Of a DNA stretch of 64,000 bases, positions 1 to 64,000 are shown in pieces (within the stretch, counting starts at the first letter, position 1; the number at the start of each line of letters is the position of its first letter). A model generated the notes under the pieces. That model was not told where the DNA came from. It saw only the letters and a list, made by a program, of their open reading frames with translations, and ran no database searches. Source of the DNA: a virus (Duplodnaviria; Caudoviricetes); the IMG/VR virus record IMGVR_UViG_3300006149_000006, positions 1 through 64,000 of that record; one strand, given 5' to 3'. Made by a program: the position numbers and the translations under genes.

Positions 1-915
1 GCTACAGTTGATGAACTCCCTGATACTCTGAATCAAGAACTTTTAGATTTGGATATGCTTGGGATTGAGTTTCCAAAAGATTTCAAGGGTAATGACAGTA
101 TCCGCAACAACTGGATTGCAGACATGAAACATTTCTGTAAGACATTCCAACCGCCAAAGGGAAAGTTCCAGACTGAGCAACTGATTATCTATCCTTTGTC
201 TGAGGACAGGTATATTCAGGGCTACATTGATCTTATTCGTGAAAATGCAGATGGGACTATTTCAATTTACGATTGGAAAACATCTACAGATTTCAAAGCG
301 GCTGATCTTCTGCATCATGGGCGGCAGCTTGTTCTTTATGCTCTGGCAAAAGAGGCAGAGGGGTATACGGTGCGTGATGTGTCATGGATTATGCTGAAAT
401 ACTGCGAAGTCAAATTCATGGGTAAGAAGCGGTCTAATTCTAAGAATAAGACTGAAATTGTAAAAGTTTTGAATCGCGGTAAACTGGTTAGCGAATTGAA
501 ACATCATATTGAAAATGATCTTGAAGATCTTGGTTATGATGAGATTGACATTGAAATTATGATCAAAAATGCTCTTAAAGAAAATTCTTTGGATGTGTTA
601 CCGCAAGAAGTTCAAAAGAGGTATATTGTTAAACCTTATGTACGGCGATATGAGATCACCGATGACCTGCGGCAGGAAACGATTGACTATTTGAAGCAGA
701 TGGCAGATTTGTTTGAATCTCTTGATCCTGATGACGAAAGTCAGTGGCCACCCCGGCAACTTACACGTGTAACCGGAAGCGGTAAAGCGGTTGAGGATAC
801 GTTCTTCTGTAATAACTTGTGTAATTTCCGAAAGACTTGTGTTCATATTAAGCGTTTTAATGATCAATGGGAATTGCGCAAACTTGACAACGATGAAGAC
901 GCAGATTTGTTTTAA
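1..915 (+). CDS. PD-(D/E)XK (RecB/Cas4-like) nuclease, 5' partial
   Basis: Frame is open from base 1; GYIDL...IYDWKT motif, QL..YA, and C-terminal CNNLCNFRKTC cluster. Confidence 0.8.
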   Translation, partial: ATVDELPDTLNQELLDLDMLGIEFPKDFKGNDSIRNNWIADMKHFCKTFQPPKGKFQTEQLIIYPLSEDRYIQGYIDLIRENADGTISIYDWKTSTDFKAADLLHHGRQLVLYALAKEAEGYTVRDVSWIMLKYCEVKFMGKKRSNSKNKTEIVKVLNRGKLVSELKHHIENDLEDLGYDEIDIEIMIKNALKENSLDVLPQEVQKRYIVKPYVRRYEITDDLRQETIDYLKQMADLFESLDPDDESQWPPRQLTRVTGSGKAVEDTFFCNNLCNFRKTCVHIKRFNDQWELRKLDNDEDADLF

Positions 916-926
916 GGAGGAGTAAA

Positions 927-1283
927 ATGTTGAAAATTATTGTTGCTGGTGGTCGAGACTTTAATAATTATGAATTTCTGAAACAAACTGTTAATCAGTT
1001 TCTTTCGGTTAATTCAGTGGTTGATCCGTATATTGTATGCGGTAGAGCAAGAGGAGCTGATACTCTTGGTGAAAAATTTGCAAGAGAATATAATTATCGA
1101 ATTTGTTACTTTCCGGCGAATTGGGATACATACGGCAAATCTGCTGGATTTGTTCGTAATGTTGAAATGGCAGAAAACGCAGATGCTCTAGTTGCTTTTT
1201 GGGATGGCAAAAGTTCTGGAACAAAACATATGATTGAAACTGCAAGAAAATATGGTTTGAAGGTTCTTGTACAGGAGTATTAA
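927..1283 (+). CDS. SLOG/YspA-like (DUF2493) protein
   Basis: IIVAGGRDF, G.ARGAD, AG..RN..M and AFWDGKS.GT motifs; RBS aaggagg. Confidence 0.85.
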   Translation: MLKIIVAGGRDFNNYEFLKQTVNQFLSVNSVVDPYIVCGRARGADTLGEKFAREYNYRICYFPANWDTYGKSAGFVRNVEMAENADALVAFWDGKSSGTKHMIETARKYGLKVLVQEY

Positions 1284-1284
1284 A

Positions 1285-1518
1285 ATGAAAACAGAAAGTG
1301 GTCAAGCATTTCATAAAAAAGATTGTCTATCAGAAATGTTGCTAACACGTAAATATCGACCAGAAGACGAATCACTCGTTTACACTTGCAGAAATAATAT
1401 GATTATGTGTGTAGCAGTAAATAATATAGATGCAGATACAATTACAGAAATTGATAAAAAGGCGTTAGATTCCATACAAATTCAACAATGCTTTAAATGT
1501 TCTCATCTTCAGCAATAA
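1285..1518 (+). CDS. Hypothetical protein
   Basis: ATG at 1285 after aggag; ORF only. Confidence 0.4.
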   Translation: MKTESGQAFHKKDCLSEMLLTRKYRPEDESLVYTCRNNMIMCVAVNNIDADTITEIDKKALDSIQIQQCFKCSHLQQ

Positions 1519-1725
1519 TATTATATTTATCGCAATATCTGCGACGAGTTTGTAATTCATTTTTGTTAGTTATATCTGAAAACTCCATAAACGCGAGAGA
1601 AGCATCATTGGGAATTTGATATACAGAAAGCATTCTAACTTTTTCCAGATTTTCTCGAATTGTATAATACCACTTAAATGTTTCCCACAATAAATGCAAG
1701 TATGTTCTCCTTGAATCATTGCCAT
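1493..1725 (-). pseudogene. Frameshifted small zinc-ribbon-like gene, antisense to the operon
   Basis: MAMIQGEHTCIYCG changes frame into TFKWYY...RRYC; RBS taggag and TTGTAT-17-TATACT promoter upstream. Confidence 0.4.
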
Positions 1726-1812
1726 TTGGTTTGTCTCCTAATATATTTATATTAAGTATAGCATATCAGCACGACTAATACAAGTGATTTCATACAAAGA
1801 AAGGATGATTTA

Positions 1813-4800
1813 ATGCAAAATTACCATCGTCATACGTCCTATAGTAATCCATGGGGATTTAAGGATTCTGCTGCTGTAAATGAAGATTACGCTAAACGTG
1901 CGGTTGAATTAGGGCACAAGGTAATATCCAGCGTAGAACATGGTTACCAAGGTTACTATTTTGAAACATTTGAATTAGCAAAACAATATGATTTGAAATT
2001 TATCTTTGGATGCGAAGCATATTGGGTAAAAAATCGACATGAAAAAGATAGAACAAATGCACATATCATTATACTTGCTAAAAACGAAAATGGACGTAGA
2101 GCAATTAATTCTATTCTTTCTACTGCAAATGAAGATGGTTATTACTTCCGCCCTCGTGTTGACATGGAACTGCTACTTAGTCTGCCAGCAAATGATGTAA
2201 TAATTACAACGGCCTGTATTGCATTCTGGCGTTATGAAGACATTGAAGATTTACTTATTCAGTTACATAACTATTTCAAGAACAATCTGTTTCTTGAGAT
2301 TCAATATCACAATACAGAGTCGCAAATTGCTTTGAACAAGCGTATTTTGGAGTTATCTGAAAAAAACGGAATTGAAATGATTGCTGGTATGGATAGTCAT
2401 TACATTTATCCAGAAGAAAAGGTAGAACGTGATTTCATGCTTGCCTCTAACCCTTTACGTAATGAGGAAGAAGAGGGCTGGTATATGGATTATCCAGATG
2501 ATGAAACCACCATGCAACGCTTCTTAATGCAGGACATATTTACTAAAGAGCAGATTCAAAAGGCAATGAATAATACTGATCTGCTACTGGATTTTGATGA
2601 TTACTCTATTTTACCGAATGGTGAGCCTAATCCGATTTTTTCAAAGGATATTAAACTCCCCACCCTATATGATGGTAAGCATGAAATTGATGGTAAGTTA
2701 CTGCCCAAGTTGACACAGGAACAACGTAATAAAGAATACAGTAAATTGATTACACGCCTTTTCAAAGAATATATGAAAGGTGTACCGCCTGAACAATATG
2801 ATGAGTATTTTGAAGGTGTTAAAACAGAAGTTCAGGTTATTAAGGACACAAATATGTCAGATTATTTCCTGATTGACTATTACATGGTCAAACGAGCAAT
2901 CGAAATGGGAGGCGTTTTGACTAACTCTGGTCGTGGTAGTTCTGTAGGATATTTCACCAATACACTTCTTGGATTCTCGAAGGTAGACCGTTTCCAATCT
3001 CCAATCAAACTTTATCCAGAGCGATTTATCAGTAAAAGCCGTATTTTAGAAACGAAATCATTACCGGATATAGACCTAAATTGGGGGACTCCTGATATCG
3101 CAGCGGAAGCACAGAAGCAGATTCTTGGTAAGGATCATGCCTATCCTATGATTGCCTTTGGCACGTGTAAAAAGAAGAGTGCTTTCAAACTTTATTCAAG
3201 AGCGCAAAATATGGATTTTAATCTTGCAAATACGATTTCAACACAAATTGAAAAGTACGATGAAGCTTTAAAATATGCAGATGATGATGAAAAAGATGAA
3301 ATTGACATTTACGATTACGTAGATAAGGAATATCATTCGTATATTGATGCAAGTAAAAAATATCAAGGCATCATTATGGATAAGAAAAAAGCTCCTTGCG
3401 CTTATTTGCTTTATAGTGGAAGCATTCGTGAAGAAATCGGTTTGATTAAATGTAAAAGTGAATCAACCAAAAAAGAATACATAACTGCAGTTATCGATGG
3501 CGCAATTGCAGAAAATTATAAGTTCTTGAAGAATGACATTCTTAAAGTTGATGTTGTTTTACTTGTTGATATGATTTATAAACGTATCGGTATTAAACCC
3601 CATACAGTCAATCAGCTTATAGAGCTGGTTAAGAATGACCAGCTGGTATGGGGTATCTATGCTAATGGTTACACGATAGGCGTAAATCAGGTTGAAAAAG
3701 CATCTACTGCCAGAAAGTCGATGAAATATCGGCCAAAGAATGTATCTGAGCTGTCGGCTTTTATTGCAGCTATTCGCCCGGCGTTCAAGTCAATGTATTC
3801 TAAACTTGAAAATCGTGAGGACTTCTCATACGATATTCCTGCTTTTGATAAGATTCTTCAGACAGAAGAACTTCCTCAAAGTTTCATTCTGTATCAAGAG
3901 CAGACAATGAACACTTTGAACTATGCAGGATTTCCAATTGATGAGTGTTATGGAATTATTAAGGCTATTGCTAAAAAGCATCCAGAAAAGGTTCGTCCTT
4001 TGAAGGAACGATTCGTCAATGGGTTTCGTGATCGGATTATGGAGGAAGGGACTCCAAAGGAAAAGGCAGAAGAAGATGCTGCACGAGTATGGCAGATTAT
4101 CTCTGACTCTTGTGACTATGGATTTAATTCAGCCCATGCCTACTGTATGGCGCTGGACAGTCTTTATAACGCATATTTGAAAGCACATTATCCTTATGAA
4201 TTCTATGAGGTTTTGCTTCAAACTTATTCTGACAAGGGTAAAAAAGATAAGGTTGCAGAACTCAAGAAGGAAATGAGTCATGCATTCGGTATCATAGAGG
4301 GTGAGTATAAATTTGGCTTGGACAATAGAAAGTTCGTTGCTGATCCAGAGCATCATACAATTTATCCCTCGTTGCTGTCAATTAAAGGGCTTAGTCAGGG
4401 ATGTGCCAATGACTTATATACGCTTGGCAAAAAGCACTATGATTCATTCTATGAGTTATGGAAAGACCTGAAGAAGAAAAAGAATCTGAATAGTGGCAAG
4501 ATCAATACACTGATTGAGATTGGCTATTTTGATGATTTCGCTTCTATTGGCAAGATTAAGAAGTTTATTGAAATTCTTGATAGGCTTTTCAGTCGATCAC
4601 AGTTTAGCAAGTCTGATCCTCCTGTTGAATTTATTAAATATATTAAAAAGTATTCGGTGGAGACAGAGAAACAGTATCGTAAATTCGACTATGATTCTGC
4701 GCTGCATGAAATCTGGAATGATTTAGATGATATTGATATTTCTCTTAGTGAACGGCTGAAATATGAACTTGATAATATTGGCTATGTAAAGACTTGTATG

Positions 4801-5106
4801 CCTGATATGTCGCCTGATTATTCTTTTGTTCAGGAATATGAATGTAAATATAAAAATCCTAAGTTGACATTGTATCGGTTGTGTGATGGCAGCACTGAAA
4901 TTGTTAAGGTGCGGCGTAAAAAATACGATGAATCACCTATCAACGTGGGCGATATTATTAAGACTATGGAATGTTCGGAGGAAGGTCGTTGGTCAAAAAA
5001 TTCTGAAGGTGAATGGCAACAAAGTTCATCTGACAAAGAACGGATTTTAAAAAAGTGGTCATTTATCAGAGAAAATAAAACAATAGATGAAGGAGAGATG
5101 GATTAA
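1813..5106 (+). CDS. dnaE: DNA polymerase III alpha subunit (PHP + Pol domains)
   Basis: HRHT.YS PHP start, GRGSS, PERF, PDID, K.D.L and YGFN.AHA motifs. Confidence 0.95.
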   Translation: MQNYHRHTSYSNPWGFKDSAAVNEDYAKRAVELGHKVISSVEHGYQGYYFETFELAKQYDLKFIFGCEAYWVKNRHEKDRTNAHIIILAKNENGRRAINSILSTANEDGYYFRPRVDMELLLSLPANDVIITTACIAFWRYEDIEDLLIQLHNYFKNNLFLEIQYHNTESQIALNKRILELSEKNGIEMIAGMDSHYIYPEEKVERDFMLASNPLRNEEEEGWYMDYPDDETTMQRFLMQDIFTKEQIQKAMNNTDLLLDFDDYSILPNGEPNPIFSKDIKLPTLYDGKHEIDGKLLPKLTQEQRNKEYSKLITRLFKEYMKGVPPEQYDEYFEGVKTEVQVIKDTNMSDYFLIDYYMVKRAIEMGGVLTNSGRGSSVGYFTNTLLGFSKVDRFQSPIKLYPERFISKSRILETKSLPDIDLNWGTPDIAAEAQKQILGKDHAYPMIAFGTCKKKSAFKLYSRAQNMDFNLANTISTQIEKYDEALKYADDDEKDEIDIYDYVDKEYHSYIDASKKYQGIIMDKKKAPCAYLLYSGSIREEIGLIKCKSESTKKEYITAVIDGAIAENYKFLKNDILKVDVVLLVDMIYKRIGIKPHTVNQLIELVKNDQLVWGIYANGYTIGVNQVEKASTARKSMKYRPKNVSELSAFIAAIRPAFKSMYSKLENREDFSYDIPAFDKILQTEELPQSFILYQEQTMNTLNYAGFPIDECYGIIKAIAKKHPEKVRPLKERFVNGFRDRIMEEGTPKEKAEEDAARVWQIISDSCDYGFNSAHAYCMALDSLYNAYLKAHYPYEFYEVLLQTYSDKGKKDKVAELKKEMSHAFGIIEGEYKFGLDNRKFVADPEHHTIYPSLLSIKGLSQGCANDLYTLGKKHYDSFYELWKDLKKKKNLNSGKINTLIEIGYFDDFASIGKIKKFIEILDRLFSRSQFSKSDPPVEFIKYIKKYSVETEKQYRKFDYDSALHEIWNDLDDIDISLSERLKYELDNIGYVKTCMPDMSPDYSFVQEYECKYKNPKLTLYRLCDGSTEIVKVRRKKYDESPINVGDIIKTMECSEEGRWSKNSEGEWQQSSSDKERILKKWSFIRENKTIDEGEMD

Positions 5107-5229
5107 TACGCTCGAATGACTGATAGCACTGAATTCTTGTATAGTATCAATCGAGGTTTATATCCAAAGTTTTATACATTTTCAGCATTAAAAGCCAGTT
5201 AAAAATACAAATCGTAAAAGGGGGTTATA

Positions 5230-5499
5230 ATGAATCTAAGCAGATATGAGCAGGAGACTATCTTCAATTACAATAACGAAGAAAAAAACGCATATATCTT
5301 TACATATGACAAATCGCTTATACGAAAGATCGATAACAAACTGTCTGAGTATCCAGATATCAAAGTCGTTCGAAGAGGAGAATACTGGGCTGAATATAGT
5401 ATGCCTAAGAAATGGATTAAAGTAAGATTTCCCAGAATTTTATCTGATGAGCAAAAGTCAGAAATCTCAAATCGAATGAAAGCAGCGAGAAAAAAATAG
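5230..5499 (+). CDS. Conserved hypothetical protein
   Basis: LSRYEQETI.NYN pattern typical of clostridial mobile elements; RBS present. Confidence 0.65.
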   Translation: MNLSRYEQETIFNYNNEEKNAYIFTYDKSLIRKIDNKLSEYPDIKVVRRGEYWAEYSMPKKWIKVRFPRILSDEQKSEISNRMKAARKK

Positions 5500-5513
5500 T
5501 AATAACAAGTGAG

Positions 5514-6059
5514 GTGATATTTATTTTAGAATTGTACAAGTATACAGACAAAGAAATCGAACAATTAGTAAAATCTATTGTAGTTCTTACTGATACCCGT
5601 GAAAAATGCAACTCTCATATTCTTGATTGGTTCGACAAAAATAAAATGCCCCATAAGACAAAGGCGTTATCAAATGGAGATTATAGTTTTTATGTGCCAG
5701 CAAATCCCGAACTGAATATTGAACGTGATCTATACTTTGACAAAGAGATTATGGTAGAGCGAAAAGGTTCTCTGGAGGAATTAAGCGGCAACTTCTCTCA
5801 GCATCGTGCAAGATTTGAAGAAGAAATGGCTACATATCCCGGCGTAAAATATCTGCTGGTAGAGAATGCAAACTATCAAGATATTATTACAGGTAAGTAT
5901 AATACTAAGTTTTCAACTAAAGCCTATCTTGCCAGTCTACATACATTTAATCATCGGTATGGCCTCCAGATGATGTTTATGCCTGATCCCAAATACTCTG
6001 GATATTATTTATATGGTGTGTTTATATATTTTCTTAAAAGTATTCTCAGACGAAGTTGA
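5514..6059 (+). CDS. ERCC4-domain nuclease
   Basis: DTRE, L..GDY and VERKGSLEEL motifs. Confidence 0.88.
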   Translation: MIFILELYKYTDKEIEQLVKSIVVLTDTREKCNSHILDWFDKNKMPHKTKALSNGDYSFYVPANPELNIERDLYFDKEIMVERKGSLEELSGNFSQHRARFEEEMATYPGVKYLLVENANYQDIITGKYNTKFSTKAYLASLHTFNHRYGLQMMFMPDPKYSGYYLYGVFIYFLKSILRRS

Positions 6060-6113
6060 TGTATAGTAAATATTTCTTGCTATGAAAATACAGATAAAAA
6101 GAAAGGTGAAAGT

Positions 6114-8114
6114 ATGAATCAAAACATAAAATCTCTTGTAGCAGAACTGAATGAATATCGCGATGCTTACTATAACCGGTCAGATCCTCTTGTTACAGAT
6201 GCAGAATATGATGCATTATTTAATAAATTGAAACAGCTAGAGCATGAAAGTGGGATTGTTCTTAGCAATTCTCCAACACAGACTGTTGGGTACGAAGTAA
6301 AAAGTAAACTGAATAAGGTCAAACACGATATTCCCTTGTTATCACTCGATAAGACAAAAGATATTAATACAATTCTTGATTTTTCTAAAGCAAATCCTTG
6401 CCTTTTAATGTTGAAACTCGATGGATTGACTGTTGAACTTCTGTACAAGGATGGATTATTGATTCAGGCATCTACTCGTGGCGATGGACATATCGGTGAA
6501 GATATTACACATAATGCTAAGGTGTTTAATAATATTCCGCTCACAATACCGTATAAAGGATTATTACGCGTAACCGGTGAAGCTATCATTCATAAACAAG
6601 ATTTTAACACTATCAATGATAATCTATCTACAGATGAAAAAGCATATGCCAATGCTCGTAATCTTGTATCCGGATCAGTCCGGCAACTTGATAGTAAGAT
6701 ATGTGCAAATCGTAATGTATGCTTCATCTTATGGGATGTATTAGAGGGGTTAGATGAAGAATGTGATAATGCCCGGTCTGATAAAATTGCTCATTGTGTT
6801 CGTATGGGATTTGAGAGTTCTATAACCAAATATTTTGTCTATGAATGGGCGAAGGAATATTTGCCTGAATGGATTGAAGAGATGAAATATGCAGCTGAAA
6901 AAGAAGGAATACCTATTGACGGGCTTGTGATAAAATACGATAGCATTACATATTCGAAACAGTTAGGCGGAACATCTCATCACAACAACGATGGATTAGC
7001 GTTTAAATTTGAAGATGAAGTAGTCGAGAGTAGACTGCAGAATATAGAATGGTCACTTGGGAGAAGTGGTCAGCTTATACCAGTTGCAGTCTTTGACCCA
7101 ATTAAAATCGGCGGAACAATTATATCACGGGCTTCTCTTCATAATGTTACTGTGATGAAGAATTTACTCGGTGATTTCCCACACAATTCTCAAAAAATAT
7201 TTGTTATGAAAGCAAATCAGATTATACCTCAAATTGTGACTGCCGAAAAGCGGCTCCCTTCTGATTCAGAAATGATTCCTGAACATTCTGATTGTTTCAA
7301 AATTCCTGATTGTTGTCCAGTATGTGGATTTCCTACAATCCTTGAGAAATCAAACAATACAGAAATCGTATCATGCGTGAATCCTCATTGCACAGGAAAA
7401 AGACTCAGCCGATTTGAACATTTCGTCAGCAAGCAAGCGATGAACATTGAAGGGATATCTACATCTACGCTTGAACATTTTATTGAAAAGAATTGGTTGA
7501 AAGAATTTGTTGATATTTATAAACTGGATCAACACAGAAACGAAATTATTAGAATGAACGGTTTTGGTGAACGAGCCTACGATAAATTATGGGACGCAAT
7601 TCAAACATCGCGAACTGTTAGTCTCGATAAATTTCTTGTTTCGCTGGGCATTCCAACAATAGGTACAACCGCAGCAAAATCAATCTCCAATTATTGTCAC
7701 GGGGATATTTCAGAATTCGAATACTTAATCAATCAGGACTTTGATTGGAGTATATTAGATGATTTTGGCCAGACTACTTCTGACAATATTAAAAATTGGT
7801 TCAATGATCCATTTAATGCAACAAACTATGTTGATTTGCTAAATTTCATTCAAATTCAAAAGCCGGAGGTAAAAGAAATTAAGAGTTCTGCATTCGTTAA
7901 TAAAACAGTTGTTGTTACTGGCACGCTTAAGCATTTCACGCGCGATAGTATTACTGATAAGTTAGAAGAACTTGGCGCGAATGTTTCTGGTTCTGTTTCT
8001 AAAAAGACTAATTACCTTATCGCTGGCGAAAAGGCGGGATCTAAGCTTTCAAAAGCCCGACAGTTCGGGGTAAATATTCTAACTGAAAATCAATTTTTGG
8101 AGATGATATCATGA
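6114..8114 (+). CDS. ligA: NAD-dependent DNA ligase
   Basis: KLDG, TRGDG, DGLVIK, Cys4 zinc finger and C-terminal BRCT (GSVSKKT...GEKAGSKL). Confidence 0.96.
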   Translation: MNQNIKSLVAELNEYRDAYYNRSDPLVTDAEYDALFNKLKQLEHESGIVLSNSPTQTVGYEVKSKLNKVKHDIPLLSLDKTKDINTILDFSKANPCLLMLKLDGLTVELLYKDGLLIQASTRGDGHIGEDITHNAKVFNNIPLTIPYKGLLRVTGEAIIHKQDFNTINDNLSTDEKAYANARNLVSGSVRQLDSKICANRNVCFILWDVLEGLDEECDNARSDKIAHCVRMGFESSITKYFVYEWAKEYLPEWIEEMKYAAEKEGIPIDGLVIKYDSITYSKQLGGTSHHNNDGLAFKFEDEVVESRLQNIEWSLGRSGQLIPVAVFDPIKIGGTIISRASLHNVTVMKNLLGDFPHNSQKIFVMKANQIIPQIVTAEKRLPSDSEMIPEHSDCFKIPDCCPVCGFPTILEKSNNTEIVSCVNPHCTGKRLSRFEHFVSKQAMNIEGISTSTLEHFIEKNWLKEFVDIYKLDQHRNEIIRMNGFGERAYDKLWDAIQTSRTVSLDKFLVSLGIPTIGTTAAKSISNYCHGDISEFEYLINQDFDWSILDDFGQTTSDNIKNWFNDPFNATNYVDLLNFIQIQKPEVKEIKSSAFVNKTVVVTGTLKHFTRDSITDKLEELGANVSGSVSKKTNYLIAGEKAGSKLSKARQFGVNILTENQFLEMIS

Positions 8115-8294
8115 AAAGACTCTTTGAGCGGATACTTAAGTATTGTCCCTACTGTGGTTACTGGTTTCAGTGGACAACTAAGCGTCGCAGGAAGAGCACA
8201 GAATACAAAAAGCAAATAGGAGGGCGATCTTGGTTATTGTGAAGTAATGGATTATTTGGGAATACCATATCAAATTAAAAAGGAATGAATTTAT

Positions 8295-8867
8295 ATGAAA
8301 AAAACATTGTTTGCTTTAACTGCAGTTTTTCTATTAGCGTGTACATATACAACTGCATGTTCAAAGCATGAAAAAATGGTTTCACATGCGGTAATGAGTA
8401 CAGGAGTGCATGTTCAAAATAAAATTGTTGAGTATGCAAAAAACTCGCCAGACATTCAAGAAAAGCTTCCGTTTTATCACGAGATTGCTAAGAATATTAC
8501 TTCTGCAGATAGAGATATTCTTGCAAAAATTGTTTATCTGGAAGCGCGGGATCAATCATATCTTGGGCAGAAAGCAGTTGCTGAGGTGATATTTAATCGT
8601 ATTTTAAGTGATGAATTTCCTGATACCGTTGAAAAGGTAATATTTCAAAAGAATCAGTTTACTCCTGCTTATCGTATTCCTTATACAACTCCAACGCAGG
8701 AGCAATATGATGCAGTCGATGAAGTTCTATCTGAAATTTATACTGTATTAGATGCCGGTGTTGTTTTCTTTTCAATGGGACAATACAACAAATATCTATA
8801 TGAAAAAATAGGGGATCACTATTTTTGTTACTCTAAAAAATCTTATGAAATGAAGAAAGGATATTGA
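8295..8867 (+). CDS. SleB/Hydrolase_2-family cell wall hydrolase with N-terminal signal
   Basis: LA.IV.LEA...G..AVA.VI.NR..S..FP.T...VI.Q..QF and IGDH.F motifs. Confidence 0.85.
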   Translation: MKKTLFALTAVFLLACTYTTACSKHEKMVSHAVMSTGVHVQNKIVEYAKNSPDIQEKLPFYHEIAKNITSADRDILAKIVYLEARDQSYLGQKAVAEVIFNRILSDEFPDTVEKVIFQKNQFTPAYRIPYTTPTQEQYDAVDEVLSEIYTVLDAGVVFFSMGQYNKYLYEKIGDHYFCYSKKSYEMKKGY

Positions 8868-9052
8868 ACATGAATCGAAACAAATACAGAGAGCAGAAGC
8901 CAAAGACTTGTAATAATGTCCAGTGTATGGAATGTGGCACATCGAGTAGGACATTGCGAAAAATTAGAAAACCAAACGGCGGCAAAGGATACATTTGCAA
9001 ATATTGTTTTGATACATATTACAAGGGAAGCTGTTAACCAAGGAGGATATTT

Positions 9053-9724
9053 ATGATTTTTATTGAAAAAACACAAGTCCTTGGCCTAGAGCCTGCTATT
9101 AGAGGTATGCGAAATCCAATGAATAGCTGGTCGAAGTCCGATAGTGGTTTACAGTATTGGGGCGATAGATGCCATGATGATTTCAAAGTAGGCAAAGCAG
9201 ATCACGACTTAATGATGCGTCTTGCTGCTGGTGGTTCAGTGCACGCCAAGTATCGCCGTATGATCACGGTATATGTTGATATTACCGCCCCGCTCTACTG
9301 GTGGAAGGAATTCGATACCTATAAGGTGGGTACAGTAGCCAATTCCTGCTCCACTATGCACAAGATTCATGCGAAGGAGTTCAGCTACGGCGACTTTAGC
9401 TGTGAACATCTTCTGGGGTATGATGATCTTAATTGGGGCGATGTATGCCCGCTTTCGGTTCTTGATTCAACGATTTGTGCACTGAATGTCTATCGTAAGA
9501 AATTCCTTGACACCAGCGATAACAAGTATTGGTGGCAGCTGATTCAGTTGCTCCCCTCCAGCTACAACCAAAAGCGGACAGTTATGCTGAACTATGAAGT
9601 CCTGGCGAGTATTTATCCGATGCGGAAAGACCACAAATTGGACGAGTGGCGTGAATTCTGTAAATGGATCGAATCTCTCTTTCATTCTGAAATTATCACT
9701 GGTATCAAGGAGGAATTAGCTTGA
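9053..9724 (+). CDS. ThyX-like (flavin-dependent thymidylate synthase fold) protein
   Basis: RGMRNP, H.KY.R and APLYWWKEFDTY...SCSTMH, R..HKL.EW; sits next to the dNMP kinase. Confidence 0.6.
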   Translation: MIFIEKTQVLGLEPAIRGMRNPMNSWSKSDSGLQYWGDRCHDDFKVGKADHDLMMRLAAGGSVHAKYRRMITVYVDITAPLYWWKEFDTYKVGTVANSCSTMHKIHAKEFSYGDFSCEHLLGYDDLNWGDVCPLSVLDSTICALNVYRKKFLDTSDNKYWWQLIQLLPSSYNQKRTVMLNYEVLASIYPMRKDHKLDEWREFCKWIESLFHSEIITGIKEELA

Positions 9725-10272
9725 AAGTTATTGTAATTTCCGGTCATGCCGGTCATGGCAAAGATACATTGGCGTATATGATGAAGGACTATTTAGAAGA
9801 AACTGATAATCGTGTATTGATCACGCATTTCGGAGACTTACTTAAATACATATGTAAAACACTATTTGACTGGGATGGTAAAAAAGATGATGCTGGTCGT
9901 TCCCTCTTGCAGTATGTCGGAACTGATATAGTCAGAAAACAGCAGCCCGACTTTTTTATAGATTTTTTAGTCAATATTTTAAAATTATTTCCAAGCGAAT
10001 GGGATTATATATTGATTCCCGATTGTAGATTTCCTAACGAAATTACATGTTTCAGAGAAAATGAAATTAATGTTATACATATTAGAATTAATCGTACAAA
10101 TTTCGATTCGGGATTAAGTGAAGACCAGCTCAAGCATTTATCAGAAACCATGTTGGACAATTATTCTGCAGATTATTATGTTTTAAATGATTCTACAAGA
10201 GAAAACTTAAAATATAAAGCTCTTGAAATCATAAATAAAATTGAAAAGGAGGCTTCAAATGGTTGTAATTAA
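9721..10272 (+). CDS. Deoxynucleoside monophosphate kinase
   Basis: SGHAGHGKDT P-loop, R.LLQ.VGT, D.RF.NE and H.SE motifs. Confidence 0.85.
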   Translation: MKVIVISGHAGHGKDTLAYMMKDYLEETDNRVLITHFGDLLKYICKTLFDWDGKKDDAGRSLLQYVGTDIVRKQQPDFFIDFLVNILKLFPSEWDYILIPDCRFPNEITCFRENEINVIHIRINRTNFDSGLSEDQLKHLSETMLDNYSADYYVLNDSTRENLKYKALEIINKIEKEASNGCN

Positions 10273-13200
10273 GCGTGATGGTAGAGAGGTCGAGTTTGAT
10301 AAAAGAAAAATCAGCAATGCAATTTTGAAAGCAATTACTGAAGTTGACGGTAAAAGCACAGCTGATACCGATAGAATTGCATATGATATTGCTGATCAGA
10401 TTGAGGAAACTAACAAAGACACTACCTTGACCGTAGAGCAGATTCAGGATATGGTTGAATTCCAGCTTATGCTTAGTTATCGAAAGGATATCGCAAAGGC
10501 ATATATCCTGTACCGTAACGAACGAACTAAAATCAGAGATAGAAATAGTAATCTCATTCAGAAAGTAATATTACGCGCAAATTCTTCTGTCGATATTCGA
10601 TCCAATGCAAATGTCGATGAAATGTCATTTTCAGGAAGAGAAAAGGAAGCGTCTTCTGAAATTGGTAAATCAATCGCTTTGGATTTTGGTGGATTATCTC
10701 ATGACGTTGCCAATGCGCATAAACAAATGTTGGTATATCAACATGATCTCGAAAAGGCAATCTACGGTATTCATAACTGTCTTAATTTGAATTTTCAGGA
10801 GATTTTTAATTATGGATTTCGTACAAGAAATGGCGACGTAAGGCCTCCAACAAGTTTTAGTACAGCTTGCCAACTCGTTGCAGTAGCTTTCCAGTGTCAG
10901 AGTCAAGTTCAGTTTGGGGGTGTGGGCAGTATTCATCTTGACTTTGATCTTGCACCATTCGTAAAAAAGAGTTTCTATAAGCATTTTATGGATGGTATAA
11001 AATATTTGACCGATCTTGAGGTTGATGGAATTTCAAGCGATACATCTATTGATGCAGAAATTTATAAAACATTTCCGCAAGTATATCAATATGCGATAGA
11101 TATGATGGAGCGTGAGGGCAAGCAAGCAGCACAGGGACTCTATCATAATTTGAACACACTTGAATCAAGACAAGGTTCGCAGGTTCCTTTCACCAGTATT
11201 AACCTCGGACGCGATACTAGTACAGAAGGTAGACTTGTAACAAAGTGGATTATGGAGGCCAGCATTGATGGTATTGGACAACATCACCTTACAAGCATTT
11301 TCCCCATTAGTATTTTTCAGTACAAGGAGGGTATCAATGCGAGCGCTGGCGATCCCAATTACGACATGAAACAGCTCGCTCTTGAATCTATGAGCAAGCG
11401 CATTTATCCAAACTGGTGTAACTGCGGTTGGTCGCAGGCGCATGAAGATGAAAATGATCCCGATACATATTTTGCTACGATGGGTAAGTGTAATATGCAG
11501 CTCATCTAAAACCTTTTGAACCTCGCCAGAGGGTGTGGGAATAATCCTGCTAACGGATAGGACTTTAAACAGAAAGTTGAGTCCGTGCTAAGTAATCAAG
11601 AATAGTAATAACATAACAAGGAGGTGATATTGTGTTTATTTATAAAATAACAAATAAATCAGATGGCAAAATCTATATAGATAATAGCATACACAAATGA
11701 ATGTTATGGTGATTATCTAAAAGAAAGGCATAAAAGTGGGACTACTATTCAAGTAATTGATAAAACTACGTGTAATATGCGGATTTTTGATTCTATAAGA
11801 CTTGCTGCAAGAGAATTAGAAATTTCAAGAAGCAATATAATGGCACAAATACGAAAAGGAAAGACGCAATTCAATTTAAACAACTATGAGTTCACTATTC
11901 TTGATTAAAAGTGTATCGACTATCCCTGATGAATGTATGGGAGTAGGGCTGGAGATTGGTACCAGCGATGTTATAGGAAACGAAGCATCTGTAAACCGAA
12001 GCGGAAGGCTATCGAAAGATAGAAGATATAGTCAGTTCCATTGGTGACAATGGATTAGAATGTGCAGAACTTTAATTGGATATGACCGCCATGGTCTTGG
12101 ATATATCCGACAAGGAAGAGGTAATAATGTGCCGAATACAATTATCCTTCCAAAACTTGGTATTGAGTTTGGTATCTGTCTAGGTATGCGTGACAAGCCT
12201 GATCTGGATGGATTCTGGAAAGCTTTCGAAGAAACTTTGCAGTTGACTGAACGTGGACTTTTGGAACGATTTGAAATCATGGTACGGCAATCTCCTAAAT
12301 CAGCACCATTTATGTACCAGAATAATACGATTCAAGATGGAAGAAATTGCGAAAAGGACGTGTTTAACGCGTTGAAACATAACACACTGGCGATTGGCTA
12401 TCTTGGTGTCGCTGAAATGTGCCAAGCACTTTTCGGCAGGAATCATATTCGTGATTCGGATGTTCATGCTTTTGCTCTGTCTGTTGTTAAACGAATTAAT
12501 GAATTCGCTGCTGAAGCATCTGAGCGTAACAATCTGAATTTTTCGTGCTATGCAACCCCTGAAACAAAGATGTTCTGTGGGGGCTTCTACAGTAATGTGG
12601 AATGAAAAAATGGCTTAACGTATTTATTACGGTGTACGACTTACGATTAGGATTTGCAGGAAATGGCAAATAGAAGTCGTGCTAACAGGGAAAGCAGAAA
12701 TGTAATCCTGTGCTAAATTACAATTATAATCTATTCACTGATATTTATTATTATTTGAAAGAAGGTGAAATATGGGAACAAGATTTTTACCAGATACAGC
12801 CGCTCCAATTAAAGATGCTCCTGAACACTGGATAGATATAGATGGTTCTGTATATGCTATCGAACATAGGAATAATCATCCTCATATCTTATACAAAAAA
12901 GCACTTGATGAGGTTTATGGATATAAATACTGCTCTATTGATTATATTCTTAATGGTAAAAAGGTTAGGAAAAGAAAAAGAGTCCATAGGCTAGTCGCGG
13001 AAGCATTTATTCCAAACCCAGAAAACAAACCTGTTGTATGTCATAGAAATAATATAAAATCCGACAATCGAAAAGAGAACTTGTATTGGGGAACTGTTTC
13101 CGAAAATACACAACAAGCATTTGATGATTTGCTTATTGTAAATGCAAAAGGAAAAGATGGTTCTCAAAGCATTTCTGTAAAAATGTATGACACAAATACA

Positions 13201-13955
13201 AACGAGTTTCTAAATGAATTTGGAAGTATAAGAGAGGCATCTAGGATAACAGGCATAGACGCGACCACAATTTCAAGGCAGTGCAAATATCATCGTCCAG
13301 TTAGAAAAAAGGTTTATTTTAGATTCAGTGATGACAAAGATTGTAATTGATATAAATGTGAACAGACTATCGAAATCTCAAAAAGAAAGTAGAGTAGCGA
13401 AAGCGAAAGAGCCATATCCGTTGTGAAAACGGAATAAAATATAGTCGAACGATGGCAGAAGGTCTTTGCCGGACTGCATTAATGGGGCTACGCGAGCAAT
13501 ATGGAATCATTGAAAACGTTACTTCTCATGATTATTTGACGAATTCACATCATGTGCCTGTATGGGAAGAAGTTTCAATCCAACAGAAATTGCAATGTGA
13601 AGCACCATTCTGCAAGTATCCGACCGGTGGCTGCATTACATATATCGAACTTGATAGTTCGTTTGTGAAGAACACAAAGGCAGTTGAAGATATCATTGAT
13701 TATGCGTTTAAGGAACTTGATATTCCGTACCTTGCATTCAACTTCCCTATCGACAGTTGTTTGGATTGTGGTTATCAAGGCGAGTTTAATAATAGATGTC
13801 CTCAGTGTGGTAGTGAGAATATCCAGCAACTTCGTCGCGTGACCGGATATCTAACCGCTGATTATCATAACTTCAATGATGGTAAACAGGCAGAAGTACA
13901 TGAACGTGTAAAACACAGCAATTATACTCCACAAATTGCGAATGATTCAATTTAA
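10259..13955 (+). CDS. nrdD: Anaerobic ribonucleoside-triphosphate reductase, spliced: exons 10259-11485, 12063-12560, 13455-13955 (741 aa)
   Basis: ATP cone (VIKRDG); splicing restores ATMG|CRT and YATP|AEGL in frame; C-terminal CxxC..CxxC and RRVTGY glycyl-radical motif. Confidence 0.93.
11486..12062 (+). ncRNA. Group I intron 1 in nrdD
   Basis: Exon ends in U and intron ends in G; IGS gctcat pairs with atgggt; P7 gactat (11918) / aagatatagtc (12023-12033). Confidence 0.92.
11632..11908 (+). pseudogene. Internally deleted GIY-YIG/NUMOD1 homing endonuclease relic
   Basis: RBS ggagg + GTG FIYKITNKSDGKIYID then stop; out-of-frame tail FDSIRLAARELEISRSNI (NUMOD1-like). Confidence 0.75.
12561..13454 (+). 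ncRNA. Group I intron 2 in nrdD
   Basis: Exon ends cct, intron ends G; IGS ttctgtggggg pairs with both exons; P3 atggct/agccat; P7 gactat (13365) / atagtc (13441). Confidence 0.92.
12772..13350 (+). CDS. Intron-encoded HNH homing endonuclease with NUMOD1 tail
   Basis: VHRLVAEAFIPNP...V.H.N....DN...NL.W.T..EN and F.SI.EASR.TGI motifs. Confidence 0.92.
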   Translation: MGTRFLPDTAAPIKDAPEHWIDIDGSVYAIEHRNNHPHILYKKALDEVYGYKYCSIDYILNGKKVRKRKRVHRLVAEAFIPNPENKPVVCHRNNIKSDNRKENLYWGTVSENTQQAFDDLLIVNAKGKDGSQSISVKMYDTNTNEFLNEFGSIREASRITGIDATTISRQCKYHRPVRKKVYFRFSDDKDCN

Positions 13956-14487
13956 TCATTCATGGAGATATGCTGGTATTGAATTTGACGATATAGCAAA
14001 CGGCTCTGGGCTTGGGGCGGTGTTTTTTACACAATACTGCCCCCATCATTGCCATAAATGCCATAACCCTCAAACGTGGAGTATGGAGGGTGGCAAGCAG
14101 TTTACGGAAGCTGTATTATCGCAGCTGCTTCAATACTATCGTGATATCCCATATGCCAGTAGACTTACGCTATCTGGTGGTGATCCGCTGGCAAGTCCAA
14201 ATCTTACGTACTACGTAATTTCAAAATTCAAGGAATGCTATCCAGATAAAAAAATTTGGCTTTACACTGGATATTGTTTTGAAGAGATTGCTTTCAATTC
14301 TCCTATATTTCAAAGTGAAAAAACAATTCAAAACATTGTACATTTATGTGATGTAATTGTTGATGGTAAATTTCTAACTGAGCAGCGTGATATAACGTTG
14401 CAGTTTAAGGGATCGAGTAATCAACGAATAATTAACGTAAAAGAGACAATGATTCATCGTCAGATTATTTTATGGAAGGAGAAATAA
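13936..14487 (+). CDS. nrdG: Anaerobic RNR activating enzyme (radical SAM)
   Basis: CPHHCHKC, SGGDP, WLYTGY, VDG.F and GSSNQR motifs; follows nrdD. Confidence 0.93.
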   Translation: MRMIQFNHSWRYAGIEFDDIANGSGLGAVFFTQYCPHHCHKCHNPQTWSMEGGKQFTEAVLSQLLQYYRDIPYASRLTLSGGDPLASPNLTYYVISKFKECYPDKKIWLYTGYCFEEIAFNSPIFQSEKTIQNIVHLCDVIVDGKFLTEQRDITLQFKGSSNQRIINVKETMIHRQIILWKEK

Positions 14488-14488
14488 C

Positions 14489-14653
14489 ATGACACTTAAA
14501 GATTTAAATTCAAAGTCCTTATCTCAGATCATCGAACAACTGGACATGGTTGATTTAAAAATTCATTCTGATACGAATGGCAATATTAACGCAATCGAAA
14601 TCAAGTATGCAGCCCATACTGATTTTGAAAAAGATAAATCAAAGTGGAGGTGA
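14489..14653 (+). CDS. Small hypothetical protein (54 aa)
   Basis: RBS aaggag, ATG..TGA; below the ORF track cut-off. Confidence 0.55.
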   Translation: MTLKDLNSKSLSQIIEQLDMVDLKIHSDTNGNINAIEIKYAAHTDFEKDKSKWR

Positions 14654-14657
14654 TACA

Positions 14658-14770
14658 TTGAACATCATTTTCTGGATACTGGTTCTCGTGGCACTCGTAT
14701 GCGTCTGGTTTTGCCTGAGTGGCATATTCAGAGCTGTTGGTCGGTTTATTTCGGCCATCATACGAGACAC
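14658..14770 (+). pseudogene. Small membrane protein gene, truncated by the island insertion
   Basis: ggagg + TTG, hydrophobic NIIFWILVLVALVCVWF, then runs into antisense HTH sequence. Confidence 0.5.
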
Positions 14771-14927
14771 GACAGACCGCTTCAAAATGTCTGAGGTTGA
14801 TGCGGTCTACCATCTCGTTGTAATAGTTGCTGATGGTCGATGGGCGGATTCCTGCTTCCTGCGCAGGCCTCGCTTGCGACCACCGCCGCCTGTCAAACTC
14901 GGTGGAATGCAAAATCCTGATCTTATC
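14771..14927 (-). pseudogene. Truncated XRE/Cro-C1 HTH regulator
   Basis: IRIL.S....RRWSQA..A..AGIRPSTIS.YY.E...RINL..F..VC, cut off at about 14771. Confidence 0.65.
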
Positions 14928-15138
14928 TTAGCTGTTGTCCTTTGAGTTAGAGTATAGCAGATACAAATATACAATTCATGAAAATGTTATTTTATATCAC
15001 AAAAACACAAAAATATAATAATTGTTGTATTTGCTGAAATGTTGGTACAAAAAAGATGCGAAACGATTGCGAACCGTATAAAATAATAAACATATTACAA
15101 ATAGAATAAAAATTGTTTTTTTACGGCCATTTTCTTGC

Positions 15139-15167
15139 TTGATTCGGGATCAACTCCGTGTTATAAT
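15139..15167 (+). promoter_or_regulatory. SigA-type promoter of TAC operon 1
   Basis: TTGATT-17-TATAAT with extended TG. Confidence 0.7.
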
Positions 15168-15219
15168 GAGTTCGAAAAGGAAACTAGGTGCTAGAAAAGA
15201 TAGCGTCGGAATAGTAGGA

Positions 15220-15771
15220 ATGGTGTATAAAGTGAAGATGACGGGGTATCATGGTACTACATATGAAAATGCGGAAAAGATATTATCGGATCAACATTTC
15301 ATTGAAAGTCATAGGGACAATGAATGGCTAGGAAGCGGTGCGTACTTTTTTGCATACAAGGCGCATGCGGATTGGTGGAGAACACATAGTCGATACAAAG
15401 GAAGACGCACGGAAATTCTTTCTGCGGATCTTGAATATACGGAAATACAGCTTCTGGATCTTGATGATCCAGAGCAAATGCAGCAAATGGAGAGAATTGT
15501 AAAAGAATTTTCACAGTTGGATGGAGATACGCATGTTCGCGCGGCTAATTTGTCAATGGAAGAAAGATCTCATCAGCTATGCTGGGCTTGTAATCTGATG
15601 AAAGAGCTTGTTCCTGAGATTGGTATTGTGATTTATACGTTTTATCCTTTTCAAAGACGAAAGATATCTAAGTATACTTCACTTGAGGGCAATCAAAGGC
15701 AGATTTGTGTTTCAAATCAATCTATTATTAAATCAATAAAGAAGGTTGAAGGTGAGAACGATGCTGGATGA
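15220..15771 (+). CDS. ADP-ribosyltransferase-like toxin (CmdT-like)
   Basis: GYHGT, WLG.GAYF and Q.QICV motifs; first gene of an operon ending in a SecB-like gene. Confidence 0.7.
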   Translation: MVYKVKMTGYHGTTYENAEKILSDQHFIESHRDNEWLGSGAYFFAYKAHADWWRTHSRYKGRRTEILSADLEYTEIQLLDLDDPEQMQQMERIVKEFSQLDGDTHVRAANLSMEERSHQLCWACNLMKELVPEIGIVIYTFYPFQRRKISKYTSLEGNQRQICVSNQSIIKSIKKVEGENDAG

Positions 15772-16081
15772 GAACTTGATTATGGAGCGTATTCGGAAGA
15801 TGACACCTGAAGAACGTAGGAGGATTATGCAAAAAGCATTGGAAGATTCTCATATCAAGTGTATGGATGGTCCTGGTGCGGTTATTTTTGAGGGTTTTTC
15901 GGCAGAGAAGGAGACGATTTTATGGGAATCAAGCGTGGAGATATGCCTATCAAATGTTTGTCGAATAACTGAGCAATATGATTCAACGATTGTTAAGCAG
16001 AAGGCTTCGTTTGCGTTTTCTAGTACACCCAGGTCAGAATTTGTATTTGAGTTATATACGCCGGGTACGTCGGCAGCATAG
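15761..16081 (+). CDS. Putative antitoxin with chaperone-addiction tail ending in -AA
   Basis: Middle gene; aromatic-dotted low-structure C-terminus ending PGTSAA. Confidence 0.6.
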   Translation: MLDENLIMERIRKMTPEERRRIMQKALEDSHIKCMDGPGAVIFEGFSAEKETILWESSVEICLSNVCRITEQYDSTIVKQKASFAFSSTPRSEFVFELYTPGTSAA

Positions 16082-16090
16082 GAGGGCAGG

Positions 16091-16507
16091 ATGGAACAGG
16101 TACAAGATAATTCGATGCAGAGTATATTGAAAATGCATCATATTGTTTGCGATGAAATATCGTTCAAAAGAATTGGTTTTCGTCAGGATGACCAATCCGT
16201 AGAGAATGAGATTGGAATTTCCATTAGTACAAAGGAAGATACTAGGGGATATCGAGTATCTTTGCGATATACAGGCGAAAAAAAGGACGAATACAATGTT
16301 TGCGTCCAAGTTACTGGTTATTTTGAAGTGTGTGGTGATTGTGAGACAAATATGGAAGAGCAATTGGTGGAAAAGAATGCGGTGGCAATTCTCTTTCCAT
16401 TTCTCCGATCTGAAATTTCGCTGATTACGACGCAGCCGGAGACGGATCCTATTGTTTTACCGATAATGAATATCAATGCGATGATGGACGGAACGAACAA
16501 GGAATAG
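16091..16507 (+). CDS. SecB-like chaperone
   Basis: NAVAILFPFLRSEISLIT...PIVLPIMN motif. Confidence 0.88.
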   Translation: MEQVQDNSMQSILKMHHIVCDEISFKRIGFRQDDQSVENEIGISISTKEDTRGYRVSLRYTGEKKDEYNVCVQVTGYFEVCGDCETNMEEQLVEKNAVAILFPFLRSEISLITTQPETDPIVLPIMNINAMMDGTNKE

Positions 16508-16648
16508 ACTGATACATAGATACAGTTGTTATTTCCTGAGGAACAATAGCAGCGCTATATAGCTATTGCGTTTTTGTGTCGTCAGTAAGTACGTCACCAA
16601 ATAAAAAAAAGCCCCGTGGTTCTTGGGAAAAATCAATAAACAGTCCGG

Positions 16649-16695
16649 CCTTGATAAGGAAGAGGTCGACAGTTCGAACCTGTTCAACAGCTCCA
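16649..16695 (+). other. tRNA 3'-half (Thr-like) att core of the captured element
   Basis: cc-ttgataa-gg anticodon arm, gacag-ttcgaac-ctgtt T arm, ends ctcca; no 5' half. Confidence 0.7.
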
Positions 16696-16697
16696 AG

Positions 16698-16740
16698 AAA
16701 TCCCTTAAAATCGTTAAAAATGACGGTTTTGAGGGATTTT
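16698..16740. terminator. Hairpin terminator after the att core
   Basis: aaatcccttaaaatcgtt / gacggttttgagggattt stem followed by a T run. Confidence 0.65.
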
Positions 16741-16745
16741 TTGTT

Positions 16746-17015
16746 TTACAAATTTTCCACCTTCTTTTGGGGTGGGGTGAATTTGGGATGAAGCTCTTCC
16801 GCAAATTTATCAAGGACTTCGACGGCCTTTGCTTCAGCAAAGCAAATGACGTGGCTGTAAATATCATTTGTGGTGCTGACTTGTGCGTGTCCGAGATTCC
16901 CGGAAACGACTACCAGCGGGGTACCGTCAGCAATCAAAAGGCTGGCATATGTGTGTCTCAGCGAATGGACGCTGCTGGAGGTGAGACCAGAACGTTTAAT
17001 AAATTTGTTCATCCA
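16746..17015 (-). pseudogene. C-terminal fragment of a tyrosine integrase
   Basis: HSLRHT.AS...LGH....T..IY catalytic motifs; N-terminal and first Arg regions absent. Confidence 0.85.
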
Positions 17016-17068
17016 TTAAAGCATTCAAAGTAATTAAACCATCAAAAATATGATATGGGAGCATTAAT

Positions 17069-17596
17069 ATGAATAGATTTGAGATAATTTCAAAAAAAGA
17101 GTATGATAAAGTGGTTGTAGAAAGACTTAAACCTGAAAACGAGATTATAGAATATCAGAAATACGAAAACATTAAAAGGCCTCAACGCGCAACTATTGGA
17201 AGTGCCGGATATGACTTCTTTTCTCCTATTTCATTCAAGCTTAATCCTAGAGAGTCAATCAAGGTTCCAACTTGTATTAAATGCAGCCTAAATCGTGGCT
17301 GCGTACTTATGATTTTTCCAAGAAGCAGTCTGGGATTCAAGTATCGTTTGCAGCTTGATAATACAGTTGGAGTTGTGGACGAAGATTATTACAATAACGA
17401 ATCGAATGAGGGACACATCTTCATCAAAATTACAAACGACAGCAAACCTGGCAAGACACTCCAAATTAATTGTGGAGATGCTATTGCACAAGGAATTATC
17501 ATGAGTTATGGTGTCACAGAAGACGATAATGTAAGTACATTCAGAACTGGTGGAATTGGAAGTACATCAAATAACTCTGCGCAAAAATCTAAATAA
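17069..17596 (+). CDS. dut: dUTPase (trimeric type)
   Basis: SAGYD, PRSSLG, GVVDEDY, IAQG and RTGGIGST motifs. Confidence 0.93.
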   Translation: MNRFEIISKKEYDKVVVERLKPENEIIEYQKYENIKRPQRATIGSAGYDFFSPISFKLNPRESIKVPTCIKCSLNRGCVLMIFPRSSLGFKYRLQLDNTVGVVDEDYYNNESNEGHIFIKITNDSKPGKTLQINCGDAIAQGIIMSYGVTEDDNVSTFRTGGIGSTSNNSAQKSK

Positions 17597-17637
17597 GAAA
17601 TAGTAAAATAAGCATTATCAACAGAAAGGAACCTGGT

Positions 17638-17877
17638 ATGGATATTAATGCAAAATGGATTCCTGTTGAAAAAGCACTTCCTTCAGACAAGAAAGAAGAT
17701 GTATTGATTACAGTCAAAGGAACGACATTTCCTGGTCTTACTGTTAAAACCGGCATGTACTTTAATGATCAATGGCACTTCCCCAGCCTGTACGTTGGTT
17801 CCTTTAAAGTGATTGCCTGGATGGCAATTCCAAAACCATATAACCCGGAGAAAGGAAAATGTTATGAAATGGACTAA
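17638..17877 (+). CDS. DUF551-like protein
   Basis: WIPV...LP...VL...VIAWM..P.PY. Confidence 0.75.
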   Translation: MDINAKWIPVEKALPSDKKEDVLITVKGTTFPGLTVKTGMYFNDQWHFPSLYVGSFKVIAWMAIPKPYNPEKGKCYEMD

Positions 17878-18070
17878 CACATATGATAGTTTACCCCCTA
17901 TCGGTAAGAGAGTGCTCGCAACGGATGGACAAGTTGTAGGGGAGGCATATATCACAGCCGTCGGATCTACAATAGTATGGCATAGATCGTTTAATGTTAC
18001 ATGGGAAAGCTGGGCGAGAAATAAACCGGTAATTGCATGGGCTATGCTGCCTACATATGAGGAGGAATAA
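17864..18070 (+). CDS. DUF551-like protein (tandem paralogue)
   Basis: MKW.....LP.....VL...VIAW..LP.Y. Confidence 0.7.
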   Translation: MKWTNTYDSLPPIGKRVLATDGQVVGEAYITAVGSTIVWHRSFNVTWESWARNKPVIAWAMLPTYEEE

Positions 18071-18441
18071 ATGGATATAGATATTACTAACAAAATTGTT
18101 TTCTGGAACAAAAAATTTAAAAAGTTGCACAAAAAGCGAATGCATGAATGATGTATATAGTGCAGTAGACGGTTATCGAGCACAAGATGCAGCAACAATT
18201 TTGTGCAAAATGCCAGTTTTGCTTGTTCGTAGCTCTTTTATAATGGTCTTTTGTTGAAAAAACATTATCATTGTTTGCTGAAATGTGATATAATAATTCA
18301 AATAGCAGTTGTCAAAGCGCATAGAAAAAGATGGGGAGTCCATTGGAGGATTCTCACATCCCCTATATAGAAGGCAGCGGTAAAATTGTTTTAATGGGTT
18401 CTCTGAAGAATTCTATCACAAAAATATAAGGAGGTTTTTTA

Positions 18442-19002
18442 TTGACTAATAATATTTTTTCAAGAAGTATTTTAGGCGGAATATCAATTATGATTGCAAG
18501 TTATATACACCTAAATGTTGGCGGCATCTATGGAGCAATACTGTTTTCAATAGGATTATTAATTATTCTAAATATGAACTTAAAACTGTTTACCGGAACA
18601 GTCGGTTACATTGAAGCAAATAATTATCTCAGAACAAACGCACTTATTTTGACTGGCAATGTTATTGGATGTACAACAGCAATGTTGTTTCAGAATCAAA
18701 TTGCACAAGAGCTTATGGATCGTAAATTGTCCTTACCATTTGAAACAACGCTCACAAACAGTATTGTGTGTGGCATATTAATTTATGCAGCTGTAGATTG
18801 TTTTAGAATGAAAAAAGATTATATGGTTCCTCTGTGTGTTACAGGTTTCATTATGTTTGGAGCAGAACATTGTATTGCAGACCTTTGTTATGCCTTAATG
18901 TCATATGAAATGTCTGTTAAAATCATCTTATTCCTGATTGTTGTTGCCTTTGGTAACGGAATTGGAGCAATTATGATGCACTTAGGAACAAGGGGGGTAT
19001 AA
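18442..19002 (+). CDS. Short formate/nitrite transporter (FNT)-family membrane protein
   Basis: F..GL, LFTG, GN..G, F...G.EHCIAD and GN..GA motifs. Confidence 0.8.
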   Translation: MTNNIFSRSILGGISIMIASYIHLNVGGIYGAILFSIGLLIILNMNLKLFTGTVGYIEANNYLRTNALILTGNVIGCTTAMLFQNQIAQELMDRKLSLPFETTLTNSIVCGILIYAAVDCFRMKKDYMVPLCVTGFIMFGAEHCIADLCYALMSYEMSVKIILFLIVVAFGNGIGAIMMHLGTRGV

Positions 19003-19004
19003 AT

Positions 19005-19253
19005 ATGGAAACAAGCACACAAACTTACAACGCGATTCCATCAGACAATATGCAAATAAATAAAATCCCATTTTGGTTAAAATACACATTGTCTATAGAA
19101 GAAGCAGCGGCCTATTTCAGAATTGGAAGGGATAAGTTGAAAAAGTTAGTTAGCGAGAACCCTGATGCTGACTTCGTTCTTTGGAACGGAACAAGATTAC
19201 AAATCAAACGTAAGAAATTTGAAAACTATATTGATAAAATTAATGTCATTTAA
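19005..19253 (+). CDS. xis: Tn916-type excisionase
   Basis: IP.W.KY.L.IEEAAAYFRIG..KL...IKRK.FE. Confidence 0.88.
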   Translation: METSTQTYNAIPSDNMQINKIPFWLKYTLSIEEAAAYFRIGRDKLKKLVSENPDADFVLWNGTRLQIKRKKFENYIDKINVI

Positions 19254-19334
19254 CACTTGTTATAAGACTTTCGATATGTTACAATTAAATCATCGAGAGT
19301 CTTTTTGCTTTTAGACTTTGAAAGGAGAACGAGA

Positions 19335-20606
19335 ATGTCTGGAAAGCGAAAAGATAGTAAAGGTAGAATTTTACGAAATGGTGAAACTCAACGTTCAGAT
19401 GGCATGTATATGTATCGTTTTAATGACGCTGGAGGTGTTAGACGAACAATTTATAGTTGGAGACTGGTTGAAACAGATAAGCTCCCACCTCGAAAAAAAA
19501 CTTGTGAAGCATTAAGAGTATTAGAAAAGCAACTTGAACGTGATACTGCTGATGGAATTCAATCATTTATTGCTGCCCAAAAAAGTGTAAATGACTTTTA
19601 CGAAAAATACATGGGCATGAAAAACGAACTTAAACCATCAACCCGTGCATCGTATTCAAGAATATATGATCGATATGTAAGAGAAGGATTCGGTGAAAAA
19701 AGCATTGGTTCCATAAAATATAGTGATATTAAAAAATTCTATTTATCGATGTATTATGACAAAGGTCTAAAGCCTAATACAATACATTCCGTTAACACTA
19801 TCTTACATCCTCTATTTACACTCGCAGTTCGAGATGGCTATATTCGTTCAAATCCGGCCTATCAAGTGTATAGTGAGCTTAAAAAGCAAAACGCTTGGAG
19901 TCAAGACAAACGTCATGCCTTAACGTCACAGCAGCAGCTAGCTTTTGTTAATTTTCTTAAAAATTCGCCGGTGTATAACAAATGGCTTAACTTGTTTATT
20001 GTCTTTTTGGGAACCGGTTGTAGAGTTGGTGAGATTATAAGTTTGCGCTGGGAAGATTGCAATTTTGACGAGAACATCATTTCTATCAATCACAATATAT
20101 CTTTTTGTGGAACAAAAGAAAGTTCCAAACGTCAATATTTTATATCAACTCCCAAAACCAAAGCCGGAGAAAGAATCATTCCTATGATGAGTCCTGTTCG
20201 ACGAGCTTTACTAGATGAGAAAAGCAAGCAAATGGAAACCGGGTTTAATCAAACTGTCATTGATGGATATTCTGGATTCATCTTCAAGAACAAACGAGGT
20301 GGAATTCTTAATCCACCCCATCTGAATAAAGTGGTTAATCGTATAATTGCTACTTATAATGAAGAGGAAATCACTAATTCCAAAAATGAAATGAGAGAAG
20401 CCATACTACTTCCGCACTTTTCTGTCCATAATCTTAGACACACATTTTGTACCAGATTTTGTGAAAATGAAACCAATCTAAAAATAATTCAAGAAATCAT
20501 GGGGCATTCTAGCATTACCACTACTATGGATATTTATAATGAAGTGACTAAAGAACAGAAAAAGGCAAGCTTTGCAAGTCTCGAGGGTAAAATCCAGATT
20601 GAATGA
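19335..20606 (+). CDS. int: Tyrosine integrase (Tn916-like)
   Basis: R.D.KGR.L..GE.QR.DG arm-binding domain, TG.R.GE, H.LRH and MGH....TMDIY motifs. Confidence 0.95.
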   Translation: MSGKRKDSKGRILRNGETQRSDGMYMYRFNDAGGVRRTIYSWRLVETDKLPPRKKTCEALRVLEKQLERDTADGIQSFIAAQKSVNDFYEKYMGMKNELKPSTRASYSRIYDRYVREGFGEKSIGSIKYSDIKKFYLSMYYDKGLKPNTIHSVNTILHPLFTLAVRDGYIRSNPAYQVYSELKKQNAWSQDKRHALTSQQQLAFVNFLKNSPVYNKWLNLFIVFLGTGCRVGEIISLRWEDCNFDENIISINHNISFCGTKESSKRQYFISTPKTKAGERIIPMMSPVRRALLDEKSKQMETGFNQTVIDGYSGFIFKNKRGGILNPPHLNKVVNRIIATYNEEEITNSKNEMREAILLPHFSVHNLRHTFCTRFCENETNLKIIQEIMGHSSITTTMDIYNEVTKEQKKASFASLEGKIQIE

Positions 20607-20618
20607 TATGAAATTAGT

Positions 20619-20937
20619 CTACACCAAAACCTACACCACTTCAAAGCCTCATCCTGTTTATACACCAAAGTTTACACCATTTCATTAGACGAATTTAAAT
20701 ACCTTTAGTAACTTATAATTGTTAAACAAGCAAAAAATCAAACAAAAAGTGACAATTGGGAATATGCAGCAGCTTATAGATGTCACGGCCGTAGTCCGTA
20801 TGATACCACACCAGCTTTTAATTATCAACCAAAAATATTTCAATTTTGCACTAAAAAGGCTGAATTTATATGTGTTAAATGGTGAAAAGTTCATCCGCTA
20901 TGCGCATCGTTTTGAATTGTACACCAGCTTTACACCA
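20619..20937. other. attP: six TACACCA arm-type repeats in three pairs around a GC-rich core (about 20758-20817)
   Basis: TACACCA at 20620, 20632, 20661, 20673, 20920 and 20931, immediately downstream of int. Confidence 0.75.
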
Positions 20938-20984
20938 AATGAAAAAGGACTCTCGATATAGTATACAAATTTCTCATAATCCGT

Positions 20985-21023
20985 AAAAAATAGGGGTGCA
21001 GGCTAAATGCCCGTACCCCTAAA
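20985..21023. terminator. Terminator between the converging arms
   Basis: taggggtgc...gtaccccta stem with an A run on the left. Confidence 0.75.
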
Positions 21024-21070
21024 CTATTATGTAGATAATTAAACTCCATAAACATATGTATGTTTTTGAA

Positions 21071-21588
21071 TCAGCAATCGGGAATTGGAATATATCCATA
21101 CTGCTCTGGAAATCTTATTTTTGACCAGTTTATTTTTTTAGCTTTATATATAAGTTCTACGTACTGTTCGGCAGTTTTATGTTTCTTATATGTTGCAATA
21201 ATACGTTGCTTGTTTTGAATTGATAATCTCATATCTAACTTTAAAACTGTATTAGGAGCATAATTTTTTCTACTACTATCATACACAATACCAATACAAC
21301 CACGTATATTTCCTGCTAGCTTTTCGGTAATCAAAGTTGGTTTCCTATCATAATAATCGCCAATCATATTTGCTGCTAAGTTACTGGTTCTTACAATTCC
21401 CGGTAACACTAAAAGTTTTCGTTCAGTTGTTCCATCTTGAGCGAGTTCAAAATCATTAACACTCAATCTACGAGAACGGCAAAGAGTGTAAAAAGTATCT
21501 GGTGATAAATATTTACCTTCCGCAAATTTAACACCTGTTAGGTGCATAAAAATTGAAATAAAATTCTTAATGCTTCTTTTTTCTTCAT
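21071..21588 (-). pseudogene. PBECR4-like RNase gene, frame broken near the 5' end
   Basis: RBS + MKKKEALRILF at 21588 is out of frame with FMHLTG...K...L...Y.P.T.L; short N-terminus suggests an internal deletion. Confidence 0.6.
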
Positions 21589-21626
21589 GCGTTTTGTCCT
21601 CTATCTATTTTTTGTTACAAAATTTT

Positions 21627-21850
21627 AAGGGAGACTACAACACCGTAATGTTGTTCGCCTCCCTTTGTGACCGATTTTATCGTTGTTCGCCAGCATAACA
21701 GTTCCTTCAGGAAAACATCCCTTTCTACTGCATCTCTTTTGGGTTTTATCGTTGCCCACCAACACACAGTTCCTTCGGATAATCCTTCTACTGCATCAAT
21801 ATCGAATTTTAGGTGTCAGTCACACCAGAGGGATGCCGCCCTCTATCCAT
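21627..21850 (-). ncRNA. Structured RNA with two ~55-60 nt repeats and a 3' hairpin (candidate RNA antitoxin)
   Basis: Repeats at 21675-21734 and 21744-21797, hairpin at 21627-21665, own promoter. Confidence 0.55.
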
Positions 21851-21854
21851 TTTC

Positions 21855-21883
21855 ATTATATGCTAAATCACCTATTTTGTCAA
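21855..21883 (-). promoter_or_regulatory. Consensus SigA promoter
   Basis: TTGACA-17-TATAAT. Confidence 0.85.
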
Positions 21884-22046
21884 CAGGGAATTTTCGCTTT
21901 ATTTGGCGGTTTTCTCTCAGTTTTCGCCTAAGCCAGTCTGTGGATATCACCAAAACCCTAATCAAAACTCCACAGAGGTACGGAAACTAACCCACCACCT
22001 GATTCATCACTGTGATGGACGGTCTTACGGCCATCTATGTATTATT

Positions 22047-22075
22047 ATTTTACAAGAAATCTGGTCTTTTGTCAA
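22047..22075 (-). promoter_or_regulatory. SigA promoter of an upstream non-coding transcript
   Basis: TTGACA-17-TAAAAT. Confidence 0.75.
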
Positions 22076-22099
22076 CAAAACACATAATAATTTAGTCGA

Positions 22100-22573
22100 T
22101 TATTCCTCATGAATTTCGTTATGCTTTTCCATCCATTCTCTGTATGACCGTTTAATATTAGTAATCGCTAATACCGCACGATTATTTTCATATTCTGGAT
22201 GTTCCTTACAATGGTTTTCATAATAATCGATTGCCGCTATTGCCTCGAGATAATCCTCCATCGTATGCGGTAAATCACGGAGCAATTCACGGTTAAAACG
22301 TAAAATTTGTGTGCGACGTAAATCAGCAGTACGCTTATCGTCAAAATAAATATGCTCATCCAGTCGTTTCCGTGTTTCAGTTTGAACTATTTCCAATTTA
22401 TCTAACTTATCAATTACATCTTTATTGATGATTCTCCCTAATGCTTGTCCCAGTGCAGACCAGGGATTGATTTTAACTTTAGATACCTCTAAAAATGTAG
22501 AAAGAACCGCTACGATTATAACACAGTAACCAGTCAGTTGCCCAAGTCGAACATCCGCAACTTTTTCTAACAT
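22100..22573 (-). CDS. Holin-like or lysis-module membrane protein
   Basis: N-terminal TM + KINPW, R..IL.F and Y..YC..HP.Y.N; located in the lysis module. Confidence 0.65.
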   Translation of the reverse strand: MLEKVADVRLGQLTGYCVIIVAVLSTFLEVSKVKINPWSALGQALGRIINKDVIDKLDKLEIVQTETRKRLDEHIYFDDKRTADLRRTQILRFNRELLRDLPHTMEDYLEAIAAIDYYENHCKEHPEYENNRAVLAITNIKRSYREWMEKHNEIHEE

Positions 22574-22599
22574 TGGATCACCTATCTTTCACTAATATT

Positions 22600-22929
22600 T
22601 TATTCAGAATCAATAGAGATTTCAGTGCTAACCGCAGAATCATCAACTTGGTTAGAATCATAAATAGTAGTGCTTTTTACAATAGTCAGACCACTACCCT
22701 CCACAGCCTTGATAGATTCTTGAATATCTTCGATTGTATTTTTAATCCTTTCAGCATCAACTTTTCCTTCAGTAACAATATAGGTAACAACGGACATAAC
22801 AGACACAATAGCACCAGCCACTGTGCTGATAACTGTTTCATCAAGACCAAAGACCATAGCAAGACCGGTTACAACACCAGCTACAGCTGCCCAGAGTTTG
22901 CGACTAGTAATTTTTTGTTTCATATTCAT
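22600..22929 (-). CDS. Holin
   Basis: KITSRKLW, two TM helices and Y...EG..D. Confidence 0.75.
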   Translation of the reverse strand: MNMKQKITSRKLWAAVAGVVTGLAMVFGLDETVISTVAGAIVSVMSVVTYIVTEGKVDAERIKNTIEDIQESIKAVEGSGLTIVKSTTIYDSNQVDDSAVSTEISIDSE

Positions 22930-23014
22930 TTTTGATACCTCCTTAATATTTAGCAATGTAAAAGCACAGACAAACAAACAGTTCATCTGTGCTCTATTCT
23001 TTCTGACAATAATA

Positions 23015-23560
23015 CTAATTAGGTTTTAGTTTTTCAATTTCTACCTTAATCTTTCCCCTCGCTTTATTTGCATCGACTCTGTTATCTTTAATTGCCTTTT
23101 TTAACAAATCTTTTATTTCACCTAATGCATAGCGAACAATAAACTTTTCGTTTTCATCATCTGTTTTGGCATCCATTTTAACAATTTCTTGATAAAGGCT
23201 AGTACAATCCACCAATTTCTTTATCGAAATGTCAACAATGTCACAATGTCTGTTTTGCAAATCAGGAATAGGAATGTCTTGACCCGCATATGTTTGTTTA
23301 TAGTTTAGTGAACTTTTTAACAATAAACTCGTATCAATTACAATAACGTCCATTTTCGAGATTTCGCTGGATGTGACAGCAATAGCCAAAATTGCATCAT
23401 CTAAACTATCTAACGAATCAATCATCCATGTTGAAAGACATCCATTTGTTGTTCTAAATTCTGTTGTAGGAATATCTGCATTAAATTCCTCTACAACTTT
23501 TTCTTCGCAAAGATCATATAATCGATCTCTTTTAGCTAATTTCCTTACTAAAAAAGGCAT
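23015..23560 (-). CDS. ART/RES-like putative toxin
   Basis: FLVRK, RT..G.LSTW and H.DI pattern; last gene of a 3-gene insert. Confidence 0.5.
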   Translation of the reverse strand: MPFLVRKLAKRDRLYDLCEEKVVEEFNADIPTTEFRTTNGCLSTWMIDSLDSLDDAILAIAVTSSEISKMDVIVIDTSLLLKSSLNYKQTYAGQDIPIPDLQNRHCDIVDISIKKLVDCTSLYQEIVKMDAKTDDENEKFIVRYALGEIKDLLKKAIKDNRVDANKARGKIKVEIEKLKPN

Positions 23561-23561
23561 T

Positions 23562-24239
23562 TTAATCCGTTCCATCTCTTTCAATATATGTGATTACTTT
23601 TTCTACATATTTTTGCAACCATTTCGGATGACAGTCCAAGCTCTTGAGCGCGGCTAAACCTTTTTTTGAATTCCATCTTTCAAAGCTTTGAATCGCTCTA
23701 TCTCTAACAGCTAATGAGGTATTTGAGAGTAATCCCATAGCCATAATTTGTCCCTCTGGTTCAATATCTTCATAAGGAATTGAAGAAACCATTACCAAAA
23801 TACCTTCTAAAATATGTGGATTGTTCAAATTTGAAAGATAAAGTCTCATCAATGCTTCAACAATAAATTTAAATGTTTCCTCGCCGTATGAATCCTGTAT
23901 AAATGCCTCAGATTTTGAGGTTTCTCCATCAATGAATTCATCATGACTGATTATATTGTATATATCACTCATTTGGCAAGTAATGATTTTCTCCCGCTCT
24001 TTTTTCTTATAGGAAGCAATATTCTCTATAGTTTCTTCTTCGTAAGGAAGCAATTTTCTTTGTATAAAAAAAAGACCAGTCTCTGCTTTCTTATGCCCAC
24101 CAGTATTATGGAAATAAGTAGATGATTCGTAAGTGGGATTTCTTGTTTTATCAATAGATCCGAAAGGGTAAATTTTCTTTGAAGATTCATATAGATTGTT
24201 TTCACTCAAGAAAGTCAATTTGTCCGAAACATCAAGCAT
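23562..24239 (-). CDS. Hypothetical protein, helical C-terminus (putative antitoxin)
   Basis: Overlaps its upstream neighbour; VRD.AI..FE.W helical-repeat-like end. Confidence 0.6.
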   Translation of the reverse strand: MLDVSDKLTFLSENNLYESSKKIYPFGSIDKTRNPTYESSTYFHNTGGHKKAETGLFFIQRKLLPYEEETIENIASYKKKEREKIITCQMSDIYNIISHDEFIDGETSKSEAFIQDSYGEETFKFIVEALMRLYLSNLNNPHILEGILVMVSSIPYEDIEPEGQIMAMGLLSNTSLAVRDRAIQSFERWNSKKGLAALKSLDCHPKWLQKYVEKVITYIERDGTD

Positions 24240-24960
24240 TAGAAACCTTCCCTTCTAGATCAATAATAATATCCTTCACAATAGGCAAAATTTCAGAAAT
24301 AAATGATTTCAGATCGTCAGCAACAAATCTCATTCTTGTATTCTGTTGAAGCGTATTGATATCAACATGATAAAGCACCGCCACTTCTTCTCCTGTAGTA
24401 GATGTTGTACTCCTTAAATCTGTAATTGTATTTATTTTTTCTTCACGATCAGAAATCCGAATGGAAGACTGGGCATTACATTTTGTTGACCATTCGCACA
24501 TCATTTTATTCTCATAATATTTTGCCCCGTTTAAAAAAAGTCTGCCCAAAGTATTAATCTTATTCAAATCTTGGCATTCTGTTAACATTAGAATATTTGC
24601 AGCCAATCGATTTGCGGTCAACTTCAATTTCTCTATTATAGTTCCAATTACCCTTTCTGCCAAATCGTAGAATTCATCCATCTCTACTTCATAATCAGAC
24701 ATTTTATTAAAACTTACGTCAATGCGATTGTTTTGAATAACAACACTATATCGTTGATCTTGAGTAACAAATCCCAAATTGGAAATCAAGGATATTTTGT
24801 TTGATGGGACTTCAATTTGCTGAGTATTTACTATATTAGGCAGAAAAACTTCATTTGTTGATTGATTAAGTGCATTCATTAAAATAGTGACTATCTCAGG
24901 TGATGGAATAATTGAATATTCTCCGAATATCGATAATTGGTAATTCAATGCAACAGGCAC
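24232..24960 (-). CDS. Hypothetical protein (TIGR04255-like)
   Basis: GTG start after gagga; Q..R.D, RL..N and DINT motifs; promoter TTTACT-17-TATAAT at 24988-25016. Confidence 0.55.
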   Translation of the reverse strand: MPVALNYQLSIFGEYSIIPSPEIVTILMNALNQSTNEVFLPNIVNTQQIEVPSNKISLISNLGFVTQDQRYSVVIQNNRIDVSFNKMSDYEVEMDEFYDLAERVIGTIIEKLKLTANRLAANILMLTECQDLNKINTLGRLFLNGAKYYENKMMCEWSTKCNAQSSIRISDREEKINTITDLRSTTSTTGEEVAVLYHVDINTLQQNTRMRFVADDLKSFISEILPIVKDIIIDLEGKVSNA

Positions 24961-25193
24961 AGCTATATCCTCTTTTCTTTTTCTAATATTATAATAAATT
25001 TCATTAATAAAGTAAAGAACGCTTTGTAAATTTTTCATGAATTTTCCCCTTTCTGGTTTTGCTCATAACTTTTGTATCTACAGTATATTCGTTGACAGCA
25101 ATCAATATTCCTATATCTTGCTATATTATAATGCATTCATTTACCTTTGTCGTCTGCAGCATTGAAATCAAAAGATGATTTTTTGCAAGCACA

Positions 25194-25532
25194 TTAAATT
25201 GCTGGGCTATCCTCACTTCCCGTATCGATCTGAGTAAATCCATTTGCTTGAGCTGATGCGAAGGTAATTCCATCGCCGTTGCCACCCACGTTTTCAGCCC
25301 TGCTCTTATCTACAATTCTGCTAAGGACAATACTTGTAGCCGTTCCTATTGGAGTGAAACAAATGCTCCAACAGGCAAGCGCACCAGTGTATCCATAGCT
25401 GATACTACGCCATGCAAGGATAAAGCCGCCAGCAAGGCCAGCGGCTAAAAACAGCAGAATATACATAGCAAGACGATTGGTAAATCCAAGCTTTTCGAAA
25501 TGCTTGATGATCTTTGGTATACAATTTTTCAT
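25194..25532 (-). CDS. Two-TM membrane protein (holin-like)
   Basis: Two hydrophobic helices and KS.AEN; directly after the endolysin. Confidence 0.6.
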   Translation of the reverse strand: MKNCIPKIIKHFEKLGFTNRLAMYILLFLAAGLAGGFILAWRSISYGYTGALACWSICFTPIGTATSIVLSRIVDKSRAENVGGNGDGITFASAQANGFTQIDTGSEDSPAI

Positions 25533-25536
25533 AAAC

Positions 25537-26277
25537 TTAAGTCTTCCCCATCATCTGGGCAAATCGATACAACACTGTTACCAGCTGTTCACGAGTAAGC
25601 AAATCCGCCCACATGTAATTGGGCTGGCCGTCGATTACTGTTCCATTTCCAGTAATCAGACCATTATCGACTGCCCACTGACGGGCATCCGCACTCCACA
25701 TACCGCTATCATTATCCTGAAGCTCCTTACGCATCTCAGTCCAAAGCTCTCTGAATCTATTTACATCCATATCATCATCCTCCTGTAAACTCTTTTTAAA
25801 TTTTTCCCATAATGAAGCATCAGAAACCATTGGTGCCGGACACTGCTTATGTGTTACATCATAATGACGAACCACATTCTTAATTGGAATATTATACTCA
25901 TCCATTAGCGTCTGAACAAATGCAACCGCAGTTTTAATGCTTTCATGTCTAATATTTCCCTGCTTGTCCAGCATACAGATTTCTACACCAATACTGTTAT
26001 TATTTCGGCATGTCTTATGATAGTATTTATTCTTTGTACCGCAATGCCATGCATTATGATCCGGCGAAACACTGCACCATATTTCATTATCATCCACAAA
26101 ATAATGCGCAGAAACGCCTACATTTTCTCTGGCAAAATAATCCGCGTTATTCTTGGCCGTATCTCCGTAATTTCCGGTATAATGAATTACTATATACTGA
26201 ATTGACGACAGCGATCTAACAGCTCTCGTATAATTAGCTGGATTTGCTAATTTTGTATTGATACACATAAATTTCAC
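25537..26277 (-). CDS. Endolysin, N-acetylmuramoyl-L-alanine amidase (Amidase_2) with SLH-like tail
   Basis: IVIHYT, SAHYFVD, AWHCG, NSIG.E, RHYDV..K.CP and TREQ motifs. Confidence 0.93.
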   Translation of the reverse strand: MKFMCINTKLANPANYTRAVRSLSSIQYIVIHYTGNYGDTAKNNADYFARENVGVSAHYFVDDNEIWCSVSPDHNAWHCGTKNKYYHKTCRNNNSIGVEICMLDKQGNIRHESIKTAVAFVQTLMDEYNIPIKNVVRHYDVTHKQCPAPMVSDASLWEKFKKSLQEDDDMDVNRFRELWTEMRKELQDNDSGMWSADARQWAVDNGLITGNGTVIDGQPNYMWADLLTREQLVTVLYRFAQMMGKT

Positions 26278-26313
26278 CTCGTTTTTAAGAGATATTATAA
26301 TTATATCTTCTTT

Positions 26314-26433
26314 TTAATCCAAAACAATTTTTTGCATTTGTTCCGACGTAATCCAGTTTTTAGCTACTGCATTTTGAAGTGCCTGCATATTAATGCTTCC
26401 ATTTTTGTATAACCTTTTTAATGTTTCAAACAA
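26314..26433 (-). CDS. XkdX-family small protein
   Basis: FETLKRLY..G......L..AV.K.WIT..Q...I; RBS aggagg. Confidence 0.75.
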   Translation of the reverse strand: MFETLKRLYKNGSINMQALQNAVAKNWITSEQMQKIVLD

Positions 26434-26451
26434 AGTCAACCCCTCCTTTTA

Positions 26452-27303
26452 TCATGTTGTGTGCTTTAATGGGGCAAACGAGAAATATATTGGATAACTC
26501 GTGCCATTGAATGTAATCGATTGGGATGGGAACTGGATCGTTTGCGTTACGGTGTAGGTATAATTTGGTGAAATATAAACACCAGTTCCAAGATTATGAT
26601 TCCCATCAGGCATAGCGGTGCTCTGATTTGTTGTTAAATTATAAGTGTAATCACTTCCAATTTGCGATGCATAATTTGAATAAAATCTTGGATTTGAATA
26701 ATTAAACCGTGTTCCGTCAAACTTTATTCTACAAGTCACCGAAAAAGTAGAAGGATATCGTCCATCTGCTCGATAATAGTGTAAATAAGAATTCCTGGAT
26801 GGGCTTGGGATGTCTATTGTATAGCTCTCTAAGTTTTCAAATGTTTCATTTTCATATATTGCACAAATCCGATAGTTATTATATGTCCCTCTTGTTTCAG
26901 AATATGTTGTATTTGTAGTTGCAACAACTCTCGATAAAACATAATCCGCGTAATATGTTTTTGGATAACTTCTGTTATTATTTTTATAAAACCATTCCTC
27001 TGTATAGTAATTCTGAATTGTTTCTGATCTATATTTATAAATCGTATAGCTTCCGCTCGTGGATGTTCCTATGAATGATAGATCTTTATTATATTTTAAA
27101 ATATCCTCGTCACCGAGACCAACCCATTTGTTTGTCGGTATCGCTAGAAAATATTGTATTCCCGTCTCAGGGCCAAAGAATTGTCTTTTAATACCACTTA
27201 CACCATTATATCCATGACTTACATTTTTCACCACACCACTTACACCACATTTTACGGATGATACATTTTTAATTACACCACTCACGCCAACTGCAATGCT
27301 CAT
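26452..27303 (-). CDS. Putative fibre tip/adhesin (cassette 4)
   Basis: Three GVSGV.K repeats at the N-terminus; Tyr/Thr-rich body. Confidence 0.6.
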   Translation of the reverse strand: MSIAVGVSGVIKNVSSVKCGVSGVVKNVSHGYNGVSGIKRQFFGPETGIQYFLAIPTNKWVGLGDEDILKYNKDLSFIGTSTSGSYTIYKYRSETIQNYYTEEWFYKNNNRSYPKTYYADYVLSRVVATTNTTYSETRGTYNNYRICAIYENETFENLESYTIDIPSPSRNSYLHYYRADGRYPSTFSVTCRIKFDGTRFNYSNPRFYSNYASQIGSDYTYNLTTNQSTAMPDGNHNLGTGVYISPNYTYTVTQTIQFPSQSITFNGTSYPIYFSFAPLKHTT

Positions 27304-27743
27304 GGATTTTCCCCACTTCTTGCGAGTTCCGCAATCAATAAACTATCAATTACCTCTTGTTGCTGTATAATCATCTGCTCCGGCAAAGTCGTTTGAATCA
27401 TCTTAACCCATGCTACAAATATCTTTTGCGGATCATCCTCTTGCCCAATAGAAGAAACATTCATTGAGTTTCCAATATCTCCGATAGCACTTTCCTTTGT
27501 ACTACACCCCAATCCATAACGAATGGTAAAATGTTCGTGAACAAAAGACTCCCCATCTTCCGTATGAATAATAATCCTATCACAAAGTTCCGGCACAAAC
27601 ATGGCAGATAATTCATTCAAATCGATTTCTGGATTGAAAAGAAAAGTGTACGCTTCCCTTGATGTCCCCTGATAAAAACATGCACTGGAATGAACTCCTT
27701 CACAATTCAGCATCGTTCCATCCATAAGTTCTATTTTAACCAT
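27300..27743 (-). CDS. Putative fibre assembly chaperone (cassette 4)
   Basis: Follows the fibre gene; acidic with a short C-terminal coil. Confidence 0.5.
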   Translation of the reverse strand: MVKIELMDGTMLNCEGVHSSACFYQGTSREAYTFLFNPEIDLNELSAMFVPELCDRIIIHTEDGESFVHEHFTIRYGLGCSTKESAIGDIGNSMNVSSIGQEDDPQKIFVAWVKMIQTTLPEQMIIQQQEVIDSLLIAELARSGENP

Positions 27744-27758
27744 AAGTGTCCTCCATTC

Positions 27759-29174
27759 TTAACTATACACCAGACATATTGTCCCATTATTAAGTGAGCT
27801 AGGCGCACTTGTCCTCATTGCTATCCCTCGATAAAGCGTAGATGTATAACTTGTATTGGTCATACTTGTTTGCCCTGTGCCTCCATTAGAAACCGAAAGT
27901 GTCCCTGTGACACCCGGTGTTATGCTTGCTGTACCATCAAAACTAGAAGATGATGTACTTCCAAGATTTGTACGAATTGTTCTTGCAGTTGTAAGTTTCG
28001 CGGCTGAGTCAACTCTATCAGCTCTTGCTACACGAATAGGGGCAATATATGTTGTCTGTTCTTTTGTAATACGGCCCTTAGAATCAACTGTAACATTCGC
28101 AATAGGAATCCCCGGATAAAAACCATACGTTGAATTTGTGATTGTAAAGTATGATTCCACATTATTCTCATAAATAACAGTTGATGGATCTGCTGTTCCT
28201 GTCCCATACTTTACCTCGCTAATCTCTGCCCTATCCGTCCCATTATTGACACTATTATCCTTCCGGTATGTAAATACAATAGACTGATTGGCCGAAAGTG
28301 CAACCGTCAGCTGGCCGCTTTGCTCTACTGCGCCACCGGTATTTGCCAACACAGTCGATCCAGCTGCTACAATATTAAGATAATCATATGACACATTTTC
28401 AGATGATACTTTCCATTTGAATGACAATTTACACGCCTGTTTTGCAGTCCATGTAGATATTGCTGATGTGCCATGCAATCCAACATTATTACTGACCCAT
28501 ACGGTACCATTATTGTTGCGAACTAATTCTATCGCTCCATATTCACCAGACACAACACCAGTATTGGCAAGCGTAGTAGGGATGCTTACACTCGAAGCGC
28601 CGTTAAATGATACGCTACCTGTCGCATCTCCACTCAAGGAGATGTTTCTTGATGTCGCAAGTTTAGCTGCTGATACCGCTTGCCCAGTTGTATTTCCAGT
28701 CCCGCCATTTGTTATTCCTAATGTGCCTGTAACACCGGGCGTAATGTTTGCACTTCCATCAAAACTTGCTGTAGATGTACTTGCGAGATTAGTTCTAATA
28801 GTACGGGCTGTTACAAGTTTTACTGCCGATGTCGCTGAACCACCGGCAGTGCTTGAACCTGCATAACTGTGCGTGTGAGATGTGCTTGATTTACTGGCAA
28901 GTTTCTCATCCATTTCCTGTTCTGTATAGTATCTTTCATCATGAATGTGGCCTGTCGGAGAAGCGCCCACTTGGGCAGCAGTATAATCACCGGCTTGCGG
29001 AACAACTGCTCCTGTCCTCCCTTTGAAAGATGTCACACCTGTATCTGGCGCAGCCTGTGCAACTGCATTTCCATTTTCATCAAATCCAACTACTTGTCCA
29101 ACAGCGCCAATAAGCTTATCTTGTTTTCTTGCAAGTTCAGGCTTATCATTCATAGGAAATCCTGAAACAATCAT
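27759..29174 (-). CDS. Tail fibre protein (cassette 4)
   Basis: MIVSGFP-KQDKL-GQVVGFD head, HxH motifs and duplicated ARTIRTNL..FDG...GGTG repeats. Confidence 0.85.
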   Translation of the reverse strand: MIVSGFPMNDKPELARKQDKLIGAVGQVVGFDENGNAVAQAAPDTGVTSFKGRTGAVVPQAGDYTAAQVGASPTGHIHDERYYTEQEMDEKLASKSSTSHTHSYAGSSTAGGSATSAVKLVTARTIRTNLASTSTASFDGSANITPGVTGTLGITNGGTGNTTGQAVSAAKLATSRNISLSGDATGSVSFNGASSVSIPTTLANTGVVSGEYGAIELVRNNNGTVWVSNNVGLHGTSAISTWTAKQACKLSFKWKVSSENVSYDYLNIVAAGSTVLANTGGAVEQSGQLTVALSANQSIVFTYRKDNSVNNGTDRAEISEVKYGTGTADPSTVIYENNVESYFTITNSTYGFYPGIPIANVTVDSKGRITKEQTTYIAPIRVARADRVDSAAKLTTARTIRTNLGSTSSSSFDGTASITPGVTGTLSVSNGGTGQTSMTNTSYTSTLYRGIAMRTSAPSSLNNGTICLVYS

Positions 29175-29353
29175 TCTGACATCATCCCTCCTTTTAAATA
29201 ATCAATGCTTTGATATTCGTTGAGTATAATAAATACGCAACATCTTATCCTTTCAACGCTCAAAACGACAATATGCTCTTTTCCAGCCACACATCATTCC
29301 ATTCACCCCCTCGCATGTTCCATCATTGTCCACTGCTATTTGTCATGAGCATC

Positions 29354-29446
29354 AAAAGCAAACGTTTTGCCTCACCCTCTGTTGCCTACGATAAAATTGA
29401 ACAGGCAGTTGTATGAGAGGGTTTTGTAAATGTTGTAGTAAATCAT
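29354..29446 (-). pseudogene. N-terminal relic of a phi29 gp16-type DNA encapsidation ATPase
   Basis: MIYYNIYKTLSYNCLFNFIVGNRG*GKTFAF; ATG overlaps the upstream stop (ATGA); stop falls inside Walker A. Confidence 0.7.
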
Positions 29447-30642
29447 ATTCGAGTGAGAGGTTGGGTTGATATACCTGAAACCTGCGCGTCCCCATACGCG
29501 TAGCAGTTGTATATTGTCGGCGAATTTGCAAATTTAATGCTATTCTTGAATATGCAGTTTAAAAATAATGAACCGCTTGCATTTACTTCTGTTGTGACGC
29601 CATTGAAAATACAATCATAGAAACGGTCTAACCTTAACTGTGCATTTCCAGTTAGTGTTATTTCGCAACCAACAAAAACAGAATTATCTATTCTGCCGGC
29701 ATATTCAACAACGCCGCCAACTGCTCTTATCCGTTCGCCCGTGATTGTTAATGACGTTTTAGGGTAGGTTCCGCTAAGATGATTACCCGTTAGAACAAAA
29801 ATCTTATTTGCAGCGTCATTATTAAATATGGGGGTCGCTACCCCCGCAATACGTGTGGTCGCTATTTCTACATTCTGGTATTCATCTGTCGCCGCGATCT
29901 CTATTAAACCGGCTGATTGATATAACTTTAAAGCCTGTATATTATTAGGATGATTGAAGCTTAAGGCCGACACATTAGCGATATAATGATAATCCATATT
30001 TATATTGCCATTCATCTTCCCACCCGTGAGCGGCAGCGCCGCATTCGCTTTGGTCAGCGCGGCAGATGCGTTAGACGATGCTGTAGAAATATTGCTGTTT
30101 TGTGTGGTCTGCTCTGTTTTGATTTTCGCCACATCACCCTGAAGCGCCGAGATGTCTGCCATATTGTCATTTACATCTTTTACCAGTCCATCAGATGTGC
30201 TGCCGACTGTAGTTTCCAGTGCAGAGATGCGATTTGTAACGCTCTCCGGAACGGAACCGGACGACTGTTTCAGTTTATTTATCTCCGCTGTATTGGAAGC
30301 GATATTCGAGGCATTGTCAGCCGATTTTTTGACGAGGCCTGACGTGCTGTTACCGACCGTGGTCTGGAGCGTCTCCAGCTCTCCGTCTATCGCGGTGATG
30401 TTATTTTCATTTGCAGTCACACGAGCTGTCAGGGCAGTAATATTCGAGGTATTGGTTTCCGTTTTAGCAACTGCGTTTTGGATAGCGGTTGTATTGCCGG
30501 AAATAGCCGTATCCTGAGCCGTCTGCTGTAATTCAATTTCTGCAACATCATCTTGAATTGCCGAAACATTTGTTGTATTTGTCTGAACTTGATTAACAAG
30601 TTCTTCTGGTATTTCCTTTTTAGGTAAAGTAGAAAAAATCAT
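29443..30642 (-). CDS. Coiled-coil tail fibre/spike (cassette 3)
   Basis: MIFSTLP head, heptad stalk, LPLTGG.M.G.I.M and beta-helix-like C-terminus (FxxCxF). Confidence 0.75.
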   Translation of the reverse strand: MIFSTLPKKEIPEELVNQVQTNTTNVSAIQDDVAEIELQQTAQDTAISGNTTAIQNAVAKTETNTSNITALTARVTANENNITAIDGELETLQTTVGNSTSGLVKKSADNASNIASNTAEINKLKQSSGSVPESVTNRISALETTVGSTSDGLVKDVNDNMADISALQGDVAKIKTEQTTQNSNISTASSNASAALTKANAALPLTGGKMNGNINMDYHYIANVSALSFNHPNNIQALKLYQSAGLIEIAATDEYQNVEIATTRIAGVATPIFNNDAANKIFVLTGNHLSGTYPKTSLTITGERIRAVGGVVEYAGRIDNSVFVGCEITLTGNAQLRLDRFYDCIFNGVTTEVNASGSLFLNCIFKNSIKFANSPTIYNCYAYGDAQVSGISTQPLTRI

Positions 30643-30700
30643 ATTTATCTCCTTTCACTCTTTAATTAATCTATTATGGGCTTTCTGATTGAAAACAAAG

Positions 30701-30745
30701 AAAAACACACGCGCGTGCTATTGAATAACACGTGCGTGCGTTTTT
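30701..30745 (-). terminator. Hairpin terminator after TAC operon 2
   Basis: aaaaacacacgcgcgtg / cacgtgcgtgcgttttt. Confidence 0.7.
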
Positions 30746-30915
30746 CATGCATTGCTTTCTTATGATCTTCGTCAGTATCATAAGAAAAAGCCAGGAAACA
30801 TAAGTCTTTGTTATGTTCTTTCGTTATAAATAAAAATAACGAAAAATGTCCCTCTAAAACGGAACGGAAACTTAGTCCATCCATAAACACTTTTCAAGCA
30901 AAAGAAAGCTTTTAG

Positions 30916-31326
30916 CTACGGTTTTCCAGCTTTATCGTCTTCCATAAAATTCATAAACGGTATGTGAACCGGCTGGAAAGGGCCAGCCATTGTAATCTGC
31001 GCGATATAAGGGCGCAAATACCCCAGCAATAACGCAGGCGCGTTGTTCTTCAATAGCGCCTCTACTATCTGGCTGTCAGTCTCTTGATCCCACCGGAAGT
31101 GAGCACCGATGACGGCAGAAAGACAAAAGGGGTACTTCTGTGATTCTTCAGCAACGTCTGCTTGTAAGGAAACATAAGCCATGCAAGAATCCACCCGCTG
31201 AACAGAGAACTTGGTTTCAAAAGGTAGCTGTGTATCCTTATTTTCTTCGGGACTAAAGCCTTCATTAACTAAAAAAGCCATTTTCGTTAAAACAGGATTC
31301 GTAAATTGAAATTTGCTTGGCACCAT
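30916..31326 (-). CDS. SecB-like chaperone
   Basis: NAPALLLGYLRPYIAQIT...P..IPFMNF motif. Confidence 0.88.
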   Translation of the reverse strand: MVPSKFQFTNPVLTKMAFLVNEGFSPEENKDTQLPFETKFSVQRVDSCMAYVSLQADVAEESQKYPFCLSAVIGAHFRWDQETDSQIVEALLKNNAPALLLGYLRPYIAQITMAGPFQPVHIPFMNFMEDDKAGKP

Positions 31327-31337
31327 TTTGACCCCTC

Positions 31338-32003
31338 CTATGCTGCACAGCGCAAAAATCCGCCAAGGAGTGCGCTCTGCTCCGCTCCTATTTTTTGCGA
31401 TTCTTGCTCTATGACCGCAGCTGACGGAATCTTAAGTATTTGTTTTTCATATGCGCTGCAAATCCAATTTGTATCAGCCAATGTGTGTGCTTGGACATGA
31501 CCTAACAGAGATGCTGCAAAATCAGTGCACGTTCGCAATTCTACTAATCCTTCACACTTCGTCGTTATCGAAGGGAGAGTTAGTTTAGCGAAATACGAAG
31601 GGCTTTCCCAAGCAGAACAATCAGAACTGTGCGATTCCAGCATATTACGGTATTCAGCGGTGCAATCTGCTGGAAGCTCAAGGTAACTATCCACGTCTGG
31701 GTAGGCATCAGCAGGGACGTTGTTCGACAGACTGAATTTATCGCCGTCCCATTTTAGGAAAAACAATGAAGAACGTTGATTATGAAAAACATCCGAAAAC
31801 GCAAGCTTATCATCAATAATTTCAATCAAGTCTTCTGGACAGGTTTTTGCAATCAGCCACTCCTCCGAGAGACGGCAGCAGGAGCACAAATAACGATTTG
31901 CAGCTTGATCTGTACATACGAACAAAATAGGTTCGCCATATTCATAAAATGTGTGTTCCAATGTCAATGTCCCGATCTGGGGAAGATTCGCAAATTGACT
32001 CAT
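31338..32003 (-). CDS. Putative antitoxin (DUF6575-like N-terminus, tail ending in -AA)
   Basis: F.EY.EPILF.C......YL N-terminus; C-terminus GGFLRCAA. Confidence 0.6.
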   Translation of the reverse strand: MSQFANLPQIGTLTLEHTFYEYGEPILFVCTDQAANRYLCSCCRLSEEWLIAKTCPEDLIEIIDDKLAFSDVFHNQRSSLFFLKWDGDKFSLSNNVPADAYPDVDSYLELPADCTAEYRNMLESHSSDCSAWESPSYFAKLTLPSITTKCEGLVELRTCTDFAASLLGHVQAHTLADTNWICSAYEKQILKIPSAAVIEQESQKIGAEQSALLGGFLRCAA

Positions 32004-32012
32004 AAGAACCTC

Positions 32013-32453
32013 CTATCCTTCAGTTTTTATATAAAAGAGTCTGCTCGGATCTGCGTCATGGTAAAGCCACCAATCAATATGAGATGTTTTCTTACCAGTA
32101 CGCTCTTTTGTTCTCTGTAGCGGTCCGAGCGCATAAGTCGCTTCACCCTCCATGATAAAAGCTGGTGGATTATATCTTTTCAAACATTTCAACGTATTTC
32201 GAGCTTCATTCACGTTTTTGAAGCAAGACGTGGAATATGTACCTGGGTCATCAAGATTCCATTTTGGTGGTTTGGGCTGAAGACCCTGTCGGACACTTTC
32301 GTAGGTGCTGAGAAATGCGTTTTTGTTAATTATACCACTTATGCATACACGATATACCTGCAATGTCAATGGGACAATATTTTTAGGCAGTATATCCGTT
32401 TCAAAATTGGCTGGGAATGAATCCGGGAATTTGTTTGCAACTTCATTTTGCAT
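32013..32453 (-). CDS. ART-like putative toxin
   Basis: VYR, YSTSCF and SHIDWWLY pattern. Confidence 0.55.
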   Translation of the reverse strand: MQNEVANKFPDSFPANFETDILPKNIVPLTLQVYRVCISGIINKNAFLSTYESVRQGLQPKPPKWNLDDPGTYSTSCFKNVNEARNTLKCLKRYNPPAFIMEGEATYALGPLQRTKERTGKKTSHIDWWLYHDADPSRLFYIKTEG

Positions 32454-32521
32454 TAGTCACGAACCCCTTTGGTGTCGGTATTCATCAGTATACACAAGCG
32501 TTTAGCACTTGTATAATATTC

Positions 32522-32550
32522 ATTATACACAAAATACGTTTCCGAGTCAA
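32522..32550 (-). promoter_or_regulatory. SigA promoter of TAC operon 2
   Basis: TTGACT-17-TATAAT. Confidence 0.8.
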
Positions 32551-32693
32551 CATTATTTTAACTTTTATGCACAAAAATAAATTTTCCAGCAACCGACACA
32601 TCATCCTGCAACAGCACTTCGGAACCACATCAACAGCTCAACCTGACCCAGAATAAGTCGGTAAGCCTCATCAAAGCTACCTCCGGGTAAAAC

Positions 32694-32726
32694 AAAAAAA
32701 CGCCCCGACCGCGAGGGCCGAGGGAC
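32694..32726 (-). terminator. Intrinsic terminator
   Basis: GC-rich stem followed by T7 on the - strand. Confidence 0.75.
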
Positions 32727-32731
32727 TTATA

Positions 32732-32935
32732 TCATGCATTATTATGGAAAACATCTCTCGCAATATTTTCCAGCACTCTCCGCTGGTATTCTTTGATTTC
32801 CTCGTCATTCGGTTCCCTTACCCCATGCTCAAGAAAGAACATCACCAATGCGAGATACCCGACTTTATATGCGAAGCATTTCAAGGCACTGTAAATCAGA
32901 ACCGTTACTAGCACAACCTGTAGCATCGTCCTCAC
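32732..32935 (-). CDS. Small membrane protein
   Basis: Hydrophobic N-terminus; RBS-like ggggtg. Confidence 0.5.
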   Translation of the reverse strand: MRTMLQVVLVTVLIYSALKCFAYKVGYLALVMFFLEHGVREPNDEEIKEYQRRVLENIARDVFHNNA

Positions 32936-33092
32936 CCCTATCCATATGCTGCTTCTTCAGACGCTTTGGACTTGAATCAACAATTCAAATGCTTGGGCTA
33001 TCAATCGAATCATCGGCGGGCGGCTGGAACCTTGCGGCTTCCAAGATCGTAAAATTTTCCAGAGCCAGAAGTAATATAATAACCCCGTTATT

Positions 33093-33485
33093 TTAACATT
33101 GAGCCTTTGGGGAGAACACTAATATCGCTTTTCTTGCAAGGGACAGCGCCTGAGTATCGCTTAGCATTATTTCAGTTTTACTGCCATGAATTTCGCTGTG
33201 GTACTTATTCGTTGAGGACGGACAATATTTTACATATGCTTGCACCGTATTGCAATCCTTCACAGTGAGCGAAACTATCACCCCTGTAAGAGTCTTCCTT
33301 ATAAAATTTATTGATTCCTGTAGAGACTGGTCATATACACGATTGACAGATAGACCATTTTTATCCTTAAATGCCGCGCTAGAGAGCTTGCCGTTCCTCC
33401 AAAAATTCGGACGCTGATTAGCTGGCCAAACCGCTCTCAGCAGTAACTCCATCTCATCAAACTCAAAGGGCATAGAACTTATCAA
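33093..33485 (-). CDS. ART/RES-like putative toxin
   Basis: E.L.RAV, AFKD..GLSV.R and H.EI pattern. Confidence 0.55.
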   Translation of the reverse strand: MISSMPFEFDEMELLLRAVWPANQRPNFWRNGKLSSAAFKDKNGLSVNRVYDQSLQESINFIRKTLTGVIVSLTVKDCNTVQAYVKYCPSSTNKYHSEIHGSKTEIMLSDTQALSLARKAILVFSPKAQC

Positions 33486-33801
33486 CTTCCTCGCTCATCA
33501 ATCCTATCGGGATGTCTTTTGTCTCCGTTTTGTCATCGTGACTGCAAAAAAATTTCTTCAATCTTCCGCCCTCAAATAACTCGAATTCCAGATAATCTCC
33601 ATTCTCATTTTCGTATTCGAGTTGGATGCTATCTCTGGCTGTCGGAAATATCTCGGGTTGCGTTTTGAGACTTTCGACAATATATTTAAGCGTATCCAAA
33701 ATCTCATTTGAAAATTTAGACGCACCATTCTCGTTCCAATTATCTGGCAAATCACGAATCTCTGATATCCGATTGTAGCTTGTCTGCAAAGCGGTATTCA
33801 T
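33463..33801 (-). CDS. Putative antitoxin
   Basis: I..L..NWN..GA and P.IFPT....IQLEY; coupled to the toxin-like gene. Confidence 0.55.
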   Translation of the reverse strand: MNTALQTSYNRISEIRDLPDNWNENGASKFSNEILDTLKYIVESLKTQPEIFPTARDSIQLEYENENGDYLEFELFEGGRLKKFFCSHDDKTETKDIPIGLMSEEVDKFYAL

Positions 33802-33880
33802 GACAGAATCACCATCCAAACACAAAGTGATATTACCATATTGTTTATTTTTTCAACCGTAGGTGCATTTCTATAATTTT

Positions 33881-33909
33881 ATTATACACCCCGGGCAAAA
33901 GGCTGTCAA
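33881..33909 (-). promoter_or_regulatory. Consensus SigA promoter of the TA pair
   Basis: TTGACA-17-TATAAT. Confidence 0.85.
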
Positions 33910-34058
33910 CAACGACATTACGCTTCTGTGAAAATTTCCTTCATACTCAATGCTGTACCTCCGGTATGTTTGATTTCCTTTATAGTACACCGCGAACCGG
34001 GGTTTGTCGTCCCCGGCTCACGATGCAGTACCAGTGTTTAGAGCGTTACTTCCCGTTT

Positions 34059-34208
34059 TTACTGCCCCGTTCCGCCGAACGCCGCAGGAACCAGATCAGC
34101 AAGGCCGCTGTCAATCAACACCTCGGCACACCCCGCCTGCAATGCTCTCGGAACATCCTCAAACGCCGTCTTACCAAGAATTACCCTCTGTGCAAAAAAC
34201 ATAGCCAT
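34059..34208 (-). CDS. Small CD1375/XkdX-like tail-associated protein (cassette 2)
   Basis: MAMFFAQRVILGK..F.DVP..L...AEVL. Confidence 0.65.
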   Translation of the reverse strand: MAMFFAQRVILGKTAFEDVPRALQAGCAEVLIDSGLADLVPAAFGGTGQ

Positions 34209-34258
34209 TATTAGAAACATCCTTTCAAAATATATTTGTACCCGCTAAAATGCGGATA

Positions 34259-34666
34259 TCATACGTTGTATACCTGTGCAGCCATTTCGGCAATACAGTC
34301 CTCCAAAAAATCTTGCCTGCCGCTTGCCGCTGCAATCTGCGCCCGCAGCAGCGCGTTATCTGCCCGCAGCTGCTCCATTTCAGACGGCGGCGGTTCAGGA
34401 ATAGCAGCACGATCCACCGCGATCTCTTCTTCGGTGCGCGGCTTAACAGCCTGTCCGTCCCACTTGTACAGAGGGATGCCGTCTGCGTCATAGAAGGAAG
34501 GGTTTTCCTCATCGTCCGACGTAAACCGGAATTGGTAACCACCCTTGTCGCTTATGCAGATAGCGTCCGTTGTATCGCGGTCAGGGTGCGGACCATCGCT
34601 CCAATAGCTGATGATTGCGCCATCGGCGCGGGTTTTGATGTAGTGCTTGTTGTAATATTCGTTCAT
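34259..34666 (-). CDS. Putative fibre assembly chaperone (cassette 2)
   Basis: G.PLYKWDG....RT.EEI..D, coiled tail and FLEDCIAEMA; visibly GC-rich. Confidence 0.7.
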   Translation of the reverse strand: MNEYYNKHYIKTRADGAIISYWSDGPHPDRDTTDAICISDKGGYQFRFTSDDEENPSFYDADGIPLYKWDGQAVKPRTEEEIAVDRAAIPEPPPSEMEQLRADNALLRAQIAAASGRQDFLEDCIAEMAAQVYNV

Positions 34667-34677
34667 AATTTTCCTCC

Positions 34678-35745
34678 CTAAATATTGGAATCTAAAATAA
34701 TTTTCGCAGTACTATCTCTCGTTGATATACTCAGTACCGGATAAACGGTATCGGTTGGTGTTGCATCCAATGCAAGCCGCACAGACATAGGTGTATCCAA
34801 TATCGCCCAGACACAAGATTTAATAAGCACACTTTCTATTTTTCCGGATTTCAGGAAGTTTGCATAGATTTCTCCTTCGAAAGATACTGTTGGATTTTTT
34901 TGCATAGTAGCTGGAATCGTAAAAGCGACACGAAGGCCGTTTTGCGTTGTTCCTGTTGCTCCGGATGCCGGGGAATTAGACCATGTAGGCAACCTGATGA
35001 CAACCTGATACCGCTGGCACTTTGTCAGCTCCGTTGCATAATTCGGGACTTCGTTGAGCACCCAAACACCGTTTTCTTTGTGTGCAAGTGTTTGACGATG
35101 GCCAAGTTCAAGTTTCATTGCGGCAACATCTACAATACCTTTATTTCCTGGTGTAATGGAAACATTAAAATGATCTTGCATTCCATTCGGAATAGCGAAT
35201 GTAAACGATACTACCTCGTATTCTGTATTTTTATAATACCCTGCTTGTTCAGTAATGTTACTATCGTAAGTCGTTCCATACGAAAGAGTAAAATAAGAAC
35301 CACTAACAAGTTTTGCAAGTGCAGAAAGCGTTACGGTTTTGCCCTCCAATTCTTTGAAATGCCCAATCCTCTGCGAGAATATTGATCGGTAGTCGTTCGC
35401 GCTCGCATCAACACGAATACCATCAGGAAAAAGAGTTGTAATAACAGATGTATACGTGCGCCATCTATCAATCGTATAATTAACATTAGTGTACTCCGTC
35501 TGTCCCCTCTGATTCACCGGATTCGCAAAATACCAATTATCCAGCAGATTCTGATTACTGAAAGAACGGTAATACTCTGCAATCGAGGTCACCCCATCCG
35601 GCATCAAGAACTTATCAGCTGTAAAGTTTTTTGCAAACTGTGAAGCAGGAAGCTGGGCAACGCCCCCCTCTCTATTAACTATAAAAGAGTCTGTCAACTC
35701 GTTCAAAAATTCAATTTTTTGAAGTTTTTCAGGCTTCTGTGCCAT
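34678..35745 (-). CDS. Tail fibre/receptor-binding protein (cassette 2)
   Basis: NLLDN..F..PVNQRG...Y..DRW, KLE.G and EL.KCQRY motifs. Confidence 0.75.
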   Translation of the reverse strand: MAQKPEKLQKIEFLNELTDSFIVNREGGVAQLPASQFAKNFTADKFLMPDGVTSIAEYYRSFSNQNLLDNWYFANPVNQRGQTEYTNVNYTIDRWRTYTSVITTLFPDGIRVDASANDYRSIFSQRIGHFKELEGKTVTLSALAKLVSGSYFTLSYGTTYDSNITEQAGYYKNTEYEVVSFTFAIPNGMQDHFNVSITPGNKGIVDVAAMKLELGHRQTLAHKENGVWVLNEVPNYATELTKCQRYQVVIRLPTWSNSPASGATGTTQNGLRVAFTIPATMQKNPTVSFEGEIYANFLKSGKIESVLIKSCVWAILDTPMSVRLALDATPTDTVYPVLSISTRDSTAKIILDSNI

Positions 35746-36019
35746 TATTTTGCTCCATTTCTCCCACCGAAAGGAACGTCGGGTGCGATTCCTCTAATCG
35801 ATTGTGGGCTGCAATTTTTTCGTCAATCATAGCCGCAACCTCTTCTACGGTAGGACATTTGCTGAGGGCAGCTTGTAATTCAGCAACATCATTTGAGGCG
35901 ACCGCATTACCACTTTCATCAAATCCAACTACCTGTCCAACAGTGCCAACAAGCTTATCTTGTTTCTTGTCTAAATTATCACCTTCGCTCGCCGGAAAAG
36001 TAGAAAAAATCACGGTCAT
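35729..36019 (-). CDS. Stand-alone fibre head/adaptor (cassette 2)
   Basis: VIFSTFP-KQDKL-GQVVGFD-GNAVA followed by I.AHN....HP. Confidence 0.7.
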   Translation of the reverse strand: MTVIFSTFPASEGDNLDKKQDKLVGTVGQVVGFDESGNAVASNDVAELQAALSKCPTVEEVAAMIDEKIAAHNRLEESHPTFLSVGEMEQNNGTEA

Positions 36020-36046
36020 CCCTCCTTTCCTTTCTTTTGTTATACA

Positions 36047-36694
36047 TTAAACGATTTCTATCCAATCATCAGGTACCACTTCCGGACTGAAATTGGTATC
36101 CCTCAATGCTTGCATAATCTTACCGTTTATCCACTCTGCATATTCTCCTGCTTTATATACGTCGTGCGCTCCTGTAGGTGGCTTATACGGAAGAGCAGCA
36201 TCAGGGGATGTCCCATGATAGGGCGACCACAAAGACGGTGCATCTGCTGGGTTCCAGCCACTGTTTGCCGTACTGTCATGCGACTGACAGCAACTATATG
36301 GAATATTTTCATACAGGCGTACATCCCCGGTTGAATATGTCCCAGGTTTCCACACTTCTGCAAGACCACGGCACCGGATAATGTCATCCGCTTCCATCGT
36401 GGCTACCTGCGTTCGAAACATCATCCGCGCCATTGCAGTTACTCCTTGGCTTTCAAGTGCCCGTCTCTGCATTTGAAAGGCTTCTTCTGCTGCTTCCTGC
36501 ATTTTCTTTTCTTCAAATGCTGCCCTTCGGCTGGTATCTTCTACAATGTCAGCAATAGCCGTCCTATCCTCATTCAAAATCAGTTTAGAGAACGCCCTAT
36601 ACCGGTTAAACTTCTCTTGCAGTTCCGGCGTAAGATTCCACGATATATCAGGAATTTCATAAGGCGTGGTTGTTAAATCTTCTTGTATGTACAT
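36047..36694 (-). CDS. Fibre-associated protein with CBM5/12-like repeats (cassette 1)
   Basis: W.PG.Y..GD..Y...Y.C.Q.H.S...W.P...SLW and PTGAHD.Y..G motifs. Confidence 0.7.
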   Translation of the reverse strand: MYIQEDLTTTPYEIPDISWNLTPELQEKFNRYRAFSKLILNEDRTAIADIVEDTSRRAAFEEKKMQEAAEEAFQMQRRALESQGVTAMARMMFRTQVATMEADDIIRCRGLAEVWKPGTYSTGDVRLYENIPYSCCQSHDSTANSGWNPADAPSLWSPYHGTSPDAALPYKPPTGAHDVYKAGEYAEWINGKIMQALRDTNFSPEVVPDDWIEIV

Positions 36695-36705
36695 GTTAGC
36701 CTCCT

Positions 36706-38403
36706 TTATCCGATTGCAAAATAGGCGTAAGTGTATCCGTCCTCGTTCATAGCAATATATCCAAATCTTGTGTTTGTTCTATATCTAGCATTTCTAACAT
36801 TAAACCCGGTGGATGTTATTTCTAAACAGGCTGCCAGATTTGTAGTGCTATCACCTTGAGAACTTTTGAAAGGATACCCGTCATATGCATAATTTGAATA
36901 CACATACACAGTATATCGCTCATCATAATACATCGACCACGGGGCCTCTGCGGCGCTAAGACTAACACAGCCCACAAATACAAATTTAGGTCTAAACCCA
37001 AGATTTATAGAACGAGCGGACTGAAAGGAATTTGTAGTATAACTTGGTACCGCCACATTCCCCACATAAGTCCCTGTTGCGATCTTCGCACCGCCGCCCG
37101 AAAACTCTTCTCCGTTCAGCAGAAGTTTTTGCGTGACAAGATTTATTTGTTTGTTGCCCTTAATCTCAAGACAATCATCCGTAGGCTCATACAAATAAAC
37201 ATAGTCACTATCGCCAAGGTTTAGCTTCATGCCATAATTTCCAGAACCTTTGATTCTAAGATTCCCGGTCAGAGTGCCGCCTGTGCTGGGAAGTGCACCG
37301 ACCTCGGACGCAGTGTAGGTAGGCTTTGCCGCTGCTTGTGCCCATGCTGATACAATCGCATTCCTTAAATTTGTAAATGATATCTTTTTACCTGTTGCTG
37401 CGCTAGTGTCTCTAAATGGGAATAAATCATTCGTAGCAACAGTTGTCTCTTCGCTTAGATTACTTACAAGATTTCCAATCGCAGATGGCGAACTCGTTCC
37501 GCCTGTGCCGCCGCGCGATGTAGGCAGCGTACCAGATGTAATATTTGTTGCACTATGATTATGGGATGTAGGCGCTCTGGTGCTGATTTGAGTATCGACA
37601 TATAGCTTATTGGAAGCATCATGATTGAATTCGGGATCTTTTATACCTATTAACCTAACAAGATCTGTCGTTGTATCTTTATCTGCTTCAGTATCGCCAT
37701 TACTTATAGTTGGACTAGATATCGTTGGACTACGAAATCTAATAACAGGCTTACTAGAATTAAGTTTAATGAGCGGATTTAACAAAAATTTGTTGTTCAT
37801 ATCGAGATTTCCTGCCATAGTCCCCCCAGCCAGCGGAAGATATTTTGCGGCTTTATCATCTACGTATTTTTTGTTGGCGGCACCATTATCAGTTACTGGT
37901 TCTGATAAACCTTTCAAAAATATTGGAACTTTTGTCGTATCAGATTCACTAGCTACAATAGCAACTTTGGAATTAAAATGTCCAAGCCATATAGTATTTC
38001 CATTTTGGTTTAACCCAATAGCTGAGAGTTTTTCACACGCGCTCTTATTAAAATTCACACTGCCACTCATCGTCCCCCCGCTCAACGGCAGCGCTCCAAC
38101 CTGCTCTGCGGTATGAGTATGAGTGTTGTCAGCCTTATTTGCAAGTTCTTCGTCGATTTCTGGATGCGAATGATCGACTGGAGCCGCACCGACTTGTTCC
38201 GCTGTATAATCCCCAGTCTGCGGACTGACAGTTCCATGCCTACCATTAAACGATACGACACCAGTATCAGGAGCCTCTTGCGCAACAGCGTTCCCATCAG
38301 CATCAAATCCAACAACTTGTCCCGGCATACCAGTTAATTTATCCTGTTTATCAGCTAACCCACTTTGTTCTCCCATTGGAAACGCAGAAATAATCATTTT
38401 CAT
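36706..38403 (-). CDS. Tail fibre protein (cassette 1)
   Basis: MIISAFP-KQDKL-GQVVGFD head, LP..GGTM.G and AANK.YVD repeats. Confidence 0.85.
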   Translation of the reverse strand: MKMIISAFPMGEQSGLADKQDKLTGMPGQVVGFDADGNAVAQEAPDTGVVSFNGRHGTVSPQTGDYTAEQVGAAPVDHSHPEIDEELANKADNTHTHTAEQVGALPLSGGTMSGSVNFNKSACEKLSAIGLNQNGNTIWLGHFNSKVAIVASESDTTKVPIFLKGLSEPVTDNGAANKKYVDDKAAKYLPLAGGTMAGNLDMNNKFLLNPLIKLNSSKPVIRFRSPTISSPTISNGDTEADKDTTTDLVRLIGIKDPEFNHDASNKLYVDTQISTRAPTSHNHSATNITSGTLPTSRGGTGGTSSPSAIGNLVSNLSEETTVATNDLFPFRDTSAATGKKISFTNLRNAIVSAWAQAAAKPTYTASEVGALPSTGGTLTGNLRIKGSGNYGMKLNLGDSDYVYLYEPTDDCLEIKGNKQINLVTQKLLLNGEEFSGGGAKIATGTYVGNVAVPSYTTNSFQSARSINLGFRPKFVFVGCVSLSAAEAPWSMYYDERYTVYVYSNYAYDGYPFKSSQGDSTTNLAACLEITSTGFNVRNARYRTNTRFGYIAMNEDGYTYAYFAIG

Positions 38404-38443
38404 CAACTCCTTTCATCTATCTACAATTACCAAATTTGTAATA

Positions 38444-38848
38444 TTATCCAATGAGAATTAGCGTTACAGGAATATCGCATGATGGAATCTGTCCAGCAAC
38501 AGAAATAGTTAATCGTCCATTCTCTTGGCCGCTTACATATAGTTTTGCGGCACAAGCTTCTTCAAACTGTTCTCTTGAAATATTCTGAGATATATTGATA
38601 ATCCCATTTTGCAAATCTGTCAATGCATCAATCGTAAGCGTTTGTGTCACTAGACTATCCGAGCCAATCCATGCGGATGCTTTCAATACAGTATCAATAT
38701 ATCTGCTGTTCTCGGCTTTTTGTGCAAGAATATTATCAATCTTTGTCATGTTAGAGTTAGTTTCGCCAAATACTTTTTTGCGCACATCTATAACCATTTC
38801 GCTGCTGTCATCTGTAACGTATAGTCCATAATTTGCGGTTTCACTCAT
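38444..38848 (-). CDS. Tail adaptor-like protein (one L.ASAW...CDIPV domain)
   Basis: Domain is repeated in the upstream gene. Confidence 0.65.
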   Translation of the reverse strand: MSETANYGLYVTDDSSEMVIDVRKKVFGETNSNMTKIDNILAQKAENSRYIDTVLKASAWIGSDSLVTQTLTIDALTDLQNGIINISQNISREQFEEACAAKLYVSGQENGRLTISVAGQIPSCDIPVTLILIG

Positions 38849-38864
38849 AATTAGCCTCCTTTAA

Positions 38865-39620
38865 TTAGGGAATCAGCATAATCGTTACAGGAATATTACA
38901 TGCCGGTAAATTCCCACTCGCCGAAATAGTGATACTTCCATCTGACTGATCGGCTACACGAAGATTCGCCTCCTTCGCCGCCTTTATTTGTTCGTCCGTA
39001 GCATCTCTTGCAATGCTAATTACGCCGTTTTGCTTCTCATATAACCCATCCACTCTGACTGTCTGTTGATTATTACTCCATGCCGATGCTTCCAACGTAA
39101 TATATACCATATGACTTGAATTGTCAGTTGGAAGAAGAACAATAGACACTGGAATATCACAATCTGGAATTTGGCCATCCGCATGAACTATGAGCGAATT
39201 TTTATCTTGGTTCGATATTACCAAATTGGCATTAGCTGCTGCTGTCATCTGTTCGTCTGTCGCAGCATCCGAAATTCCAATAATACCATTTCGTTCAGAT
39301 CCAAACCTATGATCTGTAATTGTTTGTTCATTATCACTCCATGCATTTTGCAGAAGTACAGCTTCAACAAGAATACTGGATGAAGAACCATTAAAATTAT
39401 CAAACGGAAGCTCATTATACCGTTTTCCTCCGTATCCTGTTTTATGTCGAATCACACCATCGCTACAAACCACAGTAACCATCTCTCCATCTAAAAGAAC
39501 TGGATTTTTGCTTTCCCAACTCTCTACAGTGTCCCTGCGCTGCTGAAATGTTCCAGTAACTTTTCGTTCATTCATTTTCATATCACGCTCATTTCTTTCA
39601 AAATTTTTGCTATAAAACAC
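38865..39620 (-). CDS. Mtd_N/hyaluronidase-N-like tail protein with two adaptor domains
   Basis: RRDT...W...NPVL.DGE...K.G.G...NELP plus two AW...QQT...P.C.IPV domains. Confidence 0.7.
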   Translation of the reverse strand: MFYSKNFERNERDMKMNERKVTGTFQQRRDTVESWESKNPVLLDGEMVTVVCSDGVIRHKTGYGGKRYNELPFDNFNGSSSSILVEAVLLQNAWSDNEQTITDHRFGSERNGIIGISDAATDEQMTAAANANLVISNQDKNSLIVHADGQIPDCDIPVSIVLLPTDNSSHMVYITLEASAWSNNQQTVRVDGLYEKQNGVISIARDATDEQIKAAKEANLRVADQSDGSITISASGNLPACNIPVTIMLIP

Positions 39621-39666
39621 GGCTGTTATACCCCAATATAGTACAACAGCCGCTAATCGTTTTTAT

Positions 39667-40623
39667 TTATGCGTGCCCGCCATCAAAGGCAAACACATCA
39701 CCTTCATCAAGCACTGTATCGGGCAATGTATACACATTCATTTCTGTGCCATCAACTTTGACATTACCATTGGTATCCGATTCCTCCACTTTCGTAGCCT
39801 TATCCTCAAGAGTAGTTACTCGGTCTGCAAGTGCCGTAAGATTCTCAGCTGTTGCATAATCACCAATTCTCAGTGCTGCAATAGCCGCCTCTACATAAGC
39901 TTTAACAGTCGTATATTCCAAGCCCTCTGAATCCATTCCAAGTGCAAGTTTCGCCTGCAATGCGCTAATTGCAGTGTTTATAGAAGCCGCATCATTAGGA
40001 TGATTTTGAATCCACTGTGCGATTTCAGCCAAAGTATCTAGCGATTCCTGCGCATTTTCTGGAATCAACTGCTTAACAAGCTCTTCGTTTGCAATCGTCC
40101 GAACACTCTTACTGGTATCCGTGCCAACCAATGTGTCGACCGTTTCTTCGACCGCAGTCACACGACCAGCAAGCGCCGTATCATCATACACCGCATCGGG
40201 CGTAATAATTGTTGCTTCCAAAGTCCAATCTTCTGCACCAATTTCTTTACTGAATACCTTCAGCATGTGTTTATCTGTCTTGTCCTGTTCGATTTTATAC
40301 TTTGTATTTGTGTCCTGAATCGTCGTACCAATATAATCAGCAAGACCGGAAATTTCATCTGCTGTATATTCAGGTTTTGTATCCGCCTTAGCCCAATCGC
40401 TTACATCACCAGCAAACGCCGAAACATACGGCAAGTCTTTAAATGCGGTTGTTCCATCTCCAACTTTAAGGAGTGTCCCCGCTTCGTTCATCCCAGGGAA
40501 TGAATTTTTAGGGACAAACACGACACAAAGTTCACGATCTTTCAGAATTGGATTTTTTGTGGTCCAATTTTCCAGAGTATCGCCTTTTTGCTGGAATGAA
40601 CCCCTAATAATTCTATCAGCCAT
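39667..40623 (-). CDS. Mtd_N-like tail fibre protein
   Basis: DT..NW...NPIL...KVGDG...DLPY, LDTL.EIA.WI; ends DGGHA. Confidence 0.7.
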   Translation of the reverse strand: MADRIIRGSFQQKGDTLENWTTKNPILKDRELCVVFVPKNSFPGMNEAGTLLKVGDGTTAFKDLPYVSAFAGDVSDWAKADTKPEYTADEISGLADYIGTTIQDTNTKYKIEQDKTDKHMLKVFSKEIGAEDWTLEATIITPDAVYDDTALAGRVTAVEETVDTLVGTDTSKSVRTIANEELVKQLIPENAQESLDTLAEIAQWIQNHPNDAASINTAISALQAKLALGMDSEGLEYTTVKAYVEAAIAALRIGDYATAENLTALADRVTTLEDKATKVEESDTNGNVKVDGTEMNVYTLPDTVLDEGDVFAFDGGHA

Positions 40624-40682
40624 TTTATCACTTCCTTTTCACAAAATAAAAGGGGGAATATGATACTCCCCCTAATTTTCAA

Positions 40683-41699
40683 CTAAGCATTTCCGCCGTC
40701 CAAAAGAATATCATCTGTATACTGCACAACAGTATCCGGCAGTGTATAAACAGTCTGTTCAGTGCCATTGATTACTACATTGCCATTCGTTTCAGAAACC
40801 TCGACTTTTGTAGCACCTTCAGCCATACCGGCAAGTTTTGCATGATCAGCAGCGGACATTGCACCGGCAGTTGTGTCGGTTGCCAATGTAAGTTCCAGCC
40901 CATTTTTCCCAACAGACAGACCATTTTTACTTTCGCCCAGTTTGACAGATACAACATTTGTATCAGAGATATCAATGCCATCACCAGCAGTATAAGGGTC
41001 AACCAAATCCTTTACAGGCAGGTAAATATGCTGTTCCTCTCCGTCTGCATCAGGAACATTGACCACAAAATCAATATATGTATCCCCAGCAACAGCACCC
41101 GTATATGGATCATCAGGCGTAGCTACGCTGTTTACAACACCAGACTTAACGAGGAAGTCTTTTGGAATATTAATATCTTCACCAACAGCAACGCCATCTA
41201 CCGTGATCTGATAGGTTGCCGCATATCCGTCATTTGCAGTCGTTTTCCGTACAACATCAATCACAGCGCTTGCAGCAGTTGTAATTGTAGAAACAATACG
41301 CCATTCAGAATCATTAAGCCCCTTCGCATAAAGTTTCAGAATGCGCGGATCTGTCTCGTCCTGCTCAAGTTTATATTGTGTATCCGTGTCACCGATCTTA
41401 CCAGAAATATATGCATCAATACCTGAAATCTCCTCAGCAGTATAAGTAGGCTTGTTCTCCTGCTTCGCCCAATCGGGCACGTCACCGGCCAATGCTGTCA
41501 CATACGGAAGATCGTTAAATGACGTTACGCCATCACCCATTTTCAACAGTGTAGCAGCCGGAATTCCCTTTTCAGAATCCTTGGGGATATTAACGATAAT
41601 AGGCTCGTGCATACCATAAACTGCATTTTTAGCCTCCAAATTTTCCAATGTGTCACCACGAAGTTTGTACTGTACATTGATAGTCTTATTCGTTGCCAT
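40683..41699 (-). CDS. Mtd_N-like tail fibre protein (paralogue)
   Basis: KMGDG..FNDLPY, YTAG.GI.I and G.MSA.D..KL; ends DGGNA. Confidence 0.7.
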   Translation of the reverse strand: MATNKTINVQYKLRGDTLENLEAKNAVYGMHEPIIVNIPKDSEKGIPAATLLKMGDGVTSFNDLPYVTALAGDVPDWAKQENKPTYTAEEISGIDAYISGKIGDTDTQYKLEQDETDPRILKLYAKGLNDSEWRIVSTITTAASAVIDVVRKTTANDGYAATYQITVDGVAVGEDINIPKDFLVKSGVVNSVATPDDPYTGAVAGDTYIDFVVNVPDADGEEQHIYLPVKDLVDPYTAGDGIDISDTNVVSVKLGESKNGLSVGKNGLELTLATDTTAGAMSAADHAKLAGMAEGATKVEVSETNGNVVINGTEQTVYTLPDTVVQYTDDILLDGGNA

Positions 41700-41714
41700 A
41701 ATAATCACCTCTTT

Positions 41715-42032
41715 TTAAATATTTCCGTCAATAATGATGAAATCGCCATCATCTTGCGCTAACTTTTTTATATTCAATGAATTGACTTCCATATCGCCAT
41801 CTTCATGAATACTCACTTTGTTTTCAGAATCACTTGATTTAACCCCTCCAATCAAATCTTCCGTACCAATGGGGATTTTTAATGAGCCAGCGTTTTTAAT
41901 CTCATTTTCCAGCTCTGAAAATTTATCCTTTACATTTTTGAAATTATCGTTAAACTTTCGAGCAACATCTGCACCAGAATCTGCATTATCTTTTGATGTT
42001 CCAGCCCTCAATAATTCATAAACAAAATCCAT
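41715..42032 (-). CDS. Tail-associated hypothetical protein
   Basis: K.N.NF and GGVK; ends IDGNI. Confidence 0.55.
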   Translation of the reverse strand: MDFVYELLRAGTSKDNADSGADVARKFNDNFKNVKDKFSELENEIKNAGSLKIPIGTEDLIGGVKSSDSENKVSIHEDGDMEVNSLNIKKLAQDDGDFIIIDGNI

Positions 42033-42049
42033 ATCATCACCACCTTTCT

Positions 42050-42238
42050 TTAATTATATAACATATAATCTGAACGCAATAAGGTGGTTTCATAAAGATA
42101 CCCTTTATAATCTTCTGGTTGGCCGACTGGCGCAATACAGTCTCCGATTATGGGTTCATCCCCTTCTTCTGGCGGTTTGTATGGAGGACTACAGTACGGA
42201 TAAAATACGCCCCAGTAAAATCCAAAAGCCATTGACAT
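42050..42238 (-). CDS. Hypothetical protein
   Basis: ORF with RBS ggtggtg in the operon. Confidence 0.5.
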   Translation of the reverse strand: MSMAFGFYWGVFYPYCSPPYKPPEEGDEPIIGDCIAPVGQPEDYKGYLYETTLLRSDYMLYN

Positions 42239-42252
42239 GACATATCACCACC

Positions 42253-42549
42253 TTAATAAACGAAGCAAACAACGCATTTGCTTGTCGGCTTTTTAAAATG
42301 CACATCCCGGATTTCTGCTGTGTTTGTTCCTCCAAATGCTGTACTCGAAAAGTTGCCCAGTTCATCAGTCGTGAATTCAAATCCGTCCATAAAGAATTCC
42401 GTATATGGTGTTGTTTTGATTGTAATATGATATAATTTATCGGCCAAGGATGCAGGTTCCACTTCCCTGATTTTAGCAATACATCTCTCAACAACATTTT
42501 CATTTGCTAAAAATGTTACATTCAGCAAACCACCTTGTTTTCTTACCAT
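42253..42549 (-). CDS. Hypothetical protein
   Basis: ORF with RBS ggaggtg. Confidence 0.6.
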   Translation of the reverse strand: MVRKQGGLLNVTFLANENVVERCIAKIREVEPASLADKLYHITIKTTPYTEFFMDGFEFTTDELGNFSSTAFGGTNTAEIRDVHFKKPTSKCVVCFVY

Positions 42550-42569
42550 TGTTATCACCTCCCTGGTTT

Positions 42570-43004
42570 CTAATCGCTTGTCGTTACAAAATCAACCTCA
42601 TGCAAAGTCTTTTGATCCGATTCATCCAATGTCATGTGGTCAATATCTCTCAAAAGCTGATAATATCCTAGTTGAATACTGCCCTCAGCATCTAATGTAA
42701 GTGTACTTTCTTGTTCATCTGTAGTCGTAATAAAACAACAAATTGCTTCTTCCCAAGAATTATCTTCAAGCAAAAGCTCACAATTAAATTCGGGCAAATA
42801 TTTTATCGCACCGGCCTCTATATCCATTTCCAAAATGATTTGTTCGGTGCAGTCACCCAGGGTAGAGTGTAGAATAACATCACTTGGTTCTGTACATAAC
42901 ACGAATTCAGATTCTAATGATAGCAATTCTCTTTGCAGTAACTGATGAATGACGACATCTATTTCCGTAAGGCGCTCTTTCAAATATACATTAAATGAAT
43001 GCAT
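42570..43004 (-). CDS. Acidic tail-associated protein
   Basis: ORF in the tail operon. Confidence 0.6.
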   Translation of the reverse strand: MHSFNVYLKERLTEIDVVIHQLLQRELLSLESEFVLCTEPSDVILHSTLGDCTEQIILEMDIEAGAIKYLPEFNCELLLEDNSWEEAICCFITTTDEQESTLTLDAEGSIQLGYYQLLRDIDHMTLDESDQKTLHEVDFVTTSD

Positions 43005-43028
43005 TTTTTACACCGCCTTCCCCGTGTT

Positions 43029-43430
43029 TTATGAAACATTTTTTAATGTTAGTTTTAATTTTCCGCGCTCCAAAATCACAATCACAGCTTCTTCAACTGA
43101 GCGCGGTTTGGAAAGTCTTTCAGATAAAAGAAAATTTCCACCCGTTGCAGCATCAAACAGTACAAAGTGTGTAATAGTGCCCCACTCTGCTGAACTTTTC
43201 GGAAATGAAACTTCTGAATTATTCGTGATTACTCCATTATTGGGAATAGATAAATTTGTTAATTCTATTCTTGTATACCCCGCTGCTGGTGATGGTTCTG
43301 TAATGCCAGTCCCGCTAACAGTCGGAGTAGTTTTGCTTAACCCAAGAAAAACTTTACTGGGCAAAGCAGGACTTGTTTTCGTCTTAAAAACATTCCCCAT
43401 AATACAATTCAAGAAATGTGTAGAAACCAT
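43029..43430 (-). CDS. Phage tail fibre/baseplate small protein
   Basis: EP....Y.R, N...FP.....WGT.THF..FDA.TGGN motifs. Confidence 0.75.
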   Translation of the reverse strand: MVSTHFLNCIMGNVFKTKTSPALPSKVFLGLSKTTPTVSGTGITEPSPAAGYTRIELTNLSIPNNGVITNNSEVSFPKSSAEWGTITHFVLFDAATGGNFLLSERLSKPRSVEEAVIVILERGKLKLTLKNVS

Positions 43431-43456
43431 CCAACCTCTCTCCTTCTATGTTTCGT

Positions 43457-43834
43457 TTATTGTAAAAAACCTTTATTAATATTGTGTGTAATCAGCAAAA
43501 AACCTTGGTTCGGAATTTCTGCCTCGCCATAAGTATCTTTTATAGTGAGCTGATAAATATATTTTCCATCAAGTTGTAGCGTATCACCCGGTGCTAAATC
43601 AACTGATGCAACATTCATAACCTCTTCAATACCAATTTTGAACCCTACTGTTTTAGATATCAATGGGTCTCCCGTCTGGTCAGAGTAATCAACAACAGAA
43701 AAATTCCCTGTGCACCCTTTTGCATTGTATGGCGAGCCTCCCCTTGTATATAATCTCCAGTTAAGTGTATTAGATTGGCCAGCTACAAACATAACGGTAG
43801 GCATGGTATAAATATCGTTTCTCAGGTAAATCAC
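43457..43834 (-). CDS. BppU-like baseplate protein
   Basis: L...DT..L.GKY.YQ..I motif; follows Dit. Confidence 0.6.
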   Translation of the reverse strand: MIYLRNDIYTMPTVMFVAGQSNTLNWRLYTRGGSPYNAKGCTGNFSVVDYSDQTGDPLISKTVGFKIGIEEVMNVASVDLAPGDTLQLDGKYIYQLTIKDTYGEAEIPNQGFLLITHNINKGFLQ

Positions 43835-44637
43835 CCCCCTACATTTGCAGGAAATTCACAAATGAAATCAAGAATACAATTCCCCACTACCTTTATCTTG
43901 TTCATTCCTCTCCTTAACGGAAGCCACTTAAAATTGAAATATTGATACATATTAATCCCATCATTAGCAGAAATAATTCCTGAATTGTTATCTATATTGA
44001 TCGTCAATGATGTGCTTTTATAAATATCAGACAGCCTAAATTCTGTATTTTTGATAGACTGATTAGTGATTGAAATTGTATTGCTTCCATTGAGCTGAAT
44101 TTTCATTTTCGGATAATATAGATGATTAACGGTTGCCCGACTGATCAAAGAAATATTAGTCGTTCCACTACACATATAGTGAAATTTTTCTGGGAACCGA
44201 TATCCATATGGGGAATCACACGTAATTTTTGCCGTAAATGCCCAAGGAAGCCATGATAATTGGATCGGCTCCAACTCACCTATTACACAATGATATCGAA
44301 TCATTTCTAAATCAGGCTGTTCAATTTCTAACCATTGATATTGATCTTGGTCCGTGAGCCATGATGCAATAGCATTTATTTCATAACGATCTAAATATTC
44401 GTTCATAGACAATACTTGTGGATCAAGACCAAACACTAATTTAAATTCCAGTGGTTTCCCAAATGATCTGCCATAAAATAAACTTTGTCCTTTAGATGGA
44501 ATTACATCTGTTATTAGTTCGCCCGTGCTGGCAAATGGAGTTGCATCATTTCTCTTTCCATCAATGTCATAAATCCGAAGACCATATTTTTCACATGGAA
44601 TCCGATTAAACGAAAAACGTTTTGCAATGAATCCCAT
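43831..44637 (-). CDS. Distal tail (Dit)-like protein
   Basis: F.FN......YGL, WLT, CDSPY.Y and L..G.N.I motifs. Confidence 0.75.
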   Translation of the reverse strand: MGFIAKRFSFNRIPCEKYGLRIYDIDGKRNDATPFASTGELITDVIPSKGQSLFYGRSFGKPLEFKLVFGLDPQVLSMNEYLDRYEINAIASWLTDQDQYQWLEIEQPDLEMIRYHCVIGELEPIQLSWLPWAFTAKITCDSPYGYRFPEKFHYMCSGTTNISLISRATVNHLYYPKMKIQLNGSNTISITNQSIKNTEFRLSDIYKSTSLTINIDNNSGIISANDGINMYQYFNFKWLPLRRGMNKIKVVGNCILDFICEFPANVGG

Positions 44638-44661
44638 CTAAACCACCCCAATTCTATTCTT

Positions 44662-44838
44662 TTATTCTCTTTTTTCAGTAACCTCACATCCGTCAAGAAT
44701 TTTTAACACTTCCTGTAACACTGAATAACAGCCAGCCAATGTCCCTGCATTCTGTGCGCCACTCACTGTAATGCCACCATCAAGGGCTTTACAAACCATT
44801 TCAATTCGATGTACAATTTCCTTTTTATCCATAGCCAT
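44662..44838 (-). CDS. Small hypothetical protein
   Basis: RBS gggaggg, 58 codons. Confidence 0.55.
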   Translation of the reverse strand: MAMDKKEIVHRIEMVCKALDGGITVSGAQNAGTLAGCYSVLQEVLKILDGCEVTEKRE

Positions 44839-44981
44839 CCCTCCCTAGTCAAACACTAAAGCGAGAGCATATTACCCTCGCTTAATACATTACATAAATT
44901 AAAAATCAATCCTGTATAAAATATTTATATCTTACCTCCAAAATATGAATCCAACACAGCAGTTGCTAAACAGATAAAATT

Positions 44982-47900
44982 TTATTGCTTTACTTCTTTT
45001 ATTTCCGCTTTCAATTCGTCAATTTGATTCATTAGTTTCTGAATCATTGCTGTATTAAGTGATATTAACTCGCAATACCGAATTGAATATATTCCGTCAC
45101 CGCCATTTTCAGCGCTAGAATCATAATTCTGCTGTACTAAGGCAGCAAAATCTTGTTGCGTAAGATTACTTTCGTTCAGAGCGTCACGCATTTGCTGTGC
45201 TATAAATCCTGTATGGAATCTTCCGCTCATACCATCATTTCGATGATATCTTGCTGGTTTCAATTTACGATAAAATTCACTATAATGTTCTGCAACGTCA
45301 TATCTAATTGTATTTTTAATTCTTTCGTCAGATCCTTCATCAATGGCAACATCGGAATGTGTTCTGTTAGGCGCAACATAAAAGTTATTGTCATCTGCTG
45401 TCATACGACATGCACTGCTCGTCGCTGTCACATAAATTTCTTCAAACGGCCCATTCATTCTAATACCATAAGTTCTGCCAGAACCAGTCGAACCAGAATA
45501 AGTCGAAATGGAGCCAAATCCTTCAGTATCTTCCAATGTGACCAGACTAAGGTCTATAGTGCCAGTCGTGATATTATCACCATTAATTTCTGTTTTGCCA
45601 CTTCTCTCAAGATCACGAAAAGTGACAAATCCGTCAAAATCAAATCCGTCTACTGTTTGCTCCAATGAGGAGACCTTTCCATCAAGGCCCTTAATTTCTG
45701 TCCTAATACTTTTTGCAGTCTGTGTAATGCTAGAGGATAACCCACTTTCCACATCGTCAACACGAGAATTAATAGTACTTGCAGTTTGCGTTATTTGTGA
45801 GGAAAGATTGGCATTCAAGTTTGTAACTCTTGTGTTAATACTTTCAGCTGTTTGTGATATTTCAGATCGTAATCCACGTTCCTTGTCTTCAACAATGCTG
45901 GTAATGCCTTCAAGGTGTAAAAATTCCTCCTTAATTTTATTCCCTGAAAGCGCATCTTTCCCATCAATTAAAAATTTTTTTGCATTGATAGTGCCATTAA
46001 CATCAGCATTTTTCATACTCACATCACCATTCTTTTTTACCCAGAATGGTGCACTTGCAGGATTTTGCGCCCCCGCCCAAATCGCATACTCTGAATAAAC
46101 ACTATTCCCTCCATTTAGGGCTACATAATTATTTCCACTACCTGCATGAAGATAAGAAGATTCTATTGTAAACCCGCCGATTTGGCCAGAGGTTGCTATG
46201 AGTTTTCCTTTAAAATAAGCATTGCCTTTCATATCAAGCCAGAAATTTGCAACTGGCGTATCTCCTGCTGCCAAATTATTCAGAGATGTAATACTTCTAT
46301 TTCCAGTTGTGCGAACTCCTGTCGGCTGACCCTTTGAATTGTAGTAAAACAGAGTATTCTTATCAGCGCCACCAACAATACCAAAAACCGCACCCATATC
46401 GATCCGTCCGCCTGTGTTGCCATATAAATTAAACGATGCATTATGCAAAGATGCGCCCTCAGCATCAACTTTAAATACAGATATGCCGCCATCTTGTTTT
46501 GCACTTTCAATCACAAGATTTTCACCAGCCAAAATGGTTCCGACAATAGCTGGTGCAACAATACCATATATTGTCCCCAAGTTTTTATCAACAAATTCCC
46601 CAATTCCAATAACCCCTGTAACCCAGTTATCATTTGTGAACATCATTGCATTGTGCTGCAACCAAATCTGTTTAGAACTATATGTTCCCGTTGATGAATC
46701 AAATTTCCGACAACGCAATCCAGCCTGATCAATAGTGATTTCATTATCTGTGCCAGCAAGAATCATATTCTTCATAGCATCAATGGCAGATTCCATAAAT
46801 TCTTTAATACTAGTTTTTGCACCACTGTTTACAAAGTTACTATAGTTAAACTGGTTAAAATCTAACGTTTTGCTTGCCGAATTTGACTGGTCTAAATTGT
46901 CAAGTAAACTGAACTTTCCGTTCTTGATCTGAAAATCACTTGCAAATTCCAACTTAAAAGACGATAAGTCGTCAAACTCTATTGACACACCCGTTACCAA
47001 AGGTTCAAGTACACCCATGGTTAGATGAAGATAAATTCGTTTTCCTAACTCAAACTCTCTTGCAAACATAAGAAAATCATCAAATACTAGGAAATTTGAA
47101 CTATCAACTGTAAAATGATATACTGGCGAGGCCTTTTTATTAAGAACCTCTCTTCCATATTCATACAATTCCCATGCAATAGACATCCTTTGGTATTCAC
47201 TGACTTCATAAGTCATGTAGGCTGTTGTGGTTGATGTTTTAAACTGTAAAGATGTATCTGTAAAAGTCGCACCAGTAGATAATGTCCCCGTCAACGAAAG
47301 TGTACCGCTGGGAAACGTGTCTCCATTGACAGATCCTTCACTTAAATATAGTGACATTACAAATGTTTTGTCATTATTAACTTGTAAGGTTCCACTAACC
47401 ACATCTGCTTTCAATTTTAACGCAGAGCTATTTTCCTCAATTATACCGCCACGAACAGTATAAAATGTAATATCCCCGGCATAGGTCGTTTTCGTTACAG
47501 TATTACATCTTGTTAAATTAAAAATGGAAGAAAATTTACGCACTATTTTTGCATCGGTTGAATAACTGCCGGTACTATTTGCAACAAATGAGCTATCAGT
47601 TAAAGAACCACATTTAAAGTAGCGGTCTAAAAGAAGCAATTCGCTGTCAGAGAAAAATGATGAAAATGCTGTCGTATTATTGATTTGTTTCAGCTGATTT
47701 TTATAAGCATCAATTTCTGTTTTGATCTGTTTAAGTAAGTTTTTTTGTGCTTCAATCTCATTATTCTTTTCCTGGATTTGTGAATTTGTTGTATTTAACT
47801 GTGACTGCATCGTTTTGTCAATAGCCACTGCTTGAAGCAATGTTCCCTTCTTTGTCTCCAATCCGCTAAGTTCACCCTGTAAATCTCGCAATACAGCACT

Positions 47901-48812
47901 TTCAGTTTCATATCTTGAAATTTGCATATTCTGTGCAACAACCAGAGAATAATAAGTATTTTGATTGCTAATAAATGCATTTTTCCAGTTATTCCATTTG
48001 GTAATCATACTTGAAGAGAAATATTTTGTATTCATGTATGAATCGAGATTGTAAATTTTATTTATACCCATTGGATTTACAGCACGAATATCAACGCCAT
48101 CAGCACCATTCACATCTAATACCGTAAACAAATTATCAATGTCTTCTTCAATCTCAATTTCCTTTGCAAGATTGGAGGTCGAGATATACACTGGTTTTGT
48201 TGCAATAATGTCATAATTACTCTTAACATTAATTCTCCGATTATATGTATCAAAGTCAAATATACACTCGTATGTTTTTTCCAGTTCTGATTTCATAAAA
48301 TCATAAATAGATACATTATCTACACTAAACGTTCGATATTTACCAACCAGATTTGGTGAAACTGTTCCAACGCTCCATGACGGCATCTCGGACAAAATAA
48401 TGCCTAAAATTGTGCTCTCTGGTGTAAATGGATTCCAAAAATTATAAGTTCCTTCTTGCAAAGATAAACTCTTGTTGGTAAATTCATATTCGAGAGAGTA
48501 ACCAGAACACATCTTTATAATTTTTACACCATCTGTAGTTTCCTCTGGATTATGCAATGTGAATTGACCGATCCCGTCTACATCGATAATCCGCATACCC
48601 GTTAATAAATCATATTCGTTTAACCGTTCTCCATTCACATATGCTGGATACTCAAATTCGATTTTAGATATTTCATTGTAATATATATCTGCTTTAGGTC
48701 TTAAAACATGACCAAGTGCTCCGATTGCCTTTCCATCAAAGTTTCGTAAAATAAAGTTTGGCCTTTTACGCAAATCTGTCTTTGAAAAATCAATAACCAT
48801 TTTATAACTCAC
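44982..48812 (-). CDS. Tal/tail spike protein with C-terminal S74 intramolecular chaperone
   Basis: Baseplate-hub-like N-terminus, S.I.QTA repeats and SDERIK...LKP..Y...HTGFIAQ. Confidence 0.82.
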   Translation of the reverse strand: MSYKMVIDFSKTDLRKRPNFILRNFDGKAIGALGHVLRPKADIYYNEISKIEFEYPAYVNGERLNEYDLLTGMRIIDVDGIGQFTLHNPEETTDGVKIIKMCSGYSLEYEFTNKSLSLQEGTYNFWNPFTPESTILGIILSEMPSWSVGTVSPNLVGKYRTFSVDNVSIYDFMKSELEKTYECIFDFDTYNRRINVKSNYDIIATKPVYISTSNLAKEIEIEEDIDNLFTVLDVNGADGVDIRAVNPMGINKIYNLDSYMNTKYFSSSMITKWNNWKNAFISNQNTYYSLVVAQNMQISRYETESAVLRDLQGELSGLETKKGTLLQAVAIDKTMQSQLNTTNSQIQEKNNEIEAQKNLLKQIKTEIDAYKNQLKQINNTTAFSSFFSDSELLLLDRYFKCGSLTDSSFVANSTGSYSTDAKIVRKFSSIFNLTRCNTVTKTTYAGDITFYTVRGGIIEENSSALKLKADVVSGTLQVNNDKTFVMSLYLSEGSVNGDTFPSGTLSLTGTLSTGATFTDTSLQFKTSTTTAYMTYEVSEYQRMSIAWELYEYGREVLNKKASPVYHFTVDSSNFLVFDDFLMFAREFELGKRIYLHLTMGVLEPLVTGVSIEFDDLSSFKLEFASDFQIKNGKFSLLDNLDQSNSASKTLDFNQFNYSNFVNSGAKTSIKEFMESAIDAMKNMILAGTDNEITIDQAGLRCRKFDSSTGTYSSKQIWLQHNAMMFTNDNWVTGVIGIGEFVDKNLGTIYGIVAPAIVGTILAGENLVIESAKQDGGISVFKVDAEGASLHNASFNLYGNTGGRIDMGAVFGIVGGADKNTLFYYNSKGQPTGVRTTGNRSITSLNNLAAGDTPVANFWLDMKGNAYFKGKLIATSGQIGGFTIESSYLHAGSGNNYVALNGGNSVYSEYAIWAGAQNPASAPFWVKKNGDVSMKNADVNGTINAKKFLIDGKDALSGNKIKEEFLHLEGITSIVEDKERGLRSEISQTAESINTRVTNLNANLSSQITQTASTINSRVDDVESGLSSSITQTAKSIRTEIKGLDGKVSSLEQTVDGFDFDGFVTFRDLERSGKTEINGDNITTGTIDLSLVTLEDTEGFGSISTYSGSTGSGRTYGIRMNGPFEEIYVTATSSACRMTADDNNFYVAPNRTHSDVAIDEGSDERIKNTIRYDVAEHYSEFYRKLKPARYHRNDGMSGRFHTGFIAQQMRDALNESNLTQQDFAALVQQNYDSSAENGGDGIYSIRYCELISLNTAMIQKLMNQIDELKAEIKEVKQ

Positions 48813-48896
48813 CTCCTATTCTCCAGCCTAAATAATAAAAGAGGAAGTGCCTACACTCCCTCAAATGTCATATAGTTTAGTTCTCTGCCAGCTCAA

Positions 48897-51800
48897 TCAC
48901 CGTCTAAAACTTCGTTTACCCCTCAAAGCAAAAGCACTATCAATCTCTTTAATTGTGTAATCGCTTATAGTCCTCTTAAGCCCACGAATCTCAGCATCGT
49001 CCAATTTCTGTACTACCTGAACAGGAACATTGATTTCGTAAACATTTCCACCATTACGCTCAACAATATTTTGCGGCGGCTGCGCTAATTGAGAAATCTG
49101 CCCTTCCATTTGTCCGGTCAGTAGATTCGTGCCAGCAAGTTTCTCAAAGAAATTGCCATACTTATATAACAAAGTTTCTTCTTTGTCGAGAACTCGATAA
49201 AGATTATTTTGCTGTTTTTCAGTAAGAACCATTTCTCCTTTTTCAAGAGTGGCTTGAATCTCCTTCTGTTTCTGTGTCGGATGATCACCTGCGACCCCGC
49301 CGTTATGATAAATGTATTCCTTATACTTTTCAAACAACAATGATCCGTCGGCATCATACCATGCACCATTTTTACGGTATGCACGAATACCATACCTTGC
49401 CAAATCTTGAGTGCCGAGTTTCATATTAGCCTCATCCAGTCTGCTACGTTCGGCAGGGTCATTTGTTGCCGCCCAGGCCTGCGCATTTCTGTACATCTGC
49501 TTGAATATATTTTTTGCCTGTGCAAGCTCCTGCCCACCACTGGAATCGTAATTTCCCTTGTTCCCCACCGCATTAGGTGCGTTATTTTTTCCTGAGGATT
49601 CACCGGAATCGCCCGATGAATATGTGTAGGAAGAATTAGATCTTGCTTCATATTCTGCAATCTCCTTTTGCGTTGCAAGGATAGCATCAAGATAGGAACC
49701 ATACTTCTCAACTGCCTCACAAGCAGAATCCCAGGCATCAGAAATTTCTTGATTTATGACAGATCCATATTCCGTATTCCATGCAATGAGTTGATCATAA
49801 AGCGATCCCCATTGCGTCTGGATTCGTTCAATAGCCAGTCTGTATACCTTTTCCTCGGAAGAAATGCTGTTTTCCAGTATTTCGATTTCTTTATTTTTCT
49901 CTTTTTCGTAGGCAGTTAACATATCATCAAGCGCATCGCTTGTTGCATCATATGCATGATCTGCCTGCTCATCGGACAAGTCTTTTGATAATTCTGCAAT
50001 CTCTTCGCGCAGTTTCTCTTGTTTTGCTTTGGATTCGCGACTATCGTCCAACTCCTGCAAAGTAAGCTGTTGCTGAAGTTTTGCTAAACTTTTTGTCTTT
50101 TCTGCTACAGATTGTGAGTATTTATCCTTTTCGCGTTCCATATCCAGAGACTTCTTTTGTGCATCAATCAAATCTCGCATTGCGTCAACTTGTTTGTTAA
50201 TAGCATCAATTTGATTTTTAACTTCTTGCCGGATCATTTCCATGACATATTTCAGCAAGTCATCCAATGCATCAGACTGCTTTTTTGCATACTCATACGA
50301 CTCTTTCCGAGCAGCCTCAAGTGCCCCATCGACTTGACCAATGCTTTCAACAGCTATATCAGCCAGAGATCGCAGATTGTTAATGTTATTTAGATAGCTA
50401 TTGTACAAATCATCCGTCATCTTATCTGAAACCTTAAGCATATTTAACTGTGCATAAACCAAGTCCCACGTAGAATCAGACGCGATATTTGTCGCTGTCG
50501 CAAGATTCATTAATGCCTGCGTATCATTATCCAGCAAAGCCTGACGAATCTGTTGAATATAGTTAAGGGCCGTCTCTATCGCCATCTGCTGGGTACGGGC
50601 GGCAATAACCTTCTGGATATTTTCTTCATTGATGACAAGCAAACCATTTTCATCCTGTAAATACGACAGATTTTCAACACCAAGCCTTGCAATTTCCTGG
50701 AATGTTGACACCTTAATATAGCCATTGTCAGCAAACTCCTGTGCGGCATTATGTAACGTATCATACACATTTTCGATTTCATCCAGTGCACCATGCATGT
50801 TATCTAAAATCTCCTGCCATGCTTTAGCAGATACTTCTTTAATTTCGTTATAATACTGCCACCACTGGTCTGAAAGTGTACTCACTTCCTCGCTTGTGTT
50901 AGAATATCCGAGTGATCGATAATACTCTGCCTGTGCGTGAAGCTCGTCCTGCATAGCCTTATACTGTGCAACGATTTCACCTGTATATTTCGTAACGCCT
51001 GCACGGTCATTTTTAGTGATAGCTCCTTCAAGCCAATCCTCATTTAACGTAATCGTATTTTCGTGTTCCTTGCGGATATACTCATAGCACGAAGTCATTA
51101 CGTCCTGAACATTTTCCTTATATTCCCACCATTGCTTCTGCAGCTCTTTGATTTCATCTGAATTATCGGCGAGACCCATTTCACGGTAAGTATTTGCCTG
51201 TTTATTTACCGCACTTTGCATTTGATGATAAATATCTATGATTTGCCGGGCGGTTTTAGTCGCTCTATCAGCCGCCGATTCTGTCGCATTAGAAACGCCT
51301 TTCTTCTCAAGAATGAAAATTTTATGCTCGAAATCACTTAGCAGTTTATCAAGTTCTTTTTTTAGTTTCTCTGTCGGATCTTCTGATTTGGAGCTGCTGC
51401 CGCTTCCACCGCTGCTGCCGCCACCGATATTTTTTATTTTTGAAAAATCAAACTCAATTTTTTCAGACTTTTCTTTTTGATTTTTCTTTGCAGCTTTTTT
51501 CTCATAAGCACGAATACCACCTAACCCCACTGTGCTTTTTTCCGGGTTATATGTGTCGTGATCATATGCTAATGCGGCCATTGAGGATTTAAGGGCAGCA
51601 AGGCTTGAAGCTGCAACACCAGCTGCGTTTGCTTGACTCAACAGTGCGCTAACTGTGCTTGAACTTGCTGTTGCTAAATTAGTTGCGGACAAAGCTGCTG
51701 CCAGTTGCTCTATTCTATACTGTCTTAGCGCTTCTTGGGTGGATTTAGAAACTCCTTCTTGTTCTAAGAATTTCTGCGTTTCCTCCCAAGTAGCCTGTGA

Positions 51801-54800
51801 AAGCCCATTTGCTGCAACAACAGCATTCAGCTTTTCGGCACTCAGCCGAGACAGAACAACGCCATGAGCGTTAACAACACCCATTTGACTCAAGAATGAT
51901 TCTACAACATCCATATTACTTTCATTCAGACTGTCAAGAATACTCATAGAATCAATATATTCGCCTGCTAATTTACTCCATGCTATTTGTGCCTCCTCTA
52001 CGGAGGATGAAGAGTCCGTCATGACCTTAATAAAATCATCAAACGAATCAAGATTGCCAAATGTTTCTGCAAGTTCACTTAATGATGCAGCAGATACAGA
52101 ACCATTTTCGCTGAATTCACTCATTACATCGGACAATCCACTGATATCTTTCTCTGCGTCTGCCAATGTGGAGATTGTATCCGTTAGCGAGGACATTTCA
52201 CTTTCTGTATTATGCGCAATCGACGCATTATCTGACTGGACATATCCTAATTCCTCAAGTATATCGATCAAATCTTCTACAGAGCCGCCATACTCCTCTG
52301 CGGCAGCTTGCAGATCCATATATGCACGTTCCTCGGCATTAGAAACAGTTGCCCTACCACTATTTTCAAAGTTATATTTCGTCTCCAAGAAAACAGTCTT
52401 ATCAAATTTCCCGCTCTCATCCTGAAACTGTCTGACCGCATTTTTAACCATTTTCCCAACAGAATCTTTACCATCGGATAGTTTTGCTTTAATGTCAATT
52501 TCAAACGCAGTTTTCTTCGCTTTTTCATTGAATGCTTCAATTACATCATTTAAGTAATTTACAATATCTTCATCCTTGATTTCAGCAATTTTAGGAACAA
52601 TACCCTGCATATTTTCATATGCTTGTTCTGCGGAATCCTTATTGCTTTCCGCGATTGCGTTTGCATATTCATCTTGGAACTTCTTGATTTGCGCCATGAG
52701 ATTTGCAGCATTATTCTTATCGTCTGGATCAAAAGATGCTTGGATTTTTAGCTGAATCATGTTATTATAATTATCAGAAAATTCGTCAAGAATCTCTTGC
52801 GCCTGCTTCTTGGCAGCTGTAACTGCATTTTCCCAGCTCTGGTCAAATGAATCAAGACCAAGAACCTTGTTCAAACTGCGCCCGTCACGAGAAAGTTCTT
52901 TGTCAAGATTGTACATCTGATGATTAACCTCTGCTAATCCGTCGACAGCTGCCCGGGCATCTACTTCAAGTTCATACGCAATACGTCCATCTCCAAGTTC
53001 TTTGAAATGAACATTATTACCGAATACCGATTCAAAGATTTGCTGAACCTGCTTGTAGATTTCTTTGTTTTCTGGAAGATTGATAAAATTGTCATTGGCA
53101 ATCGTATTATCCATCCCACTACCAAGGTTTTTACGAATCTTTTTCATTTCACTCGCGGCAGTATCAAACGTGTCCTTATTTTCGCCCAACAGATTTATTG
53201 CTTGTTTAGCCGAATAATGATCAAATGCAGAATTTACATCATCTAAACTGCCTTTGAGGATGTCAAACGCCTTTGCTTCATTACCAATTCTATCAACAAC
53301 CTCATCCTGAATTGATATAAGCTGCTTTCTCTTTTCATATGCTTCCTCTTCGGATAGATTACCAGAATCAATCTCTTCACGAAGTTCTGCAATTTTGGTT
53401 TTGTACTCTTCAAGCGATTTACCGGCTTCTAAATAAGACTGAGACGCATCCTTTGCTGCTTGCTGAGCTTCGCGAGTGGCTTCCTTACTATGTTTTCGCC
53501 ATTGTGTGATTGCTACTAAACCAGCTAAAAGAGCGGATGCAATAGAAATGATTGGATGTGCTTTCATTACGGCCCATAAGCCCTTGAGCGCAGCAGACAA
53601 ACCACCCGTAGCTACTGTCGCCGTTCCCTCTGCGGATGCAAAACTAATTCCAACAACAGCTGCTTCTGCCTGTTCTCTCGTGAAATTTTCTGTTACAAGA
53701 GCCGCAATCGTAGCTTCCTTTGAATAGCCAAGAAGTGCTAACTGTTCTGCAATGACGGCTTTTGTTGTCCCCGCAGAACTTAAGGCTGTTGCAATTTGAG
53801 ACGCATTCAGTTTACTTGAATTAATAGCTGCTGCAATTTGTGTTTTAGACATTCCATCTAAAGCTCTTTCCAAGGAGGAAACAGCTATCACACTTTCGCC
53901 CAAAGTCCTTGACAAATTAGCCGCGGATTTAAGTGAACCCAAGTTCTTTACAAATGCTGCAATACCAATACTGGCTATTGCAGTTCCAAGAGGGCCAAGT
54001 GCAGATGTAATAGTCTCAATAATTTCTAAAATTCCGGTAAGAGTATCAACTGCAACCGCAATATCTTCTCTCGGAAACATATTTTGAATAATTCCGACGC
54101 CTGTTTCCGAAAGTGCATTCAACTTATATTCAAGTGATTCAGTGATAATCGCCATCTCTGCATCAGCACTTCCAGCACTATCAGCCATATTCGCCATGGC
54201 CTTTTCAGCGGCCTCAAAATTCTGAAGTATCGCTTGCCCAACGTTTGCCCTATTTTTGCCAAACAGTTTTTCCATCAAGGCTTGCTGCTGTTTTTCACTA
54301 AGTTTATCATAAATTTCTGAGATTTCTTTCAAATAGTTATAAACAGATTTATAATGCTGCTGTGTCTCATCTGTGAACAACGAAACACCTTGCGCATCTT
54401 CTGTAACCTTGGTCAAATCATAGACTTCACCCGATATATTCGCAAGTTCTTCCGAAAGCTCGCCTGTATCCTCTGAGTACCCTCGCACGCGCATGGACAC
54501 ACTACGAATGGCATTACCTACCTGTGAATCGTTTTGAACGATTTCCTGAGCAGCCGTGAACAAAGCAATATTTTCGTCAAGTGTAGAATTCATTGCGGCC
54601 ATCGCTGATGCAGATTTTTGCAACCCAGTTATAATCTGATCATTGGATGTTGCTGCCGTATTGCCAATTTTATTGATCTTTGACATTACGCCATCAAGAA
54701 CGTCATCAACTTCAATTCCATATGCCTTGATTACACTGACCAACCCAGTTGTGGCTTGCTCAATATCAACACCGGGCGATATTGCAGAGAATTGAGCGGC

Positions 54801-56960
54801 TAACTTCGCCATAGATTCTGAACTCTTTTTGTCGCTAAATCCAAGACGGCTCCAGTCTGATGCAGACTGTATAATTTCCTTCGTCGTCAAGCCAAGCTCT
54901 CTCGCTGCCTTGTTTGCATCTTTATAAAAAGCCGTTAAATCCGACCCTGACATAGTAGTTGTTTTTTTCAGATCGACTAGTGCTGTATCCAACTCTACGA
55001 TCGTATTGGTTGCTTGCTTAACAGCCTGAATAACTTTACGGATTACCATTACGCCACTTGTCAGACCAAGGAGCTGTTTTGCTGTATTCTTTAACGAATC
55101 AGCGAAAAGATTAGTTGACAGTCCAGCAGCTTTCGCCTGAGATTTAATTTCACCAAATTGAAGTGTAAGATTGCGCAAATCAGAACTGCTTAAACTGCCG
55201 CTTTGCAGCTTTGACATTAGCTTCTGAAGCTCTGCACCAAACCTCTGAGTTGCCTGCTGGTTCAGATTCATCCAAGCCTGAATATTATTTGACAATGTTC
55301 TCGCTCTTGTTTGAATCTGATCCGTTTGAATGGCAGTGGACTCTAATGCCGAAAAATTAGCCAAACCCGTTTGACAGTTTTTGATAGCTTCTTTCAGCTG
55401 ATTATATGCAGAAATCTTCCTTTGCGCAGTATCCGCATTATTAACAGCATCCATCAGCGTTTTAAGTTGCGCTATCTGCTCGCCTAATTCTTGAGGCTTA
55501 TTTTTCAGATTATTAAATGAGTTTCCTATTCGCTCAACAGTCTGTGGAATGTTTTTCATCGCTGCATCGATTGTATTTGCCTTATCTGCGACCTCAGCTT
55601 CCGCAGTAGCTAATCTGGCGGCAAGTGATTCAGTTTGCTGTTCATATATCTGTCGCTGTTGAGATAGATTTATAATTTCTCCATAAGACACAATTTGAGC
55701 ATTGATTTGCTCGAACTGTTTTTGATATATGCTTAATTCCTGTTGCAGTGAAGTAATCTTATTAGCATCTTTTGCCGGATCAAGAGATACTATCTTTTTC
55801 TGAAGCTCATTTATTTTAGTAGCCACTTGTCCCAATTCTGCATAAAGACTATTTACATTTCTGATTTTCTCTTGTAATGCCGTTACATTACTTTGTAATC
55901 CATCAAAACTGTTTAGATAAGATGTTAGGCTTGCAGAATCAAATGCACTTCCCAGTTCCGAATGTAGATTTGCAATCTTTTGTTGAAACTCCTGTGTAAG
56001 AAGTCCCGATGCTCGAAGTTTTTCCTCATAAGCATTTAGTTTATCCAGCTGTTCACGGTTAATCGTAGAAACATCTTTTGTTCGCAATGAAGTCGCGACA
56101 TATTCGATATTCTGATATGATTGTGCCATCCGCTGCAACGAGACAATTTGCGATTCAATATCGGCTTTTTGCGTCTTACTTAAGTTTCCAGACGTCTCAG
56201 TGAATGATTTAAATTTATCTTGAATCTCAATGTATTTATTATTTAAGGCCTCAAGATGAATCGGATCTAAAATCCCCTTTGAAGAAGTCTCACCTTTATA
56301 CTTTGATTGGATATTGTCAAGTATAGACTGCTGTTTCGTCAAATAAGAAAGCCTTTTATCATTATCCAATTCAGCCTGCTTTGTCAGGCGTTCGTGTTCT
56401 TCCCGTTGCTTCTGGACATTTAATGTAATGCTCCTCTGAGTGCTCTCAATTTGCTGACCTTCCATGTCGTACATTTCAAGCAGGGATACCGTGCGCTGAT
56501 ACTGATCTGTTCCTTGAATCGAAAGGCTTAACGCCCGTTCTTCTGAACCGGCAACTTCAACCCATTTACCTTGAATCTTATCAACCCGAATGCCGATATC
56601 ATCTAAATGTCTCAAAAACGTGTCTTTAATCTGAGGATCTACCTTGAGCCGGTTTAATTCAGCCTGTACGGAAGCAATAGAGTTTGGTTCAATACCAACC
56701 CGCATATTAAGAGGCTGTTGCGGAACCACCCTGCTAACATCAGGTGTATCTGTACGGAGTTGAATTTTCGCTGGGTTTGTCTGGATTTGTGTTATTAACT
56801 GATCTACTGATCTTAAAATATCTGTATTTTCTATCTTTGCTTTTAATATAACCTCTTTGTTTCCAATTCCTTTTAATACAGTTTGCAGGTCTTTGGATAT
56901 TTGCGCTGTTGTTTGTGCTATATCCAGTCCTAATACAATAGAACCATCTACATCAGCCAT
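48897..56960 (-). CDS. Tape measure protein
   Basis: 2687 aa, helical and Ala-rich, TP901-type core, hydrophobic segment, YH.GG near the end. Confidence 0.93.
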   Translation of the reverse strand: MADVDGSIVLGLDIAQTTAQISKDLQTVLKGIGNKEVILKAKIENTDILRSVDQLITQIQTNPAKIQLRTDTPDVSRVVPQQPLNMRVGIEPNSIASVQAELNRLKVDPQIKDTFLRHLDDIGIRVDKIQGKWVEVAGSEERALSLSIQGTDQYQRTVSLLEMYDMEGQQIESTQRSITLNVQKQREEHERLTKQAELDNDKRLSYLTKQQSILDNIQSKYKGETSSKGILDPIHLEALNNKYIEIQDKFKSFTETSGNLSKTQKADIESQIVSLQRMAQSYQNIEYVATSLRTKDVSTINREQLDKLNAYEEKLRASGLLTQEFQQKIANLHSELGSAFDSASLTSYLNSFDGLQSNVTALQEKIRNVNSLYAELGQVATKINELQKKIVSLDPAKDANKITSLQQELSIYQKQFEQINAQIVSYGEIINLSQQRQIYEQQTESLAARLATAEAEVADKANTIDAAMKNIPQTVERIGNSFNNLKNKPQELGEQIAQLKTLMDAVNNADTAQRKISAYNQLKEAIKNCQTGLANFSALESTAIQTDQIQTRARTLSNNIQAWMNLNQQATQRFGAELQKLMSKLQSGSLSSSDLRNLTLQFGEIKSQAKAAGLSTNLFADSLKNTAKQLLGLTSGVMVIRKVIQAVKQATNTIVELDTALVDLKKTTTMSGSDLTAFYKDANKAARELGLTTKEIIQSASDWSRLGFSDKKSSESMAKLAAQFSAISPGVDIEQATTGLVSVIKAYGIEVDDVLDGVMSKINKIGNTAATSNDQIITGLQKSASAMAAMNSTLDENIALFTAAQEIVQNDSQVGNAIRSVSMRVRGYSEDTGELSEELANISGEVYDLTKVTEDAQGVSLFTDETQQHYKSVYNYLKEISEIYDKLSEKQQQALMEKLFGKNRANVGQAILQNFEAAEKAMANMADSAGSADAEMAIITESLEYKLNALSETGVGIIQNMFPREDIAVAVDTLTGILEIIETITSALGPLGTAIASIGIAAFVKNLGSLKSAANLSRTLGESVIAVSSLERALDGMSKTQIAAAINSSKLNASQIATALSSAGTTKAVIAEQLALLGYSKEATIAALVTENFTREQAEAAVVGISFASAEGTATVATGGLSAALKGLWAVMKAHPIISIASALLAGLVAITQWRKHSKEATREAQQAAKDASQSYLEAGKSLEEYKTKIAELREEIDSGNLSEEEAYEKRKQLISIQDEVVDRIGNEAKAFDILKGSLDDVNSAFDHYSAKQAINLLGENKDTFDTAASEMKKIRKNLGSGMDNTIANDNFINLPENKEIYKQVQQIFESVFGNNVHFKELGDGRIAYELEVDARAAVDGLAEVNHQMYNLDKELSRDGRSLNKVLGLDSFDQSWENAVTAAKKQAQEILDEFSDNYNNMIQLKIQASFDPDDKNNAANLMAQIKKFQDEYANAIAESNKDSAEQAYENMQGIVPKIAEIKDEDIVNYLNDVIEAFNEKAKKTAFEIDIKAKLSDGKDSVGKMVKNAVRQFQDESGKFDKTVFLETKYNFENSGRATVSNAEERAYMDLQAAAEEYGGSVEDLIDILEELGYVQSDNASIAHNTESEMSSLTDTISTLADAEKDISGLSDVMSEFSENGSVSAASLSELAETFGNLDSFDDFIKVMTDSSSSVEEAQIAWSKLAGEYIDSMSILDSLNESNMDVVESFLSQMGVVNAHGVVLSRLSAEKLNAVVAANGLSQATWEETQKFLEQEGVSKSTQEALRQYRIEQLAAALSATNLATASSSTVSALLSQANAAGVAASSLAALKSSMAALAYDHDTYNPEKSTVGLGGIRAYEKKAAKKNQKEKSEKIEFDFSKIKNIGGGSSGGSGSSSKSEDPTEKLKKELDKLLSDFEHKIFILEKKGVSNATESAADRATKTARQIIDIYHQMQSAVNKQANTYREMGLADNSDEIKELQKQWWEYKENVQDVMTSCYEYIRKEHENTITLNEDWLEGAITKNDRAGVTKYTGEIVAQYKAMQDELHAQAEYYRSLGYSNTSEEVSTLSDQWWQYYNEIKEVSAKAWQEILDNMHGALDEIENVYDTLHNAAQEFADNGYIKVSTFQEIARLGVENLSYLQDENGLLVINEENIQKVIAARTQQMAIETALNYIQQIRQALLDNDTQALMNLATATNIASDSTWDLVYAQLNMLKVSDKMTDDLYNSYLNNINNLRSLADIAVESIGQVDGALEAARKESYEYAKKQSDALDDLLKYVMEMIRQEVKNQIDAINKQVDAMRDLIDAQKKSLDMEREKDKYSQSVAEKTKSLAKLQQQLTLQELDDSRESKAKQEKLREEIAELSKDLSDEQADHAYDATSDALDDMLTAYEKEKNKEIEILENSISSEEKVYRLAIERIQTQWGSLYDQLIAWNTEYGSVINQEISDAWDSACEAVEKYGSYLDAILATQKEIAEYEARSNSSYTYSSGDSGESSGKNNAPNAVGNKGNYDSSGGQELAQAKNIFKQMYRNAQAWAATNDPAERSRLDEANMKLGTQDLARYGIRAYRKNGAWYDADGSLLFEKYKEYIYHNGGVAGDHPTQKQKEIQATLEKGEMVLTEKQQNNLYRVLDKEETLLYKYGNFFEKLAGTNLLTGQMEGQISQLAQPPQNIVERNGGNVYEINVPVQVVQKLDDAEIRGLKRTISDYTIKEIDSAFALRGKRSFRR

Positions 56961-56988
56961 TCTTATTTCACCTCCATAACAGATGTTC

Positions 56989-57456
56989 TTACTCTTCCCA
57001 ATAATATAAATCCGGTCTTTTTACATTTTTTATTTTTACTGGCAGTTTTGATTTGCTTTTAAAATTCCTAATTCCTTCCTCAACAAAATGTTCTGCTTTA
57101 CGATAGACCCATCGTTCCTTATGGTAAAAACCGTCAAAGTACCAATCCTTCTTTACAGTAAAGCCGTCATTTATTAGCCAAAAAACATTTGCATATTTTT
57201 GATTGTGCTCATTGAAAATAGACGGCCTCTTCGAATTTTGAATTTTCAAGACAACAGACAAGGAATTACCTGTTACATCAATATCGGCAATATCAGCAAC
57301 AGAAATGCAATTCCCCATCGTTTCTCGGTTAATTCGTTCCTGAATACATTCTCTTAATAGGTTTGCAGCGTTCACTAATTCCTGTGAAAATGTCAGACCT
57401 GATTTTGACTTTATCTTAGTAATATCAATATTTTTAATAACCTGTTGTAATGACAT
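56989..57456 (-). CDS. Tail-region hypothetical protein
   Basis: ORF directly upstream of the tape measure gene. Confidence 0.6.
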   Translation of the reverse strand: MSLQQVIKNIDITKIKSKSGLTFSQELVNAANLLRECIQERINRETMGNCISVADIADIDVTGNSLSVVLKIQNSKRPSIFNEHNQKYANVFWLINDGFTVKKDWYFDGFYHKERWVYRKAEHFVEEGIRNFKSKSKLPVKIKNVKRPDLYYWEE

Positions 57457-57457
57457 T

Positions 57458-58075
57458 TTATTTTGTGACAGGAAATGAAATCACATCTTCATCTATTTTC
57501 GGGATACTATTCTTAAATAGTTCAATCAATTCTGTAAATGAATCAGGATCTTCCTCTATTTCAGATCTAAATTTATCTATGACATTTTTCATTACCGTCA
57601 ATGAATTAGACTTTTTGCGGATACGGACTTCCTTCATATAAGCAAGTTTGTCATTTACCATCTGCTTCAACTCACTAACCAATGTCTGATAATTTACATC
57701 ATTCACATTCTTGACCAGATTAACAGCTTTGCACAGTTCATATGTCTTCTCAATGTCAACAACGTGTTTATTGTCACTGTCATCCACTTTGTTAAGTCCA
57801 CTCTCAAAAACAGGAATATTTGTTGTCATCTGAAGCAATGTAATAATAAACACCGGATCAAGATATTCAGGCATAAAATCACCGTTATCATCAAAGCACG
57901 CATTTACCACACGATTTACGAAAGCTCCTTTTTCCGGAATAGTCAATGCTGTTTTAATCTCAACTTCAATCACTACATTATTATTTGAATCTGTTAATTT
58001 CAAAACAGTATCTCTGTTTTGCAGCTTATAAATATCCATCAATTTGTTAATAGATTTCTTTGTAATTTTAGCCAT
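57458..58075 (-). CDS. Hypothetical protein (possible tail assembly chaperone)
   Basis: RBS aaggag + ATG; position in the operon. Confidence 0.55.
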   Translation of the reverse strand: MAKITKKSINKLMDIYKLQNRDTVLKLTDSNNNVVIEVEIKTALTIPEKGAFVNRVVNACFDDNGDFMPEYLDPVFIITLLQMTTNIPVFESGLNKVDDSDNKHVVDIEKTYELCKAVNLVKNVNDVNYQTLVSELKQMVNDKLAYMKEVRIRKKSNSLTVMKNVIDKFRSEIEEDPDSFTELIELFKNSIPKIDEDVISFPVTK

Positions 58076-58152
58076 TTTAATACTCTCCTTTGTAATAATA
58101 ACAATAAACTGCCCTAACAACATTTTGTTAGGACAGCTCCATAGATTCGATA

Positions 58153-58752
58153 TTAGCGCTCAGCCATTTCTATTCGTTCAAATTGCGCTAGATTTAACAT
58201 TACAGTTCGTTTTGGATCGGACGTATGATCTACTATGGCAGTCGCATTTCCATCAAGAAATTGGTAGTATTCAAGAACGATAAGCGGTTCACGACCATAA
58301 TTTTCTCTATACTTAACTTGTCCATAGTAACTTTTGTCGGAATCTTTAAGCCAGATTCTAACCCACATATCAGGTTTCAATACGTCATCCCAAATATTTT
58401 GATGAATAGTCCTTGATATTCTGAATAAAGTAAATGCTTCAGAAATTTTATGAGATGTGACTATCTTAACAGAAACATATCCTGCTAATACACTGAAACA
58501 AAAAACATAAATTAAGTATAAATAATCTGACGTTTCCCAAGTTAAATGAGCAAAGAAAAGTAGACCATTATAGAGAGGAAATAGAACAAAGCTTGCAATA
58601 ACACTATTTAAAAGAATATTCGCGGTTTGAGATACCGTGTTTTCATCTTTATATAAAATATACCGATATACTGAAAGAAATAAATATCCCGGAACCACAT
58701 AAAGCAAAAATTCCGTTAAATGCTCAATCAAAGTAAAAATCCAACTATTCAA
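58153..58752 (-). CDS. DUF6338-like membrane protein (moron)
   Basis: VPGY, three TM helices, .WD and Y.G motifs. Confidence 0.65.
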   Translation of the reverse strand: MNSWIFTLIEHLTEFLLYVVPGYLFLSVYRYILYKDENTVSQTANILLNSVIASFVLFPLYNGLLFFAHLTWETSDYLYLIYVFCFSVLAGYVSVKIVTSHKISEAFTLFRISRTIHQNIWDDVLKPDMWVRIWLKDSDKSYYGQVKYRENYGREPLIVLEYYQFLDGNATAIVDHTSDPKRTVMLNLAQFERIEMAER

Positions 58753-58763
58753 CAGCCTCCCTC

Positions 58764-58859
58764 CTATTTATTTGAATTATCTGGTTTTGGTGGATTATTA
58801 CCACTATTCCCGGTTGTCTTATTTGTATACGTGTTAGGAACTTTTTTGTCTTGAGCCAT
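58764..58859 (-). CDS. 31-aa Asn/Pro/Lys-rich peptide
   Basis: RBS aggagg; promoter TTGTCA-17-TATAAT upstream. Confidence 0.6.
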   Translation of the reverse strand: MAQDKKVPNTYTNKTTGNSGNNPPKPDNSNK

Positions 58860-58977
58860 GATATAGCCTCCTATGATAGAATTGCTCATATTATAACATA
58901 TATTAGACTCCTTGACAAGTTAGTCATAGCGTTTTGATTATTGTCAATACCGTTTTATCGGTACAGTTTTATGAACT

Positions 58978-59574
58978 TTAAGTTATTGTAACCTCAAAAA
59001 TATCTCCCCCTATCGTATCGTCAAATTTGTAAAGTCCTCTAATAAATTTCGTTATATAATCAAGCATCTGTTTATGCGTTTTGCTTGCTTGAATAAACTC
59101 ACCAATTACCTGAAGTATTTTCCCTTCCATTTCTTCCAATCTTGCTGGTAATGCACAAGAAATGACAAATCCAGAATCTGGCTCTCTAATTGTTGTACTT
59201 ACCTCATGATTCACTGGATCAAAATGAACTTCACGAATAGAGAATTTTCCTTTAGAGTCTTTCCCGCCAATTATATAGTTTCTAGAAACATAGAGGTCAA
59301 ATTTCTGATTTTGAAGATAATCAACTGATGCTTTATATGCCATTTTAGGCGTAATAATATCTTTTACAGGATAAACGTTCAACGGATCAAGGATTCTCTC
59401 TTTCATCGAAAACATGCCAGTTCCGCCAAAAACGACACGATTATTGACCTTAAACACTTTGGGGAACGATTCGTCAAGAATTGGATTTAATAAATCTGGC
59501 ATAGGATCAATCTTGCGTCCGTCTGAAATCATAGAGCAAAAATTTTTGCCACAAATACTAATAACAATACTCAC
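58978..59574 (-). CDS. Ntn-hydrolase/proteasome-subunit-like protein (moron)
   Basis: M-S start, SDGR, KVFK and G.TG; own promoter TTGTGA-17-TATAAT. Confidence 0.55.
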   Translation of the reverse strand: MSIVISICGKNFCSMISDGRKIDPMPDLLNPILDESFPKVFKVNNRVVFGGTGMFSMKERILDPLNVYPVKDIITPKMAYKASVDYLQNQKFDLYVSRNYIIGGKDSKGKFSIREVHFDPVNHEVSTTIREPDSGFVISCALPARLEEMEGKILQVIGEFIQASKTHKQMLDYITKFIRGLYKFDDTIGGDIFEVTIT

Positions 59575-59708
59575 AAAAAACACCTCTCTAGGTGCTATTA
59601 TACCATGCATTTTTTCACCTCACAAGCAAAACATTTGTACGTTTCAGATTTGACTGAACCTATATAATCCCCAGATACAGGCGCCTATCATAAACAAAAC
59701 TGCTATCA

Positions 59709-60200
59709 TCATTCAAATCCCTTTCTCTGCTGATTCCGTTTTCGCTCTGCTCTTTGCTTTTTTACAAACTCATAGTCGCACCATCCACCATCAATTTGTG
59801 AATAGCAAATCCACTTATAACAAACATTTGGATATGTAAACCAAAAAAGCTTCCTCTTCAGTAATGCCGTTTGATCAGGATACCCTTTTGTATCAATCAC
59901 CTCTTCCCGTCCATCTTTGTAACGGACAAAAAAATCTGCCACATATTTGACAGGCTGGACAGTTTTATTGTCGTGAATAAATTTTGGTTGTAGCTCATAT
60001 GGCTTCTGCAATTCGCAGTAAGCTATATCGCCACTTTCCACCAATGGACAAATTACATCACGATAATATTTCATCTCCAATCTTGAATCAAAAACAATGC
60101 CATTATGTGTTCTCTTTCGTAAATCATCGCTTACGTTAAATTTTGAAGTTTTAATGGATATCACTCCTATCTTAAGCCGAGATAAAAAGGAGGGAATCAT
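59709..60200 (-). CDS. DUF1064-family PD-(D/E)XK endonuclease
   Basis: FDS..E..YY, LQ..Y.L, Y.ADF, DTKG and K.KLF motifs. Confidence 0.85.
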   Translation of the reverse strand: MIPSFLSRLKIGVISIKTSKFNVSDDLRKRTHNGIVFDSRLEMKYYRDVICPLVESGDIAYCELQKPYELQPKFIHDNKTVQPVKYVADFFVRYKDGREEVIDTKGYPDQTALLKRKLFWFTYPNVCYKWICYSQIDGGWCDYEFVKKQRAERKRNQQRKGFE

Positions 60201-60487
60201 CCCTCCTCTATCTTCTCGTCTATAATACTTGTTTCTCGCCTGTGTCCGCGAACATGTTTAGGCGTTAAATCATTATTTTCAGGCTTCTCCACTTCCATAG
60301 ATACTATTGCATCAAGGGGATCAGAAGACTTATTACGTGCAGCCTGAACACGGCGAAAATATTCAATACCACATTCAGGGCAGCAAGCAACTCCGCGATA
60401 ATTAAACGCGCCAAGTTCACTACTTGTCTTATTGCATGGAACAAACATTTTTCCACACACACGGCATGGAATCGTACGTACTGACAT
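60197..60487 (-). CDS. Zinc-finger hypothetical protein
   Basis: CxxCG..F..C ... CCxxC. Confidence 0.65.
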   Translation of the reverse strand: MSVRTIPCRVCGKMFVPCNKTSSELGAFNYRGVACCPECGIEYFRRVQAARNKSSDPLDAIVSMEVEKPENNDLTPKHVRGHRRETSIIDEKIEEG

Positions 60488-60502
60488 ATCCTACTACCTC
60501 AA

Positions 60503-61312
60503 TTATGCCGCATCTTCCGCTAATTTGCCGAATACCGTCATATCCCAGAACTTAGTGCTGCCATTATTGCAAGAAGAAGCAATACTGGTTGCCTCGAATC
60601 CATGCGTTGTCTGGCTATCGCCCATCCCAAGATCAAACGAACCAGTAAAATCCGCATACGGAATAAAGAACTGTACATGATATTCATTCTGACACTTATC
60701 CTTAGCAAATGCATCAATATACAGCTCTAAAGTTTCAGAATACTGATCAGAGATATTACTAATCACATCACCTTCTACGTTACGAGTGTAGTAAACGACA
60801 ATATCTGTACCATCAGCAAGCTCACCTTCAGCAAACGTCAGTTCCTTCGTAGCAGGATCAAAAGCAAATTTTCCTTCTGCGGCAGCAGCATCCTGCGTCA
60901 TACGCTTGTTAATAGTGCTATCCGAATTCTTGACAATAACTTCCTGAATTTCATTTCCAATAGTGCCGACTGCTTTATAAGTAATTGTGGCCTTGTTCCC
61001 ATTAACCTTCAGATAGTCAGGAAACTTTACAGGCGTGGACGTTCTATGCTCACCAACAGAGCCAACCTCCGCCTCAATCAGACCAAGGTTAATCATACCA
61101 CTGGTGCCAGAAACCGTAACAGACTTATTCCGCTTCAGCTGACCAATGGTGCGACCGCCCTTGCCGGCCATAGCCGTGTTCTCCTGGCTGTTCGCAATCG
61201 TGGCATTCTGCAACTCATCCATCGTAAATCGATATGTGCCGCCGTTAATACCAAACGCCATAATCGTCTCAAGACTAGAAATAGTCAAATTATCAACCGT
61301 AAGAGTAGACAT
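60503..61312 (-). CDS. Major tail tube protein
   Basis: Size, position and beta-rich composition (GG.G...I, F.L.M). Confidence 0.7.
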   Translation of the reverse strand: MSTLTVDNLTISSLETIMAFGINGGTYRFTMDELQNATIANSQENTAMAGKGGRTIGQLKRNKSVTVSGTSGMINLGLIEAEVGSVGEHRTSTPVKFPDYLKVNGNKATITYKAVGTIGNEIQEVIVKNSDSTINKRMTQDAAAAEGKFAFDPATKELTFAEGELADGTDIVVYYTRNVEGDVISNISDQYSETLELYIDAFAKDKCQNEYHVQFFIPYADFTGSFDLGMGDSQTTHGFEATSIASSCNNGSTKFWDMTVFGKLAEDAA

Positions 61313-61355
61313 ATTTACCCCCTCCTTTTATTTTGAAAATATTAAACGCCAGAAA

Positions 61356-62084
61356 CTAATCCGGCGATAACCAACTTATTTTTTCTGTATCAATTTTATT
61401 GATATCTACCGACCCGAAGTAAACACCATTCATTGTTTGTTCCCAATGCTTTTTCTTTTGAATTTGCCTCCAGCTTGCATTCAATTTATATATACTAATA
61501 TCCATAACAGTTTCATAATTATACGGAAATTCTTCTGTATTCACAAGAGAAATCACCATATTTTCTAAAAATGAAATATATGGCTTTTTTGCACGCCTTT
61601 TTTTCTTCATTCTCGCACGTTCAATTTTGTATCTTTCCGCCTCTTCATTTCCTGCTTTCGTCATTAGTGCTTCCCAGAAGTGAATCTTACGAATTGCATT
61701 ACAGACTTCGAGAGCTATCATCCGATCAATTATTATATTATCTTTCTCGTTCCATAATATGTTTTCTCCATTTTGATTATTTATAGTCTCAGTAAAATTT
61801 CGTAAGTTTAGATTCGGGAATAATATAGATGTATCTTCCTCGCTTCCTGCCAAAGATAATAATATCAATGAAAACAATTTAAACTCAGTAAGGGATTTAT
61901 AATCTATACCGATTTCATCAAGCTCAGCACACATATCGTAAGGCCTTGAAATAAGACTTTGTGCAATGCTATAATATTTTTGGTCTCCAAATTCAAAAAT
62001 TTCATTTACGGTTGGAACATGAACAGAAATTTTATCGTTTATTCTATATTCGTTTGATTTTAATAGATTCGGCTTTTGTATCAA
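61356..62084 (-). CDS. Tail assembly hypothetical protein
   Basis: PT..EI and M.IY.L...GVY.G.V motifs. Confidence 0.6.
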   Translation of the reverse strand: MIQKPNLLKSNEYRINDKISVHVPTVNEIFEFGDQKYYSIAQSLISRPYDMCAELDEIGIDYKSLTEFKLFSLILLSLAGSEEDTSILFPNLNLRNFTETINNQNGENILWNEKDNIIIDRMIALEVCNAIRKIHFWEALMTKAGNEEAERYKIERARMKKKRRAKKPYISFLENMVISLVNTEEFPYNYETVMDISIYKLNASWRQIQKKKHWEQTMNGVYFGSVDINKIDTEKISWLSPD

Positions 62085-62575
62085 TTTCCAGCACCTGCCC
62101 GTGAATCCCCGTTTATAGTCGGTCTATTAAATTCTGTTACAGAATATTCCAAAGCAACACCATGGAAACTTTGACATGGATTAATATCATTTACACTCAC
62201 CAATTTCATCCTATCAACACCCAAATCCAAACTCCCATTAAACAAATCCTCTATACGTTCCGCAATTAAATCATAACGCAGACCATTGCTTGTACGTATG
62301 TTGTTCTGATGTACAAACACATAAAATACGAGAGTGATATTTTTAAACGTCTTATTCATTACATCCGGTATGTGAATCCGATGACAAACAAATGTTCCAG
62401 TATCTTTGATAACATCAGGTGTATATGCATAAGGAAATATTCGTTTATATATCAGTTCTCTATCTGGAATCAAAGAACCAGGCTTATCATTAACTAAATC
62501 TACAATGGTTTGATCACTACAAAGCTTTTCGTTAATTTTACTGCGAAATTCCCTCAGCTCATGCAACATTGCCAT
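62081..62575 (-). CDS. Tail terminator-like protein
   Basis: IFPY.Y.P and R.D.I...I...FN motifs. Confidence 0.6.
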   Translation of the reverse strand: MAMLHELREFRSKINEKLCSDQTIVDLVNDKPGSLIPDRELIYKRIFPYAYTPDVIKDTGTFVCHRIHIPDVMNKTFKNITLVFYVFVHQNNIRTSNGLRYDLIAERIEDLFNGSLDLGVDRMKLVSVNDINPCQSFHGVALEYSVTEFNRPTINGDSRAGAGN

Positions 62576-62587
62576 TCTTGTATCACC

Positions 62588-63364
62588 TCAAATCCACAAC
62601 TCTGTTTTATCTTTAAGTTCAGCACCTGTACCAATCGGATCAAATACATAATCTGCAATCATTAATTCTTTATTGTCTCGCTTAGGATCAAACTGATCTT
62701 CTGCAACAGTCAAATGAATATATCCATGATCACCTGCATCCGAATAACTGATTGTATCGGCTTGTTTTACTTGAAAAGCTGTCGGTATTTCTAAATTCCT
62801 ATCCATTAAAAAGCGAAATCCACTATCTATTAGGCGCGTATGTTCATCAAAAGTAATATATACGATCATCTGAGATGTTCCGATAGTTATGTGTAGCTCA
62901 TGGTCATATCTGTCAGTTTCACCGCTGCCATACTGAGTCGAGTTAATAACACTGATTGGATATTCAACAATTTCCTTTGTTAAAGGCGAATAGAACTTTA
63001 TCTTATGATTGCAAAAAGACAATGTTCCTTCCCATTGAATTCCATGCAGATTACTGGCATTAACGCACAGCCAATAACCATGTTCAGGCCATGGGATAAT
63101 GTCTCCCATATAAATAGGTTCATCAATCATTGTTTGAATTTTTGCTTGTGCTGGTGATGTAGAACGATACCGCTGAGAATAAATGCGCGGATGAATCATT
63201 CTTTCTGAATTCCATACAGTTACACCATCAGGAATATAAGAAGGATCATCCGCAAAAGTGTGTCGAACCAAATGTAGTGCATTCTCAATTTGTTCCTTAC
63301 GTATGGTTGTCCCTCCGGCATTCATCCTACGAATAAAGTTTTGATATCCGCCAATAAAAACCAC
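62588..63364 (-). CDS. Head-closure/neck protein
   Basis: GD.I.W..YWL and CN motifs; position. Confidence 0.55.
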   Translation of the reverse strand: MVFIGGYQNFIRRMNAGGTTIRKEQIENALHLVRHTFADDPSYIPDGVTVWNSERMIHPRIYSQRYRSTSPAQAKIQTMIDEPIYMGDIIPWPEHGYWLCVNASNLHGIQWEGTLSFCNHKIKFYSPLTKEIVEYPISVINSTQYGSGETDRYDHELHITIGTSQMIVYITFDEHTRLIDSGFRFLMDRNLEIPTAFQVKQADTISYSDAGDHGYIHLTVAEDQFDPKRDNKELMIADYVFDPIGTGAELKDKTELWI

Positions 63365-63405
63365 CTTCCTCTAATATAATCTTGCTATATTGTTGGACAA
63401 ATTTC

Positions 63406-63822
63406 TCAAGTGCTATTTTTTTTAATCCACCTATACCGAGATAGTAACGTTTCTGTATTTTTTCTATAATTTTCGCGTACTTCCATGACTTTTCCTAGTT
63501 GATTTGCTGGAGAAAAAGCATTAAAATCCTTACTCGAAAGTGTTTGCTTAAGAGCAAGCGGAACGCGAATATAGTTGCTGTCAAGGTACTCGATAACCAT
63601 ATAGTTTGTTAAAATTTCAATCTCTGTATCTGTCAATTTACATCTAAATTTGACCTTATTCCGTTGTGATAAATCTTGTCTGCAGCCTCTAAAAGCTACA
63701 ATCGCCGGACGTAAATAATCTGAAAGAACCTCATAAATTTCAGATTCCTCCAGATTCAGAAAGTCATAATCTTTGATTTTAGATAAAACGCTTTCATATA
63801 GCACGGTGAATGGTGTCCCCAT
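63406..63822 (-). CDS. Head-tail adaptor-like protein
   Basis: TPF...Y...L.KI.D, L...EIEIL and S.AN.L motifs. Confidence 0.6.
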   Translation of the reverse strand: MGTPFTVLYESVLSKIKDYDFLNLEESEIYEVLSDYLRPAIVAFRGCRQDLSQRNKVKFRCKLTDTEIEILTNYMVIEYLDSNYIRVPLALKQTLSSKDFNAFSPANQLGKVMEVRENYRKNTETLLSRYRWIKKNST

Positions 63823-63836
63823 TAGAGATCGCCCCC

Positions 63837-64000
63837 TTACACCAGATTCATCAGCTCAATTCCCAGTTTCTTTTCGAGCAGACGGATAATCTTTACATTC
63901 TCGATTTTACCATCCCTGACATACTTTGTAACCTTATGCATAAAGTCAGCCTTTGCGCCTGCATCCAAACTGGAAATCAAGTCGCTTACCGCTTTAGAAT
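63837..64000 (-). CDS. Hypothetical protein, 5' partial
   Basis: Open frame ending LEKKLGIELMNLV*. Confidence 0.5.
   Translation of the reverse strand, partial: SKAVSDLISSLDAGAKADFMHKVTKYVRDGKIENVKIIRLLEKKLGIELMNLV

What the first reader, a model, noticed from the sequence alone, without database searches (positions are those of the whole stretch)
26314..38403. Array of four tail-fibre cassettes sharing an N-terminal docking tag (candidate plug-in receptor-binding system)
Seen: four genes start MIISAFP (38397), MTVIFSTFP (36019), MIFSTLP (30642) and MIVSGFP (29174). Three continue KQDKL.G..GQVVGFD..GNAVA and then diverge into largely different bodies. Cassettes 1, 2 and 4 have their own chaperone-like followers, and base composition visibly differs (34000-34680 is GC-rich). 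In cassette 2 the tag is a stand-alone 96-aa ORF overlapping an untagged fibre gene. Inference: the phage grafts foreign receptor-binding proteins onto a common anchor peptide and accumulates them as a cassette array, giving a multi-receptor virion or swappable host range.
Basis: partly seen in the sequence, partly recalled or inferred. Interest (0 to 1): 0.85.

Follow-up and report, generated by a model that had tools for sequence, protein, structure and literature searches.

The report
Four phage tail fibres, one plug
An uncultured temperate gut phage carries four tail-fibre gene cassettes that all start with the same seven-residue peptide, and comparison with other phages shows the fibre bodies were swapped at that boundary. 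This plug-in host-recognition design is already known from Klebsiella and Salmonella phages.

Summary
Four minus-strand genes (starts 38397, 36019/36013, 30642, 29174) are the only ORFs in the window that begin M-I-x-S-x-(F/L)-P. Three continue with KQDKL.G..GQVVGFD..GNAVA.

The tag has two parts:
- A lineage-specific N-terminal heptapeptide head.
- One unit of a widespread, uncurated ~28-32-aa tail-fibre repeat. It occurs in 896 protein clusters, often in tandem and at any position, so it is not a specific tag.

Comparative data support module exchange at the tag boundary:
- A mosaic relative is 99.6% identical over at least 10.8 kb of tail genes, and this identity ends about 110 codons into cassette 1.
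- That relative has a different RBP set in cassette 2. Behind an identical head in cassette 3 it has a 985-aa Peptidase_G2 spike instead of the 399-aa protein.
- An unrelated ~40-kb phage shares the cassette 1 body, its follower and the cassette 2 adaptor half at 86-94% nt identity, but with a different N-terminal tag.
- The split 96-aa adaptor is conserved, not a broken gene.

Docking itself, the socket, virion content and the chaperone role of the follower genes remain inferred. The principle is established for KP32/KP34/SP6-type phages. I rate this a new variant of a known kind, of moderate interest.

The parts
36706..38397 (-). Cassette 1 fibre, 563 aa. Residues 1 to about 94 (38397 to about 38114) form the lineage-specific N-terminal module: the head MIISAFP, one KQDKL repeat, an SFNGR..DYTAEQVGA motif and an HxH stretch. 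The rest is shaft and distal domain.
   Evidence: PHROG tail-fibre hits. 99.6% identity to the relative L076 ends at 38068. Homology to the L086-type phage (93-94% nt) starts at 38114.
36047..36694 (-). 215-aa follower of cassette 1 with a CBM_5_12 carbohydrate-binding module. It travels together with the cassette 1 distal domain.
   Evidence: Pfam CBM_5_12, E 1.8e-08, above the cut-off. 94% nt identity to the L086 216-aa gene, contiguous with the fibre C-terminus.
35729..36019 (-). Stand-alone adaptor, 96 aa (94 aa if it starts at GTG 36013). Residues 1-48 are the head plus one KQDKL repeat. Residues 49-96 are a conserved connector that occurs in other phages behind other N-termini.
   Evidence: The same-length homologue P0001 is 93% identical. 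The connector half occurs in 64-aa proteins on 178 contigs that start MKFLDKEGLTYLW. The overlap junction is conserved.
34678..35745 (-). Untagged 355-aa receptor-binding protein of cassette 2. It has a conserved N-terminal ~100 aa, a variable body and its own ribosome-binding site.
   Evidence: PHROG 4492 tail fibre, E 4e-13, and a weak CBM_4_9 hit. Only the first ~100 aa resemble the relative's 353-aa and 333-aa genes.
34259..34666 (-). 135-aa follower of cassette 2 in the GC-rich stretch. Function unknown.
   Evidence: 88.8% nt identity to L070 and 84% to the L086 115-aa gene. No family hit. GC 0.51-0.53.
30666..33923 (-). Insert of self-promoted accessory genes (morons) that splits the array. 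It is absent from the relative, which has a holin and a CHAP endolysin at this position.
   Evidence: PADLOC hits to PD-T4-9_C and PDC-M32A/B. A SecB-like Pfam hit. A perfect TTGACA-17-TATAAT promoter at 33909-33881.
29443..30642 (-). Cassette 3, 399 aa. It has the head MIFSTLP only, then a coiled-coil stalk and a beta-helix-like C-terminus. The body is an orphan.
   Evidence: Positions 30746-30618 (104 nt upstream plus the first 8 codons) are 99.2% identical to the start of the relative's 985-aa Peptidase_G2 gene, after which homology stops. No real homologues. Atlas model leads.
27759..29174 (-). Cassette 4 fibre, 471 aa, with the full tag and classical tail-fibre repeats around a central jelly-roll-like domain.
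   Evidence: 13 PHROG hits, 7 of them to tail or tail-fibre families, best E 8.8e-27. The orthologue in L070 is 87% identical in protein and 82.6% in DNA.
26452..27743 (-). Two followers of cassette 4, of 147 aa (27743-27300) and 283 aa (27303-26452). Functions unknown.
   Evidence: Orthologues of 151 and 290 aa in L070, at 83% and 51% aa identity. No family hits.
26314..26439 (-). XkdX-like 41-aa ORF that closes the fibre region before the endolysin at 26277-25537.
   Evidence: ORF. The counterparts in L070, L086 and L100 carry PF09693 Phage_XkdX. Amidase_2 endolysin.
38444..39620 (-). Two upstream proteins, of 134 aa and 251 aa (238 aa by the public gene call). Together they hold three copies of a lectin-like knob domain ending ..DIPV.L.L. 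The first tagged gene always follows them.
   Evidence: Profile hits. The same gene order in 5 lineages. The AF2 domain has pLDDT 70-94, with Z 5-6.8 to the C-terminal domains of fibres and spikes.

Best explanation
The region is the mosaic host-recognition module of a ~125-kb temperate siphophage known only from metagenomes.

Four fibre proteins carry the same extreme N-terminal heptapeptide, M-I-x-S-x-(F/L)-P. Three follow it with one KQDKL fibre repeat.

Shown:
- The head, with or without the repeat, is specific to the phage backbone.
- Everything behind it is exchanged horizontally as blocks: shafts, distal domains with their follower genes, and whole fibre-plus-lysis modules. The crossovers lie at the tag boundary.
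- In cassette 2 the tag sits on a separate small adaptor. The adaptor's C-terminal half and the conserved N-terminus of the untagged receptor-binding protein travel together, which gives a second level of modularity.

Inferred:
- The head is the plug that fixes each trimeric fibre to an equivalent socket on the baseplate or proximal fibre complex.
- One virion, or a population of virions, can therefore mount several receptor-binding proteins.
- Host range changes by swapping what lies behind the plug.
For: Tag similarity is real and specific.

Backbone specificity of the tag:
- At least 10.8 kb of tail genes are 99.6% identical to L076/L068. That identity runs through tag 1 and stops at about codon 110.
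- Six short public contigs all break 104 codons into cassette 1.

Bodies shared with another backbone:
- Window 38114-36081 is 93-94% identical in DNA to the 747-aa fibre C-terminus plus follower of L086-type ~40-kb phages.
- Window 35872-35588 is 86% identical to their 64-aa adaptor plus the start of their RBP.
- Their adaptor and the neighbouring 172-aa protein instead share the tag KFLD..GL.YLWG.

Cassette 3: 129 nt covering the head are 99.2% identical to the relative. Behind it the relative has a 985-aa Peptidase_G2 protein with the full tag, against 399 aa here.

Cassette 2: the RBP body is replaced, and there is one RBP here against two in the relative.

The split adaptor is conserved, including the overlap junction.

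The head recurs at residue 1-2 in four other lineages, in the same gene order.

Precedent: N-terminal docking peptides as short as 7 aa are reported in KP34, K1-5 and SP6 phages, and the docking of the RBP2 peptide was validated for KP32, K11 and KP34 (PMC6872550, PMC13352976).
Against: - No binding partner was identified. Monomer AF2 of the tag is uninformative (mean pLDDT 57.6) and no multimer tool was available.
- The largest part of the tag is a generic shaft repeat.
- The cassette 4 tag is less conserved between the two haplotypes (68-74% aa) than its body.
- Cassette 3 lacks the repeat and may be a damaged or differently attached protein.
- The two haplotypes are mosaic relatives: only 72-83% identical downstream, with different integrase genes. 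The break in cassette 1 could therefore be the edge of one large module swap rather than of a cassette-sized one.
- Only two haplotypes were found.
- There are no expression or virion data.
Confidence: 0.65

Rival explanations
1. Paralogy without a common socket. The four genes descend from one fibre gene by duplication. The shared N-terminus is only the conserved start of a trimeric shaft (a folding or trimerisation nucleus), and each protein attaches elsewhere or in series, end to end.
For: - The KQDKL unit is a tandem shaft repeat in hundreds of fibre proteins.
- AF2 sees only a beta-hairpin in GQVVGFD..GNAVA.
- In the distant lineages sampled (L092, L093, L096, L097; contigs of only 1-6 kb) just one clearly head-tagged gene is seen, directly after the knob proteins. 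This fits a fixed position in a chain.
Against: - The head is at residue 1-2 in every case and is absent from all 56 IMG/VR loci that hold internal KQDKL repeats.
- Foreign bodies are joined directly behind the tag.
- Another backbone uses another shared tag on the same bodies.
Confidence: 0.2
2. Partly dead array. Some cassettes are relics of recombination that are not assembled into virions: the 399-aa protein with a truncated tag, and the 96-aa ORF as a frameshifted fragment.
For: - Cassette 3 lost the KQDKL unit and its body has no homologues.
- It lies behind a moron insert that carries terminator-like sites, the last at 30865-30848. No promoter-like site was found on its strand between the insert and its start.
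Against: - All ORFs are intact and have good Shine-Dalgarno sites.
- The split adaptor and its overlap junction are conserved across different phages on at least 178 contigs.
- The window-type array is 99.94% identical in an independent assembly.
Confidence: 0.1
3. Programmed host-range switch. The repeated tag DNA serves site-specific inversion or shuffling (Gin/Cin or shufflon type), or a DGR.
For: Repeated 5' ends are present, and there is a weak Mtd_N hit in an upstream fibre.
Against: - All cassettes lie in one orientation, each with its own start.
- There are no inverted repeats of 24 nt or more in 25000-42000.
- Tag DNA is only 71-90% identical.
- No recombinase or reverse transcriptase was found among the Pfam hits in the locus.
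Confidence: 0.03

Closest known systems
Branched RBP systems of Klebsiella phages (KP32, KP34, Menlow and PhiK64-1 groups) with a 'conserved peptide' on the secondary RBPs (Latka et al. 2019, PMC6872550; validated for KP32, K11 and KP34 in PMC13352976)
   Same: - Several RBP genes in a row.
- A short N-terminal peptide conserved within a phage group, 7-29 aa (MALxxLV in KP34).
- Highly variable bodies exchanged horizontally.
- The peptide differs between phage groups.
   Different: - No sequence relation.
- The phage here is a large temperate siphophage of Bacillota type, inferred from XkdX, the Amidase_2/CHAP lysins and Phage_holin_6_1.
- No T4gp10-like branching domain was detected.
- The head is followed by a generic fibre repeat.
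- One tag sits on a separate 94-96-aa adaptor.
- Docking is not shown.
SP6 / K1-5 / K1E adaptor system, in which two tailspikes each carry a 7- or 11-residue N-terminal peptide (as summarised in PMC6872550)
   Same: Very short N-terminal peptides are enough for attachment, and alternative spikes give dual host specificity.
   Different: - Podoviruses with a dedicated adaptor protein (gp37).
- Two RBPs there, against four cassettes here.
- No homologous adaptor was identified here.
Ackermannviridae TSP1-4 branched complex (PMC11414711, PMC11721090)
   Same: Four receptor-binding proteins are encoded in tandem, with conserved N-terminal parts and swappable receptor-binding parts.
   Different: - There the N-terminal parts are large folded domains that bind one another in a defined hierarchy.
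- Here the shared element is a heptapeptide plus a ~30-aa repeat.
- The hierarchy here is unknown.
Classical tail-fibre mosaicism (P2, Mu, P1 and lambda fibre genes; from my own knowledge, Haggard-Ljungquist et al. 1992)
   Same: The conserved N-terminus is tied to the virion. C-terminal parts and their downstream accessory genes move between unrelated phages as a unit.
   Different: Those phages have one fibre gene each, not an array of four with a common plug.
PBSX-type XkdV-XkdW-XkdX fibre end region of Bacillota prophages (from my own knowledge; the XkdX Pfam hit is on neighbours)
   Same: The order fibre genes, small follower genes, an XkdX-like ORF, then holin and endolysin.
   Different: The array here is doubled, and in the relative it is a tandem of two complete fibre-plus-lysis modules.

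Membership tests
Multi-RBP adsorption systems with conserved N-terminal docking peptides | Two or more receptor-binding or fibre genes with different bodies in one phage | tested here: met
   PHROG tail-fibre hits for the cassette 1 and 4 fibres and the untagged 355-aa protein of cassette 2. Cassette 3 is a coiled coil plus beta-helix-like protein. The bodies cannot be aligned with one another.
Multi-RBP adsorption systems with conserved N-terminal docking peptides | A short N-terminal peptide shared by the RBPs of one phage group | tested here: met
   The head M-I-x-S-x-(F/L)-P occurs on all four genes and nowhere else in the six frames. The full tag has E 2e-22 and 2e-12. The same heads are present in the relative.
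Multi-RBP adsorption systems with conserved N-terminal docking peptides | The peptide follows the phage backbone while the bodies are exchanged between backbones | tested here: met
   L086-type phages share the bodies at 86-94% nt identity but carry a different tag. The 99.6% backbone identity ends just behind tag 1.
Multi-RBP adsorption systems with conserved N-terminal docking peptides | An anchor, branching domain or adaptor that offers the socket (for example a T4gp10-like domain) | tested here: inconclusive
   No such family appeared among the Pfam or PHROG hits of the 20 neighbouring proteins. The adjacent knob proteins look like distal lectin-like domains. No profile-profile or multimer search was possible.
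Multi-RBP adsorption systems with conserved N-terminal docking peptides | Physical attachment of the RBPs through the peptide, and their presence in virions | not testable with these tools
   This needs proteomics, cryo-EM or binding assays.
KQDKL..GQVVGFD..GNAV fibre repeat (uncurated) | A ~28-32-aa unit, often tandem, in phage fibre-like proteins | tested here: met
   The profile finds 896 clusters at E<=1e-3, with up to 14 (P0008) and 27 (P0015) matched stretches per protein. Tandem copies are visible in P0009, P0011 and P0014. No Pfam or NCBIfam model covers it.
Invertible-segment or shufflon host-range switches | Inverted recombination sites flanking alternative gene ends, plus a dedicated invertase | tested here: not met
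   No inverted repeats of 24 nt or more. All cassettes are co-oriented. No invertase among the hits.
Diversity-generating retroelement (Mtd type) | A template/variable repeat pair and a reverse transcriptase | tested here: not met
   The only direct repeats are the tags themselves, at 71-90% identity. Mtd_N scores 18.4 bits, below the cut-off of 26.3, in an upstream gene. No reverse transcriptase was seen in the locus. The rest of the genome was not scanned for one.
Tail-fibre assembly chaperones (the follower genes) | Membership of a known Tfa, gp38 or intramolecular-chaperone family | tested here: inconclusive
   No Pfam, PHROG or NCBIfam hit for the 135-, 147- and 283-aa followers. The 215-aa follower has only CBM_5_12. 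Co-transfer with the distal domains fits an accessory role but does not show it.

The most novel reading that the evidence does not exclude
The heptapeptide X-I-(I/F/V)-S-x-F-P is a general plug for a conserved socket in a widespread, unstudied group of gut Bacillota siphophages. One baseplate can then carry four or more different receptor-binding proteins at once. Small stand-alone adaptors (64-96 aa: head, one repeat, then a connector helix) would act as natural converters that let the phage mount foreign, untagged receptor-binding proteins without gene fusion.
Probability: 0.3. Interest if true: 0.6.

Novelty: new variant of a known kind. Interest (0 to 1): 0.45.

Why it matters
Host recognition by phages of gut Bacillota is poorly understood.

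This locus gives a clear natural example of how such phages rebuild their host range:
- A backbone-specific plug of about seven residues.
- A generic shaft repeat.
- Freely exchanged distal modules with their accessory genes.
- A separate adaptor protein.

It also defines two uncurated sequence families that would improve annotation of metagenomic phages: the KQDKL fibre repeat and the DIPV knob domain.

The principle itself is not new.

Tried and rejected
- GenBank phage collection: no match by megablast or tblastn.
- Distant relatives found through the tail-tip protein (L060-L067, 31-41% identity) lack the tag. The best one has a single giant fibre, so they are too far for cassette comparison.
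- Host assignment: both genome-contig scans were empty. The host remains unknown.
- Fused forms of the 134-aa protein: none in the 'longer' search.
- The single apparent fusion, P0009, joins the two genes through CAA-GGC-GGA-GTA-ATG. That is a lost stop codon read through the ribosome-binding site, on one contig at 3.9x coverage. I count it as weak evidence only.
- The idea that the 134-aa and 251-aa proteins are the socket. This was weakened because their shared domain also sits at the C-terminus of repeat-bearing fibres and resembles distal lectin-like knobs (Z<8, not decisive).
- AF2 of the natural fusion and of the tag alignment: only the knob domain and one hairpin were predicted, and the rest is below pLDDT 60.
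- PDB sequence search with the tag profile: only chance matches at E>8.
- Programmed frameshift at the junction of the 96-aa and 355-aa genes. Rejected as the simplest reading because there is no slippery heptamer, the second gene has a good SD and ATG, and the split is conserved in many phages.
- Invertible switch and DGR: rejected.

Full report
**What the window is.** The window is the first 64 kb of a 95.6-kb linear IMG/VR virus record estimated at 74% complete. Public assemblies of the same phage reach 125-127 kb. The tail region runs on the minus strand:
- a 2687-aa ORF at the position and length of a tape-measure protein (not searched against any family);
- a 1276-aa tail-tip protein;
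- a Dit-like DUF6558 protein;
- several fibre-like proteins;
- the region in question;
- an XkdX-like ORF;
- an Amidase_2 endolysin.

An integrase lies further on in the same-type contig, so the phage is temperate. The lysis and XkdX genes point to a Bacillota host. That is inference, because both host scans were empty.

- Four genes start with M-I-x-S-x-(F/L)-P, and three continue with KQDKL.G..GQVVGFD..GNAVA.
- Within the whole record the first 60 residues of cassette 4 match only cassettes 1 and 2, at E 2e-22 and 2e-12.
- The head pattern occurs four times in six frames, always at these gene starts. Shuffled sequence gives 0.03 hits.
- The tag DNA copies are 71-90% identical and the upstream regions are unrelated. 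What is conserved is the peptide, not a recombination site or a regulatory element.
- Shine-Dalgarno spacing places the head at residue 1 in all four genes. For cassette 2 this means the GTG at 36013.

**What the tag is made of.** A profile of the 43-residue tag was searched against 1.84 billion representative proteins. It finds 896 clusters at E<=1e-3.
- Nearly all matches cover only profile positions ~12-43, lie anywhere in the protein, and often occur many times over, up to 14 and 27 stretches.
- P0009, P0011 and P0014 show the unit in tandem with a period of 28-32 residues.
- In 56 IMG/VR loci the unit lies 27-413 residues from the first Met, and none of those loci has the head.
- No Pfam or NCBIfam model covers it.

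So the KQDKL part is one unit of a common, uncurated fibre-shaft repeat. Only 7 of the best 150 hits carry the full tag at residue 1-3. These define the head [M/P/A]-I-I-S-x-F-P in four further lineages (L092, L093, L096, L097). Ten sequences from five lineages keep I2, S4, F6, KQDK, G23, Q27, G30-F31, G35 and A37 invariant.

**Comparative evidence for exchange at the tag boundary.** The 96-aa ORF led to a relative, ENA contig NODE_52 of 126,984 bp (L068, L070, L076).
- Tail genes 48847-38068 are 99.60% identical over 10.8 kb. That identity runs through tag 1 and stops about 110 codons into cassette 1.
- Six short public contigs all end exactly 104 codons into this gene. This is what assemblers do at a branch point.
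- Behind the break the picture is mosaic:
  - Cassette 1 mid-shaft is 28-52% identical in protein.
  - Its distal part, the CBM follower and tag 2 are 94% identical in DNA.
  - In the cassette 2 receptor-binding protein only the first ~100 residues are similar, and the relative has two such genes (353 and 333 aa) where the window has one.
  - The 135-aa follower is 88.8% identical.
  - Cassette 4 is 82.6% identical.
  - The endolysin is 74.8% identical.
  - Early genes are 72-75% identical.
- At cassette 3, 129 nt (104 nt upstream plus the first eight codons, the head) are 99.2% identical. After that the relative encodes a 985-aa Peptidase_G2 protein with the complete tag, and the window encodes an unrelated 399-aa protein without the repeat.
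- The relative also has a holin and a CHAP lysin between cassettes 2 and 3, so it carries two complete fibre-plus-lysis modules in tandem. The window has defence-like morons at that position.

The two phages are mosaic relatives, not uniformly near-identical. Only two haplotypes were found.

**Same bodies, different plug.** The C-terminal half of the 96-aa protein occurs in 64-aa proteins found on 178 contigs (the look-up index lists it in 294 blocks of the collection). These belong to ~40-kb phages of L086 type.
- In those phages the fibre region is collinear with cassettes 1-2: a 747-aa fibre, a 216-aa CBM_5_12 gene, a 64-aa adaptor, two ~347-aa receptor-binding genes, a 115-aa follower, XkdX and a holin.
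- Window 38114-36081 is 93-94% identical in DNA to their fibre C-terminus plus follower.
- Window 35872-35588 is 86% identical to the adaptor connector plus the start of the receptor-binding gene.
- Homology begins at residue ~95 of cassette 1 and at residue 49 of the adaptor, directly behind the tags.
- In L086 the adaptor and the preceding 172-aa protein share a different N-terminal tag, KFLD..GL.YLWG.

Tags therefore go with the backbone and bodies move between backbones.

**The split adaptor.** The 17-nt overlap, the stop codon and the internal GGAG-ATG are conserved in all versions examined. Small stand-alone head-tag proteins of 64-70 aa also exist in L092 and L096. This is a conserved two-protein design, not a broken gene. 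The adaptor connector and the conserved first ~100 residues of the untagged receptor-binding proteins travel together. That suggests, by inference, that they bind each other.

**The socket is unknown.** In all five lineages the first tagged gene follows a 133-134-aa 'MSET' protein and another protein that end in ..DIPV.L.L. One database protein fuses the two, but through a lost stop codon on a single low-coverage contig. The shared domain is also found at the C-terminus of repeat-bearing fibres. It folds confidently, with pLDDT 70-94. Its best matches are the distal domains of tailspikes, pyocin fibres and H-type lectins, at Z 5-6.8, which is below the level that proves kinship (leads). These proteins are more likely small knob-bearing fibres than the docking platform. 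Monomer AF2 of the tag gives only a hairpin in GQVVGFD..GNAVA. No multimer tool was available.

**Comparison with known systems.** Conserved N-terminal peptides that dock secondary receptor-binding proteins are described for the Klebsiella KP32, KP34, Menlow and PhiK64-1 groups and for K1-5 and SP6 phages. They differ between phage groups and can be as short as seven residues (PMC6872550). The branching-domain and docking-peptide interaction has been validated experimentally for KP32, K11 and KP34 (PMC13352976). Ackermannviridae carry four tandem tailspikes in a branched complex (PMC11414711).

The present locus works like these at the genomic level and meets the sequence-level criteria. It has no sequence relation to them and no detectable T4gp10-like domain. 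It is from a large temperate siphophage, and it adds a repeat unit and a separate adaptor. Invertible-segment and DGR mechanisms are excluded by the absence of inverted repeats, template repeats and recombinase.

**Verdict.**
- Observation: confirmed.
- Interpretation: partly supported. Exchange at the tag is shown. Docking, a multi-receptor virion and chaperones are inferred.
- Novelty: a new variant of a known kind.
- Interest: moderate.

Noticed in passing
window 30666-33923 (- strand): Accessory genes with their own promoters split the fibre array. They include a SecB-like protein matching PADLOC PD-T4-9_C (E 1.8e-10) and two genes matching PDC-M32A/B. A perfect TTGACA-17-TATAAT promoter lies at 33909-33881. 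The relative has a holin plus a CHAP endolysin at this position instead.
   Followed up: partly
L070:3611-5114 and L070:11338-13026: The relative carries two lysis cassettes (Phage_holin_6_1 with CHAP, and Amidase_2), one after each pair of fibre cassettes. That amounts to a tandem of two complete fibre-plus-lysis modules. The C-terminal ~65 aa of the window endolysin (25731-25537) match both lysins at about 74% nt identity.
   Followed up: partly
window 38865-41708 (- strand): Three upstream fibre-like proteins (341, 318 and 251 aa) share a second, different N-terminal module (..GDT.ENW..KNP.L.. ..GDG...F..LPY). It gives a weak Mtd_N hit below the cut-off. The phage therefore has two classes of N-terminal attachment modules.
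   Followed up: no
window 38444-38848 and 38865-39620; L092, L093, L096, L097: A ~85-aa 'DIPV' knob domain, which ends ..(D/N)IPV.(I/L).L(I/L), has no Pfam, PHROG or NCBIfam family. There are three copies in the window. It also forms the C-terminus of repeat-bearing fibres in L005, L012, L016 and L093.
   Followed up: partly
P0008, P0009, P0011, P0014, P0015: The KQDKL..GQVVGFD..GNAV unit is an uncurated tandem fibre repeat present in about 900 clusters at 50% identity. One protein shows 14 matched stretches and another 27.
   Followed up: partly
L092:321-1026 and L096:4250-5411: In two other lineages the last ~15-20 residues of the small head-tag adaptor resemble the C-terminus of the next fibre protein (..EVAEMLNEVFG.. 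and ..D(V/I)..(I/L)WN.VT(L/V)). This pattern is not seen in the window.
   Followed up: no
L079-L084: Six independent short assemblies break at exactly codon 104 of cassette 1. This suggests that several body variants coexist in those samples.
   Followed up: no
window 19305-20606 compared with L070:14210-15376: The two haplotypes carry integrase genes of different length (423 aa by the gene call in window-type L099, 433 aa for the window ORF, against 388 aa in L070). No DNA match was found between them in the whole-window blastn (E<=1e-20, matches of 150 nt or more), so they may use different integration sites.
   Followed up: no

Follow-up and report, generated by a model that had tools for sequence, protein, structure and literature searches.

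The stretch at 29354-29446 (minus strand) is a dead 5' fragment of a gp16 gene, and very probably bounds on the 3' side a block of about 1.25 kb (~29354-30606) that came into a temperate siphophage genome from a small phi29-like podovirus. The block consists of the podovirus-homologous part of a tail fibre gene and of this gp16 relic. The window analysed here is the first 64 kb of an IMG/VR virus record of 95,583 bp, which is estimated to be 74% complete and thus to represent a genome of about 130 kb. A preliminary description of the locus had proposed that a coiled-coil fibre was taken from a small phi29-like phage together with about 30 codons of its neighbour and then fused to the MIFSTxP tag, and the searches reported below bear out this proposal.

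PF05894 groups the ATPases with which phi29-like phages (Salasmaviridae, Guelinviridae, Madridviridae and relatives) encapsidate their DNA. Read on the minus strand from an ATG at 29446-29444, the relic gives MIYYNIYKTLSYNCLFNFIVGNRG*GKTFAFDAHDK*, with the native start codon and the Walker A context (GNRG*GKT) of gp16 kept. A likeness to phi29 gp16 had been put forward, and comparison with the gp16 family confirmed it. With X at the internal stop, the 36-residue relic peptide matches PF05894 (Podovirus_Gp16) with 27.5 bits and an E-value of 2.7e-6 (hmmscan), above the curated Pfam cut-off of 25 bits for this family; residues 2-32 align with positions 5-35 of the 331 in the profile, and the peptide otherwise matches SMC_N alone (E = 0.2). 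Among PHROG families, phrog_2150 ('terminase') matches at 6e-7. A tblastn scan of 50,697 phage records returned 170 matches, and all 30 of those listed correspond to the 5' end of gp16/encapsidation genes in phages of 10-27 kb. The top match is 76% identical over 29 residues (E = 3e-7), and the best ones, at 74-76% identity, come from two human-faecal phages of 16-17 kb and from the Guelinviridae Eggerthella phage LE1-1. In a six-frame search of the 95,583-bp record the relic is the sole PF05894 signal, with a score of 23.6 bits when the stop is read through, below the cut-off, and there is no PF05894 signal beyond it in any frame.

The gp16 N-termini closest to the relic are those of podoviruses that also carry relatives of the adjacent fibre, such as L011 (...KTLSYNCLFNFIVGNRGGGKTYGF). 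The relic shares with them 22-24 of 29 residues and 67-78% of nucleotides, values that lie within the range of the clade itself, whose members are 64-83% identical to each other over the same nucleotides. No indel separates the relic from this clade, and it departs from it at two of the 21 residues that are invariant in six podoviruses, with a stop in place of Gly at codon 25 and Ala in place of Gly at codon 30. The stop is an in-frame TGA (29372-29374, minus strand) located inside the Walker A loop; Gly is invariant at this position in the clade and is encoded by GGA in L011, so that one G-to-T change accounts for it. Recoding of TGA was considered and ruled out, as this codon ends 30 of 74 long ORFs, the fibre gene itself among them.

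Similarity to gp16 stops exactly after codon 31, in agreement with the end at 29354 that had been marked in advance and with the estimate of about 30 codons. The limits of the relic in tblastx comparisons with podovirus loci are 29354-29452. Codons 32-36 read DAHDK and have no gp16 counterpart (the clade has KQWAI), and a TAG at 29336-29338 (minus strand) closes the frame at codon 37. The relic, in which the ASCE ATPase domain (Walker A and B and the catalytic Glu, about residues 1-230) is incomplete and no frame of about 330 amino acids is open, is a fossil of the PF05894 family rather than a member of it. Since only 31 of about 330 residues persist, a TGA interrupts the Walker A loop and the phage has a large terminase of its own to package its DNA, we predict no function for this fragment. 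Its good preservation suggests either a fairly recent event or a close donor that has not been sampled.

An ATG overlapping the stop codon of the fibre gene had been reported as the start of the gp16-like peptide, and it is present. The fibre ORF ends with ...CGA ATA TGA on the minus strand, and its stop (TGA, 29445-29443) overlaps the gp16 start (ATG, 29446-29444) in an ATGA at 29443-29446. The same fibre/gp16 overlap is found in the podovirus contigs L009, L011 and L012 (three of seven contexts). Taken alone, an ATGA overlap could be a chance product in one of three frames.

The fibre gene itself, which we refer to as cassette 3 (29443-30642, minus strand), encodes a chimeric protein of 399 amino acids, P0001, delineated by BLASTP and an AlphaFold model. 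It comprises a 7-residue tag, a coiled-coil shaft (residues ~13-202), a neck (LPLTGGKMNG...DAANK) and a Cys-rich, beta-rich tip. In the model, residues 13-202 are helical and residues 297-399 are beta-rich (pLDDT ~80), while the intervening part, 203-302, is modelled poorly. A Foldseek comparison of the model with the PDB gave no match at E <= 1e-3. The model weakly resembles small quadrilateral beta-helices of the pentapeptide-repeat type.

The podovirus-homologous part of P0001 spans residues 13-399 (29446-30606, minus strand; BLASTP coverage 13-375), and the alignment thus begins after the tag, as had been expected. With P0035, the BLASTP alignment scores 146 bits and pairs residues 13-375 with 386-770, covering a stretch of 14 identical amino acids (GLVKDVNDNMADIS), the neck motif and the Cys-rich tip. 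P0016 shares 40% of positions with P0001 between residues 82 and 283, and 62% between residues 15 and 59. The last ~25 residues are unaligned with the podovirus C-termini, which are themselves variable among podoviruses. The tblastx fibre match between the record and four podovirus loci covers 29554-30600. Overall, the closest sampled podovirus fibres are 30-40% identical to P0001, with local values of 60-70%.

Where are the relatives of this fibre found? The fibre locus had no match in 50,697 phage records (blastn, tblastn), and a pattern scan of IMG/VR with P0001 gave no homologue. Among proteins of 219-699 amino acids we obtained P0001 itself and weak coiled-coil matches only, including P0004 (557 amino acids, on a 33-kb contig), which covers 21% of P0001 and has an uninformative gene context; this length range left out the true relatives, all longer than 700 amino acids. 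Among longer proteins we found P0016 (E = 1e-33), P0035 (E = 2.5e-32) and nine more, P0042-P0050, all on contigs of 7-19.5 kb. When the C-terminal 202 residues of P0001 were compared to 1.84 billion representative sequences with HMMER, P0035 alone covered most of the query (1-168), and the remaining matches mostly involved the widespread neck motif. The only substantial homologues of P0001 are therefore long fibres of small phi29-like podoviruses, which is what a capture from such a phage had led the preliminary description to expect. No full-length tag-bearing homologue, in a siphophage or otherwise, appeared in any collection searched, and public data hold a single allele of the fibre/relic locus.

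The genomic context of these relatives is that of phi29-like podoviruses in all seven contigs examined (11-19.5 kb). All seven share the gene order lysozyme, Phi29_MCP, gp9 tail knob, connector, a 531-residue protein, a 129-residue protein, fibre and PF05894 gp16. The neighbourhood of fibre and encapsidation gene, another expectation, is seen in every one of them: in five contigs no gene separates the fibre from the gp16 downstream of it, and in the other two an extra gene of 291 amino acids is inserted. On the 14.8-kb contig of P0035 (786 amino acids), for example, the PF05894 gene directly follows the fibre gene with a 4-nt overlap. The podovirus fibres start with an anchor of several hundred residues bearing the PPxP/YIGARYVP motif, unrelated to the start of P0001; this anchor domain (PPxP...YIGARYVP...YEP...Y..SY) is absent from P0001, and its motif is present in an eighth relative, P0003, on a 2.9-kb contig. 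A scan of IMG/VR with the gp16 of L011 yielded 63 loci at 32-54% identity, most of them with gp16 at the contig end, and none of these 63 had a fibre homologue. The clade defined by the podovirus coiled-coil fibres (P0016, P0035, P0042-P0050) is uncultured and has neither a family name nor a Pfam model. We found no near-identical donor fibre in the collections searched and, as the nearest sampled fibres are 30-40% identical to P0001, the actual donor lineage is unsampled.

The phage that received the block has a different character. Its sequence identifies it as an SPbeta-like temperate siphophage, probably of mouse-gut Clostridia, with genes for a DnaE-type polymerase, a NAD-dependent ligase, NrdD and an integrase. 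In keeping with the earlier view that a siphophage has no use for gp16, it possesses its own SPbeta/YonF-type large terminase (69478-71124 of the record), a portal (67922-69460 of the record) and a tape measure of 2687 amino acids, and we found no sheath match in the record. The terminase and portal of this type were missed by Pfam and recognised by PHROGs and tblastn. Among isolates, the large terminase is closest to those of SPbeta-like Bacillus phages (SPbeta, SPR, BUCT082; 125-134 kb), at 41% identity; among bacterial genomes, it is closest (82%) to that of a prophage of Flintibacter muris DSM 110149, which is also syntenic with the window over 38.4-48.8 kb. It is this related prophage that leads us to propose Clostridia as hosts. 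Two independent studies of mouse-gut metagenomes recovered the locus. The record lacks the setting of a phi29-like genome (phi29 MCP, connector, gp9 knob, small size), and tblastx against the four podovirus loci retrieved the fibre, the relic, generic fibre motifs in other cassettes (for example FNGR.GAV...GDYTA) and two isolated matches of ~30 bits in the tail-gene region (46458-46559 and 57392-57472).

The first seven codons of cassette 3 (30622-30642, minus strand) encode the tag MIFSTLP, which is the recipient's own. Related tags start the cassettes at 29174 (MIVSGFP), 36013 (VIFSTFP) and 38397 (MIISAFP), as well as the one distal fibre that the F. muris prophage has (MPIVSIFP), and P0001 matches their consensus M(x)I(I/V/F)S(x)(F/L)P. 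The proposed fusion to a MIFSTxP tag is thus backed by three other cassettes of the same genome and by a prophage fibre. The 16-nt identity between 30626-30641 and 35997-36012, pointed out earlier, is exact and does not extend further. Repeats of 16 nt as such are not rare in 64 kb of sequence; what gives this one meaning is that both copies occupy the same place and frame, codons 1-6 of fibre genes. About ten residues past the tag, the cassettes at 29174, 36019 and 38397 share a segment, KQDKLxGxxGQVVGFDxxGNAV, which is absent from P0001. The KQDKLxG..GQVVGFD segment is also missing in the F. muris fibre, and may for this reason not be essential.

As podovirus homology begins at residue 13-15, the left recombination joint can be placed within codons 8-13, between the tag and about codon 13 (30606). 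From the tblastx limits and the end of homology after codon 31, the right joint lies at 29353/29354. An intrinsic terminator, made of a strong hairpin followed by a U-run (30700-30746, minus strand; MFE -35.6 kcal/mol, z = -7.0), closes the upstream module just before cassette 3. On the other side lies the next fibre cassette, P0002 (27759-29174, minus strand), a protein of 471 amino acids matching phrog_11393 (tail fiber) at 8.8e-27. We detected no terminator separating them, so that the two cassettes may be co-transcribed.

How could such an arrangement arise? According to published work, gp16 is confined to phi29-like phages and has no homologues outside them (PMC11476376, section 2.2.6), which sets the direction of transfer from podovirus to siphophage. 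Two independent markers, fibre and relic, both point by their sequences to one podovirus clade. The donor would have been a small phi29-like podovirus (~17-19.5 kb) in which a long fibre gene lay directly upstream of gp16 with an ATGA overlap. This podovirus and the temperate phage, or its prophage, would have met in one cell, where recombination would have brought over the distal ~385 codons of the fibre gene along with the ATGA junction and the first 31 codons of gp16. On the left, the crossover would have occurred in frame just past the first 7-12 codons of the resident fibre gene, swapping the ~385-residue virion anchor of the donor for the recipient tag MIFSTLP and leaving an intact chimeric fibre of 399 amino acids; the right crossover would have fallen after gp16 codon 31. 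The relic would then be a by-product of fibre transfer. We infer a single transfer event and a host shared by the two phages, and presume that the chimeric fibre is assembled and used.

The same phi29-like origin could also have been indirect or have taken several steps, either through a siphophage or prophage that already bore the scar or through a larger segment (the whole of gp16 or more) that was later trimmed. We consider such a history improbable. It would fit with the 179-nt spacer between the relic and the next cassette (29175-29353, minus strand, its 3' end holding the RBS for the next fibre gene), which has no identifiable origin, since we found no match to it in podovirus loci or elsewhere in the genome, save for a 13-nt match at the RBS. 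The fibre array is also highly mosaic, with relatives of P0002 that have its central domain alone in common and occur without synteny on unrelated contigs, and it is bracketed by a 52-nt repeat (49 of 52 positions identical). However, no other phage or prophage with the fibre or the relic was found in any collection searched, and among 301 genomes of the Flintibacter family PF05894 detects two distant gp16 genes and no similar relic. The relic is moreover barely decayed, with two changes at the 21 clade-invariant residues and no indel.

A functional relic is considerably less probable still. The fragment could act as a translationally coupled leader of 24 codons that influences expression of the next cassette, or as a peptide directed against phi29-like packaging motors, and a temperate phage, as indicated by its integrase, would gain by excluding a competitor. 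Its ATG, its frame and 29 of its 31 codons are intact, and it has a fibre gene on either side, with no terminator detected between the two. However, a 24-residue peptide ending inside the Walker A loop cannot form the ATPase fold, and we found no Shine-Dalgarno sequence ahead of the relic ATG. The relic and spacer together show no unusual RNA fold (z = -0.41), no Rfam family and, in our scans, no consensus promoter or terminator. There is no second lineage in which conservation would be visible, and a recent event explains the preservation of the frame equally well.

A chance match to a generic P-loop motif, or a chimeric assembly of siphophage and podovirus reads, might be suspected from a match of just 31 residues that includes a Walker A motif in metagenomic sequence, but this is the least likely explanation of all: the matches are specific to gp16 and reach 20 residues upstream of the P-loop (KTLSYNCLFNFIVGNRG), the fibre homology leads independently to the same podovirus clade, and a truncated gp16 with a stop codon is not what an assembly chimera would be expected to produce. 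The locus is not a chimera, since independent assemblies bridge its junctions. Its sequence is identical in a MAG contig from NCBI and in a JGI contig; contigs from a second study (2024) span 29153-29587, 29296-29623 and 30514-30700 with zero differences, and a contig assembled from a different sample of the 2018 study spans 30572-30981. In all, runs of two studies and three other assemblies cross the junctions with no difference. Both homologies, the donor-type gene order and the junction positions are observed, as is the presence of the sequence in independent samples.

Direct capture of a fibre from a phi29-like podovirus, with a piece of its neighbour, is thus the reading we retain. Exchange of receptor-binding proteins is usually inferred from protein similarity alone, which leaves direction and breakpoints open. 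The present scar shows that the fibre went from a lytic podovirus into a temperate siphophage, and fixes one crossover to the codon, making this a clean, textbook-style case of fibre transfer. The small part of the resident fibre that was kept, 7-12 residues, is useful information for engineering phage host range in laboratory strains. Through the shared host that we propose, the scar would also link gut podoviruses of ~19 kb, from a clade that is uncultured, with the host range of a Flintibacter-type prophage. A comparison of podovirus-locus DNA with the 301 Flintibacter-family genomes, for host links of the CRISPR type, returned nothing beyond a palindrome of ~60 nt and short matches of the RBS type.

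A broader reading, which we offer as tentative and rather doubtful, is that a tag of about seven residues is enough to plug a podovirus fibre onto SPbeta-like baseplate adaptors, that the array of cassettes is a natural plug-in system for receptor binding, and that the scar assigns a host to the podovirus. Adaptor proteins are encoded at 38444-39620. If this were true, the array would harvest the fibres of lytic phi29-like phages that infect the same lysogen, and the scar would provide the first host assignment, to Flintibacter-type Oscillospiraceae, for this uncultured podovirus clade.

How does this locus compare with known systems? The relic resembles phi29 gp16 and PF05894 in its N-terminal 31 residues, in the LSYN..LFNF..G.RG.GKT context and in its native start position. 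Unlike phi29 gp16, it lacks Walker B, the catalytic Glu, the arginine finger and the C-terminal domain, and is interrupted by a TGA; and unlike phi29-like phages, the phage that carries it has no other phi29-like gene, as judged by tblastx against four podovirus loci. P0001 has the shaft units of podovirus coiled-coil fibres (GLVKDVNDNMxDI..LQ.DVA.I..QQTAQDTAISGNTTAI), their LP.(S/T)GG.M.G ... DAANK.(Y/F)V neck and their Cys-rich, beta-rich C-terminal tip. It differs from these fibres, which are 786-1207 amino acids long, by its 399 amino acids, lacking the anchor and most of the shaft and carrying a siphophage tag instead. The recipient is similar to SPbeta phages in its large terminase (41%), its estimated size of ~130 kb, its DnaE-type polymerase, its integrase and its very long tape measure, whereas its related prophage resides in gut Clostridia (F. 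muris) and not in Bacillus. It has four tag-bearing fibre cassettes, and its F. muris relative one.

Mosaicism of tail fibres is classically known from P2, Mu, lambda and the T-even phages. The p12 protein of phi29 was found to be similar to proteins of Spbetavirus and other groups, a similarity attributed to lateral transfer (PMC11476376, section 2.2.4). As in known transfers of receptor-binding proteins, the distal, receptor-side part has moved here across morphotype and lifestyle while the lineage-specific N-terminal attachment part was kept; unlike in these transfers, P0001 brought along a fragment of a neighbouring essential gene, and the resident part was cut to ~7-12 residues. The scar records the direction in which a fibre passed from one phage type to another, and is a new instance of known mosaicism that calls for no new mechanism. 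Three things are new: a scar of an adjoining essential gene that is exact to the codon and tells which way the fibre moved, the shortness of the resident tag on the chimeric fibre, and the delineation of a gut podovirus clade with long coiled-coil fibres near gp16.

The shaft of P0001, the captured 399-aa chimeric fibre, contains two stretches, residues 15-59 and 152-198 (window 30040-30606), that both align to a single unit, residues 614-658, of P0016, one of the homologous long podovirus fibres. This double alignment indicates either that a shaft unit has been duplicated internally or that the left joint falls inside such a unit.

Is a fibre gene next to gp16, the packaging ATPase gene, a general feature of phi29-like phages? 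In two human-faecal phages of this type (MT835826 and MT835873, 16-17 kb), the ORF upstream of gp16 encodes 501-554 aa and is not a fibre, and no similarity to the window fibre was detectable in it. Judging by these gene orders, having the fibre beside gp16 is a trait of the donor clade and not of phi29-like phages in general. In L011, a donor-type podovirus locus, a palindrome of roughly 60 nt (11078-11143) lies directly 3' of gp16, and it matches, on both strands, sequences in about 40 of 301 Flintibacter-family genomes, with 75-86% identity. The podovirus and these genomes may share a terminator-like or repeat element here, possibly a weak clue to the host.

P0002, the cassette that follows the captured fibre (window 27759-29174), is likewise mosaic. 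Over residues ~85-380, the central domain, it shows 54-57% identity to proteins from unrelated IMG/VR contigs, which have nothing else in common with the window phage. The fibre array also carries a direct repeat of 52 nt whose two copies, at 29075-29126 and 35914-35965, agree at 49 positions; each lies within the docking region of a different fibre gene. Between them are ~6.8 kb with the gp16 relic and the captured fibre, together with small accessory modules and the 355-aa fibre body. In independent runs, contigs that derive from the other copy of the repeat show up as loose ends at 29065 and 29126.

The 355-aa fibre-like ORF (34678-35745, minus strand; phrog_4492) is overlapped at its start by a 96-aa ORF (35729-36019, minus strand) that has the tag plus the KQDKL..GQVVGFD docking segment and ends there. 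The pair may represent one fibre that has been split or truncated, or else a cassette in two parts.

A related prophage is found in Flintibacter muris DSM 110149 (contig C4, L088). Its region 1-7600 includes a 495-aa ORF (2242-3729) whose YMDD-type motif suggests a putative reverse transcriptase, and two adaptor-like genes preceding a single tag-bearing distal fibre of 679 aa (MPIVSIFP...). At the corresponding position, the window phage has four fibre cassettes, whereas the F. muris prophage has one.
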